Assembly (NCBI GenBank): GCA_044892505.1
Contig: CM097882.1
Coordinates: forward strand, 432,636,001 to 432,700,000
DNA: 64,000 nt
Source: Schmidtea nova
Taxonomy: Eukaryota
Reading direction: 5' to 3'
This document shows positions 1-64,000 of this stretch, piece after piece. Each line of letters opens with the position of its first letter. Positions within the stretch are counted from its first letter, which is position 1. The notes under the pieces were generated by a model, which was not told the origin of the DNA, did no database searches, and was given only the letters and a program-made list of their open reading frames with translations. The translations under genes and the position numbers were made by a program.

Positions 1-2295
1 GTGCAATTTAGCGAGTTTATTAATTTCGGGCTTCAATGTTGTTAGCGACATACGCAGATCGCCTCTTTGCACAACATCAAGGCGGTTACGTGCTTTTGAG
101 AGGAGATGCATAACTCGACTAAATCCAGATTCAACCAAATGAGAAGTGGGAAATGCAATGAAATATAACCTAGATTTCTCCCATAACCGTGGAAATGTAC
201 TGACTATTTCATTGCAGATCCAGAAATTATCTTTATTTAATTTAAATCTAACTTGTGCATTAATATCACTTTGCAAGTCCACAAGACTTTCTTGCAGTTC
301 GATATTGATATCAGCTGCATTCACACTAAATGGATTTATCACCCAATCTGGAATATTTAAATTAATAATATTAATAAATCTAACTCGCATATCCTCACGA
401 AGCTGTTTCAAATGATTAATATATTTCCAAATCATCATCTTGTATTTCATTTGAAATTGTGACGAATGATGAAAATTGCGCTAACTCACGACGACCAATT
501 TTTGTTATGAAAAGATTCAGCTTTCCCAAAAAAGCATAAATTACTTTTTTACACGTTATGAGATTACAATTTTTTCCTTGTAACTGTTTGTTTAATAAAT
601 TAAGTTTTTCAAATATATCTGATAAATAAAATATATCACATTTTACACTAACTAGCTCCTCTCCGAATTCTGCATCTTTCATGAAAGATATAATACTATT
701 CCAAAACACAACAAACCGTTTTAAACTATTGCCCTTCGATAACTACCGAACTTCTGTGTGTAATTGGAGGCGCTCAAAGCCTTCCTCATTTTCTTCACAT
801 AGTTGTCTGAAAATGCGATCTCGAAGTGGACTTGATTTAATGAAATTTATTGTTTTTATTACAAGATTAAGAGACTCATGTAAACGCCCTCCTAACTTTT
901 TTGCAACCAAATGTTGACGATGAATTACGCAATGTATACAAAAAATATTTGGCACATCATTCTTCAGATATGTGATAAATCCTTGATATTTACCAACCAT
1001 TGAAGCAGCCCCATCGGGTGCATATGCTAGTATATTTTCAAGCGGGATATTTTTCTCTATAAAATTTTTTTAAACTTGATATATCTTTTCATCTTTTGTG
1101 TCAGTTTTAAGTTTTCTGGCAAAGAGCATTTCTTCAATAAATTTGTCATTATCTTGAAATCTAACATACGCCATTAATAGAGCTTCACTATCACGTATAG
1201 AAGATTCATCTAATTGCAGGGCAAACTTCTTAACTTGCAAATGAGCAATTAGTTGTTTTTCCACATCATCTGCCATTTCATCGATACGCCTTGATACTGA
1301 AGAATTTCTCAAAGGAATGACTTGAGTAATTGCATTTGGGTTATGATTCATGACCCTTGAAATAACAATAGACTCTGATGGCAAAATCAAAGATTCAACA
1401 ATAGTATGTTCTCTTCCAACTTTTGCAATTAACTGCGAAATCTCATAAGAAGCAATTAATCCATTGTCAATCATCGATGACTTTTCATTAAATAGTTGTA
1501 AAATTGTTTTTCTTGATCGAAAATCATCTCGAAGTTTTTAAAAAAATTCAACTGGCTTGTCTTTTTTGTCTTCATGTGTAGTTTCTAAATGTTTTCGTAA
1601 TTTGCATGGTCGCATACTCTCGTTTGATAATACAGCCATACACAATAAACACAGGTTTTTTTATATCTACTGTCGATTGAATAAATCCATACGCGAGATA
1701 ATCGATAGAATATTGTCGACATTTTTTAGTCCTTCTACTCATGGTTATCTAAAAAAATATTTTTATTTTAATAAAATTTGCTATTAAAGTGATTTAAAAA
1801 ATCTCATTGGTCTTGAATTACATATGCATACATATGTAATAAGAAAAAAACATATGTAATAAGAACATTACAATAAAGATAAAATCGCAAATTTATAAAA
1901 ACTTACAATTTGAAGAAAATTATAATTCACTGTTGAAAGATCGAATTGTTCTACGTCTAAACTCAAAAAGTGTCAAAACTTGACTAACAATAGCAAGAAT
2001 GTGCTTTGCGAACACGTGCAAGATTCAACTTGTCTTTGTTTACGCAATACAAACGCACAGTCAAAAGAAATAAATATATTTAATATTATATTACCTGTGT
2101 GTATTATAATTATTATATTTAATTATATGAATGGTGTGACAACTAAATCTTTCTGGCTCAATTTTTTCAATTTAATTTACTTATAATATTTTATTATTTA
2201 GTTTGAGCTGTGGCCCCCTAGAGTTTGCTATGGCTCCCCAAAAGTTTATTTTTGACCCGTGGCCCCCAGGGGGCCATATGGCCCCAGGTTGAGAA
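1..2295 (-). mobile_element. hAT (Buster/ZBED8-like) DNA transposon, transposase broken by stops and frameshifts; 3' end outside window
   Basis: Minus-strand pieces from ATG at 1742 (MSRRTKKCRQYS..., LQLDES, TDGAAS region, IHCVIHRQHL, C-terminal PTSHLVESGFS). Left terminus reads TTCTCAACCTGGGG at 2295-2282, a typical Buster TIR lacking its outer bases. Confidence 0.9.
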
Positions 2296-2610
2296 ATTAA
2301 AATTAATTAAAATTAAAAAGAATATCATAGAAAATAAGAAATTAATTTAAATAATTGAATAAGTACAAAAAGTTTAAAAAGCAAGTAAAAATTAAAAAAG
2401 CCTAAACAAATTTACAAGCGAGAAGCCTAAAATTTAAATTCTAAGAATAAACATACAATTCAAGTCATGATTGAAAAGCCTCAAAAATAAAAGTTTCTAA
2501 TGAAAATTATAAAATTTCAAGTTAAAAGTCTAAAAGGTAAATTACAATTAAAACTAACGATAAAACTAATGAAAAATTATTTAAATTAATTCTAACAGAT
2601 TAATTATTAA

Positions 2611-2822
2611 TGTTGGGTCATGGGTGTGTTTAATTGGGTCTTAAATATATTACGGAGGCTGCACCTATGGCCTTACATAAAACAGCTAACCCACTCGTAT
2701 GTCCCTAACTAGCTAGGTTGGAACTGCATACGGTGGCTGAAAAATGATGGACACATGAGCTTCACTGCTGAAACTACTCTCCATTTATTTTCCTTAACGG
2801 GTTCTCGCTGCTGATGGAAACC
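2611..2822 (+). repeat. LTR-like terminus (TGTTGGG) plus structured motif A, copy 1 (degenerate)
   Basis: GTTGGAACTG...ATGAGC-TTCA/ctgc/TGAA-ACTACTC...ACGGGTT...CTGATGGAAA aligns with copies at 10.0, 28.4, 36.7, 46.7, 47.3 and 56.2/58.9 kb. Confidence 0.65.
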
Positions 2823-3099
2823 TTAAGCTATCACTCTTTAACTTTCGGTCCTACTGATACCTCCTGCCACACATTTCTCCCTTTCCTACGGTTGTCAATG
2901 TCCTTTTGTCCTCGGTGCCAACACAAACTCAAACGCTCTTTTATCTTTGACTTTTTAGGAAAAATAATTGCAACACTAGAAGTAAAAAAACACTAATATT
3001 ATTTACTGGATATTTTATTTATTTCAAAACAGCAATATTTCGTTCAGGAGTTCTAGATCCGACAGTCCATTCAAATGATCCACTTGGGCCGTCAGTTGT

Positions 3100-3438
3100 T
3101 TAGCGAATTCGCATTCTCCTTTTACGTAAATGGCCAAACGGGCTTATTATTGAGTTTGTCGGTGGTTGTGACGTAATCGAATTTGCGAATGAGTTTGATA
3201 CGAGCTGGGTGGACACATGGGATGTCGATGTTACGTCTTCACAATCGGCTCCAACTGAGACGCCGTGGGTCTCCTTGGCCGTCCACCTTCGGGCCGTAAT
3301 TGGTCTGATAAGTGCTCGGAGTTCGGAATCTATAAATGACTTTGTCACTGCGTTAAGACAATTTCGGAGCTCTCGCTGCGCTGTATCTAGCTCTTGCCTT
3401 GTGTCAGCCAACGTCCTTTGGCGGCGGGTATTCTTCAT
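3100..3438 (-). CDS. Coiled-coil accessory ORF family, copy 1 (probably N-terminally partial)
   Basis: ELDTAQRELRNCLNAVTKSFIDSELRALIRPITARRW plus a basic tail; homologous to ORFs at 5.7, 10.4, 47.6 and 59.4 kb. Confidence 0.6.
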   Translation of the reverse strand: MKNTRRQRTLADTRQELDTAQRELRNCLNAVTKSFIDSELRALIRPITARRWTAKETHGVSVGADCEDVTSTSHVSTQLVSNSFANSITSQPPTNSIISPFGHLRKRRMRIR

Positions 3439-5363
3439 GATTTAAAATAATATTATAAAGATTAAAAATTTAGATATTTAATGAAATTTAAGTCAGTGAG
3501 AATTCATCACGCTAGGCTCTCTTTCTTCATCAACCAGTTCTATTTTGTGGCCAAGTAGGACTTTTAGACAATTACCTACAAATCATTGGGTAATTGATCT
3601 ATTGGAATATGAGTGGGTATGAATACTTGAGTATTTAAACCTGGCACTTAAAACTTATATTGCTTTGAGTATATCAGTTACAACATAAGCATGGTACAGG
3701 AAACACGAATACTGCTATTCGCTTAACACAAGTACTTAATGCGATAAATTTAGCGGGAATAAAATTTTCAAAGTAATCAATTTTAATATACAAGTTGATC
3801 ATTCTTGTATATTAAAATCAATAATAATAAAGAAAATAATTAAGTAAAATAATACATTAAAAATAATTCGTTAAACAATAAAAATATTAAAATAATTAGA
3901 AGTAAAACATTAAAAGATAATTAAAGCTTTTAGTAATAAAAAAAATTAATAATAACAATAATTAAAAATAATTAACTTATTCTTATTAAAATAAATTATT
4001 ATAAAATTATTATTAAACACTAAAAAAATAATTCGTTAAAATTAAAATAGCAAAAATATTAATTCATTACTACTAATAATTATAATGATTAAAAATTATT
4101 AAATTAATGTTGTTATTACAAAATACTGAAGATTTTATTTAAATAAAAATTTATTTTAAAATTTTGTGTTTTTGTAGGAGTGATTTTTCATGTGAGATTA
4201 TTATGTATTTTTGTTTGCAATTTAATTCCTATAAGGTTAACATTAGAAATTTTTAATTTCGAGTCATTTTTAAATTTTTGAAATTGTGAGAGTCGAACCT
4301 TTTACGTAAGAATATGTCCGCGGACAACTGAAAACATTTGTAAATTATCGAAAAAAATAATTAATAATAAAGTTTTCGAAAAAATTTTCAAAAACAAAAT
4401 AAAATAAATCTTGAAATGTTTTCAGTATTACACCTTCAATTATAAAATAAAAATGTAATTGATTGCATAAAGGATTATGTAAGTATAAAGTGGCATTACG
4501 TATTTTGTAACCAACATTTTTTAGGGGGATAAACTGTATAATTATTACGCAATTTGTATAGTTTAGGGGAAATGACTTGTGCCAAAGTGCTCATTTCTCC
4601 CTACTTTAAATCATTATGATTATGTTGATATTTTCATCACATTAAAATTATACTTGAAAATATTAATAGATAATTAATTTAAATATAGATTTTAAATAGA
4701 ATTATTAGCGAAAGATATTTTGTCTAATTTTAATTTGACATTTTTAATAATTATAAATTTTTTAGGGGAGTTTAAAAATTTTTAAGGGAGGAGTATATAA
4801 AAATTCCGCTTTTTAAATACCCCTCCCGAAAAGGGGAGTTGGCCCAATTGGCTCAAATCTATATACACTTTATATTTTAAGTTTCTGAATCAGACAATAA
4901 ATAACAAATATATGCCTAGTTTAGTCAAAATCACCATGCAAGACTCCCAATTTGTGTATATTACAAATGAAGGTTTGATAATTTTCCGCCAATTCTTTTC
5001 ATTTTCAAACATATTTTATAAGGTTTATTAGGTTAGTTTCTCTTACTTTTGTACGAAATATTACCATATTGTCCTCGTCTAATAAGTTTGTTAGTTATAT
5101 TATTTATATTACATGATATTAAGGCTCTTTTAAAATTTTTATATTTCATAGATTTTGGCCTGATTGTTTTCTGGGGGTAAATTTTAGTTTATCAATGAGA
5201 GGAAATTATAATTTATTGGAGTTTTTTAATATTATATTGAATTTTAATCAATATTTAATTACTGAATATCTGAATTTTATCAAAGGCGTAGTTTATTGTG
5301 AGAATCTCGTATTGAACATTTTTTTGTGGAATGCTTTAACAGAATAATTTTTAGATATGATTC

Positions 5364-5505
5364 NNNNNNNNNNNNNNNNNNNNNNNNNNNNNNNNNNNNN
5401 NNNNNNNNNNNNNNNNNNNNNNNNNNNNNNNNNNNNNNNNNNNNNNNNNNNNNNNNNNNNNNNNNNNNNNNNNNNNNNNNNNNNNNNNNNNNNNNNNNNN
5501 NNNNN
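5364..5505. other. Assembly gap (N run)
   Basis: Run of N. Confidence 1.
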
Positions 5506-5708
5506 TTTTTTTATTCTTTTGTATCGTCTCCTTTTACAAAAAATGGAAAAACACTATTGAAAAATGATCTAAATTACTATTAGACAATCGAAATAAATGA
5601 CTTATTTTAAATTTATTTATTTATAACATGGTTATTTAGACTTATGTCTCTGAGAAAGACGAGTTCATTGATCAGCTGGTGGTTGGTAAACGAGGCTAAG
5701 AAATCAAG

Positions 5709-6103
5709 CTAGTCGTCAAACTCCTTCAGAATTCGAGCCTCCAATAGCCGTTTCTTGCGCCGAATTTTCTTTTGACTTGGCTTTGACCTTCGCCTCGCTT
5801 TGACTGGAAAGGATTCACTGCATTGGTACTGCATCATTTTTTTAATCGCCGGTTACAGGATATAGTAAATGAATCATCATGGCCAACTCTATCGATATAA
5901 GTACGGTTCAGTATTTCTTTGCAATTTCTGAGTTCCAGTTTCGTTGCATGTAGCTCGATTTGCAGTATTTCCTTCGCCTGTTGCATTCTCGAAATTTTTT
6001 GATGGAGTCCTTTCACATACGAAGAAGCGAAATAAGTCACTTCTAACTCCATTATGTGGTCTTGTAACTTCTGTCTCACTTGACCATCTAAAGTCTCATG
6101 CAT
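5709..6103 (-). pseudogene. Coiled-coil accessory ORF family, copy 2 (frameshifted before the basic tail)
   Basis: TYFASSYVK...ELHATKLELRNCKEILNRTYID; the tail ARRRSKPSQKKIRRKKRLL lies in another frame. Confidence 0.55.
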
Positions 6104-6469
6104 ATTAGAGCATTTTATCGCGTCTATTCATTTCGATGGTGTATTCATAATCTGGAATTATGTAATAATTTGACAAAAGTTTCTAGTTTTCATTATGCAG
6201 TTTATCTATTCAAAATCTCTCCTTTTCGTTTTCCACTTATTCATGAGATTTCCACAGTTGATACCAAAGTGATATTAAAAGAAAATATCCATGTCAAAAA
6301 AACACATTTAACACACGTTAATAATTTTTATTACACCTCATTTATTACACCAAAGTTATACTATTCCACTTCGTTGTACCACCTGAGTTTACCCGGTCTA
6401 AATCCAGGAGTATCTTCTATTTTATTATTACGAATTTCAGACAATTTCTGTAATTAATATTGGTACTCA

Positions 6470-7318
6470 TTGGCAAGTATTGCGTTCCCAGCCATACAAT
6501 TTTCTGGCATTTAAGCCATTATGTTTCCTCCGATGGGGTTATTCGCAGTTTTTATCCCGATTCTCATGAAGTCGACAAGGACATATCGTAATATTTTTTG
6601 GTATTTGCCACTAAATTGATTGAATCGGTTAGTAAGAGTTCATTACAAAGTGTTAGAAATAGTCCGTTCATCTGTGGAATTAAAAGGAAATATTAACACC
6701 TATCTATCAGATTTCGAGTTCGCCTTTGGTTGCCGCATAATTAAAGCTTGGATTGTCCCATTTTTTATTAGAATCTACTCAAGTTCAGACATTCGAACAC
6801 TAGCATTTTTCCAGTCACATATACCATAAGATTTCAGAGGAGGTAAAATGTGCCACATAGTTTGCAGCAACAACAAAATATTCTGTATTTCGTTGCTGAA
6901 TTTCCTGTGAATAATTTCTACATTGGAAATATGTCCATTGCGCTAAGCTATGGAAAATGTTCGTTTATTCACATCTAATAGAGAAAATTCTCCAATAGCT
7001 TTAGTCCCCTTTCAAAAAACCTAATCGAATGTCTGCATTTAAATGTCCTGAAAAAGTTGCTGTATCTTAAAATTTGTCATGCCAACTCATTCTTCATTTA
7101 TAGATATCTCAGCTTTATCTACCTGCAATATGTCAATATCTGTATATTTATCAAGACTAAGATAACAAGATTCGGCACTGCTCTCGTTGTACTTTTTCGA
7201 ATTTATTGCATTAATATCTTGACTTTCTTCTGAATTTGCCGAATTTTGCTGTTGTTGTACAAGAAATTGGTTGAAAAATCCTAATAATGCCAAAATCGCA
7301 AATTCGTTTTGGCGCCAT
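6470..7318 (-). mobile_element. Decayed hAT (ZMYM1/Tip100-like) transposase 5' fragment
   Basis: Starts MAPKR; TTF-type zinc-finger remnant RIFCCCCKLCG and GICDWKNASVRMSE across frameshifts. Confidence 0.5.
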
Positions 7319-7489
7319 GTCCACTACAATTGAAGTAAAAATTAAAATAAAATATGTGTATAGATCATCTATTGAAGCTGAAATAACATTTTAATTTAAT
7401 TCTAAATATATTCTCGTTCATACATATTCAGTTTCTTTCTATCGCGTGAGTTTTCTCTGAAGATTCTTTAATTTTTACATATAAAATAT

Positions 7490-8063
7490 CACTAGTAGAT
7501 AAAGAAACGAGGCTGGATGCTTGTAATCTACATATGTGTCTTCGGTAAAAAGTGGTATCCTGTTAATATAACAGTCCCTAAAAAAATTTCAAATATTATT
7601 TTGAAAAAGTGAATTGATGTCGATTATTTTGTGCTGCATATAGTACACTATTTCTTACATTGAGTTCTTGAATGTCAGTCATAAAGCATTTCGAAAATTT
7701 TTACAGGAGTTTTATATTCTAGCTTCATCATGTTTAGTTTACGTTGCTCGCATTTATTACCACTATAGGTACAAATAGAAAAACAAGCTCTTTTTCTCTT
7801 CCAGTCTGATAAAAAGCTTTTTCTTGTTTTAATTTCTTAGTTTGAGTCAGTTCATCAAATGGAATACCATGAATTTCAGCTGTTCCTGGAAAATTTATTG
7901 GAACAGTATCTTCTAGAACATTTTCATCCAAATCTTCTTCATTTGTTAACCCATTCACTACTATATGAACATAATCCTTTAGATTTGGATCATCGTTAAA
8001 ATTACATTAATTTTCTACGTAATCTTCAAGATCAATTATAGATTAAAATGTCTTCCTTCCCAT
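7490..8063 (-). mobile_element. piggyBac (PGBD-like) transposase N-terminal fragment, decayed
   Basis: GLTNEEDLDEN...FPGTAEIH, and SVLYAAQNNRHQFTFSK...FLGTVILTGYHFLP, resemble PGBD2/3-type N-terminal motifs. Confidence 0.7.
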
Positions 8064-9099
8064 TATGACACTGAAAAGGAGGTTTATTTTTATAATTTAA
8101 TGTATACTTCAATAATTAATATTTCCTTCAAATATTCACAAAATGAAAAAAATTAATACACACAAGTCAGATTATGCTTTATAAATAATCTATAATAACT
8201 TATTTATAATCTCAAAAATTTATGACATCTGTCAATTTAGTGTTGCTAGCAAAATATAAAGAAGTGTTCCATCTTTTTAGTTAGAAATTGGATTAAATTT
8301 TGTAAATTAATTAATTGATTCGTTAATAACATTAAAATTAATTAAATTGTTATCAATCAAATAACCCGATAATAATATTACTAAGCCACTAACTAAATGA
8401 AATGCAGCCTTACTTTTAAAAATCAATTAAATTTAGTTTTCTACCATAATTTTATCATCAATGAAATGCAACCAATTGATATTGGCTTGATCATCATCGA
8501 AATTAAATTATTTAAATTTATAAATTAATTTATATGATTTCTAAATTTTAATCAAATTTAAATAAACCAACCTCAAATTAATTAATTAAAATTAAAATTT
8601 CATGTATTTACAATCAATTAATTAATTAAAAATTTCTCAAAGAATATATTCGAATTTCTAATTCAATTTGTTGAACTTGGACTCCAAACACTGTTGTTTC
8701 TGTTGGTTTAAGTTTCGTGTAATAAATAATCAAATAAATAAGACAACATATATTAACAATATTATTTTATTAAACTTACAATGATTAAAAATTACAAATA
8801 GTAAATTAGAATTTCCGAAAATACATAGACGCAGTGACCCTCAAGCTAGATATCTATAATTTTTTAAAGTAGCGAAAGTTGGTTCTGCTGGTTTAACTAA
8901 CAAATCCACTCAACGATGATATGTAAAAGAATTGGGGTTACCGTGAGTATTCGCTGTCTATACAATGTCATAAGTAATGGTTATATCGTTTCATAGAATA
9001 CCCTATGATAATTTCAGTGAATTTCATAAGTGATACTAGTATTTCGAAGAAAAATTCACTATCAAAAAATATTTTAAAAAAATTGTATAGCACAAAAAG

Positions 9100-9580
9100 G
9101 TCAATGCTATTTGATTGATCCTGCACACACTTTCTGTAAAGAATATTTAGAGATTGCTGATTGCATTTCGAATTCTAAAGGAAGAGTGTCAAACGATAGT
9201 TTTTCTTTAATATCTCTGACAAACTCTCTCTTGGCTGTAGTCACAAAACAGTGTCCTCTCTCCGTCATAACTCTTGTTAACAAACAGTTAAGTCTCCTGT
9301 TAAATAAATTTCAATAATATTATGAGATAAAGAATACTCATCGTAAATATTCATTGTATGGGTTACAACGTCTCCAGAATCTAAAACAATAATAGTTGTT
9401 CCTACATATGCATAAAAAATTAGCAGAGCTTGAACAGAAGATACACATATAGTTAGAGCATTGAAAAGTTCAAATAGGAGTAGAGTCATCTTTCCTTTCT
9501 CGACCTTTCATTCAAACAAATCATTTCTTTTTCCAACAGCTTTTCGATATAATTCCTAAAGAAATTACATCTCTTTGATT
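9100..9580 (-). pseudogene. act: Highly diverged, intronless actin pseudogene fragment
   Basis: KMTLLLFELFN...VQALLIFYAYVGTTIIVLDSGDVVTHT...IYDEYSL, then after a frameshift LTRVMTERGHCFVTTAKREFVRDIKEKL; collinear with actin. Confidence 0.82.
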
Positions 9581-9912
9581 TGCAATCAATGTAATTCTTG
9601 TAATTCAATCAATGTAATTACCTTCGACACTGTCAAAAATCTTTCCGACTCTTTTTTTATCATTATAATCATCGTTTAAATTTGTCAATTAATAATTTTT
9701 TAAAATGCATAAAAAAGCTATAATCCAAAAACCAAAACCTTTATTTTCTCAAATTACATTTTAAAATCTCTTATAACCAAAACCTAAAAAACAAAATTGA
9801 CTCGACTCAACAAAACAAACTTGATTAATCATAATTAAGAAAATTATAAAAATAACAACAAAATCTAAAAGATTTTATTTTAATCCAAATATTTATTTTT
9901 GGATTGCTGGTT

Positions 9913-10130
9913 TGTTGGTTGGTATTTAAACAGGTATTTAATTTGGTGTTACTATTAGGGCAATCCCACCAACATAAAAAGATTCTCCCCGCTGATGCCC
10001 ATGACTCGCCCCTAATTGCTTGTCGTGTTGGTACTGTATCTAGCGTTGTAGACTAACAAGGCAGGTGAGCAACCTTGATGGTTACTATTCCCTTGTTAGA
10101 GCTACGGGTTCACCACTGCCGATAGAAGGC
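9913..10130 (+). repeat. LTR-like terminus (TGTTGG) plus structured motif A, best-folded copy
   Basis: Stem CTAACAAGG(10053-61)/CCTTGTTAG(10091-99) encloses CAGGTGAGC-AACC/ttgat/GGTT-ACTATTC; then ACGGGTT and hairpin GCC-GATAGAA-GGC. Confidence 0.75.
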
Positions 10131-10408
10131 CTGTGTGGATTTGTTACGGTCCCAATTATATTCATTTACGATATTCAATTGCGTCTAGGATTTTTTTTTA
10201 ATTTTCATTTCGGTTCCCGGTCGAATGTATTATTTAATTCCCCTATAGGACATCATTCATCATTCATGCATTCATCTTATCATTCATTTCTCATCAATAC
10301 AGAAGAACAATTCAGGTCTTTTTGTATACATTTATTTAACCTAATAACACACTAGGATTTATCACCTTCATTAGCTGACTTTCTGACAAACCCGCTAAGG
10401 AAATCCAC

Positions 10409-10906
10409 TTAAATACCCATCCTCTCAGCAAAAGCTCGTCTTTCGCACCGTGTCTTTGCTCCTAAACGGTTACGCTTCTTAGTTTTGGTTACTGGGTTAC
10501 TTGATTCTTTCAGATTCGGCCTTGTGTCCCTCACGTCCAGTGTTGTCGAATTTATACCCTCGGTCTGAGTCTCAGCGCTTGCGTTCCTAGGTGGTATCCA
10601 TCGGTCGAACGTACTCACCCGAATTTGATCTTTCAAGTGCCTAGATACGAATTCCATCGTGACTGCTCTCAAACATCGGTTCAATTCAACCTTAGTGGCT
10701 GCAAATTCCATTGACTGTTCCTCTAATGCACGATGCGAGCGGTCTTTTGATTTCAAGATTTCCTTCACCGTACTGGGGCGAAGCCACTTTCGTTTTATCT
10801 CTTTCAATTCGGATCCTTGCCGTTCTATTGTTGCTTCAAGCAATCTTACTCGACGAACTAATTGATTCCTCTTGTCTGTGGCGATGTCACTCTCAAGGAT
10901 ATTCAT
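10409..10906 (-). CDS. Coiled-coil accessory ORF family, copy 3 (intact, 165 aa)
   Basis: Heptad-like N-terminus, EFAATKVELNRCLRAVTMEFV...IRVSTFDRW, basic C-terminus; 3' splice site TTAATTGTAG 1 nt before the ATG. Confidence 0.7.
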   Translation of the reverse strand: MNILESDIATDKRNQLVRRVRLLEATIERQGSELKEIKRKWLRPSTVKEILKSKDRSHRALEEQSMEFAATKVELNRCLRAVTMEFVSRHLKDQIRVSTFDRWIPPRNASAETQTEGINSTTLDVRDTRPNLKESSNPVTKTKKRNRLGAKTRCERRAFAERMGI

Positions 10907-11159
10907 TCTACAATTAAGTTTTTAGATGAATTATGATTTTGTTACAAGATTCAGTTCTGCACATTCACTCCCTTTTCCACATGCAATCTACTATGGCCGT
11001 CTCACATCGCATTAACCATTCAATATTCACCTTCAGCTACTACCATCATCATCACTTCGACAGACATTTGACATGCTAACATACAATTTCATGGGAATTA
11101 AGACATTACAACACTAATCGTTTATTTTTAACTTATTACACATTAACTATGACTGCACT

Positions 11160-11620
11160 GACGCGTCATCCGTATCATGAAGATTTGAGCTCGGTTACCA
11201 ACGGTTCCATGATCCAATATTGGATGAAGTCAGTCATCCCACAAGGCTCCATCTTTGCGGTAAAATACCAGGTTTGGTTTCCAACATAAGACTTCTTTGT
11301 AAATAAATACTTCGTTCCATTGTATCTGTCGAGCCCACATCGACCTCGTTTGCCAGTCATCCAAAAACTCGCAGGGCAAATTCGTATAGCCCATCTATTT
11401 TCCGGTCCGAATGTTCCGGGGCTTATCGAGGAGGATGGATCCGAGACGCCTTAACTCTCGCATGTCGATTGGTTTCAGTATGAGGATTCATCTAGGCAGT
11501 CCTTCATCGCTCAAGAATTCGATAAACCACTTGGACTGGCGAGTTCTACGGCCGCCTCCGATACTTGGCCATTGGGCGTCTCCCTCCATCTAATATTAAT
11601 CATTGAACAATCCATCAACT
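11160..11620 (-). pseudogene. Decayed ORF of unknown family
   Basis: Higher-GC stretch that reads as protein through isolated stops (WFIEFLSDEGLPR*ILILKPIDMRELRRLG...); no family recognised. Confidence 0.3.
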
Positions 11621-12679
11621 CGAACGGAGCTGTTCGTTTAAACTCCCTTTTCCAATAACGAGTATGCCTGACAGTCTCGGCCCGTACTTCCTCGGAAACG
11701 CCTGGGAGATCTCGGACCCTCGCTCTGGCCCTCGTCGTGTTATTAATCTATTCCTCGATCTCGTCTTGTTTAAACGTCTGGAGGACATGCTGAAAACAAA
11801 TAGATGGTGTTATTTAAGATCATCTTGGGCGCTATCATCCCCTGTCGGTTTCCACATCCATACTCATCAAGCATCCCCTTAGATCATTCATAACAATCAG
11901 GCAACCTCGTCCCTTTCACCCGGTCAGGCTGTCATTCATACCAGCGTCATAATTTTATTCATTCATCGACTGGTGTTGCGTTTTCATTGAACCGTGAGTC
12001 GATAGTTACGTGGTCTAACAATCACTGAACATCAGTCGCGACCCAACGTGATCCGTTATTTATTGGTTATTATATTTGCTGTTAGTCTGATTCTGCTATG
12101 TTGACAATTTGATTTGTTATCAAACTCCTGGATCTCTTCATTAAATCGATAACAATGCCATCATCATCCGCAAAATGTCAATCATTCAAACAATCGCTCA
12201 ATCCCATATATTCACTTATTTCAGTCAATGAATGTTATTCTACGTATTCTTCCATCATACAGCATCTCAGACAACTCTATCATCGTTCCATTTCATTCAT
12301 GCACTTCTAATCCCTTCTCTAAATCTCGAGGGATATCGGAAAATCATGTTGCTCATGTATTCTCAGTGTTAACGGTTCTTAGGTGCTTGCATTAGATTCT
12401 GTGCCTGTAAACATCTCATCGAATTCTGTTTCGCCTCTAGCAACTATGACTCTTTGTGTGGATTATAGCTAATCCATCTGAGAACTTGTTACTGTTTTCA
12501 TTTATGTCAATAATGATCCTCTGGGTGACTCTATGTACAACCCCACCCCGAAAAGTTAGGGCTCCTACGCCGCATCGGCCAACTTTCGCCCGTCGGGTCC
12601 GGAGATGGTCGGGACGTTACCTTATTCCATTTATTACATCCAAATATATGAGGGTTTAAACAATAATGAAGTAAAACAC

Positions 12680-13886
12680 GGTAAGGGTAAAAATTTTGGG
12701 ACTATTATTAAATTCTCATTCGGTACAAAAAAGAACCATAAATATTTTTAAGTAATCAAAAACAGATCAAAGAACAATTTTATATCAAAAATGCAAAAAC
12801 AATAAATAATAATTAGTAAAAAAATTAAAAAAAATTAATTATAATTTAATTAAATCCAAAACAGAATTAAACATTTTAAAATTTGTCATTTTTAATTTTT
12901 TTCCTCCATAAAAACTCATTAATATAAGACTGGATTTTTTCGCGATTAGTGTAATTTCTTCTTCTTAAAAATCTCTTCAAATGTGAATAAACATTCTCAA
13001 TATTATTGGTATGAGATCCATTTTCTGGATTCACGAAATTTACAGAATGATTTACGGTTAAATGTTTGATATTTCGGCCTTCAAATATATTAAAATAACC
13101 CCTCCATAAATCAGTTGTCACAACCGAATTATCCAATATTGAATCACATATTACACTTCTCAATGTATTACGTGTTCTATCATTGACATGTTTTATAATA
13201 ACATTCCCCGTTATTACGTCAATTGCCACAGCGACCCACTTTTCTGGTATCAAACAGCCTCGTTCATATTTTCTTCTGTTGACAAATGTCTCGTCAATTT
13301 GAACGTGATTACCACCAACCCCATATATTTTCAATATTCATTTCGAAATATTTCCCACAAAGCAAACGCAATTTACCATAAATTTTAATAATAGTTGGTT
13401 TTGAAATATTTAATGCGTTTTTAACATCATTGTGGAATCTTCATTAATCCAATGACTAATAACTTTAAATATTACGTCAAATGGCAATTTGACATCACAA
13501 AAAAACTACCGTGTCTGCAATTTAGTTTTGATTGACAATGCGGACATCTGTAAACATAACCATTCATACGATCTTTCGATTTGGTTAAGCTATAGAATTT
13601 GTCAAAACAATGTATTTTAGTATGCCATTTTTCAAGAATTTCCATGGATTGGAGCTTTTTGATTGTGAAATATTCATTCTTTGTAAAAAAAACATTAATA
13701 TCCATGGGGTTTCAAAATAATTTTTAATAAAATTGTAAAATTGAAATTTCAAATTTTAATTTTAATTGATTAATTAGTTCATTTTCATTTTCATTTTCAA
13801 ATTCAATTTTTTTTTAATAAATAGAAATTTTATTGAATTTAAATTGCAAAATTTTTTTTAATAGTCCTTAAATTTTTACCCTTACC
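12680..13886 (-). mobile_element. Merlin (IS1016/ISXO2-like) DNA transposon, complete ends
   Basis: 28-bp TIRs GGTAAGGGTAAAAATTT(TG/AA)GGACTATTA; 8-bp TSD TAAAACAC at 12672-79 and 13887-94. Confidence 0.93.
12876..13705 (-). pseudogene. Merlin transposase, split between zinc-ribbon and DDE parts
   Basis: YRCPHCQ zinc ribbon (13472-13705); VQIDETF, VVTTDLWRGY, HTNNIEN DDE motifs (12876-13334). Confidence 0.85.
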
Positions 13887-14704
13887 TAAAACACATAACT
13901 AACATACCTTTTATTTCGCTGGTAACAGTTCACAAGATACAGAACTGTTCACTACAAGAGACACTTGGTGGAAAAGGTATATAGGTGTTGAGGTTCCAAT
14001 TATTTGTATTTGAAATCCTAACTGCGGGTGGTGTTTCTATATAAATAAAACAGTAAAGCTTTTAAAAGGTTTATTAAATAACAATATATTTACCGATAAA
14101 ATTATATAACAAAGAAAAATTCTTTATTTGGTACAACTGCTTATACGCTTCTAAATATTGTTACAGCTTCAAAAGTAAAAAGATTACAAGTTATTCGATC
14201 AACTGATTTGTTTAGAGACTCTTCAGGATTTGTACTTGAGAGAGCCAATTACGCTAAGTTTAAAAGAAAATTTTATGGCGCTTAGACTGATTTAGCGCTC
14301 TGCTTATATACTAATTTTGATCCGTTAAAATTAATTTATTTCAAATTCTTTATAAACCATTTGTCTAAATTGCATATCAAATTCACTTGTCTGACTACAT
14401 AATCAAATATCAATCACATAAATGTTTATCGATTACTTCTAATAAATTAAATTCAATAAATAAAGTACTTTCAAGTTAATAAAAATTAAAAAAAATAAAA
14501 ATACAAATAAATTAAACATAATTGCTTGTTTATACAAATCACAAAAAATAGTTTGAGATGTTCATAAAAGACAATCAATGAAATGTTTAGAGGAATAATG
14601 GAGAATTTGCATTGCTGAAATGTTTATGAGATAATGAAAGATTTGAATATATGAATTGGAGGATTTGATTTGAACTGATAGATTGCGGACCGACATAAGA
14701 GAGC

Positions 14705-15181
14705 TTAATTGCTTCTTTCTAGGTGTATATTTACTCGATATTTATTATCGCCCGTTCGATAATATTTTTTGACCGTAAATATCTCAATGGGTTTACCCTC
14801 GTCATTCAACATTCCTCCCAAGGCCGTCAAGGTAATGTCCTCATTACCTTTATCACATATGACGAGTTCAATTAATTTTTCTTTTATTTGAATTATGGCC
14901 CTTTTTACTCCTTCTCTAAATGCCAAATTTAGGATGATCTTTTCCCCAATTTGTTTTCCAAAGCAGGTACAGAAATCCTTTTCTGTGATTAGTGCCTTTT
15001 CTTTGGTTATTATGTAGTTAGGCTCCTCTGGCATTATTTCTACATCTGGTTCTGGACCAATGTCTTCCTCCGTCATATTGCCTCCTTGATTACTTGTACT
15101 TGGTATCATACTAGGGTCCATTTCAACTTCCTCTTCAAATGAAAAATATTCTTCCTCGGAATCTAGATCACATCCTTCCAT
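14705..15181 (-). CDS. Acidic plus possible RRM-like ORF, probably the C-terminal part of the DEDDh gene upstream
   Basis: Acidic stretch then an alpha/beta-like segment ending LNDEGKPIEIFTVKKYYRTGDNKYRVNI; a homologue lies at 44.4 kb. Confidence 0.5.
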   Translation of the reverse strand: MEGCDLDSEEEYFSFEEEVEMDPSMIPSTSNQGGNMTEEDIGPEPDVEIMPEEPNYIITKEKALITEKDFCTCFGKQIGEKIILNLAFREGVKRAIIQIKEKLIELVICDKGNEDITLTALGGMLNDEGKPIEIFTVKKYYRTGDNKYRVNIHLERSN

Positions 15182-15468
15182 TGGTTCAGAAAATTTGTTG
15201 TATATTTGGTTCTTTTTTCATTTCTATTACTCCCATACTTGGTGGCTTTGTTTTAATAATGAAGATAAGGTCGTCCTCACTGTCCATTAATTCTTCCATA
15301 AACGTTTTCCGTTTTGGTGATATTTCTTTTTCTTTTTCTTCTTCTGATTCGCTTTCTGCTCTGTCTTCTCTTGTCTCTGGCTATTATTTTTAGGACAGAT
15401 TTCCTCTTGGAAGTTTTTTAGGTTCCATTTGATGACCTCTTCCCGCTGGGTTTCCGTTATCATAAATA

Positions 15469-16441
15469 TTATTTTAATATTTTTGTTGTCTCTGATCCTG
15501 TAAACGGTTCTGGCCTCCTCAATATGTCGTTTATTTTCTTATCTTTAAACCACCGTTTGTGATAACTGATGACTTGGTATGCAATGTTTGATAATTTTAT
15601 TTTATGTGGCTCCACAATTTTTACGAATGTACACGTAAACTGGTCTTCTTCCATCTCTTGAATACCCATAGCATAGTTTATCTCTATTGCCAATGTTTTA
15701 AGCTTATCCATAATTCCTAATCCTACTATTATTTTCCCATATAGCAGACTCCTGACCTCATTTAGTGCCTTGTATTTGTCTTCATTCCCTACGATATTCT
15801 CTTTGGTAGCCTTGGTTTTTTTCGACTTTGAAATCTTTGATTCTTGACCTTGGGGTTACTTTTTTATCATATACTGTTGTTCCTTGTTCATCTCTTATGC
15901 TTATCTCAACTGGTCTTTGATTTCCGTTGATGTCCGTGATTAGTTTGACATCTAGAAACATTAGTTTATGTCTTTCTTCTATGGACAGATCCTGTTGTGT
16001 GAATGATATCCTCCGTCTGATCATGTCCTCAGTTGGTATAATTGTTGACGGGATACTCTCCAGTTGTCTGAATGGGTTTGACATTGTGGGTATATAGACA
16101 ACTTCGATTGCGATGACACAAGGTAAACTGTTCATTTGTACTAATAGTTCGTTGAATTCGTTGCTCATGCTTTGATCTTTTCTTATTAATTTGATGATAA
16201 AAGAGCAGTTGCTTGTTGTCAATAACGGGATTTTTTGCTGGCAGATTGAAACTTCTGTTTTTGTGACACGAAATGTTAATTGGTGGGGTACTTTTTTGCC
16301 TTCTGCTACCGCTTTATCTACGTTTTTATATTGGTCGAAACTTCCAATGAGTTCTTTGAGTTTAACTCTTCGGACATCATTGAATTTTATTATGCTCATC
16401 TCTCTTTCTTCAATGTCGGTCTTCATTTTATTTCGATACAC
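15469..16441 (-). pseudogene. REX4/ISG20-like DEDDh 3'-5' exonuclease gene, copy 1 (frameshifted)
   Basis: LMFLDVK...PVEISIRDEQGTTVYDKKVTPRSRIKDF, then after a frameshift LLYGKIIVGLGIMDKLKTL and KIKLSNIAYQV; N-terminal extension homologous to the copy at 50 kb. Confidence 0.72.
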
Positions 16442-16758
16442 ACTTGATTAGGAGAGTTTCGTATTGTGATGGGTTGTCCTTCTGTGCTGATTTTATTCTG
16501 GATGTTTTTATAGAAACTATTTCCCAATTTATTTATGAAGCAGGTATATTTCTGATACGATGAAGGTTGTTCGTGTTGTTTGATAATTTGATCATATTTT
16601 TCGAAAGATTGGTTGTGTGATTGAGTTTGTTTATATGGGTGTTGACGATTAGGTTGGTTATACTGATTGAATTGTCTGTTTGATTGTTTGTATTGGTTTG
16701 ACTGTCTATTGGATTGATTGTGTTGGTACATTTTCTGTCTACAATTTAAATATATCAT
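16423..16758 (-). CDS. Gln/Asn-rich low-complexity ORF fragment
   Basis: Repeats of QSNRQxNQY; its 5' end runs into the N-gap. Confidence 0.35.
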   Translation of the reverse strand: MIYLNCRQKMYQHNQSNRQSNQYKQSNRQFNQYNQPNRQHPYKQTQSHNQSFEKYDQIIKQHEQPSSYQKYTCFINKLGNSFYKNIQNKISTEGQPITIRNSPNQVCIEIK

Positions 16759-16781
16759 TTTAAGTTTGAAGTGTATTATTG

Positions 16782-16960
16782 NNNNNNNNNNNNNNNNNNN
16801 NNNNNNNNNNNNNNNNNNNNNNNNNNNNNNNNNNNNNNNNNNNNNNNNNNNNNNNNNNNNNNNNNNNNNNNNNNNNNNNNNNNNNNNNNNNNNNNNNNNN
16901 NNNNNNNNNNNNNNNNNNNNNNNNNNNNNNNNNNNNNNNNNNNNNNNNNNNNNNNNNNNT
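16782..16960. other. Assembly gap (N run)
   Basis: Run of N. Confidence 1.
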
Positions 16961-16978
16961 ATTATTGACCAATTCTTT

Positions 16979-17842
16979 TTATACTTGTGATGACATTTTA
17001 TATATACCAGGTATGTATCTGTTCAAATGGTAATGCCCTGGTACATTTCTGACCAGTCGGCTCCGATACTGCTGCTTTTTCCATTTGTACTTTTTGTATA
17101 TTTGTACGCTAGTTACTATAGCTAAAATTGCTAATGTTATTATTGATGCTGTGATGACATAAAAAGGCCAACGTGGCTTTCTATCTTTTTTTCTGAAAGG
17201 CTTGTAATTCTTTTAAGTTATTTATAACTATTGGTTTTCCTTGTGCTATTTTGATAGGTTCTTGTTTTTGTTGTTGATGTTCTTTGGCATTATATTGTTT
17301 TTGGAACTTTGTTGTTTTTGCGTTTGTTGTTATTTTATTGTTATATGATGTATTGTTTATGGTATTCAATATATTATTTGATGTCGTTGTTTCTATATTT
17401 AATTCTTTTATTATAGTACTTCCTATCCTATCTGGTGTTGTAGTTATTATTGTTGTAATTATGCTTGGGTTTTTATCTGTTCCTCTGGTAATTGTTCTGT
17501 TGTCATTCTCTTGCATCTCCATATTGTTGTAGCTTTGTCTGTGTTTCTCTGTATACAAATTCTATATACTGTGTTAGATGTTAGCTTTGTGAAGTTAACG
17601 TGGTTTCTTCTTTCGATTTCGTTAGTTGTCCTATCGTCTTTCCCTTTTATAATACTTGGATTTCCCTCATTGATTGTTTGCATGTATATGTTTACTATTG
17701 GTCCCTTATCTATGTTATATACTCTAACTTCATTTGTTGATATTTTTATTATTACTTTGTCGAATTCTATTATTTCAGTTGAACCGACGAATGCTATGAT
17801 TGTTAGAAAGATTGTCGACATTACTTCTGTTGGGCCTAACAT
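16979..17842 (-). pseudogene. Type I membrane protein: signal peptide, FN3-like domain, Thr-rich stalk, TM helix, basic tail (two single-base frameshifts in A-runs)
   Basis: MSTIFLTIIAFVGS signal; FTKLTSNTVYRICIQ FN3 signature; TTIITTT stalk; VITASIITLAILAIVTSVQIY TM followed by KKYKWKK. Confidence 0.65.
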
Positions 17843-18140
17843 TTAGGCAAATAAATGATATTAATAAACAAAATAAAAATAAATAAAATAAAATAATACT
17901 ATTGGAAGAATTTCAAATGCAATAAATTAGAATTAACCAGAACTAAACAAACAACAAAATATAAGTAATAAAATATAAATATTATATAACAAAAACGTGA
18001 TGAAATATAGAATTTAAAGGTAGGAATATAAAATATATTAACGAGAATAAATAAATAAACGAGAAAAATTAAATATTGAATTAATTACATTAAAACAAAA
18101 TTTAAATAATAGTTTAAAAATAGTTCAAATTAATGAGATC

Positions 18141-18196
18141 ATCAGCTCGATGCTGATTGGTTAGCACGATCGACGATTCAGTATATATACTGAATC
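18141..18196. promoter_or_regulatory. CCAAT-containing inverted repeat plus perfect 22-bp palindrome around TATATA
   Basis: ATCAGC-tcgat-GCTGAT overlapping ATTGG; GATTCAGTATATATACTGAATC at 18175-96. The same pair occurs inverted at 61229-61281. Confidence 0.55.
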
Positions 18197-18441
18197 AAAA
18201 TGAGCATTATCAGAATTTCTTGTATAAGCAAATTTTGTTTTTGCGAAATTTTGGTAGAATTTTTATTAGAAGAATTTTTGTTGGTTATATTCCGAATTAC
18301 TACTGAAGGTATGAATCTTTGTATTTTAATTTCATTATATAATTGATTTCATGATTTCTGTCCAGTATTTTATAACAAATAAATTTGAACAAATCTAATG
18401 CTTATATTTTGCTATAGACATTATTATTTTACTAGATATAA

Positions 18442-18607
18442 GCTCCTTTCACTGTGAAAGCGGTGGAGGAGCCTGCCTTCGTAGTTGTAGCTTAGATGCC
18501 ACGTGGAAGGTAAGAACTAGCCCTCTTCGTGGTGAATTAGGTGCCACGAAGACGGTAGATAAGTAATGCTAAATTGTTCACGATATTATTGTTGGCAAGT
18601 ATAGCCG
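18442..18607 (+). repeat. Structured motif B (four hairpins), copy 1
   Basis: Hairpins at 18442-72, 18475-511, 18524-52 and 18593-607; homologue inverted at 60836-60993 with stem-preserving changes. Confidence 0.65.
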
Positions 18608-20145
18608 AATTCTTTAATCTTTACATTTATTTTCATTTATTTTACACATGAATCAATTTTAACATAAAAGATCTATTCCGAACGGCACATCTTCCGACTT
18701 TGTACAGCAGGGGATTTGGTGCACGAGGGTGCTGATATTTTTCTTTGTAATGAAGGGTTAAAATCCGTCGGATATTTCAAAAGTCGGTATCTTTTGAGAT
18801 TTTGAGCTGCTACCGGATAGAGAGCAAACCGCCGATCATAATTGAATTAATTCGTTTGAAGTCATCCGGAAGCCGTAATTACGATGATCATTCCAATCAG
18901 TAAGATCCTGATAAGTAGATCCATTTTCAACTGATTCTTTTTTTGGGATTGTAAAACACAAGTTTTGAGGTCCTCGGCATTAAGAATAGCGCCAACAAAT
19001 GTGGTTACTGAGAAAGGCGACATTGCCATGATTGAGGGAAATCGATTGGCCCTCTGAGATTCGTTCTAACCAATAGTTCCAACACCGTTTAGTTAAATAT
19101 AAACTATTGTACATCAAGTTTCTAAAAATGTATAATCGATAAAAAGGTAGTAGTGAACCACACAAAAATGTAGTAGCATCTGGTTCGTGAACGCATGAGT
19201 AGATACCACATCAAACAAAATCAATGAACAGATACTAATTTTCATTATTCCAAACAATTTTATTATTTATTTAAACTGTTCGTTTTGAAAATTTGTTCCT
19301 TGGTCAGTAAGTAATTTCTTTGGTGCTCCATATCGGAATATTATGCTTTCCACAAATACCTTTGCAACTGTCTCTGCTTTCTGATTTTGCATGGGATAGG
19401 CTTCTGGCCATTTGGTCAGATAATCACAGAAAACAATGATGTATTTATTGCCGTTTGTCGTTTCTGGTAATGGACCGACAATTTCCATTGCCGTCATTTC
19501 CATTGTTGCCTCTGGTACAGACATTGGTTTTAAAGGAACTCGAAATTTTCGTCCTGTGTTCCGTTTAGTTAAGCATATTCCACAAGTATGACACCATTGT
19601 CTAACATCTTGTTCTATAGTGTCCCAATAATATTTTTGCTTTAATCTTGACAGCGTTTTTCGAGCTGAAATGTCCTCCTAATGCTCCGTCATGATACAAC
19701 AACAATAATGATTTTCAATGTTTTGTTGGAACGATAATTAATAAACTTACGTTTTTTACACATTTTAGCAAACCATCATGTATGAATCATCCTTTTATGT
19801 ATAACTCATGTATAACTCATGTATTATAATCATGTATAACTCATCATCCTTTTCCTGATCACCTTGTAACTCTTTCATATTGTTTGTAGTTTTAATTGCC
19901 ATAAATATGGTATTTTCATATTTTGTTTCATATTGTACGACGCCTTTCTTCTCTGAAATTCTTGATATTTTGACTTTCCTGTACGGTACTTAATTTCAAA
20001 ATCGTATTCCTGCAACGCAATTGACCATCTTATCAGCTTACTGGTTGAGTCTATGCTTCATTAGCCATTGTAATGGGTTATTATCGGTGAAAACGATAAA
20101 TTTCTTACCGATTAAGTATTGCCTGAACGTAGTTATTCCATATAC

Positions 20146-22747
20146 CAACGGTGGGCAAATGCGGCTCTTGGAGCCGCATGCGGCTCTTCGTTGAGTAAAC
20201 TGCGGCTCATTGATAATTGAATTTGAAAATTGAATTCGATTTTTTTTTCCACTGATTTTTTTGGTTTGGAATTTTTCACTGAATTTTTAAAAAAAATTTT
20301 TTTGTTGCAATTGTAATTTCATAAATATCAAAAATTAACGAAACATTGTTTTTCACATTTTACTGCTTTTTAAAATTATTTTGTAGTAGGCGGCGCTTTG
20401 TTATAACAACGAGAGAGAAACAAGCAAAATAAATTTAGTGAATTTTAGTGAATTTTGATTAGTTAGTATTTTTGTGTAAGATTGTGGTCGTTTGTATATT
20501 TTGGTATAGTTTTCTATTCGTGTTTTTTGAAAAATTTGGTAAGAAGATTTTTTTATGAAGCATTTTAGAATTTTAAATTAATTAAAATTAAATTAATTTA
20601 TTTTTATTATTTAGTTTAAATTTCAGTAAAATATTTATTTAAATTTATAATTATAATGACATCAGAAAATATCAGAAAACGAAAATACAAACAAGAAAAT
20701 AGAACTTTTCAAGAAGAATGGACAGAAAAGTTTTTTTTTATTGGCAATAATGGTAAATCGTTGTGTCTTATTTGTAAAGGTACAATTTCCAACTACAAAG
20801 TAACCAATTTACGTCGACACTACGAAGTAAGTCATCCACACTTTTCAATTCAATATCCACTTAATTCAAAATTGCGAACAGAGAAACTTAAGTCATTGCA
20901 ATCAGGGCTTCAAAACAAACAAGGACTATTGTCTGCTTTTAGTCGAGAAGATGACAGTGCCAACGAAGCTAGTTTTTTGATAGCTTGGAATATTGCTCGT
21001 GCTAAACGTCCATATGGAGAAGGTGAATTTATTAAGAGAAACTTGGAAGAAGTGATAAAAGTTTTGGATCCGGATAATACAAAACTACATCAATTACTCT
21101 CACGGATTCCTATGTCACGTCGCACAACTGAGCGTCGAATTGGCCAAATTAGCGAAAATGTTGAAAATAATTTGATGTGTGATTTAAAAAATTGTACAGC
21201 ATTCAGTTTAGCTCTCGACGAGTCTACTGACATTCAGGATGTTCCACAATTAGCCGTTTTTGTCCGCTTTGTATCTTTAGTCGTAGAAGTGAAGGAAGAA
21301 ATGTTAGACCTAGTAGCTCTTATCGAAACAACTCGCGGTGTCGATGTCAAAACTGCGCTTGATGTAGTGATGGAAAGGTTTGAATTGGCTCATGATAAAC
21401 TTGTAAGTGTTGCGACAGACGGAGCGCCTGCAATGATGGGGAAAATCAAGGTCTCATTGGTCTTTTAAACAGAGATCCTTATATTCCACATTTCTTATCT
21501 CTTCACTGCATAATTCATCGCGAGCATCTCATAGCGAAATACTTTAAATACGAAAATGTGTGGAAGATTGTTTTGAAGATTGTGAACTTAATTAGAACAA
21601 ATGCAAAAACACATCGTCAATTTAACAACTTTTTAGAAGAATTAAGATTAAATGACGAAACAGATAAATTGCCCAATGATGTCTCTTTATGGTGTATTGT
21701 TAGACGGCTGTCAACTTACAATGTTTTAAACCGTTTTGTAGAACTCCTAAATTCTATCATAATATTTACCAAAGAAAAAGGAATAGCATACCCAGAATTA
21801 GAAAATGAAACTTGGCTTTCTGACTTAATGTTCCTTACAGACATTATGGAACATTTGCAAACACTAAATTTGGCTTTACAAGGAAAAGAAAAGATAATTA
21901 TTGATTTATCACAAACGTTATTTAGTTTTGAAGCTAAACTTCAGCTTTTTGTGAACGATCTTAGGTCGAAAATATTTAATCATTTTCCACAAGTAAAAGC
22001 AAATATAATTGATATCACAAAAGAAAAAATTAACGAATACAATGAAAAATTGGAAGAATTGCAAGCGGATTTCAAATGTAGGTTTGAAGATTTGAAAAGT
22101 TTTAAATCTACATTTGCATTTTTTGTGAACCCATTTATTTGTGATATTATTGAAGATGGATTTCCAATTTCTGAAGTAATACTTGTTGAAAAAGCGGCTG
22201 GGGAATTGGAGTTATTAGAGATGAAAGAGGATCAGGCTTTGCAAATGCAGCATAAATCTACGTCTATAATTGAATTTTGGAAACTCGTACCAGAGTCAAA
22301 ATATCCACACTTAAAACAAGCTGCTTGCCGTCTAATTTCAAAATTTGGTACAACATATTGTTGTGAATCTTTGTACTCCACAATGAAGTTGGTGAAGTCG
22401 AAATATCGTTCACAGTTGACCAATCAGCATCTTACAGAATTGCTGCGAACAGCTTTAACAAAGTATACACCAAATTTCAAAGATTTGACCAAGAGTCTTT
22501 CTTTAATTCAAGGATTTTTATTACTTTTTATTAATGGATTTTCATTACTTTTTATTAATGGATTTTTATTATATTATATTTTTATTACTTAAATTTTGAA
22601 ATAATTATTTTCTTTTTGTTTTAATAGCGTTTAAGTCTTTTTTAATCAAATTAATGAAATAAAAAAATGTGTACTTTACTATGGTGGCTCTTTAAAAATA
22701 AATTATCGAAAATTGTCTCTCATTGAACTCATGCGTGCCCACCCTTG
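20146..22747 (+). mobile_element. hAT (Buster/SPIN, GTF2IRD2-like) transposon, complete ends
   Basis: TIR CAA(C/G)GGTGGGCA; 8-bp TSD CCATATAC at 20138-45 and 22748-55. Confidence 0.95.
20656..22592 (+). pseudogene. hAT transposase with one frameshift near 21445
   Basis: CLIC/RRHY zinc finger, LALDESTD, ATDGAPAM, LHCIIHRE, FGTTYCCESLYS. Confidence 0.9.
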
Positions 22748-23529
22748 CCATATACTAATGCTAACGTTTCTTTTTCAATCTAGGAATAATTATTTTCATG
22801 CGGTCTTAACGTTCGACTGGCATAAGCGATTACATGATCTTTCTCACCTTCTATTTGTTGACCCAGTATCGCACCTAACGCGAAATTACTAGCGTCCGTG
22901 ATTAATATGAATGGCCTTTTAAAATCTGGGCATCTTAATATAGGTTGTTTCATTAGGCTTTCTTTGAGTGTGTCGAATGCTTCTTGTTGAGCCGTTATTC
23001 ATTTAAATTTTGTTTGCTTTTTCAATAGCATATTTAAAAGTTGTGCGACATGTGAAAAGTTTCTTATAAATTTTCTGTAATAACTTGCTAATCCTAGAAA
23101 TTGTCGGGCTTGATCTACATCTTTTGGAACTGGATATTTCTTGATCTTTTCTGTTGGCATTTATACTAATTTATATAAACACACTCATACAAACAATCAA
23201 CCAGTCGTAATTGTGCATTTGTATTGTATATATTATGCATTCATGGATAATAAAAAATCCAAAAAGTTCTTTATCTTCAATTATCGATTTTATTTCGCCA
23301 ATAATTTGATTGGCGGTATCTTGATAATCTATATTTTTTATCTCAAGTAATACAATTTTACATCACAAGTGCCATAAAATCAATTATAAATATATAAACC
23401 TAAAATAATTTTATCTAAAATGCAAAATCTTTTCAGAAAATCGAATCCAATTAAAGATTCATTTAAAATGAAACCAATTAAGAACGAAAACAAATCAATT
23501 CAAACCAAAAATGATTTTTGACCGGTTCA

Positions 23530-24180
23530 AATGTATCACGATTACCAAATGTTTTCTTGGTAAATGAAACCCCATTAAAGTGCTCTTATCCAGTAAAGCT
23601 ATCGACTTCGCAATATCCAAACCTAATCGATCAGCTTTTTTATATTAGTCAGTCCTTTTAGTCGGCAATGCTCAAGAACTCGGGTGCAGAGATGACGGTC
23701 AGTCTCTCCAATGTATGTGGCATTACACCCATTACATGAAAATTGATACACGAGCTCAGAACACAAACCAAATGGCGTTGGACATTTATTAGTGAACATA
23801 CTGATAACTTTTCAAGACGTCGACACAATCCTAAATTGATCCTTGTCTACATGTTTGAGAATCTTATGCTTAAATTCTCTGAAGCCCTCAGAATAAGGCA
23901 ATACCAACACATATTTCGGCTTAGTGTAATTAGATCGATTTTTGTCACTTTCCGAAATTAAAAAAGTACTTTTATCAGAATCAATAGGTACCTAAGATTC
24001 AGGCACACCCATACCAAAATTATTAGAATTCAACATTAACTTATACACGGTCACTTTTGTCATTTTCTCAAGAAAAGATTTAGAGTAACCATTTTTAAGT
24101 AACAACTCAACCAAGGCATCAATACTTTTTACTGAATTAACAAACGTAGAAGATTGTGACCAAGCACGAAACACTAATCA
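23530..24180 (-). mobile_element. Penelope-like element fragment (RT C-terminus plus GIY-YIG endonuclease), decayed
   Basis: FRAWSQSS...LLLKNGY, then LVYQFSCNGCNATYIGETDRHLCTRVLEH, with in-frame stops. Confidence 0.82.
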
Positions 24181-24489
24181 TCTTACCATATTCTTTTTAT
24201 ATTTAAATTCACAAAAACTCTCAGGCGTTGTACACTTGATTAAGGCTATGTCGAAATTTTGTGTACTTATTCAAAGAAATTTTGATCTATAGTCTTACCA
24301 TTATGGTAATTATTGATATTAATATTAAAATAGATCAAAGGTGAAACAAAAAGATAATTATGATTTTCTAATTAAATTCTTATTTTAATTTTGTCACATT
24401 TTCTCACAAACTAATTTTATCCTATTATTATTATTTATTTATATGTGTATCTATATTTTTTTATTAAAAACCACTTCCATGCATTCTGA

Positions 24490-24830
24490 AATCAGTACGG
24501 CCGATGATCTGTACTGACGGAAGTAGACTAGGTGGATCGCTGTTTAGTTGAGGCCGATCAACTGATCAGCCTATATTTCCTTCTTAAGTGAGGCCTACAT
24601 ATCCATGATCACTTCATCCCTTACGTTGATGTTGGGGAACAGTGGCTTGGCCAAGGACAAGAATTTTTCAAATTATATTTTTATTGAAGTTTGATAGGGT
24701 ATTCAAAGACGCAAATGAATATGCTATTATAGTACTGTATTTATATTTATTTATATCATATAGTATCTGAATGAAAATTCATTCATTCATATTCATCATC
24801 AAGCCAATCAACTCACTTAATAACATTCTA
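24490..24830 (-). promoter_or_regulatory. Possible LTR-like promoter (ATTGG, TATAAATA) followed by GC-richer hairpins
   Basis: Minus strand: GATTGGC then TATAAATA; hairpins AGGCTGATC-agtt-GATCGGCCT and TCAGTAC...GTACTGA. No sequence match to motif B. Confidence 0.3.
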
Positions 24831-25465
24831 TAATAGTAATTATAGCGAGATTTATAATAGCCTAAAATATCAACTGTCCCCTAGCGCCTTTAAAGTTCTG
24901 TATCTTATTGATAATTCATAATAACGACCGTCATCATAAAATTCGAAAAGTATGGCAACCCCGGAATTAAGCGTTTTCCTATAATAAATTCCTATAAAGT
25001 TAGTATAGTATTATCGCTAATGTATCTGCTAGACTCTCATTCATTTAAGGGAATAAAATTTGGAAATTCTTTGGCTACGATAAAGCAGAAAACTTCATAA
25101 AACTTCATGAAAAACTTTCACAAAACACGCATTATATTTCGCTATTATACAAAATTGAAGTAGTTCAAAGTTTGAATTCATCATCATATCGGTTACACAA
25201 AAGGTAGAAAATCCCATAATAATGATAATTGAGTTCAAATAAATAGATTCCCATCCGAGTCGAAATCGGAGAAAAAGTTGAGGATCCTCTGTTGTAAATA
25301 AAACGAATTGAGAAAGCGAAATACAGATTCCGTGTGAATATTACGAAAAAGCAATGCGGCATCAGTTTGGTCTGTGGATTAGTCTTGTAGATTTGAGGAA
25401 TGGCGTTTTAGTTCGTGATGTATTGAGGGTTGGTATACTTAGTGAGCAGAATATTAAAATGTATT

Positions 25466-27790
25466 CAGAAGCGTATCTAGGACAGGGCAAACAGGGCATA
25501 AGCCCCGGGCGCCACTATTATAGGGGGACCGATTTGGCTTTTGATCAATTTTTAATTTAATTCTTAAAACGGTCTTTTGATTAATTTACGTTCAATTACA
25601 TCATCTTGGTTTGTGAAAAAAATAGCTAACGGTGTTTTTGTCAGTCGATCTTGGTTGATCTATTCACCATATAAAGAAGCCCTTTTTAGTTTCTGCTGTT
25701 TGATTTTTTGCAACGATAATTTTAAAACTGCATTTACTTCGCCAGCTGGCTTTAAAAATTGTAAGCATTCTGAGAGAATAAGTGATCACGGAAATAGCAT
25801 TACTCATCGTCAGATTTTCACTGTATAAAAAGAAACAGAACGAAGATTGATGCAAGTTGGTGGAATCGATAGAGAAATAGAATCGCAAATAATGTTAGAA
25901 AAGGATCGATTTTAAAAAGGTTTCTTTCATGCATAAAACTTTTGGTATTTCAAAATTTTAGGCCTCATAAAATTAATTGCACAGTATGATTTTTTGGCAA
26001 GTCATTTGGATTATTCACGCGAACATCCAGGATCAACATCGTATTTATCACCGGGTATACAAAATGAATTTATTCACATCATGACATCAACAGTTCGAAA
26101 TAGCATGCTTGAAAATATTAAAAAGAATAAATACACTGGCTTGATTTTTGATTCTACTCCTGATTTGCAACATCGAGAACAATTTTCTCAAGTAATTCGC
26201 CATGTTGAAATCGATTTCGAAAAGAATACAGTTGAAATTAAAGAATCATTTTTCAGAAATGATTTCTGATCCTTACAGAATCATGGAAAAGGATGCTGAA
26301 ACATTAGAAAGCACTATACTAAAATTAATAAAATATGATGGATTGCAGCTTTCGGACTGCCGATTACAGTGCTATGACAATGCGGCTGTTATGGCAGGTC
26401 ATGTTTCTAGATTACAACAAAGAATTTTGAAACTAAACCATCTAGCTATTTTTGTAAATTGTGAAAACCACAATTTAAATCTTGCTGGTCTGCATTCAGT
26501 TCAAATTGATCCAGTAATGTTAAGCTTTTTCGGTGTAATTGAACAAATTTATTTATTTTTTTCGAGTTCAACTAATCTTTGGCAAAAAATGGTTGATGTT
26601 ATGCCTTTAATTGTGAAGCGTGAATCAACCACACGATGGAGTGCTCAAGCGGAAGCTGTGAAAGCGATTTTCGTTGCAATTGATAAATTTGTCGAAATTT
26701 TTGAAGAACTATCTGAGAATAGTAACCAAACATTCGATACAAGAAGTGAAGCAAACAATTTAATTCAAAACGTATTGAATTTCAATTTTCTCTTTTTAAT
26801 TCATTTCTGGCATTGTATTCTTGAAAATATAGATCGTGTACAGAAACGTTTGCAAGATCCAAAAAAATAATTTTAAAGATGCATCAGATGATTTACAAGG
26901 ATTAAGCACACATATTCAGGAATTTCATGAAGATTTATGCTTACAATCACTCGAAGTTGGTAAGAAAAAGTGTTCTGAATGGTAGTGGAAATAAAAAAAG
27001 AGTGCGACATGTGAAAATGGGATATGGAGAAAAAACATATGATTCCGGATTAACAGCTGAACAAGAATTGGAACACGTCTTAAAATGTTCAGTTGATCGA
27101 TTTGGTCAAGAAGTAGAACCACGATTCAACCGTCTCAATTCATTAAATGTAAAATGTTTTCTTGGCATTGAAAATTTATTGAATTGAACTGATTCGATTA
27201 AGCTAAAAGTAAAGTGCTCAAATTTAGCAGCATTTTACAATTCAGATATCTATGCAATAAAATTACTGACTGTAAAATGTTTTTAAATGGGCGAAAAGAA
27301 GAAATACTGAAATTCTCAATCGATATTCTAAAATTTGTGATATCCTATGGTGAAGATGTTTTTCCATTGCAAATTCTTTTGACAATTGGTGTATCTTTTT
27401 CAACATTCGAGCGTTTTTTAAGCAAATTAAAACTAATTTTATTATATCTCCGTGCATCGATGGGTGAAGTCCGTTTGAATGATTTAGCATTATTAAGCAG
27501 AGAAAAATACAGTTGAAAAAATTAATTTTGATGATGTTATCGATAAATTCGCAAGTGTCAGGGCACGTAAAATTTGTTTATAATATAATAAAGTTTCATT
27601 TTCTTTGCAAAAATTTAAATTTCCTTGTTTTTCTATATTATTGTTAAATTGTAAAAAGTATTTTCACTTTATTTTTGCATAAAAAGTTTAATAACAATGT
27701 TTTTTGTGAACAGTAAAGGGTCGAAAATAAGAAGGTGTGCGAAAATTTATATTTTACCAGGACGCCGGAATTTTTAGAATGTATTTAATA
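25466..27790 (+). mobile_element. hAT (ZMYM1/Tip100-like) transposon, heavily frameshifted transposase at 25577-27580
   Basis: TTF finger SWLIYS...FCCLIF, LIFDSTPD, CYDNAAVMAG, VNCENHNLNL, STTRWSA, ERFLSKLKLI; left end CAGAAGCGTATCTAGG, right end decayed. Confidence 0.85.
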
Positions 27791-28199
27791 TCAGTATTTA
27801 ATATCTAGTTGAAATCCCTTGATAACAAATAAAGTGTAATAAGTTAGTGTAAATCATGGGAAAACGCCGTCTTCTACGTGCAAAAAAATTTTATTTTTTG
27901 AATTATCGTTCCTGAGTTTTGTTGTAAAATCGAAGGGCTAGTTAATAACGAAAGTTTTCCCTAAATCTTCTTAATTGGGTCGTATATAACACGTATTTGG
28001 GTATGATTGTGTAAATAAAATTAATACATAGACGATGTTTTGACTTCTGGTGTGATTTAACGCATGCCAATCAAATGGAATATTTAATTTTTATACATTT
28101 CCAATTAATTCATTCGAAACCCAACTCGAAAATTGAGACATTCAACGTCGATGTCAAGAATGTCTTGTTAGAATTTTCTCAAAACCTTTACATTTCCCG

Positions 28200-28640
28200 A
28201 GAATATTCGAATTGATTTAATTTTGCATGTGGCTTGTATATGTATATTTGGACATTATTCTGGAATAAATATCATACTGTTCGTATTTTGTTGTTTATGG
28301 TGCTTGATTGGGATAAATTAATAAATTTTTATTGATGTAATTTGTTATTTTGAATTACCGATTTAAAATTAGTATCCTTAGATAAATCGTCGAAATAAAG
28401 GGACAAAATGGGCATTAGACCTTCTATCAGTAGCCCTTGAACCCTCTGCGATGTTCGGTCATTCATAGTTTCGAATTTTTTGACGCTCACTATTTGCGAA
28501 CATCCACCAATTTGTTGCATTACCAACGTTAGTCAGTGACGGGCAACAAGATGGTTAGACTAATGATTTATGTGTTGAGTTGTAGATGTGAGCCATAACA
28601 AAGTCAATATCATATTGACTGTCAACAACCAACCACCTCT
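28200..28640 (-). repeat. LTR-like repeat with motif A (28420-28527); inverted homologue of 36608-37050
   Basis: Clear DNA similarity to 36.6-37.0 kb; stem GATGTTCG/CGAACATC encloses AGTGAGC...ACTA. Confidence 0.75.
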
Positions 28641-30626
28641 ACAATGGTATCACACTTGTTTGGACTCAGCCACCACGAAAGATATTGTTATTCAGGCTTG
28701 TAAGTACCCAGCCACGCAAGATAAACTAATTATTGATCAAAAATACATACGTTAGTATTTACTATTTTTATTATTTATTTATAGTATTTATTTATTACTA
28801 TATTTATTTATACTAATAATTAATAAAATCTAAATAAATAAGATCTTTCAATGTACATCAATGTCAAACTTAAAATGATACTTGGAGGTTTTCTTTTTAC
28901 TCGGAGTTTTTGTGCGCTCTAAGGCGTTATTTCGTTTCACTTAAACCAAAAGAGAGATAGCCAGATATATAAGTCATTCGCATTATTCATAATAAAGATA
29001 TGCTAGTAACGTTTACGAACCAAACTTTGGTTTGTTACTCCAATACATAGTAATAATAATAAAAATTAATGTTGCTCCTCAACTCGTTCTTTATATCAGT
29101 GCGTATGTTAACCTCCGTTTTGGATTACATCATTAATTCCACCCATCAAACGACCTATAAATACGCTTTAGTTAGCTTCTCTTAATGTGTAGATGTGAAT
29201 GTGTATAAATGATTTTAATACATTCCCGTTTACTACACATGGTTGGCCTCGAATTCCCCTTGGAATGGGTTACCTAGTTGATCAGAGAGGTCGTACTTTA
29301 TTCCCATGTGCCACATGGAATGTCTCACGCTGATGTACTGGTGTTAGAATAATCTCTGATTGGGTCATATTTCGTAAATTTGATTCTTGTAACTGTAACT
29401 GTTGAGTGCAATAAATTGAATTAATATCGGAGTCTACAAAAAATTCAAATGCTAAAATTTTAAATATTTAATAAATAACAAAGTAATTACTGTGCATAAG
29501 GGAACGCCCGGGACAATGGCTACATTGATAAAACAAAATGGCCACCAGTAGGGACATTACCGACTGGGTTTGAATAAATTTGGCTGCTAAGTTAAAGTTG
29601 ATAATACGTAATTCTTAAAAGTGCTTCACCAAAATAATGCTTTTTATTGTTTTTACGTCAGTATATGTTGACATTTTTTGATGACCTTGAACTACTGTAT
29701 TTAAACAAATATTCTGACTTCATTTATTTTGCTAATGATTTTTATTATATTTTCTTTTAAAATTTAATTCTCACAAATCATTCTAAAAATATTCTTAATA
29801 ATTTTATAATTTAATTAAATTTTCATTTAGTTTCTTAATTTATCAAAATTATCAAAATATTTAAAATTTTCATTTTAAATAACATAAAATATATCCAAAT
29901 TAGATATATCCAAATTTATAATTTTTATAGTAAATATTTTATTTTTCATGCTCTCTGCTTGCTCTTAGTCTTCTAGGGGATTTAGTGTTGTTTTCTGTCT
30001 AAATTCATGTTTACTTTTTGATATTTTTGGTTTATTTTAAATTTAAATGTGGTTTTATTTTTATTTATGTACTTATTGTCATTTATGTTAGAGGTTTTAT
30101 TAGGCGTCTGTGTCAAATTTTAAATTGACTTCGTGCACGTGTTCAGTTTTTGAGGTTTTCGCGTCATAAAAATAAATCATATAAATTTTTAGTTTATGCC
30201 CAACATGACTTTATATTTCAAAGAAACACCACATGTATGAGAAAATAAGCTCTTCGAAATGTATGAAATTTTCAGTGATTTATTGAATAATGTGATTTCA
30301 ATTGAAATTATTACTATTTATCGATGAAAGAAAAATCAAAAATGTTACTTTTCCAAGATCAAACAGTCCAAAATAGCAAAGAAAATGCCTCATCGAATAC
30401 TGATTGATCATTTAGCATTCAACGCACTAGATACCTCACGACAGAGAAATAAAGATAATTGAAAGACAATTAGTGACGAACGAGCTAAAAGATTTTATAA
30501 CATTGGAAATTAATATTAAAAATTTATTAATAACAGATCGCTTGACTCTAATAAAAGAATTTTATAAATTTAATACCGAAATAAATAGGTTGATTATCTT
30601 AATAAAGTATTTTTTGATTGAAAAAT

Positions 30627-32237
30627 TCAATGTCTGTTGTTTTGTTTATTATTTGCTATTTCATTGGCATTGCTACTGACTGATTTCCGGTTAGAAGTAC
30701 AAGTCGGAAGTTTGCTCTTAGTGCCGAAGTTGTTGCTTGGTTGAGTTTTGTTAATTTCCTGAATACTCTTTTGGCGCTTTATTGATGCAGTTTCGCTATG
30801 TTTTGTTGTTGTGATAGTTTTATTTGGTTTCTGAATTCCATTTACAACAAAACTGTTTCTAGTGTCGTTCCGAAAAGATTTAGCGCGTGAAACCTCTCCA
30901 ATGGTGGGTTTCATTGGGTTTTGCATATTTTTATCGAAATTCTGTTTTTCTAAAACAGTGTGCCTTCGAGGTAAATTAGTTGCATTATTTGACAAAGTTT
31001 GGACACTGGATGGATTTGGCTTACAAGTAGTGGAACCTGCTGCAATTTTCAGAATAGAATCGGACATAATTGGCCTGGTTGAGTATTTTGACCGACTTTC
31101 AACTACATTATGTTTACTTGTAGAAATTTCATTAGAAATTTCATTTTGAAATGATTTCACAAGGGTTGGAAGTTTTATTTCTCTTGGCTTTAAACTCCCC
31201 TTGTGATTAAAATTCGTCTTTTCAAGAATAGTTTGTCTTCGCGGTAAATTATTCGCAGATCTAGTAGCAATATTTGAAGAGCATGTCTTAGGCGATAGAA
31301 AATTGTCTGCCAATTGTATTTTATTTCTCAATGCAATTGTGGAAGATCTTACTAAGGTTTTTCTTGAATTTTTTAAATCTTTATCAGGAATTTTTATTAA
31401 ATTTTTATCTTCAATATTCTCAATAACCTTTTCTACTTTTTGAAAGTATTGGACAGGTTGAATTGTTTCATTTGAAAGATCTTGTTTCTTAAGATCAGAC
31501 ACAACTGTCACTACTTTTTGACTTTGTAAAGAATCTTTTTTCTGTTTTTCTAATACTTCACTGGCTGATTTTAAATATTTTTCAATGTTGAGAAAATTAT
31601 GACTATCATAAAGATTTTGTTTGGCATTACCGCAGGAAAATTTAATTTTACCAAATGAAAACACTTCCTCCGCATTAAATTCTTCTTCTTTGGACTGTTG
31701 ACTAACTGAATACAACCAATTGCTGGAGGTGAAATCCTGGAGTAAGAATTCATCTGTTTCTTCTTTGTTTTGATTATTTATTTCAACTTTGAAATCTTTT
31801 TTCGATTCCTCTTTTATGCAATTCGACATATCAATTGAATGGAAATTTGGCATTGATTTCTGCAATTCCATTTCAACTTTTTCTCCGTTTTTGGAATTTA
31901 TTTCTACATTTTTATAGACATTAGAATATTGAAGTACAGTGCTGGATTCATTAGCTAAACCAATAATAGAATTATGTAATTCACTTACATTTACAGTAAC
32001 CTTGTCACCTGTGGATAGTTTAAACTCAGAGTAATCTTTGATATCGTTTTGATATCTATCTGGACCTTCACTTAGGAGATTTGAATTGTTTCCAATTAAA
32101 TCGTCAATACCTACAATTAAGTTATCGGACCCCTCTGATAGCCAATTATCATAATTAATGTCACTTTCAAGAAAATTGTCAATATTCATACAATTTCTAA
32201 CATCAGTAATACCAAAACTTTTAATTTCCAGATCCAT
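30627..32237 (-). CDS. Uncharacterised 536-aa Ser/Lys/Asn-rich, probably disordered host protein (single exon or first exon)
   Basis: The only long uninterrupted host-like ORF; ATG start; internal repeat NNLPRRQTILEK/TNLPRRHTVLEK. Confidence 0.72.
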   Translation of the reverse strand: MDLEIKSFGITDVRNCMNIDNFLESDINYDNWLSEGSDNLIVGIDDLIGNNSNLLSEGPDRYQNDIKDYSEFKLSTGDKVTVNVSELHNSIIGLANESSTVLQYSNVYKNVEINSKNGEKVEMELQKSMPNFHSIDMSNCIKEESKKDFKVEINNQNKEETDEFLLQDFTSSNWLYSVSQQSKEEEFNAEEVFSFGKIKFSCGNAKQNLYDSHNFLNIEKYLKSASEVLEKQKKDSLQSQKVVTVVSDLKKQDLSNETIQPVQYFQKVEKVIENIEDKNLIKIPDKDLKNSRKTLVRSSTIALRNKIQLADNFLSPKTCSSNIATRSANNLPRRQTILEKTNFNHKGSLKPREIKLPTLVKSFQNEISNEISTSKHNVVESRSKYSTRPIMSDSILKIAAGSTTCKPNPSSVQTLSNNATNLPRRHTVLEKQNFDKNMQNPMKPTIGEVSRAKSFRNDTRNSFVVNGIQKPNKTITTTKHSETASIKRQKSIQEINKTQPSNNFGTKSKLPTCTSNRKSVSSNANEIANNKQNNRH

Positions 32238-32829
32238 TATAAATTTATGTAAAAATATATGAACAAATTTAACTTTCTAAACTAAATTTTCCTTATTATT
32301 TGGTAATTCTATTTCATCGGAATTATTAAAATTTTTTGAAAATAATTTTAAAGTTTTGTATGAAAACTTTTTAATATTAATTTTAAGTATTAATCATTTT
32401 ATAATTATATCATTGCTAACTTTCTTTTACTGAAATAATATTAATTCACATTATAACAAGACATCAGCATGAAATTTAAATTAAAATTTTTTTTAAAAAT
32501 AATATATATCAAGTTTAAATTTTAAAATATAATTATCAAAATTAAAATTTTTTTATCATTTATTTCAAGACTTTTGATAAGTATTTTTATTAATAAATAT
32601 TTTTGTATTAATCCCCAAATTTTTTTTAAATCAAATTTTGTGAACTTCAGCAACATCTCTTATTTTCACCATTGGTCTTTTTGTTTTTGTTCAGAAATTT
32701 TCATTATTTTTAAGACTAAATTAATATTTTATTTGGAAATTTTAGCACATTTTTTTCTTTTTTCAACTTATACGCACTTTTTCAAAGTTCTGACAATGCT
32801 TTAAGAGTCCTCGTGTGTTATTTTCACCA

Positions 32830-33450
32830 TATGGCGAATATGCTAGGATTCGCCTTAGGTAAGTAAACCGACACACCATAATAACTTTAGTTTCCAATTA
32901 TTTCCCATGGACCACATCAAACAAGCTATTCAACTGCACTCTAGTTTTATACTGATAACTTTTGCATCTTCATTGATTTTGATGGTAATATCACCAGATC
33001 ATAATGAGCTGAAGGACTCAGTACTTCGCTAACATGAAATTACCTTGTGTCAGAAGCACTGTTATCGTTATAGTAATCGGTCGCATTCTCAATTTTGACA
33101 TTAAGACTTAATACCTTCTCAGCATTGATGAAATATATTCTTTTTATAGCATGTTCATCTACAGTATTACTTAAGATGGGTGATTCGTCTTGTTTTTGAC
33201 AAAATACAGTCCATTTCTATCCATCGAAGATCGCTGGACAGATCATCAATTTATATGAACTTAGTCTTGTTTCACAGCCGTCATTAACAGCTGAGTGCTC
33301 ACACCAAATTGAACGCCTTTACTAGCAATTAACAAGTATGCTATGAGATTTTTCATTCTGCGACACTTAATAATAAAACATGTTCCTGCACCGATAAAAT
33401 TCATCGAGCCTCCCCATTATATCGAACACTTCATAGCAACAACCTATTTA
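32830..33450 (-). mobile_element. Very decayed Gypsy integrase remnant
   Basis: HSAVNDGCETR (compare HPQTNGxxER) and GPWEIIG (GPY/F-like) in different frames. Confidence 0.3.
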
Positions 33451-34737
33451 GCTTTGTCTTGTCCTTTCGAAAAATGACAAATGACATTTTCTGTATTTTA
33501 TTTTCCGTTAACTTTGAGTTTAACAGTAAGGGGTCTGAGTGCACGAGGTCAAATTCCAAGACCCTTCTATTGTGAGAAAATTGTTTTACTATGATTTTGG
33601 CTTACATCGTCCTTGTGTGTATAAATTATGATTCATCCATATGTAAATTTTGGCATCAAACATTTTTGGTCTTAATTTATAAGTGCAAATCTTTTAGCCT
33701 TTTCTCTGATTACGTGTTTGTGTGCGTTTTTTATGAGTACAGTAGGTAGAAGTGAAACGTCAATGCCTCATCTTTGCAGAACTAATATCTAGCCAAAACA
33801 TTTTTGTGAGTCCACGATGACTCGTCGTTTTTTCTTTGAAATATTTTCAAGTCACTTGATCTGATCAAGGTTAAATCAGTCATAATAAAAGTCATGGTTA
33901 TTAAGACAAAGGAATTTTTTGTATTTTTTTTCAAATTTTCAAAAATGTTTGACGTTTTTTCCTAAATTCTTTCTATTAATACACACACGCGTATCTAAAC
34001 CAGTATGATTATATGTTAGCGTCTACACCCATGACAAAATTGAGAGCTCGCGATGACTCATTATCGAAAATCTTTCTAAGTCAAGACTAACCCCCTTTAG
34101 ACAAATAAATATGTTACTAAATATAACTAAAAATATCCGTTTAACACACATTTTTTTGAAAATCGTTTTTTTCCGGGACTTTTTCTCTAGATAGATACAT
34201 ATATACAGACAAAAAATATCTGTTTAACATAGTGCCATCTCTTCCCTTACAGCTTGAGCCAAAGGTCATTTGAAAGATATCGTTAGTGTTTTGGAATCAT
34301 GAAAAAATTCTAAAACTTTTATCTCAGAAATTTTTTTTCATAAGTCGTTTCCAGTGTTCACTTTGTTTAAATATAGTTTTTGTGCCATATAAATTTTGAT
34401 AAGTTTAAGCAAAGAACAAATGAGATTAATGTTGTTTTATATATCAGCCTTTATTGTTTCAAGTTATATTATAATATAACTTGAAACAATTAATAATTAT
34501 TATTGCTCTTAAAAAAATTATAACTGATTCAAATTGGGAAAATTTCATGAAAAACGAATGTATTATTTTATTGTATACGCCATGGTGTCCCGCGTGTCAA
34601 AATGTTAAAACTGACAGTGGAATATTTTGCCATTGAAATTTCCCAACATAGCTCCATTAATGTTGACATTATTATGAATATTTGTGATGTGGGTGTTATT
34701 CATTCATTTATATTGCACATGTATTGCATTCAGCTTT

Positions 34738-34963
34738 AATATTTTGGCATTTGTACACAATTCCCCCACATTTGAGTTATTTTAGTATATGTGTGAATAA
34801 TGAGCTTTTGCACATAAAAACCATCACAAAAGATGTTCTGTTACTAAAGGTTCTGTTCGAAATGTTCTGCTAGTGGGTAAATTTTATGTGCAAAAGCTCA
34901 TTATTCTCAATTTTTACTAAAATAACTCAAATGTGGGAGGAATTGTGTACAAGTGCCAATATT
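34738..34963. repeat. Foldback/MITE-like inverted repeat, about 80-bp arms, spacer with 3x GTTCTG
   Basis: 34738-34819 is the near-perfect reverse complement of 34882-34963. Confidence 0.7.
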
Positions 34964-35318
34964 TTATTATTATTTTGTAAGTATTATTATATGAAATCGA
35001 TATGGTTGTATGTGTTAGTCATGCACTTGTATTGTATTTCGATTACATTCAGATTGCATTTGTATTTCATTTTTGATATTTTATTTTTTGATAATAATTA
35101 TTATATGAAATTGATGTGACTGTACATGTGATGCACGTGTATTGCAATCGGAATGCATTTATTATTATTATTCTTTATTTGATATAATTTTTTTTTGTAC
35201 ATTACCAATTTTTTTTAAAAAGTCAATTTATATTTAATGCATGTTCAAGTGAGAAGCCTTTAATCCAAAAAACATTACAATGTGGGTTTTGCTAACAAGG
35301 TCCTGCTAAAACTGTCAT

Positions 35319-35691
35319 TAATGGACATTGTTATTGAAAATGAAGTAAATTTGGTGATACCTAATGATTGAAATATGTTTCTTTAGGAAGCTCTTTAGAT
35401 CAAATATCACAAGATGTATGTAATGATATTTTGTGTGTATGTTTGTACTATAGTGTAAGAATATTTTGTGTGTAATGATTTCTGTAATTTCTATAGTATG
35501 ATAATTTTTCATATGTATTTACCCGCCCAGTCTTGTGTGATGATATTCAATGTTTTTCGTCTTTAATTTATCACAAAGACAGAACCTTGGTAAGCCCCCT
35601 TATATGATGGCTTTTGGAACATTTATCAGGAACATTTATCAATCATTAATTATCACTAAATTTACCTCATTTTCAATGACAATGTCCATTA
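35319..35691. repeat. MITE-like element with about 50-bp imperfect inverted arms
   Basis: 35319-35371 matches the reverse complement of 35640-35691. Confidence 0.5.
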
Positions 35692-36311
35692 TTATCATTT
35701 CAATGTAACAGCTTGATAGCATTAAAGTTTTCGATGAATTGATTGTTCATTAAAATGATTAGTTATTAAAATGATTCATCTGTGCAATATAAATGCAACT
35801 TATAAACAGTATTGATTGACGTGAATGAATAAAGAACCAAATAAAGTTTATTTTAAACATATTTAAATAAATTAATTATTTTAAACAAGGTTAAAATAAT
35901 TTCATTACTTTAGAAAAATGGAGCCATCAACTTAGAAATTAGATATCGCCATTCTTTCAAAATTATTTAATTCCTTCAATAATAAATTAATTAATATGAT
36001 TAATCCATGATGAAATTATCCAGTTTTATTATGACTCTTAATGATATTGATTCTACTGACTCCAATATAAACACCATTTTCTGGTCATGTATGGAATTTC
36101 GACTTGGAAAATACCGTACTCTTATTCGAACTTTCATGCTGAATGTGGATAGTTTAGAGTTAAAGGTCAACAATAAATTCGATGAAACAAACAAAAGTTT
36201 CTTACAAGTTCAATAGGTAATACCAATAGTTTCCATTTTAAATTTACCTTGTGGACACGTCATTATTTGTTCAAAATATTTCAAAACTTTTATAAGTTTT
36301 TGATGAATATC

Positions 36312-36312
<1 letters not shown>

Positions 36313-36392
<80 letters not shown>
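36313..36392. repeat. (TA)n microsatellite, about 40 units
   Basis: Direct observation. Confidence 0.99.
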
Positions 36393-36393
<1 letters not shown>

Positions 36394-36607
36394 CGTTGTA
36401 TAATTACATGTAATTTCATTTTTTTTACTAAAACAGATAGTAGAAAAGCTTCCCACTGGAACATACATTTCATATAAAATTGACTATAAATTTTTAATAA
36501 AAATTAACTTGTATATCAAATTTACTTAGAAAATTACTGAATTCATTAATTCATAATTAAAATTACTTGCTGATATATAGAAAATTTAATTATTTTACCA
36601 ATGATTC

Positions 36608-37050
36608 TGTTGGGTTGTTGACCGTCAATATGACCTTGACGTTGATGTGGCTCCTATCAATAACCCAATAGATAAAACATTAGTTTAATCATCTTGTTGC
36701 CCGTCACTGAGTAACGTTGGTAATGCAACAAATGGGTGGATATCCGCAAACAGTGAGCTTCGAAAAATTCGAAACTATGAATGACCGAACATCGCAGTGG
36801 GTTCAAGGGCTACTGATAGAAGGTTTAATGCCCATTTTGTCCCTCTTTCGACAATTTAACTGCAGATATCTAGTTTAAATTAGCAAAATGAAATAATTTC
36901 ATCGCGAAAAATTTATTAATTTCTCTCAATCAACCATTATACACGGTATTATCTCAAAACACAGGAGTTTTCGCGAATTCATTTTATTCGCAAGCTCATG
37001 CTCAAACATATCATCGCAATCTCAATTCGGGGATCGAATAATCTTTTATC
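36608..37050 (+). repeat. LTR-like terminus (TGTTGGG) with motif A at 36716-36823
   Basis: GTTGGTAATG...CAGTGAGC-TTCG/aaaaatt/CGAA-ACTA...GGGTTC...CTGATAGAAGG. Confidence 0.75.
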
Positions 37051-38060
37051 AACACCTATTTTCGGGGTATTTGATTTCTATTGTTTTTGACTAAACTACC
37101 ATTATTTTCCTGATGTTTGTAATTTTCTCTATACTTTTGTTAGTAAATTTAACTAAATTCTACTTACCCCCTGTGCCTAATGTCTATCGTGCTTGTTATT
37201 TTAGGATTTTCTCAAAATTTATTATTTGATTTTTCAAAAATCTGCTGAAACCTTAGCAACGACACTAATATACCTTCCCTAATTTACATGTGAATTTGAT
37301 TTTATTGATAATCTTCTTATTTACAAATCTTATTTTTATATCCTAATTTCAGATTAAATTTTAAACTAGAAAATTCGATCTCGACCACAATCCTATCAAA
37401 ACCCTCGGCGTTCCCCCGAAAAAGAAGAAATCTATATAAACGAAAAACAAAATTTCACGCGTTTTAATTGGCTACTCTATAATATGTAAATTTGATTTCT
37501 ATATCAGAATTTTTGATTTTAAATTATTTTAGATTTTTGAGACTTTTCTTTCTTACTGAATGGATCTAAGTAAGTTGATTTTTAGATTAATACCCCATAT
37601 CTAATGATTTTAATCGAAGAAATACCATTCAGTTTTCACGACAATAACTTCAAGTGGGTTCGATGAAATTAAGATCTGATTATTATTCCATTGTACTATA
37701 ATGTTCTGGCTATCGCCAAAAACAGTGCATAAGTGAATTTCTCTAGATTTAACTTGTTCAATTCAAATTGTCTACCGGTTCAGTTCAAACTTAGAAGATT
37801 CAGCGCTCTCTCTGGATTATTTTCTTATCTCTCTCTCATTTCTCGTACGGCTTCCCTTCAATCGTGTTAAGGCCATCCATTGTGTTAAGTTATTCGATGA
37901 CTTTATATTTTCGATCATAAATTTACTTATGGAAGTCGTCCCACCTAGGATGTGGCATTTTTTAGCCAAAAATTTTTGTCGAAACTATTGTAAGTGGTTA
38001 TTGTCAAAATATTTTAGTTTTTTAAATAAATCTTTGGTAGTTGAATTTTTATGAAGTTAA

Positions 38061-38728
38061 ATGTGGAAAGAAGAAAAGACATTAATTGATAATGTGGAAA
38101 GTTCGTGGTTATTGAAGTTTGGACCGTCAATAGAAATTCATGTTGATAAAGGAAAAGGTTTCGAATCCCAAGCTTTTAAAAATATGGCATTAAAGTATCA
38201 CTTGAAGATTGTTTATTCAAGTCCTTATCACCATCAATCTAATGGACAAATTGAAAGGCAATTTAAAATGCTAAGAGACTGGATTTCCTGCTGTTTGGAA
38301 GAGAAACAATTTAAGACATGGGAAGAAGCATTGCCTTATATAGAATTTTCAATGATATCAACAATGCAGTCAAGTATAAAGTTAGTCCTGTTGAAGTAAT
38401 TTATGGAAGGAAATTTTGCAAAGAGCGTTTTACTAATGGTCTAGAAATTATTGCTAAAGAACGAAAGAAACATGAAATAGCATTGAATATTAAATCATTG
38501 AACCGTATAAGTAATTATAATCAGGAAAATCGAATACATAGATCTTTCGGAGTCGGTAAATTGGTACTCGTCAAGGAAGATCTCGGAAACAAGCAAGATA
38601 ACAGGTATAACAGGACCTTTTGAAATAATTGAAAAATATAATAAAAATAGTTATTTATTAAAGAATGCTAATAATAAATGTATAACTAGAAATATGGAAT
38701 GGCTAAAGCCATTTAAAATGAGGGGGAA
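38061..38728 (+). mobile_element. Ty3/Gypsy integrase C-terminal half plus polypurine tract
   Basis: IHVDKGKGF, SSPYHHQSNGQIER, SPVEVIYG, GPFEI; PPT GAGGGGGAA directly before TG at 38729. Confidence 0.88.
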
Positions 38729-38842
38729 TGCGAATATCACTGATTGCGAATACCCACCAATTTGTTGCATTACCAACGCATTACGAGCAACAAGATGGTT
38801 AATTCAATGTTTTGTATGTTGAGTTGTTGATGTGAGCCATAG
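38729..38842 (-). repeat. Partial motif A/LTR-like copy directly after the PPT
   Basis: Matches 28490-28600; homology breaks at the GTGA core; runs into the N-gap. Confidence 0.65.
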
Positions 38843-39109
38843 NNNNNNNNNNNNNNNNNNNNNNNNNNNNNNNNNNNNNNNNNNNNNNNNNNNNNNNNNN
38901 NNNNNNNNNNNNNNNNNNNNNNNNNNNNNNNNNNNNNNNNNNNNNNNNNNNNNNNNNNNNNNNNNNNNNNNNNNNNNNNNNNNNNNNNNNNNNNNNNNNN
39001 NNNNNNNNNNNNNNNNNNNNNNNNNNNNNNNNNNNNNNNNNNNNNNNNNNNNNNNNNNNNNNNNNNNNNNNNNNNNNNNNNNNNNNNNNNNNNNNNNNNN
39101 NNNNNNNNN
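38843..39109. other. Assembly gap (N run)
   Basis: Run of N. Confidence 1.
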
Positions 39110-39119
39110 AGCCTGCAAA

Positions 39120-39620
39120 GGTTTCTGGAACTAACATTAAAATATTTTTGTTCTTTTCTACTGTTATTAATCCTCCATCAATTCATGTATTTTTTACGTT
39201 AAATGGGAAACAATTCTCTTTTTCCTGTACGCATCCATTTTCCAATATTTCTTGTAGCTCTCGAAGCCTCATGTTCTTCAGCTGTAGCTTCAATACTTTT
39301 TCCATAGCTTTTGTTCTTTGGATAGTATATATATATATATATGATTTTGATTTTCCTTCCTTGGCTTCTTCACTGGGTACAAATCATAGCTAACCATGTT
39401 TGAAATTGAGGACTGATTGGTGTTTTTGTAGTGTTCATGAAATCCAATGCTTTGTGGTGGTGCAAATTATGAATGTTTCCCGTAAAGATATTCTCTAAAA
39501 TGTATGGCAAACTCATGTACAGCAATAAATTCTTTCCTGGTTACACAGTAATTCAACAAATCTTCAACAAGAACTAAGTTAAGTGACGAAGATTACAAGC
39601 AACTCTAAGACTGGTCACAT
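39120..39620 (-). mobile_element. Ty3/Gypsy RNase H and integrase-linker fragment, decayed
   Basis: NYCVTRKEFIAV...HFREYLYGK, HKALDF, FQTWL, DGGLI...LVP. Confidence 0.75.
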
Positions 39621-39839
39621 CTCAAAAGATTGTTCCTAATATTGATACTCTTGTGGTGGCTAAACATTGCCAACTAAGTAGCCAGAAATAAAAATAATAT
39701 ATTTGACGCTTTGTTTGTCTTTATTTAAATAATTTTGTGTTACATTTTTATGTTCATAATAATGTTTTTTTCCTATTTCTAATAAACTGTAATTATGATA
39801 CACTCTCGAGTATTTATTTTCAAAGATTATGTTGCAGCC

Positions 39840-39899
39840 CACGGTTCATTATACTAATCTAATCTGGCCCGCAGGCAAGATTGAGTTTGAGACCCCTGA
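39840..39899 (+). mobile_element. Right terminus of a hAT-family MITE
   Basis: Ends CTGGCCCGC...GAGTTTGAGACCCCTG (TIR CAGGGGTCTCAAAC); left end not found. Confidence 0.45.
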
Positions 39900-41056
39900 G
39901 TTAATTGAATTTAGTCACTCTAGCGGAACGGTTTTGTGAATTACGAACAGTAACTAAAAAGTATGATTTTGTGTTTTATGTTTTGTTGTACATATTTTTG
40001 TTTTAATTATTAAGTTTTGACAATATAGATTTGAAATATGATTATTTTTGCTCTTTCTCGATTAGATTTTTACCGAATTAAACTTTTTAAAGAAAATCTC
40101 TGTCGACTCAGGCCACGAATTCCCGATCGATGGAAGTTCTTGACCCAAAAAGTTGGGTCGAGTCTTGTGACTTTCATTATGTTAAATTACATAAATTGAC
40201 TAGGGTAAAAGGGAATTAGTGGGTGTAATTGGAAAGTGAACCAGAAGTAATAGACTGGGTGTTATTCAGATATTTTGGGAAATTAATAGACTTATTTGTT
40301 AAATATCATAAAGCGAGGTTTTAGAAAGTTATGAATTGATAAAATTGAGAGAAGCCTTTAAGATAAAGAGTAATTATGAGCGTAAGGCTTTCTATTCGCA
40401 GCAGGAAACCGAAAGAGAGAATGCAATGGTTAAATTTAACAAGGAAGCTCGTTTGCTTTCTGAATAATCGAACCACGGTGTACATTACCAACATAGATTA
40501 CTAAGGAATAACTATGGGCACACGAGTGAGGGAGTTTTAACATTTTCATGATGGTATGTGGATTACCGTAATCCCTAGAAAAAACAATTTTTAACAATCC
40601 ATACACCAACACTTCTGTTTAAAAATTATCAAGTCTTAGAAATTTTCATTTCTTTACCAGTATGTCATTTTTAAAAAACCAGGTAGAAAGTAATCAGTGT
40701 CAAAATATATTTTTTATGTAAAGTAAATAAATTTAAAATAACTGATAAAGATTATTTATTAAAATATAAAAATAATTTTAGTTTTTAATAATTTTTTTAC
40801 ATGATATTTATATTATTTGGCCTTGAAATAAAATTTGTTTCAACTAGTAGTAATTCTTTGTGATAAATTATTTTATTGACTTTCTAATAATCATTTTAAA
40901 ACATATGCGACCATTACATACATTTAAAGAATTAATTAATTGGAAACCCGAAAATTCAAGTGACAAATATTTAATTAATTATCATAAACCAATATTCCAA
41001 GAATGTAATAATTTTTTTTATTAAATCTGTATTATTTAATTTCTTTTGATATTAAG

Positions 41057-41158
41057 TCAACGGCCGTAAAGTTGTTGAAAGTCAAAATTCCCGCCGCAAC
41101 AAAGTTCTTCTCTGTCATGATATGAAAGGAGGCTATCTAGATGATGCTTTCTCAGAGA
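41057..41158 (+). CDS. ENGASE: Isolated 102-nt exon of cytosolic endo-beta-N-acetylglucosaminidase (GH85)
   Basis: RNKVLLCHDMKGGYLDD matches the ENGase signature LLCHDMxGGYLDD; AG acceptor at 41055-56 and GT donor at 41159-60, same phase at both ends. Confidence 0.75.
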
Positions 41159-41814
41159 GTAAATTATTGTATAATTATATATTAATGTGAATAAATTAAA
41201 ATAAAAATTAAAGCATAATTTATGTAGTAAGTTGGTTCATAAATCAAAGACTTCAATTTCAATATATTTTTCATTTAAATCAATATAAAAAATTAATGTA
41301 TGTAGTAAGAATTTAATTTTTAAAGTTAATAAAAATAATTTATGTTGACTAAATAATTAAATAAATATAACTTATCTTTAGAAATCGATTTTATCTTTGT
41401 GATCAATAAAAATATATAAAATTTTACTTTAATAAATAAATTATAATATTATATTGTACCTTTTATATTTATTTAAATGTGCATAAATATAATTAAATCT
41501 TTATACAACAAATGCTTATTACACATAAATAAAACTACATTCAGAAGTAAGATAACTGTCAATAAAAAGAAAATGGTGATTAATTGTCACATATAATTGT
41601 TAGTATTCAGAGTATAAGAGAAAGAGTGATCAAACAGATTGATAATATAATTCTTAGTATTCGATATTGGTTTGTTATTGATTGATTCTGAGTTTGAGTA
41701 TTGTTGAGGTTTGTTATTCGTTGAGATTTGGTTGGAATGATCTTGATTGATGTCATTTGATATATTTTGGGCTGATTGCACATATGGGATTTTCAGATTA
41801 AGCTTCTGCATATA

Positions 41815-44398
41815 CACTCAATTCTGTTTTTATGCGGTTTTTTATACAAACAAATTTTTTATACGATTTATAAATTATGCGACTTGTTCCTTCTTTTTTT
41901 GTGCTCGTCATGATTCTTTTTTCACCTACTTCTTCACTCATTGCGTAGTAAAAAAAATAATTTTACGCACTGTGCTCATTATTATTGTGTCTGGTGTGGT
42001 TTTAAGTCGATATCAGTGAAATTTGTTGTAAACTGTTTCATGGTGTAATTTTAATGTGAGTTGTTTTTTTTATTAAATAAATGTAAAAAATTTTTATAAA
42101 TTTTTATAAATTTAAATTAAATAAAATTTTTTTTTATTTTGAAAATTTTTAGAATTTTTTCTAATTTAAATGAAATTTTTTTCTAGCTAAATTGAATTTA
42201 TCCTTTAGAAAAAAGAAACACAAACGAACGGCAATTTCTTTGGAAATTAAAATTGCAATCTTAAATCGTTTGGCGAAAGGAGAGAGATCTACGGATGTTG
42301 GTAAGCATGTTGGCTTCGGCGAATCTACTATATGAGCTAATAAAAAGAATGAAGTGTTAATAAGACAGTCTGTTATTTCGGGTACAAAATTAAGTTCCAA
42401 ATTGTAATCATATTCAAGAAATGTTTTAGTAAAAAAAAAACTAAAAAAGCGTTGATAATTTTGATTGACGATCTAACAACAAAAAAATTCCTTTAGATGG
42501 TCCGTTAATTAAAAATAAGGCTCTTACGAGCAATTGAAGCAAATAGAACCACCTTCTACCGCTCATTCCGGTACAGAATTTTCAGCAAGCACAAGATAGT
42601 TTACCCGTTTTCTAAAAAGAAATGCTTTCACAACGTGAAGATTACCGGCAAAATCGCATCAGCAGACGAGGTGACTGCTAGGCATTATTCTGAACAGTTG
42701 GCAAAAATTATTGAGGATGGTGGTAATTTTTCCGATTAGATTCTAAAAAGAAATGCTTTCACAACGTGAAGATTACCGGCAAAATCGCATCAGCAGACGA
42801 GGTGACTGCTAGGCATTATTCTGAACAGTTGGCAAAAATTATTGAGGATGGTGGTAATTTTTCCGATTAGATTTTCAACGCAGATGAGACGGGGTTATTC
42901 TGGAACATACATTGCGAAAGCTGAGAAAAAAGCAAGTGATTTTAAAGCAGCCAAAGACAGAGTAACCTTTCTACTTTGTAGCAATGCATCAGGAAATCGG
43001 ATGCTCAAACCCTTGCTTAATAATCGATCGCTACGACCGCGGGTCCTAAATATTAAAGATTTAAAAAAATTACCAGTGCATTGAATGGCGAACAAAAAGG
43101 CTTGAGTGATATATGCTTTTTCACCGAGTGGTTTAACAATTGTTTTAACAAAAGTTTATTTGAAGCAAAAGGGACTTGATTTTAAAGTTCTGTTGATTGC
43201 CGATTATACAACGAGCCAAATTCAGCCATTAGATCAAGGTATAATTGCTACTTTTAAAAAATATTATGTGAAACAAACCTTCCAATTCATTTTGAATCAA
43301 GTTGATAATGAGCCAATTACACTTACAGGCGTTTGGAAAAAGTTTTCGATTCTAGACTGTATTAAGCATGCTACTTCTGCTATTAGTGAAATAAAACCAC
43401 GAACTTTAAATGCGTGTTGGAAAACACTATGGCCTCAATACATCACAAACAGAAACACAATTAGTCAAGGATCGACGGTTTCTGCTGAAATTATTGCTTT
43501 AGCACATGAAATTGGTGGCGAAGATTTTGATACATTTAACGAGAATGATGTCAATAAATTGCTTGTGGACAAGGCCTTAAGTGACGATGATGTTATCGAA
43601 TTATTGGATCCGGTCCTAGATCCAGAAAATAATAGTAATTTAGAAGACAGTGAACCTGCCCCGCTCACTGCAAAAATAATTCGAGAAGGTCTTCAACTTT
43701 GCAACTCATTAGAAAATCATTTTATTAATAATGACCCAAATTCTGAACGGGCATTAAAATTCCAGCGTGATCTGAAGAATTGCATTTCTGGGTATCAGGA
43801 ACTTCTAAAACAATTTCAGAAATCGTCGCAGTTTAATAGCAGATTTTGTTGTCAAAGAAGCAAAACCACCAGCCGTTGAAATTAGCACAGGATATAATGA
43901 AGGAGAATTAATTTTGTCACCCGAATTGTTGACTATCTATAGCAGCGATAATATGATTTCGTACCAGTTAAAAAACGGTCGCGGGCATTGTCAAGAAGTG
44001 AAGATAATGACTAATTGTAATTTTCATTTAGTATCTAAGAAAAGTGAAATAAAAAATTTTTTTTTGGACTCGTGATCTCAATTTGTTTTAAATCTATAAT
44101 CCTCTTTTCTTCAAACAACTTTAATTACCCACCATAAGCCTCTCCAAGAAGGGTAACTTTTTGTGCGATTTTTTGGTTATTTAGTTTTCTGCGGTTTTTG
44201 AAAATTATTGAACTTATCACTATTTATTCAATGTAGGTAGTGTCTTTTTATGTGATTTTTTGGTTATTTATTTAGTTTTATGCGGTTTTCGAAAATTAAT
44301 GAACTTATCCCTATTTATTCAATGTATAGTGTCTTTTTATGCGATTTTTTTGCTTTTTTCTGAGGAACGTATCTATCGCATAAAAACAGAACTGAGTG
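41815..44398 (+). mobile_element. pogo/Tigger-like (CENP-B DDE_1) transposon, complete ends, decayed transposase
   Basis: 22-bp TIR CACTCA(A/G)TTCTGTTTTTATGCG, TA TSD on both sides; FNADETG, TFLLCSNASG, QPLDQGII motifs. Confidence 0.93.
42610..42871 (+). repeat. 131-bp perfect tandem duplication inside the Tigger transposase
   Basis: 42610-42740 equals 42741-42871. Confidence 0.92.
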
Positions 44399-44850
44399 TA
44401 TATTTATCGGGTATCTATTGAGCCATGTTTTGTAGTTCTTTAAAAGTATGAATTTGTTGATCGGCTTACCCTCATCATCTAACACTTTGAAACACTGTAA
44501 CTTGGTTAATACTGATTTTTTTATATCAAAATAAGAATTATTAGATTCGATACACTTTCCTGAGATATAATGTTGTTTATTCCGTTAACCCGTCTAGTTT
44601 CTTCAGTTTTCTTATTTGTTTCAAAGGCAAAATAGTGGAATAATCAACTCAGACTATCGATATTTCTCGCTTTTATATCAGTATGTTAATTTTGACTACT
44701 GCCTTCAATTGGTTGTCGAAAACAACAGAGGTATTCGCGATTTTCATGGTCTTTTAGACTACTCTTGCCTTAAATTTGGTTGATATTTTGAGCAGTTTGA
44801 GATGGACTATGCCCGAGTAAGAATTTATAATAGCTTAAAATAGTGTAGAT
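44399..44850 (-). pseudogene. Decayed homologue of the 14705-15181 ORF, split by the Tigger (continues left of 41814)
   Basis: LDDEGKPINKFILLKNYKTWLNRYPINI vs LNDEGKPIEIFTVKKYYRTGDNKYRVNI, ungapped, about half identical. Confidence 0.6.
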
Positions 44851-44947
44851 AAGACTCAATGATTTTTTTGCGATCATTTTTATTAGATAAGCCTCACGTT
44901 TTTAAATTTGAAAACATTCATTAGTGTATTTAAAAAATCTCAATTAA

Positions 44948-45169
44948 CCTCTTAACGCCTGAATTAATTAATTTAAAATTTTCATTAATTAATAATATAT
45001 TTTTTTCCATTAAAACATAATAATATAAATAGATATTATATTTATATCTTATGATAAGAATGTACTAAATATATTGCGCCTGATCATGTCTCGAAAAAAA
45101 TATTTTTCTGTCGTGTATATAATTGTAGAAAAGGTTTGTAGCGAATTTGTAGTGTTCGGCGTTAAGAGG
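44948..45169. mobile_element. piggyBac-type MITE
   Basis: 12-bp perfect TIR CCTCTTAACGCC; TTAA on the left, TCAA on the right. Confidence 0.75.
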
Positions 45170-45217
45170 TCAAATCTCAGAAAAGACTGAATGGGGCTTA
45201 TCAAGATGACTTTAGAG

Positions 45218-45544
45218 CATCGTTTCCCAAAGTGGGTTCCGTGGACTGATAGCATGGGTTCCGCGAACTTTTTGTAAATAAATAATTTATAAAAAAAGAT
45301 TTATAAATAAAGATTAATAAATAATTCTCGATTTTATTCGATCCAATTTAAAATTCTTTTTCAATTCCATTGATATTGCCTTCAAAAATGCATTTCCATT
45401 CTATTTCATATGTGCCAATTCCATTTCATTCACTATATAAAAACTAGATCTGGCAGCATTTGCATTTGATTTTTATAAATAGGGTTCCGTCAAAAATTTG
45501 AAATCAAAAAGGGTGCCGCGGTGAACAGACTTTGGGAAACGCTG
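45218..45544. mobile_element. hAT MITE (327 bp)
   Basis: TIR CA(T/G)CGTTTCCCAAAGT; 8-bp TSD CTTTAGAG on both sides. Confidence 0.92.
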
Positions 45545-46387
45545 CTTTAGAGTAATAGATTTGATGAAAATTCTTTTTTGACTTATTTTTATTAAATTAT
45601 CAATGTAAATAAAAATATAATTTTAATTAAAAATAATGACAAAATAAGCTTAAAATCTGTATGTAATTTATTATTATCAAATGGGATTTATCATCTAATT
45701 ACTGATGTTAAACTTTGAAAATCGCAAAAGCGATCTAATATATATTCCAAATTGATAAATTGTACCTTATTTTTTTTTAAATGAAATGTTTAACATTGAA
45801 AAAAGCTGCATGTTTTTGATCGCTGCTTTTGATATATGGGGCAGATATTTTCATTCTCTTACAACGAATGAACTTATAATTATTAACATTTCCTGGATTT
45901 TAAGAGTTTTATTGATAGGCAACACTGACCCAGCACTTGAATGAGTCCATATCTCATATGGACTGCTTAAAATATTGAATAAATTAAAAAAATTTCATAA
46001 TTGATGTATAATAATATTACATCATATGTCATAGTTATTAAGTTTCTTCGATATTCACGAGGAACAAATATGCCGACAGTTTAATGTTACTCGTAGTTCT
46101 TTTTATCAATTCGTGATTAATTTTAGTAATTGATTCAATCTGACATCATGACAAATGGTGGTCATCCATAAGTTTTCAGTTTCTCTCAAATTTTCTGTCC
46201 AACTGTTGCAGTTTCTGACTTATTAATTATTCTTATATATTTAGTAAATCATCATAAATAATGTCTGCTGATTCATCAATTTATGTTCTCGCCGTTGCTT
46301 TTATAAAGTTGAAATCATTAAGTTCTTTTTTTGGTTCCTTTAATTTACTATTTCATTCTTATCTTTTATCACTTCGGTATTTTTTCA

Positions 46388-47493
46388 GAAATTATTAAGT
46401 TTTCTTTTTTGTAAAAATACCGTTTAAAAATCTGTTCTTTATTAATTTTTAAAGATTAGGTGTTTTGATATTTGATTAGTGTTCATTTTGTAACTTTGTT
46501 TAAAAATTATATTTAAATTAGTGAAAATGAAATTTTTTTAAAAAATTTTGGAGTCTCATCCATTTACTTAGGCTTGTAGGACGTGTTGTTGTTCTACTTA
46601 CAAATACTTGTCTCTACTCTCAGGTACTTTTCTCTCTAGGGTTACAACACGCACATATAAATCTTACTGCTTATGCACCCGTAAATACCCTATTTATTTA
46701 CGTTGGTACTGTGCATGACAGCTGACTGCGAATCGACAGGTGAGCTCCTATACAAGAACTACTCTCGATTCGTCACTCGTACGGGTTCTACTGGACCGAT
46801 AGAAGGTCATGTTATTTCCCACTCTCACTCTTGCGATGGTCTCTATTTTCGGGTGTGATCTCTTAATTATCTCTTTAAATTCCATCTCAGTTCTCCGTCG
46901 GAAAAACAATAAACAAATTTATACTACGAAATTTATTAACGAAATTATTAAGTTTTCTTTTTTGTAAAAATACCGTTAAAAAATCTGTTCTTTATTAATT
47001 TTTAAAGATTAGGTGTTTTGATATTTGATTAGTGTTCATTTTGTAACTTTGTTTAAAAATTATATTTAAATTAGTGAAAATGAAATTTTTTTAAAAAATT
47101 TTGGAGTCTCATCCATTTACTTAGGCTTGTAGGACGTGTTGTTGTTCTACTTACAAATACTTGTCTCTACTCTCAGGTACTTTTCTCTCTAGGGTTACAA
47201 CACGCACATATAAATCTTACTGCTTATGCACCCGTAAATACCCTATTTATTTACGTTGGTACTGTGCATGACAGCTGACTGCGAATCGACAGGTGAGCTC
47301 CTATACAAGAACTACTCTCGATTCGTCACTCGTACGGGTTCTACTGGACCGATAGAAGGTCATGTTATTTCCCACTCTCACTCTTGCGATGGTCTCTATT
47401 TTCGGGTGTGATCTCTTAATTATCTCTTTAAATTCCATCTCAGTTCTCCGTCGGAAAAACAATAAACAAATTTATACTACGAAATTTATTAAC
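46388..47493 (+). repeat. 553-bp tandem duplication, each unit carrying an LTR-like start (TGTAGG) and motif A (46702-46808, 47255-47361)
   Basis: Units look identical except one base near the start; stem CGAATCGA/TCGATTCG, core CAGGTGAGC...ACTACTC, hairpin GACC-GATAGAA-GGTC. Confidence 0.9.
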
Positions 47494-47639
47494 GATATAA
47501 TGAGGTCAAAACAAAACGCAACAATTAAATTAATTTAATACATATAAATAGTTATCGATCATCACATTACATAAAGCTTATTCAAGTTAATTTTTCCATT
47601 TTCGAATTCCCTAGGATTTGTCAAGAGTAGGTTATGCTC

Positions 47640-48309
47640 TTATTCCAAGCGCTGTTTCGCTCTCCGTCGACGCTGCGCGTGAGTGCGTAGGCGCTTCATT
47701 GTCACCTCGTTGACCTCTCCCATGGTAGTACTGTTATTATCTGTATCTTTAGCCACCGGATACTAGTTCGTCAGAGTGATGGGTCGTATGAGCACTTTTA
47801 AGTTTGTCGCTACAAACTGTTGGGTGATGATCTTCCGACAGTTTCTCAACTTTATCCTTGTGGCAGTAGGAAGTGAGCCCGCCAGATATAGGTCAAGACC
47901 CCCCCTAGAAAATTTTTTTATGTAGGTCAAATTTTATGTAGGTCAATTTAATGGCAAATTTTTCGCTTAAGGACACTTTAAGGACACTTTAAGGTCAAAT
48001 TTTTCGCTTAAGGCCACTTTGAGGACACTTTAAGGTCAAAAAGTAGGACAAGGTCGTTTTAAAAACACTTTAAGGTGAATTTAAGGTCAAATTTATGGTT
48101 TAAGGACACTCCAAACGGCAATCTTCCAATGCACTAGTAGTTCTCAATAATTTGTCTTGAACGGCCTTCATTTCGACCGGCGAAAAATAATGGTCTTCTA
48201 GATCTAATGTGCTTCGCTTTAAGCTTCCGATGGTTCGTATGGATACGCTTGAATCCTCTACTCCCACCAAATCCTGCATACTATCTCCTCCGATATACTC
48301 TCGACGCAT
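47640..48309 (-). pseudogene. Coiled-coil accessory ORF family, copy 4, split by a ~220-bp insert
   Basis: N-half ...HYFSPVEMK...EDCRLE (48309-48110); C-half ATRIKLRNCRKIITQQFVATNLKVLIRPITLTN* plus basic tail (47880-47640); acceptor CTAATATTTCCAG 6 nt before the ATG. Confidence 0.65.
47880..48110. repeat. Insert made of short degenerate repeats (TAAGGTCAAA / TAAGGACACT)
   Basis: Many AGGTCAAA and AGGACACTT units interrupting the ORF. Confidence 0.6.
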
Positions 48310-49639
48310 TCGCTTCTGGAAATATTAGATATTTATGTTTAGCTTATAAGGGTTAGCGCGATTTATTCCCTTTCTCGGTGACTTTTACGTATCGTTCCTG
48401 TTAATTACTCTTAGTTTGTCAACTGTTCAGTTATTCACACTTAACTTTACTTGGGTTTGTACCTCCACTACAAGGGAGTGGCGCTATGGGTTACTATTTG
48501 TATCTCTACCGGTGTTTAACTGTTACTGAGTTAATGTAACCACTTAACATTACTACTTTATTATTTTTATTGAACAAATTATAAACACAATTTATAATTG
48601 GAAAATAAGAAAACACGAATATTAATATTTTGAATAGAAACACACCAATTAACACAAAATTTTAGTTTATTCGATTTGATCACGTGACTGAAGGGCCGCG
48701 AGGAGAATCGGTGGGTTCGCAAAATGGAACAGGACTAAAAACAAACCGTCGCACCTGCCAAAATTCTTCTTGTGGTATCGTACCGGTGTTGAATAACGTA
48801 TCTGTCTGGAATTTCACTCGGGGACTCCACAAATTATTTGGGGCACTCATGAGGGTATTCTCTGTCGAGGTCGATCGGCCATTCCTGGCTTCCGTGCTAG
48901 ATTACCTGATCTGGGCTATCTCGAAAAAACTACCGTGCTCGCGAAGGTTCGATGGTGTTCGTTTAAAATTTCGTTGGCGAGATCTGCGGGGATGCACATC
49001 AGTGGCATCACCAAGATCAGATGGTTGTCGTACATGATAGGCTTAGTTTCCGTGTTCGAGGCCGATTTCTCCTTCTTCACTAGGTTCAGACTTAGCTGTT
49101 GATAGGTATATTAAATTCAATTTTGAATTAGCGATTTAATCCTCTTATTATCCGCCCTGTGCAAAATAAAATATTTTATTTATTTCTCTGAGAGGGTGAA
49201 AATAGTAATTAATTTATTGGCGATTTTTAGCGAATAGAACTCATGCATAATTAATCGAAATCCTCCCCCGCTTCATTTCACAAAATTGTTGTTTATCTTG
49301 TGCTAGCTTAATAGCGTAATTGCCACTAATGGAAAACCCATTAGTGAAATTGGAAACCTATATCCCTTCTGCTCACTTCACGTAATCAATCCATTACAGC
49401 AAAAAACTTTAATTGCTTGTGGCATCATTGCTCTCCTAGCCAACTCCCAGCGGGTGTTTAGCTGTAAAAATTTTATCTCATCTTTCAGGCAATAAATATT
49501 ATCGCTTACTACTTCGATCGAATTCCACATACTGCATCTACCAGCAAATAATTATTTATAAAAAATAGAATAAATGAAATAAATTTTACCTTAAAAATCC
49601 GGAAAATATTTTTGTTAGTGTCTTGAAATTTCTTAATTT

Positions 49640-49679
49640 AGAATTTTGGCTCCAGTCAGTAGAGTTTGGCCACCCCTGG
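49640..49679 (+). mobile_element. Right terminus of a hAT-family element
   Basis: Ends GAGTTTGGCCACCCCTG (TIR CAGGGGTGGCCAAAC); partner end not found. Confidence 0.4.
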
Positions 49680-49958
49680 TATATAAGATAAGGGGTCATC
49701 CATTGTATCTAAATTTTTCAAAAACTCACAAACATTAATTTTTTCAAAATCAGATCTTTTTGAAAACAATCGGTAATTAATTATTTATTTATACGGCTAC
49801 GGGTTGAGGTGATATCCTTTAGGTACCCAACCTCAATCATAGCTTCAAATCTAAAATTAATTTAAAATTAATTATTAATAATAATTAAAATTAATAAATA
49901 AAATTAATAATTAAATAATTCTAGCAAATGAAACAAATACCGTGGACGAGGACAGTTT

Positions 49959-51290
49959 ATGATAGTTACTACAAACTCTACAGGAGCCATGTCGGCCAAA
50001 GATACAGAATCGATCAAAATCTGCAAATACCAAATTATCCGAATTGACGATAGAAGAATGAAAATTCAAATTCTGAAGCTGCATCAAAAGTTAAGAATTA
50101 AGTTGTCTGAAGAAGTGCAAATGGCCAAAAAGAAAAGTTATTTTTTGCACATAATCACAGGAACAGCCGAGATCATGGATGAGCAAAACCAGCCCTGGCT
50201 AGAAATGAAAAAATTTACTGCGTGGAAACTTCAGGAGGAGATAATGAATAAACCGTTGAGAGCCGCCAATGAAGATGTGATAATGGTCATAGAAATCAGA
50301 ATCGACAATGAGTAGATATCCAACAGATGAGAACGATGAAACATTGATGAAAATTTCGGAGGAGATGCTGAATAGAAAAATGTCATTTATCAGGAAGCAA
50401 ATGGGGTTGGAAGAAATCCGCAACAGAATATTATTTATCGACGCGGAATATGGACACTCTGAAGCAGGAAAGATGATTCCCTTGTCTGTTGCCATCATGA
50501 ATTATCATGGCAAAATAATCCGAAACAATTTCATCACTCCAAGAGGAAAACTGAGGTATTTTAATTCAAAAATTCATGGGATAACAGAAGTTGCCAGCAG
50601 AAATCAATATTCTGAGATTAAAAAATTACAGGAATTGACCAAGGGAAAAATATTGATTGGGCATGATCTTCATTCTAAACTGGAATACCTGTAAATATGG
50701 ATCAATAGATTATATGGAGTACAGGATTTAGTAGCAGCGTGAGTGTTGAAATTGATGAATGTTAGCCAAAAAGGAGAGTGGTTTAAATTGAAAACCGTAA
50801 CTCAAGAATTATGAGGAGAAGAAACGCAAAAAGATATCCACACTGCGTTGGAAGATGTAAAAAGTATTAGAAATATTGAAAGTGGAAAGTCAATGGATTG
50901 ATGATGTGACGATTCCTAGGAAACAGCCCTCAAAAAAAGATTCGCTCGAGGAATACAAGAATCTACGTGGGCAAAGTACATTAGAAAGAGTACAGATTTC
51001 AGAAATGGTGGATCTAACCACATAAGAATCCAGGATGGAAATCGAATTCCCGGACAAACAATTGAATTGGGCAACAGAAAATAACTTAAAAACTACAGAA
51101 GTGAGTTTAGAAGTTATTGAAAGTTAAATGGTGGGAATAGCAGAATATAAAATGGAATATTGGCAAATGCCTAAAGATAAAAATGAAAGAGGAAACTGAG
51201 TCCAGAGATCGAGGAAAATGTAACGTATGCGAGAAAGGTGTATGTTCGAGAAGAAACAATTGTTCGATACCGGCATGGAGAAAAAAGCTT
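49959..51290 (+). pseudogene. REX4/ISG20-like DEDDh exonuclease gene, copy 2, with a C-terminal CCCH zinc-finger remnant
   Basis: Exo I FIDAE (D at 50440), Exo II region LIGHDLHSKL, Exo III HTALED (50839-56) in the same frame across stops; C-x7-C-x5-C-x3-H at 51219-76 after removing 1 nt. Confidence 0.78.
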
Positions 51291-52323
51291 AAAGCTTAAA
51301 TTCAATTAACTTATCTATATTTATATTGAAAAAATAAATAAATAGTTTAGTGAAAATTCGTCTCTTATTATTCATTCAGACAATCCACTAGTTTGAAAAA
51401 CCCCTTTTAATAGATCACTAAAGATTAGTAGGTATTATTGTTATCATGGAGTATTAAAAAGTCAACAATTTCAGTATTACAAAATAATAAAAAAAATCAA
51501 AAATCAGTAAAATTATTATCATGACCTTGTAGAAACCATTATAAATATTATATTATATCAATGAAATAAAATAAAAAAACAAAATTAAGGCAAAGCACTC
51601 TTGACCTTCGAGGGTTGAATTCCTTGGACAACGACTAAGACTGCTGCTGTAACTTGTTATTGTAATCGAGATTATATCAAAAAAAATATTATTACTATCA
51701 TTATTATTACTAATATGGAAAACACTTATCATTCTACAAAGATACTGATAAACCCTTGATGTCTTTTAATTTGCTAAGAATTCATAGAAAAACGACATTA
51801 AGGAATAATTATTCAATTATTTGCTTTACTATTAGTTGCAAAGTTCAGAACCTCTAACATCAAATGAACTAAACCTTGCGAGATTTAATCTTTAGTACGA
51901 GATACATCTAATTTACTCAACTGCCACTACTAACAAACTGCATACTCTTTTGGTTTTAAGCACTTTGGGTACGTTCAGGACAAATTTCATCTGTCACCAA
52001 GATATCATGGAACATATGAGTTAATAGGAAACTTGAAAATAATAAGGATGAAAACATGTTGGATGTTTAGGAATCCTTGTAATTTAATAATATATTTAAA
52101 CCTATTATAATTATTAATAAATTAATTATTATTGATATTATTATTAAGTATTGTAGTGCCTCCGTTATTTATATGTTATTATATTATTTAATTAAATATC
52201 AATATTTATATATTAAAATCAATCATTAAATGATTTATAAAAAAAATGCGATTTGTTTAAATCAGAAAAAAATGGCACTTATCTCTTAATTTAAAAAACG
52301 ACATGCAAAAAGGAATTTAAAAA

Positions 52324-53580
52324 ATGGAAGCTGCACCAGTTAAAACCCAACGCAAACGACGAAGTTACCAATTGAATGTTGTTGTGAAAAAGAACGCAAA
52401 TCGTACAAAGGAATTCAGCGAGCACAAGAGGCAATTGATACAATCAATCACCCCAGCGATTGCTACTAGTACAAAGACCGATATTTCTACCATTGAAATA
52501 CCAGAGCGCATTAAAGACAGCTATTTCATGAAGGAAAAGAAGACTAAATCAACTGTGAAATCTGATGATATATTTGCAGCTAAGAATTTGTCTTATTAAA
52601 TATATTTTCAGCTGCTAAATTTGTCTTTTTAATTATATTTGCAGCTGCTAAAATTGGTGTCAGAAATCCGCCTGATAACAGTCAAACAGGACTAGTCACG
52701 AACTGGTCAAGGAACGAATACGATGCACAATGGATCAAATTTGACGGATATGTCATATCAAATAATGAACGGTTATTTATCGAATCAGTTTTGAAGAAAC
52801 AACACGAAAACACTTACACTTGTGCCATTGTTCACAAAACTCAACCGAACCAGGTCTTCAGAAAAGATGTCATTCTAAGGATTGCGGTGCCAATCGTTCA
52901 AATACAGATCCTAGCTTCCGAGAAACTGACAATCAACGGCTTGATTCATAGGAAATGTGTCGGATTCAAATTGGCTCAATCGACTGAAAGATTTTCTTAT
53001 TATTGGATAGATTCCCAAGGAAGAACAATCTCGAAGACTGACACAATTCAAGTCCCAATAAATGATGAATCGGTATTCGGGCAATACGAATGTCATTACA
53101 GAGCTCATAAATCAGATGCATCATATCCCATCACAATCACCCCTTATCCTCAAAAGTTCCGTTTGAATGAGAAGTTCTCAATGCGATGTCAAGTGGCACC
53201 AGAACTCAAACAAGTTCAATATTCTTGGTATCATGACAATCAACTGTTGGAAAGCAATCAACAAACGATAACCTTTGACAGTTTCACCCGTTCGAAGCTT
53301 GGAGTGTACAAATGTAAAATAGTCGAACTGGATCAAAGAAATCAGAAAGTAGAATTAGAAGCCAAATCTTATCAACGTCTATCATAATTTGTCCCAATTA
53401 AAGTCGAACTGATCGAAGGAGCCGGATCACAAGTCGCTGTCATCATGTCGAAAAAAAAGAACTGCACTGTGAAATTTCTGCTGACAGTGAATATTCTGGA
53501 TCAGATGTTCAATGGAAGTTCGAAAACCAAGAATTATCTACTCCAGACTCCCTCAACCTTCAACAACCACACGGCGAGTC
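52324..53580 (+). pseudogene. Intronless multi-immunoglobulin-domain gene (three domains plus a truncated fourth), frameshifted
   Basis: Repeated C...W...YxC pattern (TYTC, GQYEC, GVYKC); frame break at a triple 32-33-bp repeat (52570-52650) and frameshifts after 53387. Confidence 0.72.
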
Positions 53581-53742
53581 ATATTTTAAATTTATACTAT
53601 TAATTAATTATTTATTATATACATTCCTTTTAAATTGCATAATATTATATATATAATACCTATTATAATTATAAAATTTTATGCTGCACAATTTTTCTAT
53701 TCTCCCATTAAAAGCTATACTAGTAACCCCCCTCAATCTACC

Positions 53743-54858
53743 ATGTACAACAACGAGTCTTTCGCCACTTCCCCAACATATGTCCTAACGCGTTTCAACC
53801 ACAAAACACGCCAAATCCCCATTTTCACGGATTTGCGCACTGATATCGCCACCTCTTATCTGATTAATAGGAATGAATTTTACATGACGTGCAATGGTTT
53901 CCCAATTTCATCACTCACCGACATTCCACCTAATGCTATCATAGAAATTCATTGCCGCGTTTTAGGAGGCGTCCGACCCACTACAGAACCGCCTTATTCA
54001 TCCACTTCACGCCCAATTTTGTTCTTTTTGGATCCCGACGGCACACCCTCGTCGTGGTTCCGCATTTTCGAATCGCGCACGTCTTCCTTTCCGAAATCAC
54101 GCGCCGATTACCTACTCGACAGCCTGCCATCTGAATTGATAGCCGAACTTGCCCCTAAAATAGCCAACGCGCTTTACGCAGACAACCCGTATGATGATCT
54201 CAAATCCCTGATAGTGTCAAAATACACCTCATCACAAACCCAAGCTCTCACAAAGCTTTTGGCACCACAAAATTACTCAGGACAACAGCCAAGCCTATTC
54301 CTAGAACAGATTGCCCGCTCCAACGACATCGCCATTCCAGATCTGTCCAAAAACACTCAACTCTTAAAACATCAATTCCTCTCCGCACTTCCATATAATC
54401 TACAAACCTCCCTCGCATTGGTAGACTCTGAAGACCCGTACCATCTTGCTAAAATAGCCGATCGCATTTATGCACTTCAACCCCATAAACCGCGCGCTGA
54501 TAATTACACACCACCACCGCCACCCTCCATTGTCAACGCAACACATTCACCCGAAAACCACTACACTTGCAACGTCACAAAGTATTCCAACTATACACCT
54601 CCATTACAGCAAGCACAACGCCCCAATCATCCACAGAACGTACAACCCAGTAGCAGCGCACCACTAATTTGTTTTTTCCACAGCCGATTCAAAAAACATG
54701 CACAGAAATGCTGCATTGGTTGCGCTTCCGAATTCCACAATCCTCTTGACCTAGTCATTCCAATCTGTATCTACCACCACCTATTCAAGAACGAAGCAAA
54801 ATCGTGCATAGACGGATGTACTTGGCACACGAGCAGTTACCACCATGCAAAAAACTAA
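53743..54858 (+). CDS. Ubiquitin-like domain fused to Ty3/Gypsy-type Gag (intact, 371 aa from ATG 53743)
   Basis: Residues 1-76 end IEIHCRVLGG; then gag-like PSSWFRIFESR...YDDLKSLI...QQPSLFL...QFLSALP...LAKIADRI; two CxxHxxFxxxAxxC knuckles. Confidence 0.82.
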   Translation: MYNNESFATSPTYVLTRFNHKTRQIPIFTDLRTDIATSYLINRNEFYMTCNGFPISSLTDIPPNAIIEIHCRVLGGVRPTTEPPYSSTSRPILFFLDPDGTPSSWFRIFESRTSSFPKSRADYLLDSLPSELIAELAPKIANALYADNPYDDLKSLIVSKYTSSQTQALTKLLAPQNYSGQQPSLFLEQIARSNDIAIPDLSKNTQLLKHQFLSALPYNLQTSLALVDSEDPYHLAKIADRIYALQPHKPRADNYTPPPPPSIVNATHSPENHYTCNVTKYSNYTPPLQQAQRPNHPQNVQPSSSAPLICFFHSRFKKHAQKCCIGCASEFHNPLDLVIPICIYHHLFKNEAKSCIDGCTWHTSSYHHAKN

Positions 54859-54903
54859 CTGTGTCGTCGGATATTCCTGGACGCTCCGATGACTTCCTGC
54901 CAG
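54849..54903 (+). promoter_or_regulatory. -1 programmed ribosomal frameshift signal
   Basis: A AAA AAC in the correct phase directly before the gag stop; 7-nt spacer; stem GTCGTCGGA(54863-71)/TCCGATGAC(54885-93); possible loop CTGG:CCAG pseudoknot. Confidence 0.7.
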
Positions 54904-55301
54904 TGAACACCTCTTCTCTCAGCAAACCACGTCCAACGTACACAATATCAACTCCACCAGCAAGCACCATCTCAGAAACAACCGCTACCCTCTCTACAGT
55001 ATTATTTCCTCACACGACACAACCACCAATAGCAATACAAGCACCAACACCTGAACAAGAACCAATCAGCACACCTTGCACAACACTAGCAACAACGACA
55101 ACAACATTACCCGACACACCACACAGAGCACCACCTGCATCACTACCAGCAGCAACATTCACAATTCCATCAGATACACCACTAACAATACCAGAAGCAC
55201 CACTCACCTTTTCCGACGACGACACCCGCACAGAAATACACACATATTCTAGCACAGCCGCCACAAAAAAAAAATTTCGTTTTCCTTTTGCGTTCTGTTA
55301 G
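54855..55301 (+). CDS. Pro/Thr-rich -1 frame extension of the UBL-Gag protein
   Basis: Open -1 frame (listed ORF 54804-55301); no intact protease, RT or integrase motif; the last ~40 nt run into a Tigger fragment. Confidence 0.5.
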   Translation, partial: LTVSSDIPGRSDDFLPVNTSSLSKPRPTYTISTPPASTISETTATLSTVLFPHTTQPPIAIQAPTPEQEPISTPCTTLATTTTTLPDTPHRAPPASLPAATFTIPSDTPLTIPEAPLTFSDDDTRTEIHTYSSTAATKKKFRFPFAFC

Positions 55302-56130
55302 AAGTTGTTGATAAGTGGATAAAGCATCTATAACACCCCGTCTTGCTTTTAAACTCTTGTCAAAATTTGGATCATTTTCAACAAATTGGTCCGTAATTTC
55401 AGTTATAGTGGTCAAACTCATTTTTACAAACGTCATCGAAAGTTCTTTTTGATTTTCTTCGAAATCACTACTATCAATATTTTTGTTTTCTTGCGCAGTT
55501 AATTTCTTGAACTATTTTTCCGACTTCTTCCACATTTACCTCATCAATACAGGTTTGTTTTGCTAATACCACTATTTCATTCATATCGACAGTGTCCAAT
55601 GTTTATGCTCTTACTTAAATCCGCGCCAAATGTTCTTCCATACTCCTTTGAAAGATCTTTCTGTTATCTCATTCCAAGAAAGGTTTATATTTGCTACAGC
55701 ATTTATGATATTGTAGTTTTTCCAAAATTCTCTTATTGATTGCTTCTCTTCTCCGTCTGTTTTTTCAAACATCTGCTTAAATGTTCGCCTCAAATAATAA
55801 ACTTTAAAATTGGATATAACGCCTGGGCCCGTTGGTTGGATTAAGACAGTTGTGTTAGGTGGCAAGAAACCCACTTTGACTGGAATGCATGTTGTTAAGT
55901 CTGATAAATTTCTTGGGTGGCTTAAAGCATTATCAATTAATAGTAGTGCTCTTTGTTCAAGTTTTTTAATTTCGCAATAACGTTTAACAGACGGGCAGAA
56001 ATATTTATTGAACCAATTCCGGAAAATTTTCATAGTTATCCATGATTTTTTATTAGACAGGAAAGAAAACATTCTAGGGATGCCTCCATCCACGACCAAA
56101 CATAAAATGCTTACGTGACACACAAGCACC
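55262..56130 (-). mobile_element. pogo/Tigger transposase 3' fragment
   Basis: NKKSWIT...FRNWF, LLLIDNALSHP, FLPPNTTVLIQP, acidic tail. Confidence 0.85.
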
Positions 56131-56197
56131 CTCGATTATTTCCCTGGATAATCGAGTTGGAAATGTGCAAGGTGTTTGAAAAATGATGAATAGGTGA

Positions 56198-58927
56198 TAG
56201 GACATGGTTCGATTAATCGATTAATCGGTTAATCGATAAATTTATGTATGGTTTGATTAATCGAACAATTTCTAGTTAATTCGATTAATCGTTTTTTTTG
56301 TAGCTTGTATTTATTTGTAACAAGAAAATTAAAAATTCCGTATATGGAAGGCAATTGTTTTCCTGCACCTGCACCCAAAAGTATTAGGAGTCATTTCTAT
56401 TTTCCGCGAATTTTATTTAAAGTAGGAAATAGAAATTTATCACAGTAGGCTAGGCATAGTAAAAATAAAAGTTCTTTAGTTATTTTGTCATTACATTGCT
56501 ATTAGCATTTAGTTTTCTTTTAATAAATATTTAAAAGTGGTTGATATAAAAGTGAATTATTTTTCGGTATATTAATACTTAAATTTTTAAAAAATATAAA
56601 ATTATCTAAATAATTGTGCTCGAGAAAAACCTCTAAAAACAACACCAATTTTATCAATAATCTCTTATTTTTCAAAACAGGTATACCTTTTACAAAATAT
56701 AATATATAAAATATTTATATAATAAAAATTAAATTTAGATTAATCTGTGGCTGAGAAGGAAAAAGAAAGCGATTGGATTCAATCCAAAGAAAAGAGAAGT
56801 GAAATTTGGACTCATCTATTAATTAACAGCAAAGACAATAATATTTTAAAGTGCAAACACTGACACTACATTTCAGTCGCATAAAACAACGACGTCATAC
56901 AGGTATCATATGCAACACAAACATAATTTGTGTAAAGTGGTTGCTTCAACTTCAGCAGCAAGTCAAAATAATGACGCATTTAAAGTTATTTCGTTTTTTA
57001 CCAAAAAATCTGCATCATCCCCAGGATACGTACTTGCTAAATTAACTGCATTAGATCGCATACCGTTTGCTACTCTGGTAAATAGCGAAGAAATCAAAAA
57101 TGGATGAAAAGCCCAAGGTTTAAGTATTCCTGTAATAGAAAAGGGTATCAAGGCTATGGTGGTTGATTACGCAGATACGATTCAACAAGCTCTGAAAAAC
57201 AAACTTAAATTGAAAATCGAAGCTTGGGAACGATTTTCTTTGTCTTTTGATGAGTGGACTTCAAAACGCAATCGTCGATATATGTGTCTAAATATTCACA
57301 CCAAAGATAAAGATGTTTTTGGGCTTGGCATGATAAGAATAAAAGAAACCATGCCAGCAGCCAAAGCAGTTGAAATTGTAGAAAAAAAATTAAGTGAATA
57401 TGACATTATTTTGAAAAAGCACATAGTGGCATTTGTGACAGATGGCGCCTCTGTAATGAAAAAGATGGGTCGTTTGATGTGTATTTACCATCAAGTTTGC
57501 CACAGCCACGGAATACATTTGGCAGTTGTAGACGTCCTCTACAAAAAAAATTCAACTACGTTTGAAGAAATAGACGAGGAAATCCAATTGGAAAATGAAA
57601 ACGCTGGAGATCAATCTGATTACGATTCAAATGAAAGTGAAACAGAAAGTGAACTTCAATTTTGGATGGAAGAAAATTCTTCAGAACACATAAACTGCGC
57701 TCTAGCTGATTATTTTTCAACAGTTATTCAAAAAGTAAGAAAAATAGCTCGAATGTTTCGTAAATCTCCTGTTAAAAATGATGTGCTGCAAAAAGCCTGT
57801 AAAAAATGAAATTGGTAAGGAATTAAATTTGATAATTGATACCTCCACAAGATGGAATTCGCTGCTGGCTATGCTTAAACGGTTCTTGGAAATGAAAGAC
57901 GTTATAAAAACAGTTTTACATGATTTGTCTGTTGTTCAAATTTTTCCTTCCAATTATGAACTAAATGTTATTTCGGATATTGTTGAATCATTGGAAGTAA
58001 TTGAAGTAAGCTCCTTGGCCCTGGCCAGGAAAGATTGCAACTTAATACAAGCAACAAAAATCTTTGAATTCTTATTGACAAAATTAAAAGAGCAATCCCA
58101 CTCAAGTGTGCTGGCACAAAAGTTTTGCACGTCAATGACTACCAGAATTAATGAGAGAAGGAACCCAAATCTTGAAAGATTACTGGTGTATTTGGATGAC
58201 CCAATAAAATATTTAGAAAGTGTATCGGATGAAAACTTTGTTTTTAAAAAACCAACCAAAAATGAGCTCGCTAATACCGCTAAAGATTTTGCTAATAGGT
58301 TACTTATACCGCTTACAGAAAATCCATACGAAGCTGATTCTGATTACGAAGATGAAAACGATGTTATGGAAATTGTATCTGAAAAAAGAGCAAAATATTC
58401 AAAAGCAGATGAGTTACAGGAATTCTTAACTAAAAAACTTGCTAAAACCAATTCAACAGCTGCATTCAACTATAGTTTACAAGATATAAAAAGGGAAATG
58501 ATGGTTTACGAACACAGTAAAATAAAAACAGATTTACTATCAAAAATTTATAATGGATTGTTGAGCGTGCGGCCATCATCAGTGGAGGCGGAAAGAAGCT
58601 TTAGTGCTGCTGGTTTGTTCGTTACAAAGCTCCGGACATCCTTGAACGACAATACGTTGTATAAACTCTGCTTCCTACGTGCACATTTATTAAATGAAAA
58701 AAATACAAACTAAATATTTTATAATGTATTATTTTATTTTTTACCTATATATGTACTGAATTTTATTTGAAGTGAAATAAACTTTTATTTTTGTTAAAAT
58801 GCAGAAGTTATTTACTTAAAATACATATAAAAGAAAAATTAATAAATTAATCGATTAATCGACTCAAAAACTGAACAATTAATCGTTAATCATTTTTCTC
58901 TAAAATCGATTAATCAACCATGCCCTA
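56198..58927 (+). mobile_element. hAT (Ac/hobo, BED-type) transposon, complete ends, transposase with a stop and frameshifts
   Basis: TIR TAGG(A/G)CATGGTT; TSD ATAGGTGA/GTAGGTGA; FDEWTS, VTDGASVM, CHSHGIHL, TRWNS, PSSVEAERSFS. Confidence 0.93.
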
Positions 58928-58996
58928 GTAGGTGAGCTCTATTTCTAGAACTACTCCCCATTTATGTTCACGGGTTGGTTGCTGCCGATAGAAGGA
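58928..58996 (+). repeat. Motif A copy; its 5' part (56156-56197) was separated by the hAT insertion
   Basis: Rejoined: GTTGGAAATG...AGGTGAGC-TCTA/tttc/TAGA-ACTACTC...ACGGGTT...GCCGATAGAAGG. Confidence 0.75.
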
Positions 58997-59389
58997 CTTA
59001 CGCTTTACTTTCACTTTACTTTATCTGAATCCATTATCTTAATTTTATTATCCCTGCCCCCTTCTTACAATATCAACAGTTGAGATTCAAAATTGGTTAT
59101 ATATCTTTCCTTCATACTCCTAATGTTTATCATTTATCGAGTTTTATTAATACTTTTATAAACATAATTTATACTTGATTAACTTAATTTGAAATTTAAT
59201 AAATACTTTGTTATTAACTACTTTACTCTACAAAGATTTAATACAACACCATGATAAGATAAAACTATATTTTTGCACAAAAAAATTGTTAACGATCTAC
59301 TCAAAAAACTTAAAGAAATCATCATCCGTATACATGAAGTCTGCTGAAAGATCTATCGTTGGGAGTTCGTCATTGTGATTAATTGGATG

Positions 59390-59890
59390 TTACGCTAATG
59401 GTTTTTTCCATTTTCTTTGGCGAGAGTCCATTTTGTTTTTCTTCTTTTTGATTTCCATTGCGGATGAGATTTTTGCAACCGGTGCTTTTGTGGTGATGAC
59501 GTCGGGGATTTACGATGACCCCTCCGTGTTCGTTCCTACTGAACGTCCTGAATTCTCTGACGACCAACGTTGGAGTGTGATTGGTCGGATTAATCCCTTC
59601 AACTCCTTTTCGATGAATGAGGTTGTCACTGATTTCAAACATTTTCGCAGTTTGATTTTCGTCGCCTCGAGCTCTATTCAGTATTCATCGCCTGCTCGTT
59701 GGGCGCGTTGATTTTTTATAATCTGTTGTTTCATTTGTTCTGGATTGAACCAGCTCTTGTGAAGGTGTGAATAGGTTGTTTCTGAATTTTTTAACTTTCC
59801 TTTGGTTAGGTGGAGTTTCTTTTCTAGGCTGCGAATGATTCGTCAAGCCTTATCCAATTCAATTGATGAAGTTGCGAGATTTGTTGACAT
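59390..59890 (-). pseudogene. Coiled-coil accessory ORF family, copy 5 (three in-frame stops)
   Basis: MSTNLAT...SWFNPEQMK...ELEATKIKLRKCLKSVTTSFIEKELKGLIRPITLQRW...KKKKNKMDSRQRKW; acceptor TTGGTTTTCAG 4 nt before the ATG. Confidence 0.7.
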
Positions 59891-60499
59891 TGTTCTGAAA
59901 ACCAATTGTGATTATTCATGATTTACTTTCAGTTTCGTATTTAATGATTGATAAGAAAATGTAGTTAAGATTCTTTATGATTTACTTGGATTTGACAATA
60001 CATTTCGTACCTCCGCCAGACCTCATGCCATTGTTTAAATGACGATCCCATTTATGTTTATATATTTAGGCTTTTGAGACTTGGAAATGAATAAAATATA
60101 CTATACATTTCAAACACTGTCGCTATGTACATCGATCAGATTAATTTAGTTAGAAAATTCATTTATACCTGTGCTATCTACAGCAATCAGGATAATAATT
60201 TAATTTCAAATATTTAATTCCTCTGCCCTATATACAGGGATCAGGTTATTAAGTTAAATTTTATTGATTTTCTAGTTGAAAATTTGATCAGCTTCGTCTA
60301 GCTGATCGTAGTTTTTATGTGTGGTAGTTCATTTACCTACATGAATTTTTTGTATCATGATCATTGATTATTAATCTAATTTAGTTTTTGCTTTATGATA
60401 GATGGTGCTTTTCTGTGTTAAATTCGTTTGTGAAATGATTCTGGTGGTGGACCTTTCTCCAACAATAATTTTTTGATCAACTCTTCATCCTCCTACGGT

Positions 60500-61300
60500 G
60501 ATGGATTTAAGTCAAATATCAAATCTCTATTCTAGTACTAACAATCGTCACTGATGGAATGAAATTTCTACCGCTCTTGACAATAAATTTTTCACTAGTT
60601 TCTCTTTAATCAAAAGAGGGTACTATTTTCACGAAGCTATTAATTTAAGGAGTGTTTGTCTAAATGTTTCATTATTCACCACAAAGTTAATGCTGATCCC
60701 CTCGTGCGACAAACTTCTGATGGACAACGCGAAAAAAGAAAGATGTTGCTGGGAATAAATAAACTTTTATGTTGAAATACAACCTATATTCATGATTTCG
60801 TAGTGATCTATGGTTAAAAAAATATATATGTGCCTTGGCTATACTGGCCAGCATGGATAACATGACAATTTAATATCAAATTCCTACCGTCTTCATGGCA
60901 CCTAGTACTAAGAAGATGGCCTAACCCCCACGCGGCAGCTATGCTACCCCTGAGAGGGTCGCCTCCTTCCACCGATTACACAGTGGAAGGAGCACACTTT
61001 TCATACATCATTAATATAGGATACATATATCAAAGAATATAATCCAAAATTTGTATCATAATTTATTGAATCGCTAAAAATAGTTGACAAAAATCATGAT
61101 AGAATACTATGCAAAATAATAAAATAAAGCATTCATACCTTTCACGTTCCGCTAAGTTTTTGAATATCAAAATTCAGTTCACAAAAATCGTTGATCAAAA
61201 AAAATCATTAAAATTGTCAGATTCTGGTTCAGTATTTATACTGATAAGATCAGCACACCGACCAATCAGCGTCAAGCTGATGGTCAATGATTCAATTCTA
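60500..61300 (-). repeat. Second, inverted copy of the 18.1-18.9 kb region: motif B (60836-60993) and TATA/CCAAT palindromes (61229-61281)
   Basis: Shared blocks ACTGAT(T)GGAATGA, CCCTCGTGC, GGCTATACT.GCCA, CTACCGTCTTC.TGGCACCTA, CACAGTG.AAGGAGC, CCAATCAGC.TC.AGCTGATG. Confidence 0.7.
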
Positions 61301-61599
61301 TTTTTATTTTAATTATATAATTTGTTTTAATTGTCATTTATAATATAATTTTGTTAATTTAATCATTATTTCTTATTTTATTTATTCTTATAGATAAATA
61401 TACTTTATATTTCTATTCCATTTTTCCGTCACATTTTATACATTGCTTTATATTTTTTATTACTTTTATTACACTATTTATTTATTTCCTATTAATTCTA
61501 ATTTATTATATTTAAATCTCTTTTCTTAGTATTATTCTACTTTGTTTATTTTTATTTTATCTATTATTATTATTTATTTTTTCAAATGGTTGGCCCAGC

Positions 61600-62101
61600 A
61601 ATAATGTTATTTCTAGAACGGGTAATTCTAGTTGCAGAGCTTGACGTATTTGCAGTTGCCGATGACAGTATTTTTCTTTATTCTTAAGAATTGTTCTTAT
61701 TGTTGAAGTTGCCAAATTCAATGCGGCACTAATTTGAGATTGACGTTCACCAGAATCTAATCTTCTAATCACTTGCATTTTAGTTTTCAGTGAAATGATT
61801 TTTCTGGTTGCTTTATTTTCTTGTTTTTTATTATCACCCATGATAAAAACTAAAGATCATAATATTTGTCACTATTAATCGTTATAGTATTATATAAATC
61901 TATACCTACAATAATGTCAACAAATGTTTCAAATAATAAAAATGCGTCAAACAACACCGCACCAAACAAGAAACACAACTGTACTGTTTCACGGGGAAAC
62001 CCGTAGTTCTGCGAGCAATTTCGAGGAATACCCGGGTTGAAATAAAAGAGCGCTAAATCGAAACAGCGCTAAACGAAACAGCATTAAGCGGGGTTTTACT
62101 G
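61600..62101 (-). mobile_element. pogo/Tigger 5' fragment (left TIR plus HTH_psq domain)
   Basis: TA|CAGTAAAACCCCGCTTAA terminus; RKIISLKTKMQVIRRLDSGERQSQI...STIRTILKNKEK. Confidence 0.82.
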
Positions 62102-62880
62102 TACTTGTAAATCCCCTTCAGATTAAAATTCAAAAAAATTTGCCAATTGCTCTTCTATTTTCAAAACATAGAAAATTTCTGTAGTAAATTCTTGAACGGC
62201 GAAAAAAATAAACATAAAAAATTAAAAAACAAAATTACTTGTAAATTCCCTTTATATGGTAAGACGAAAATTATTTAGGCTTTTAATTGTCTAATAAATA
62301 AATCAAGCATTAAACTGCCAAATAGGTTGATCCAGAGAAATGGAAATAATTTATTCATTTGCAAGTCCGGATTTGCCAGGTTTAGTGAAAAATGTTATCA
62401 AATAAAATTTATGAAATTGTGTGGTAGTATAAGCATGTGTTGTACCACTGAACAACTAAGCAATTGGCTAATCGAAATCAGACGTTCGATTTCAAAACCT
62501 AAACTATTAAAGGCCTAATAAATAAAGTAAATGGCCCAACAATTGAAATCGCACTAAAATGCCAAATTAAATATTTTAAAGATATTTTAATTTCAAAGAA
62601 AAGTTTTTAAAATATATTAATTAAAAATAAATAATAATTATAACCGTGTTTCACTGAAACATATCACCTATTAGAATCAGTAAGCTTAACTATAGAAAAA
62701 TACACGCCTACACGTACCTTATCCATTGCTGTTTTACTCAATCATATCGTTTATTATGTCGTAGACAAAGAGATAGCCCCTTGTATTATTATTATTATAT
62801 TATCATAATCAGATTATTATTGTTATTATTATACTAATACATTTATTATAAATAAAATCTGAATTTTTTACATTAAGACT

Positions 62881-62907
62881 GTGCTCAACACGGAGCACGC
62901 CAACTAG
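62881..62907 (+). mobile_element. Possible Helitron 3' end
   Basis: Hairpin GTGCTC-aacacg-GAGCAC followed by CTAG; the next base is A rather than the usual T. Confidence 0.35.
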
Positions 62908-63019
62908 ACTGTATAAAATTGTCAAAAAGTTAAAAAGAATCACATTTTATGTAATAAGTATCGTGCATCATTGCAACTCAATTGTCATTTGTAACAGTCT
63001 TATTTGTCCTCGGCACTGG

Positions 63020-63711
63020 TGTGATAATCTTTCTTCAGATTTTACATCTGGCTTTGCAGTTTATTTTTAGTTTTCTGTAACATGGCAGTTGGGATGTTTG
63101 AGTCATTTCCAACTTCGCATTGCCAGAGCTGCAGAAATTCTCTCCGCGGACATCAATTTCGATCCCCAACGCCGATCATTAAAATATCATTTCCATTTCT
63201 CTGCTATTTGTCGACTTATCTGATCTCGCTAATTTCCGAAAACGATTTATCCATCTCTGCCAAGCGAGAAAAAAGGCTGAATTCGCCTGGCCATTGTTCG
63301 TCGCGAAAATATGTTGAATCTTCTGTCCATGTTTTCCATAAAGTAGAGCTTTTGAATTTCAGGAAAGGATTTTGTTAACTCTTCCAATTCAGAACGAGAA
63401 AGATCGATTGGGTTTAGATCAGTGCTGTCGCCAACTAATTCATCGGTATTAATAAGGTCCAACAGAAGAAACTTTCCATTTGAATACTTTATCTGAGAAT
63501 TGATCAAGAAATTCGGCATTTCTACACGTTGTTTTAGTTCGTCTAAAATTTTATTAATTCGGATCTCACGATCCTTAACATTTTTTATCGTAATAGTTCT
63601 AAGAATTTTCTTGAATGAAGCATCTAGCTCATTCACTCGAGAGGAGAGAACACATTGTTCATCTCTAAATTTACTTTCACCATTAGGCATTTGAGTTTTA
63701 GTTGGAATCAT
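63020..63711 (-). pseudogene. Unknown ORF with an internal repeated unit, frameshifted and with stops after about 63340
   Basis: KFRDEQ...SRVNELDASFKKI and, in another frame, YFRDEQ...SRLAEMDKSFSEI. Confidence 0.4.
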
Positions 63712-63869
63712 TTTAAAAAAGAGAAGAATTTAAACAAAGTTATGATATTTCAAACTTTTAATTTAAATTAAAAAAATAAATAAATATTTAACAAAGTAAA
63801 GTAATTGTTATCAAAAATAAAAAGAGAAAAGGAAATAAATAAAAAAATTAAAAATAAAAAGGTTTGAAA

Positions 63870-63989
63870 AGTTTCACAGCACCTCGTATTCCCAGGCGGT
63901 CACCCATTCAAGTACTAATGAGGCCTTAACCTGCTTAACTTCCGAGATCGAACGAGATCGGTTGAATTCAGGCTCGTTTAGTTGTTTTT
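63870..63989 (-). rRNA. 5S rRNA: 5S rRNA pseudogene or variant (5' helix-I strand decayed)
   Basis: CGATCTCGTTCGATCTCGGAAGTTAAGCAGG...TTAGTACTTGAATGGGTGACCGCCTGGGAATAC...GTGCTGT then a T-run; positions 1-12 read AAAAACAACTAA and cannot pair with the 3' end. Confidence 0.9.
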
Positions 63990-64000
63990 ATTTCGAATGA

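Follow-up and report, generated by a model that had tools for sequence, protein, structure and literature searches.

A ubiquitin-like domain ending in Gly-Gly ahead of Gag in a Gypsy family of Schmidtea nova, and its possible use as a cleavable linker

The locus and its Gypsy family

The window, i.e. the whole 64,000-nt stretch of Schmidtea nova DNA analysed here, contained a stop-free ORF of 371 aa at positions 53743-54858, in which the initial annotation had correctly placed a Gly-Gly at residues 75-76 (53965-53970) by translation. The Gypsy-type Gag proposed there was recovered as a DUF7041 match at residues 102-173 (E 8e-7; Pfam, single sequence). Its C-terminal Cys/His knuckles proved to be two CX2HX9CX3C motifs, at residues 310 and 342, and the C-richness of the region was borne out. 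The ORF belongs to a broken copy of a young Gypsy LTR family and represents its Gag region; the copy has the following features:

52152..52652 (+), 5' LTR (TG...AA) of about 500 bp, 89-96% match to 3' LTRs from full copies; its ends, like the 5-bp target duplications, are taken from sister copies
52272..52274 (+), first ATG of the LTR, at about LTR position +120 and likely the ORF1 start of the family; same position in the LTRs of families A and B
52324 (+), second ATG of the LTR
52309..52596 (+), captured piece of spliced host ribosomal protein L6 (RPL6) mRNA, within the LTR; PF01159, E 1e-7 in L004
52655..52665 (+), primer-binding site (PBS), 11-nt complement of a host tRNA 3' end; in sister copies the open frame passes through it
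52700..53560 (+), captured immunoglobulin-domain cassette, in the position that is exchangeable in the window's subfamily; Ig_2, E 2e-9; other cassettes occupy the slot in sister copies
53590..53742 (+), AT-rich stretch encoding a hydrophobic segment ahead of the ubiquitin-like domain; frame change near 53646 in the window copy
53743..53970 (+), ubiquitin-like domain (UBL) by profile and predicted structure, fold at about residues 9-75, ending in RVLGG
53965..53970 (+), Gly-Gly, predicted cleavage site; invariant in 40/40 aligned rows
54004..54489 (+), Gag capsid domain, residues 88-249; DUF7041, fold match to MLV capsid
54670..54819 (+), two CHCC (CX2HX9CX3C) nucleocapsid motifs; the pair was found in 32/40 aligned rows
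54849..54858 (+), slippery site A AAA AAC with the stop of Gag, where a -1 shift into the pol frame is predicted; homologues likewise end in KN
54856..55267 (+), beginning of the pol frame, rich in Pro/Thr; the element ends abruptly at 55267, where the match to full copies stops

The 3' part of the element was absent from the window and from the following 9.9 kb. In this copy the Ig cassette is interrupted by a stop codon (53385-53387) and shifts frame near 53450. Because the copy had lost its upstream frame at four places 5' of 53743, the initial annotation had read an N-terminus of 76 aa. Decayed DNA transposases were seen elsewhere in the window, at 55611-56135 (-), 43106-43879 (+), 20620-22592 (+), 57108-58713 (+) and 26196-26870 (+); Pfam assigned two of these remnants to DDE_1 and two to hAT-type transposases, and one further piece is presumably hAT-like. 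A low-complexity open frame of 549 codons at 30627-32276 (-), with no Pfam match above the cut-off, may be a large host exon.

A 32-mer from the end of the UBL displayed 490 exact matches in the genome (control, 0). The alternative of a domesticated gag gene, raised in the initial annotation, was ruled out by these copies, at least 490 in number, and by the LTR and PBS upstream. LTR pairs of full copies were mostly 97-100% alike over 330 nt, and the family is therefore young. Target duplications of 5 bp matched in 10 of the 14 copies examined, the other four being unresolved by the script. Full copies were either about 4.0 kb long, with most of pol missing, or 6.3-6.9 kb long with pol. In L031 and L032, the -1 frame following A AAA AAC was a 1212-aa ORF in the order PR-RT-RH-IN, the protease match of L031 being weak (E 0.19). 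The copies of about 4.0 kb (L002-L023) form a non-autonomous branch, which kept leader and Gag and lost most of pol. No env was seen in Gypsy copies of 4.0-6.9 kb. The window copy retains the 5' LTR alone, but with the paired LTRs of its full copies, the PBS, polypurine tract, capsid Gag and pol order the element is a Ty3/Gypsy LTR retrotransposon; the family is CsRn1-like by comparison of published features, and is not placed as a member of CsRn1.

The PBS was complementary over 11 nt (14 nt in family B) to the 3' end of a tRNA gene in L158, whose anticodon was read by inspection as CAA (Leu), the ARAGORN call being judged wrong. Locus L158 (G000:C2:300540000-300543000) was a tandem array with a 0.9-kb period and hundreds of repeats, each unit containing three tRNA genes: Gln, Gly and the intron-bearing one read as Leu. 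Family B, recovered with P0005 (examples L041, L075 and L081), displayed a UBL ending in RARGG, and gag and pol shared a single frame in some of its copies.

The ubiquitin-like domain and its Gly-Gly

The sequence of the UBL by itself matched no ubiquitin in Pfam or among PDB sequences, and residues 1-76 gave nothing relevant; weak single-sequence matches to a leucine-rich repeat protein and to teneurin were dismissed as chance. The beta-grasp fold expected by the initial annotation was recovered by AlphaFold with a 40-row alignment, over residues 9-75, with strands (12-18, 21-27, 46-50 and 66-71) and helix (31-39) in ubiquitin order and pLDDT of 92-97 over residues 11-70. The model of the full window ORF displayed this domain followed by a helical domain with two lobes and a pair of Cys/His modules. 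The top Foldseek rows for residues 9-75 were ISG15 and ubiquitin (probability 1.0, E 2e-3 at best), and structure comparison gave Z 8.0 with an rmsd of 2.2 A over 66 residues. Since the Foldseek E-values were weak, sequence profiles matter for the identity of the domain. When the window row, family C and three Pfam-ubiquitin-positive rows were left out, the profile, which still contained relatives of the window protein, recovered the window UBL at E 5e-16 and the three Pfam-positive rows at E 1e-14 or better. With this reduced profile, the window UBL minus its last six residues scored 37 bits, and none of 499 shuffles exceeded 9. The family UBL profile matched PDB ubiquitin at E 1.5e-11. It is by profile only that the UBL can be called homologous to ubiquitin. 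Atlas look-ups returned only leads under 0.9, namely DUF7041 clusters and, for residues 9-80, mixed beta-grasp families.

The ORF does reach Gly-Gly at residue 76, as had been pointed out in favour of a domain of ubiquitin length; this length is coincidental, the fold starting near residue 9-12. The further suggestion of a free, conjugatable UBL was not supported. The domain was only 8/76 identical to host ubiquitin, and the I44 patch, K48 and K63 were absent in the alignment. Of the key residues considered (L8/I44/V70, R42, R72, R74 and the chain lysines), only R72 and the Gly-Gly were kept, in an alignment that is uncertain at 8/76 identity, and a role as conjugatable modifier seems unlikely. 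The UBL is under selective constraint: dN/dS was 0.14-0.34 between Gypsy subfamilies (Gag, 0.16-0.21), and 0.31 between families A and C (Gag, 0.08), where dS is near saturation.

A profile search over 1.8 billion proteins yielded 46 top matches. [LIVA]xGG preceded the capsid core in all 34 having at least 40 upstream residues; the other 12 were too short. Among the next 105 matches, the motif was found in five; 25 displayed a long leader without it, 73 were short and two had no core. The conservation of Gly-Gly that the initial annotation had called for is thus far beyond chance. The Gly-Gly lay a median of 20 aa ahead of the capsid core (n=39), the Met of ordinary Gags a median of 28 aa ahead (n=82). 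The following residue was S, M, A, T, V or G in 33 of 40 rows (background 35%) and never Pro, a significance overstated by the relatedness of the rows. P0001 had no Met downstream of Gly-Gly, and since such a Gag lacks a Met of its own, the cut or the uncut fusion is its sole option. A retrotransposon capsid was also found where the initial annotation had looked for one: in fold searches residues 88-249 matched capsids of MLV, PEG10, Arc and Copia, with Z 10.2 and an rmsd of 7.5 A over 172 residues for the MLV capsid and Z 10.0 and 2.5 A over 81 for its CA-CTD.

A Gag tree (quick method, 98 of 137 rows) gathered 40 of 42 UBL rows in one group (SH-aLRT 90) and required seven UBL changes, against 31.8 when shuffled; P0094 stood among ordinary Gags. 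P0018 and P0090, with ubiquitin at 54/76 and 57/76 identity, were placed among relatives with diverged UBLs, which suggests a fresh recapture of ubiquitin. Leaders of homologues carried pieces of histone H2A, tubulin, 5'-nucleotidase, CNOT1, Rrp44 and SCC3; Hsp90-like and Arp8-like are tentative labels. For these homologues, mostly known as protein sequence, read-through of the PBS is suggested by peptide words in 14 of 25 leaders. In P0113, a single protein sequence with a related Gag, what we take to be a 2A-like motif (GDVESNPGP, recognised by eye) replaces the UBL upstream.

A frame from the LTR through captured host sequences into Gag

Copies L004, L006, L007, L009, L013, L018 and L019 displayed an open frame of 850-920 codons that begins within the LTR and closes at the end of Gag, and in L004, L006 and L013 a frame of 870 aa started at the first LTR ATG. 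The L004-type order was RPL6 piece, hydrophobic stretch, PBS, Ig domains, hydrophobic stretch, UBL and Gag. The UBL, which had been taken for an N-terminal domain, appears to be internal to ORF1 of the family, whose frame begins some 500 codons further upstream, within the 5' LTR. The frame upstream of ATG 53743 was open in most sister copies.

Phase was followed in the first 30 of the 490 32-mer matches by position, 25 of which had the PBS within the 1.5-kb flank. The leader was in phase with Gag in 24 of these 25 and open across the PBS in 22, with an in-frame ATG before the PBS in 20 of the 22. Seven leader length classes were represented, with different cassettes (another Ig piece, Q/N-rich, S/T-rich). 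Three additional in-phase lengths were found among the 30 closest copies, so that ten length classes altogether keep phase. Among the closest copies, 9/27 were open across the PBS and 10/27 were out of phase, Gag being intact in many. Their frameshifts were scattered, at most two of 22 alignable copies sharing one, and the indel shared by 14 copies was 57 nt; these frameshifts look like decay after insertion. A candidate out-of-phase subfamily of six copies was rejected, its members displaying separate one-base losses. In family B, 27 of 27 copies, chosen by Gag score, were open and crossed the PBS in a different phase. Metagenome contig L071 held LTR, ATG, PBS, UBL and Gag in a single frame; L073 had a stop codon between PBS and UBL. 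All these samples, chosen by exact UBL match or Gag score, are biased toward young copies.

Gag might also start at the UBL ATG itself (53743), by leaky scanning, splicing or an internal promoter, the open leader then merely avoiding upstream ORFs or nonsense decay. Met1 was kept in 24 of 30 family A copies in an ACC-ATG context (A at -3), which makes a second start in family A possible, and many copies displayed an intact UBL-Gag behind a broken leader. As the general explanation we nevertheless consider such a start quite improbable: family B had no Met from the PBS to the UBL start, the family C frame had none at the UBL start either, phase with the LTR ATG was held across the ten length classes, and no shared splice acceptor was seen immediately before the UBL among the copies examined. 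Codon-level constraint on the RPL6 piece also argues against it. This piece was 86-97% identical at the DNA level to the host gene (L084), lacked both of its GT-AG introns (56 and 44 nt) and displayed a 141-nt deletion that keeps the frame; it derives from spliced host mRNA. Exons of 16 and 34 nt were present in the host gene. The dN/dS of the piece was about 0.3, with third-position excess in 3/3 comparisons (p 0.001-0.012). It is not neutral, and some cargo may be doing something. The LTR of family B carried a nuclear-receptor piece, whose start resembles that of a probable host gene (L095). Both zinc fingers of the nuclear-receptor DNA-binding domain were still encoded by older family B LTR variants (L096, L103).

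A search of the genome for ubiquitin uncovered a BEL/Pao family (L195-L202, e.g. L201, oriented 2676-9548; G000:C1:285281500-285291400), recognised by DUF1759 Gag, Peptidase_A17 and DUF5641 in a single ORF. This ORF ran from inside the LTR through variable host pieces, PBS and an Hsp70 piece into ubiquitin, Gly-Gly and Gag-Pol. The ubiquitin was 72/76 identical to that of the host, ended in LRLRGG and was preceded by a degenerate ubiquitin tail. LTRs were 99.6-100% alike, indicating a young family. Pfam identified HECT and an RNA polymerase subunit among the variable pieces; others are presumably calmodulin-like and glutathione-reductase-like. Pooled pairwise dN/dS over 16 copies, from non-independent pairs, reached 1.02 in the Hsp70 piece (91 pairs), as against 0.15 in ubiquitin and 0.14 in Gag (120 pairs in both cases); the Hsp70 piece is drifting neutrally. 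Most of the 150 scored ubiquitin matches of the genome scored like this family. In the search for such fusions elsewhere, matches were swamped by polyubiquitins and no BEL domain was found among the best 120 of 655. L181, L189, L190-L192 and L194 were more multi-copy ubiquitin fusions, at 67-70/76 to host ubiquitin, with other downstream sequences. The BEL/Pao and Gypsy families are unrelated and, within the same genome, display a convergent layout of LTR, cargo, ubiquitin, Gly-Gly and Gag.

The leader product might itself be useful, as a membrane-anchored or decoy protein, the cut at Gly-Gly then separating two useful products. In family A the Ig cassette lies between two hydrophobic segments, two different Ig pieces had entered the same slot, and the low dN/dS of the RPL6 piece points the same way. 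A segment with hydropathy of at least 1.6 was present in 13 of 25 homologue leaders, and that of L004 reached 2.5 over 19 aa, a value attained by 3/300 shuffles. Such segments beat shuffles in only 3 of the 25, and a universal membrane anchor was rejected on this account. Close subfamilies swap their cargo for unrelated Q/N- or S/T-rich pieces, the cargo of family B displayed third-position excess in 0/8 comparisons and had lost a zinc finger, and the BEL Hsp70 piece is neutral. A useful leader product is on balance unlikely to be the explanation.

The LTR frame reopens in the 3' LTR and may extend past it (L077, 7518-8267; L198, 6769-8463). Insertions and solo LTRs could seed fusion genes through this frame.

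A predicted linker, and comparison with known systems

Ubiquitin ending in LRLRGG is cut from linear fusions by host enzymes. The portion of PMC8354635 drawn on here describes cleavage after Gly-Gly for linear ubiquitin and FUBI fusions, and cutting by USP36 at the Gly-Gly of FUBI, a diverged UBL 36% identical to ubiquitin (PMC8354635). The identity of the window UBL to host ubiquitin is far below that of FUBI, and a suitable host protease is assumed. The UBL might never be cut and might help Gag to fold, act as a matrix-like domain or mark Gag for the proteasome, or trimming might fall to the aspartic protease that the element encodes. This fits the extreme divergence from ubiquitin, and cleavage is a prediction. 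We consider it very improbable: Gly-Gly is invariant while the remaining domain drifts, the residue after it resembles a selected new N-terminus, leaders of 100-900 unrelated residues would remain attached to the capsid, and the BEL family uses a near-true ubiquitin whose LRLRGG is host-cut in linear fusions, as far as described in PMC8354635.

Our preferred reading, to which we assign a probability of roughly three in four, is that the UBL acts as a linker cut by host deubiquitinases and so makes Gag independent of a captured leader. Ribosomes would start at the first good AUG, within the LTR, and would translate through captured host pieces and PBS into UBL, Gly-Gly and Gag. Template switching in the course of reverse transcription would bring pieces of host mRNA into LTR and leader, and since Gag lacks its own start codon, captures would survive only when in frame. 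Cleavage after Gly-Gly would release a standard Gag and give Gag and frameshifted Gag-Pol an identical N-terminus regardless of what lies upstream; the leader would therefore become a free slot, and the captured leader in turn gives the linker its purpose. Layout, folds, conservation of phase, spliced origin of the RPL6 piece and selection on the UBL are the observed parts of this mechanism.

A wider reading is tentative and in our view rather doubtful. It holds that in two LTR retrotransposon superfamilies LTR and leader came independently to contain a translated slot for exchangeable pieces of host mRNA, which a ubiquitin linker renders harmless. The slot would be adaptive: with element RNA disguised as abundant host messages, any small-RNA silencing of the element would also strike essential host genes, and each insertion and solo LTR would spread promoter-bearing gene fragments. 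Protection from silencing by mRNA capture is testable in sister subfamilies that differ in cassette alone.

If true, the preferred reading describes a new route of Gag expression, combining a start in the LTR, read-through of the PBS and a capsid N-terminus set by the host ubiquitin system. It would explain how replication-competent LTR elements keep capturing host genes without loss of gag, which is impossible for defective transducing elements. The BEL/Pao convergence and the 2A-type case suggest a general rule, that a captured leader requires a separator. The dozens of natural UBLs, from 72/76 to 8/76 identical to ubiquitin and all ending in Gly-Gly, would form a series for probing the substrate needs of deubiquitinases.

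Among the openly readable papers searched, no UBL-Gag fusion was found, and UBL-linker expression of Gag in LTR retrotransposons was apparently undescribed before. A partial parallel exists in cytopathic pestivirus (BVDV), where captured ubiquitin or UBL upstream of NS3 gives host proteases a site that defines the N-terminus of the next protein. Pestivirus insertions are sporadic events in an RNA virus, whereas the Gypsy UBL is a fixed and old clade feature coupled to a cargo slot. The word 'ubiquitin' was absent from PMC11410931 and PMC13524379 in a word search, and had no occurrence in the CsRn1 paper (PMC2582038).

According to the parts of the latter paper used here, the CsRn1 clade of Ty3/Gypsy (CsRn1, PwRn1, AgCR) displays a CHCC Gag, TGT...AAA LTR ends and gag-pol either fused or joined by -1 frameshift (PMC2582038). 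The window family shares the CX2HX9CX3C motif, these LTR ends and, by prediction, the -1 frameshift, but its CHCC is doubled, it has a Leu-type PBS and a 5-bp duplication instead of a Trp PBS and 4 bp, and its ORF1, which likely begins within the LTR, includes captured cargo and a UBL (PMC2582038). Like the giant Gypsy elements Burro/GYPSM1, it encodes a polyprotein with host-like domains, those of Burro including a Ubi2/SUMO-like domain (PMC6431247). Burro exceeds 30 kb and has an N-terminal Gag with the UBL downstream and an env in frame, and the sections of its report drawn on here describe no processing role for Gly-Gly. The present family, in contrast, is 4-7 kb long, with UBL and Gly-Gly directly ahead of Gag, variable cargo upstream and no env seen (PMC6431247).

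LTR elements are known, from the excerpted part of PMC5131818, to take up mRNA by template switching, and LTR-mediated retrocopies and maize Bs1 likewise contain pieces of spliced host mRNA, several genes being joined. In those, the cargo replaces internal ORFs and the element is defective; here it lies in LTR and leader, in frame with Gag, and gag-pol is intact (PMC5131818). Ginger, Mutator and Helitron elements encode a Ulp1 or OTU protease themselves rather than a substrate, in the portion of PMC2836005 used. The predicted cut resembles that of ubiquitin and FUBI ribosomal-protein fusions, made after Gly-Gly by a host deubiquitinase even with a diverged UBL; those are host genes with an N-terminal UBL, whereas the present UBL is internal, far more diverged and part of a mobile element (PMC8354635, in part). 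In non-LTR elements, 2A sequences act as separators close to the N-terminal end of an ORF and were described as a domain-adding linker (PMC3708506). They act by ribosome skipping and in ORF2, as opposed to the proteolysis proposed here for Gag, and, from the part of PMC3708506 considered, these 2A linkers are the closest in logic to the UBL linker.

Follow-up and report, generated by a model that had tools for sequence, protein, structure and literature searches.

The slippery heptamer A AAA AAC studied here, part of a window of 64,000 nucleotides of Schmidtea nova DNA (the whole stretch that was analysed), is best read as the point, between gag and pol of a Ty3/gypsy-type LTR retrotransposon present in many copies, at which a -1 slippage of the ribosome is likely. 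The copy in the window is a truncated member of a pol-deleted form of this element, and its Gag stands behind a ubiquitin-like (Ubl) domain that probably serves as a tag cut by host enzymes. We put the probability of this reading at roughly 85%. The frameshift itself appears ordinary; what seems to be new, at the level of sequence, is the architecture in which a leader and a ubiquitin-like domain precede Gag. The features of the window copy are collected in Table 1.

Table 1. Features of the window copy and of the transposon fragment joined to it (positions are those of the window).
Feature	Position	Strand	Evidence or remark
5' LTR	52152..52652	+	TG...AA ends; 5-bp flank AGTAT at 52147-51; matches both sibling LTRs
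Spliced 5' piece of host eL6 (RPL6) mRNA in LTR	52308..52586	+	Pfam PF01159
Hydrophobic segment at LTR end	52587..52652	+	Signal-anchor-like in open-frame siblings; putative membrane role
Primer-binding site TGGTGTCAGAA	52655..52665	+	Complementary to host tRNA 3' end; ORF1 reads through in frame
Swappable cassette, Ig-like domains	52703..53553	+	Pfam Ig_2/Ig_3, E ~1e-9
Predicted transmembrane helix	53580..53700	+	Hydropathy 2.5
Internal AUG and ubiquitin-like domain ending RVLGG	53743..53970	+	AlphaFold pLDDT mostly 86-96
Gag capsid domain (DUF7041)	54007..54486	+	Pfam PF23055, E 8e-7
Two CHCC zinc knuckles (Cx2Hx9Cx3C)	54670..54819	+	Eight Cys/His at least 90% conserved (alignment A1)
Slippery heptamer A AAA AAC	54849..54855	+	Gag phase; abuts gag stop TAA at 54856-58
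Predicted stimulatory stem-loop	54863..54893	+	9-bp stem 54863-71/54885-93 with one G-U pair; 7-nt spacer
5' part of pol, Pro/Thr-rich spacer ahead of protease	54855..55267	+	Aligns with siblings reaching protease; truncated
pogo-like DDE transposon fragment, joined at internal point	55275..56058	-	Pfam DDE_1, E 2e-28

The frameshift signal is kept among copies and sister families

A preliminary description of this DNA had proposed a canonical -1 frameshift signal, namely a heptamer in phase right before the gag stop codon, a 7-nt spacer and a 9-bp stem. Each of these elements is found in the sequence (Table 1), and the signal as a whole agrees with that of a Ty3/gypsy-type element. Taken singly the motifs are weak, and their weight comes from the comparison with copies of the element and with its sister families. 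The heptamer alone says little because it is common, with 23 occurrences of AAAAAAC on the window's + strand; the hairpin is unremarkable on its own (z -0.5 to -1.4 in folds of 55-101 nt), ranks top in stability among 360 local 40-nt windows and is equalled by nine of 200 shuffles.

A loss of the heptamer and the stem from related copies was looked for within the same genome, where junction DNA was compared among 49 copies of the family to which the window copy belongs (family A). Of these 49 copies, 45 carry an intact heptamer, and the stem pairing is kept in 437 of 441 pair cells, in a sample that was picked by similarity search and hence consists of young, non-independent copies. Stem variation amounts to one G-U/A-U exchange (14 versus 35 copies), and no two-sided compensatory change of the stem was found among the 49 copies. 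The window copy alone carries a T at position 54862; a sibling copy that we folded has an 11-bp stem and a 5-nt spacer. The pairing of the loop with a downstream strand that had been suggested before fared less well: CUGG (54877-80) and CCAG (54900-03) are both present in the window copy, but the two strands are invariant in 49/49 copies and thus offer zero covariation, and the CCAG partner is missing from sister family B. The frameshift signals of PEG10 and PNMA3 are of the pseudoknot type; the stimulator seen here resembles a simple stem-loop, with a CUGG/CCAG pseudoknot being unsupported.

The heptamer is identical in families B-E, and the lone copy of family F has AAAAGAC. In seven representatives of the six families, whose reverse transcriptases (RTs) are 56-74% identical, a hairpin follows 5-7 nt past the heptamer with a sequence that differs between the families; it ranks 1, 1, 1, 1, 7, 2, and 1 among 360 local windows, and 0-13 of 200 shuffles per representative are equally stable. 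A corresponding trace is present in Gag proteins from a library of 1.84 billion proteins: two CHCC motifs occur in 39 of the 50 best-matching homologs, and 33 of the 39 terminate in KN or EN followed by at most one residue, which is the footprint of the same heptamer as judged from these protein termini. With regard to the textbook signal type of canonical -1 programmed frameshifting, as laid out in the accessible part of its description (PMC5009743), nothing of substance differs here.

The -1 frame runs through a Pro/Thr tract into pol

The frame entered by the slippage had been described as a low-complexity, Pro/Thr-rich frame of about 148 codons that takes the place of pol. In the window copy it is indeed open for 148 codons up to position 55301 and rich in these residues (P 16% and T 23% in residues 21-150), but its length is a truncation artefact. 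The -1 frame is broken near 55236 and unrelated DDE-transposon sequence is joined after 55267, so that approximately the last 21 of the 148 codons are either off the frame of the element or not part of it; the last codons and the stop come from the DDE fragment (1266 first-look candidates), other copies of which extend leftwards. The 148-codon length is thus, on the sequence of this junction, an accident of the window copy. The 3' remainder of the copy, including its 3' LTR, is absent from the window and the next 30 kb.

The nature of the Pro/Thr tract becomes apparent from the sibling copies, 47 of which were translated (out of 49 distinct copies, leaving out two tandem duplicates). In long copies the -1 frame leads through the tract to the protease motif LIDTGS at about codon 170 and then to RT, RNase H and integrase, all three recognized by Pfam (E 1e-31 to 6e-9), which finds the protease itself only at E 0.09-0.1, a weak match. 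LIDTGS is reached by 17 of the 20 copies that are not short; the remaining three comprise one full frame with an altered motif and two frames that stop at codon 41. Stop-to-stop pol frames of 1212 codons are present in three of 13 long regions. Among the short copies, 20 of 26 reach a protease remnant that nearly always reads LADTDS, six stop sooner, and in 15 the -1 frame ends at the natural pol stop. The tract is hence the 5' part of pol rather than a replacement for it. Since the protease follows only 35-45 codons after the gag stop in the five sister families, it constitutes an insertion peculiar to this family, placed at the start of pol, and most short copies have a longer tract than the long copies do; the tract may be a tolerated linker that is trimmed by the protease. 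The string FLPVNTSS within this frame, which had been considered a possible dead protease site of the FLVDTGA type, is ruled out as such: it lies about 155 codons ahead of the true protease motif and aligns with the start of pol in the sister families.

A Ty3/gypsy-type element with long and short forms

A DNA search of the AT-rich, 1.25-Gb host genome returned 2563 first-look candidates, 40 of which were scored, and the dispersed copies are 89-97% identical. The siblings come in two sizes, 6.8 kb and 4.0 kb, and possess LTRs some 510 nt long, together with a primer site, a polypurine tract and 5-bp target duplications, of which set the window copy retains the 5' LTR and the primer site. The two LTRs within a copy are 96.6-100% identical. 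A full pol, whose presence behind the same signal in other copies had been named as a point to compare, is found in the 6.8-kb siblings. In the 4.0-kb form the middle of the protease is joined to the last pol codons; the earlier suggestion that pol was internally deleted holds for this short subfamily. The window copy is closer to a short copy (96.2% identity) than to a long one (92.4%) and, by its sequence relationships, belongs to the 4.0-kb pol-deleted subfamily and is cut off at 55267.

The capsid fold and the order protease-RT-RNase H-integrase (PR-RT-RH-IN), together with the LTR features of the siblings, are those of Ty3/gypsy elements. In a tree of 30 RT rows, which held no named CsRn1 reference, families A-E and 12 metagenomic proteins form a clade of their own (support 98/96). 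The CsRn1-clade elements CsRn1, PwRn1 and AgCR are characterized by a Cx2Hx9Cx3C Gag, a DT/SG protease and the order PR-RT-RH-IN, and nine AgCR elements have a gag/pol overlap in -1, according to the accessible portion of their description (PMC2582038). Our element shares the CHCC Gag signature, the DT/SG protease, the domain order and the -1 overlap with them. It differs in carrying two CHCC motifs, in a primer site that fits a tRNA of the Leu type instead of the tRNA-Trp of the CsRn1 clade, and in the Ubl domain and long captured leader before Gag, which are unmentioned in that portion (PMC2582038). Because the primer site does not fit tRNA-Trp, we do not file the element in the CsRn1 clade. 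Its primer tRNA appears to be one with a long variable arm, read by eye as an intron-containing Leu(CAA), the anticodon of which was misassigned by ARAGORN.

The short copies resemble the plant TR-GAG elements, which have two LTRs and an intact gag, lack RT and integrase and have an autonomous partner, as far as the accessible text on them goes (PMC8704663). The 4.0-kb siblings likewise have two LTRs and gag without RT or integrase, and an autonomous partner exists; unlike the TR-GAGs described there, they reside in an animal host, have kept the frameshift and half a protease, and arose by a simple internal deletion (PMC8704663). By analogy, the short copies would supply their own Gag and probably borrow Pol in trans. 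They work like TR-GAGs in this sense only, as the name is defined for plants.

A leader that includes a captured piece of host ribosomal protein mRNA

In intact copies, the gag frame (ORF1) comprises about 880 codons and starts within the LTR. From there it passes through the host-derived piece, the primer site, the variable cassette and the hydrophobic helix to the ubiquitin fold, the capsid and the two CHCC knuckles. The RPL6 piece of the LTR consists of four blocks with 88-100% nucleotide identity to the host gene (L140), lacks the two GT-AG introns of that gene and has suffered an in-frame internal deletion of 141 nt; it contains the likely start codon of ORF1 at position 52324 (MEAAP). 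Upstream of a 16-nt exon, no sequence corresponding to the beginning of the RPL6 mRNA was found. The hydrophobic segment at the end of the LTR reaches a Kyte-Doolittle peak of 2.0-2.4 in three of four leader types. Hydrophobic stretches arise readily from DNA with 85% AT.

The cassette that follows is variable. Among 30 parsed leaders (of 40 further family-A loci), 23 hold a second Ig-like type (one of them with a deletion), six are Gln/Asn-rich (two types) and one has the Ig type of the window copy; the frame is kept in 24 of these 30 leaders. The Ig type of the window copy is accordingly a minority, with 61 first-look candidates versus 913 for the segment next to it. The two Ig cassettes share 25-35% protein identity and no DNA match. 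Pfam backs one Ig domain clearly and a second weakly, and Atlas matches for the region are generic Ig clusters at 0.93-0.94. The single-sequence model of the 880-residue ORF1 as a whole is of low confidence (pLDDT 36), the transmembrane helix (H448-498) being the sole long confident element. No relatives at E 0.001 were detected for ORF1 residues 140-880 among proteins of 484-1540 residues or for the Ig region among proteins of 168-538 residues, the one size class searched in each case. Contigs from four sequencing runs contained no GT-AG joint, a result that has no bearing on expression.

The leaders of 297-598 codons have no in-frame stops, compared with 16-49 stops in their other frames and 19-40 in shuffles, for representatives that were chosen for open frames. 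In the window copy ORF1 is broken by a stop at 53385-87 and by frame breaks near 53452 and 53650, and the Ubl-Gag frame from 53743 onwards is open for 371 codons. An internal AUG near the Ubl domain is present in both families A and B. Since such AUGs exist and the leader is sometimes out of frame, leader-free synthesis of Gag may occur as well.

A Gly-Gly-ended ubiquitin-like domain directly before the capsid

The Ubl domain matches ISG15 and ubiquitin folds with Z 7.9 (rmsd 2.3 over 64 residues), ubiquitin itself giving a middling Z of 7-8. Foldseek returned no match at E 0.001, and the fold assignments derive from its weaker rows and from structural Z comparisons; a homolog (P0019) matches Pfam ubiquitin at E 4e-23. 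The capsid domain resembles the C-terminal capsid domain (CA-CTD) of MLV (Z 10.0, rmsd 2.3, 78 residues) and that of PEG10 (Z 8.4). Immediately ahead of the capsid, all 31 proteins that extend over this position have Gly-Gly, in an alignment of 38 that contained 37 homologs selected from 150 listed and whose proteins are 19-51% identical to the query. One family-E copy has RLRSG in place of GG. We prefer this alignment count to that from a strict pattern, which detected Gly-Gly in 22 of 50 proteins and missed others through truncated proteins and pattern misses.

In ubiquitin-ribosomal protein fusions and in FUBI-eS30, a Gly-Gly-ended tag lets host proteases set the N-terminus of the protein that follows, and in MLV, glyco-Gag is a membrane form of Gag that is initiated upstream. 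The arrangement found here resembles both, with a Gly-Gly-ended Ubl directly before Gag and a probable upstream-started form. It differs from them in that the tag appears to be ancient and fixed across the clade and in that the predicted topology would leave Gag in the cytosol. From these features we infer that the Gly-Gly is cleaved by host deubiquitinases.

Leaders of the sister families

In family C, the LTRs have approximately their first 150 and last 30 bases in common and a variable middle. A piece of host PP2A-A comprising the 5' UTR, the start codon and about the first 100 codons is present in 15 of the 26 LTRs that were parsed; it is 99.4% identical to the host gene and lacks two GT-AG introns. 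The other 11 harbor different cassettes, and 25 of the 26 are open through the primer site. Family D has leaders that open with the N-terminal part of either NOMO or a histidine phosphatase, each of which begins like a signal peptide. Because the host NOMO gene could not be singled out among 128 matches, splicing was checked for RPL6 and PP2A-A only. Family B has a piece of a nuclear-receptor zinc finger, and 24 of 30 family-B loci share one frame break at the start of the Ubl domain. Families E and F have short leaders without a hydrophobic helix. Two hydrophobic segments occur in families A and D; N-glycosylation sequons between them are many in D and number one or two in A.

LTR-mediated retroposition in Drosophila, in which a piece of host mRNA replaces part of the internal ORFs, offers a precedent in the part of the report that is accessible (PMC5131818). 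There, as here, pieces of spliced host mRNA are found in an LTR element and chimeras of several genes are formed, presumably by template switching. Unlike those cases, the present captures are 5' ends with start codons, lie inside the LTRs of pol-bearing elements and are in frame with gag. The giant planarian elements Burro/GYPSM1 exceed 30 kb and have an N-terminal Gag and a SUMO-like domain downstream of it, again by the accessible text (PMC6431247). Like our element they are of gypsy type, carry cargo from the host and encode a Ubi2/SUMO-like domain within their polyprotein, but the element described here measures 6.8 kb and has its Ubl directly upstream of the capsid. Searches of the main text of open-access papers brought up no account of a leader of the ubiquitin-Gag or Ig-Gag kind, and the accessible portions of three further articles (PMC8532177, PMC11410931, PMC12471100) contain nothing on such leaders. 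These families could be among those listed in planarian repeat catalogues that are published as supplements.

Selection acts on the capsid and the zinc knuckles

Variants were counted in 43 copies (after removal of four recombinant or tandem rows), and those in at least three copies were taken as shared. The pN/pS of shared variants is 0.13 for the capsid and 0.14 for the knuckles; the two together have 10N/20S shared versus 74N/42S private variants (p=0.004), and the capsid of the short copies alone still has a shared pN/pS of 0.10 (p=0.047). Judged by these counts, capsid and knuckles are under purifying selection. The corresponding values for the Ig cassette (0.70, p=0.56) and the Ubl domain (0.72, p=1.0, few variants) are indistinguishable from neutral at small counts, and the same holds for the Pro/Thr tract. 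For the tract in the short copies, pN/pS is 0.46 for shared versus 0.92 for private variants (13N/11S versus 85N/36S, p=0.15), with 0.68 in a control frame; in long copies the shared value is 1.5 on five variants. Stops in ORF1 account for none of 74 shared amino-acid variants versus 25 of 335 private ones (p=0.013), and the three shared one-base indels in the ORF1 region are all located upstream of the likely start codon. This pattern of variants points to a frame that is kept across ORF1 and a cassette whose sequence may matter little.

Alternative explanations

The preliminary description had also offered two functional readings of the frameshift. In one of them, applied here to the short subfamily, the frameshift would be kept for the sake of a Gag isoform whose mucin-like Pro/Thr tail serves a separate function, and the long open frames of the short copies, 20 of 26 of which run to the protease remnant and 15 to the natural pol stop, the shared pN/pS in the tract (about half the private value) and the greater length of the tract in most short copies can be cited in its favor. 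Yet selection on the tract finds no significant support (p=0.15), the control frame gives 0.68, the long copies give a shared value of 1.5 on their five variants, and the tract has, close to its beginning, two indels that break the frame, each found in five copies. Open frames are moreover expected, given the youth of copies whose LTR pairs are so nearly identical, and the product would lie in the cytosol, a compartment in which mucin-type glycosylation is not known to take place. We therefore regard such an isoform as improbable. Far less probable still is that the locus is a domesticated gag gene of the PEG10/PNMA3 kind, whose frameshift would be retained for a host function. The intact signal, the open Ubl-Gag frame of 371 codons from 53743 and the PEG10-like capsid fold (Z 8.4) would suit such a gene, but the family is multicopy with 2563 first-look candidates, dispersed siblings are 96-97% identical and have paired LTRs and target duplications, full-pol siblings exist, and the window copy itself is truncated with a leader broken in several places.

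A weightier objection concerns the leader, which might be captured junk: translation of Gag would then begin at an internal AUG or use a spliced RNA, and the Ubl domain would act as an uncleaved matrix-like module or a degradation tag. The internal AUG at 53743, the break shared by 24 of 30 family-B loci, the missing selection signal in the Ig cassette and the short, helix-free leaders of families E and F all lend it some credit. We nevertheless consider it unlikely, as the leaders that were chosen for their open frames are stop-free over far more codons than other frames or shuffles would allow, the frame has survived independent captures and deletions, and Gly-Gly is fixed in 31/31 proteins that are otherwise as little as 19-51% identical to the query; a purely structural domain needs none.

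A model for the leader-ubiquitin-Gag architecture

Under the retrotransposon reading favored here, ribosomes would most likely start at the borrowed AUG in the LTR and make a leader-Ubl-Gag protein. A fraction of them would slip back by one base at A AAA AAC to produce Gag-Pol, so that the -1 shift would set the ratio of Gag to Gag-Pol. Host deubiquitinases would probably cut after the Gly-Gly and free Gag from whichever leader had been captured. Because such a cleavage would release Gag, the leader could be swapped provided that its frame stays open. The captures themselves probably occur through template switching to a co-packaged mRNA, as proposed for internal captures in the accessible part of the Drosophila study (PMC5131818).

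We extend this, tentatively and with the odds against us, to the proposal that a so far undescribed animal LTR clade repeatedly captures spliced host 5' ends together with their start codons into its LTRs and translates across the primer site, that the Gly-Gly tag lets host deubiquitinases free Gag, and that families A and D make a membrane-anchored Gag precursor whose two different Ig cassettes would be displayed at the surface of the cell or of the particle, env-like but without a fusogen. On the predicted topologies, the membrane reading fits families A and D, and B, C, E, and F less well.

If the leader model is true, a retrotransposon solves the problem of translation initiation by borrowing the 5' ends of host genes, and host ubiquitin processing, in place of the protease of the element, defines the N-terminus of Gag. 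It would also explain an ongoing in-frame exon shuffling, as exemplified by a PP2A-A capture that is still 99.4% identical to the host gene. The presence of pieces of housekeeping genes in many LTR copies bears on small-RNA silencing. Should the membrane topology be real, these families would show, in a form open to testing, how a plain retrotransposon could give rise to a particle with surface display while acquiring no env gene.

Sister families and their reading frames

A ubiquitin-like domain placed ahead of the Gag capsid, together with a −1 signal of slippery heptamer and predicted hairpin, is common to five sister families in the S. nova genome itself (G000; represented by loci L128/L138, L129/L130/L137, L131/L132, L133-L135 and L136). 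The host pieces carried in the LTRs differ among the long-leader sister families and comprise a nuclear-receptor finger, PP2A-A, NOMO and a histidine phosphatase. In family B, 24 of the 30 loci (L074-L103) lose the frame at one common break, where the ubiquitin-like domain begins, and many of these frame-broken loci keep a long open pol. At the family-B locus L138, one frame of 1683 codons spans gag and pol; other matches have open frames of 1673-1683 codons.

LTR ends and primer tRNA

Most LTRs of family A, the family of the window copy, terminate in AA instead of the usual CA (window 52641-52652 and L004-L042), and clean 5-bp target duplications flank them despite these mostly AA ends. A long tandem array (L269; G000:C2 near 300.5 Mb) with a unit of about 0.9 kb contains tRNA-Gly, tRNA-Gln and an intron-containing tRNA compatible with the primer site. 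A pattern search gave 804 matches genome-wide, some of which are primer sites of other elements.

Other features in the window
Feature	Position	Strand	Remarks
hAT-type transposase in three separate open frames	56850-58713	+	DUF659 and Dimer_Tnp_hAT
133-codon frame	50293-50694	+	
Identical direct repeats, 553 nt apart	46388-47323		

The 133-codon frame contains a motif that we take to resemble a DEDDh exonuclease; a Pfam search of this frame gave no match.

Host-like N-termini and cassette stacking

Host-like N-termini are also present on the distant Gag homologs P0011, P0015, P0024 and P0062, with Pfam matches to histone H2A, 5'-nucleotidase and SCC3 and, presumably, an HSP90-like start among them. 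Known from proteins alone, these N-termini could be gene-calling fusions.

Whole elements in head-to-tail tandem with common LTRs occur at L040 and L090-L092. At the family-C locus L288, two LTR-type cassettes lie in series with primer-site-like sequence between them and the frame still open, an arrangement hinting at how cassettes stack.
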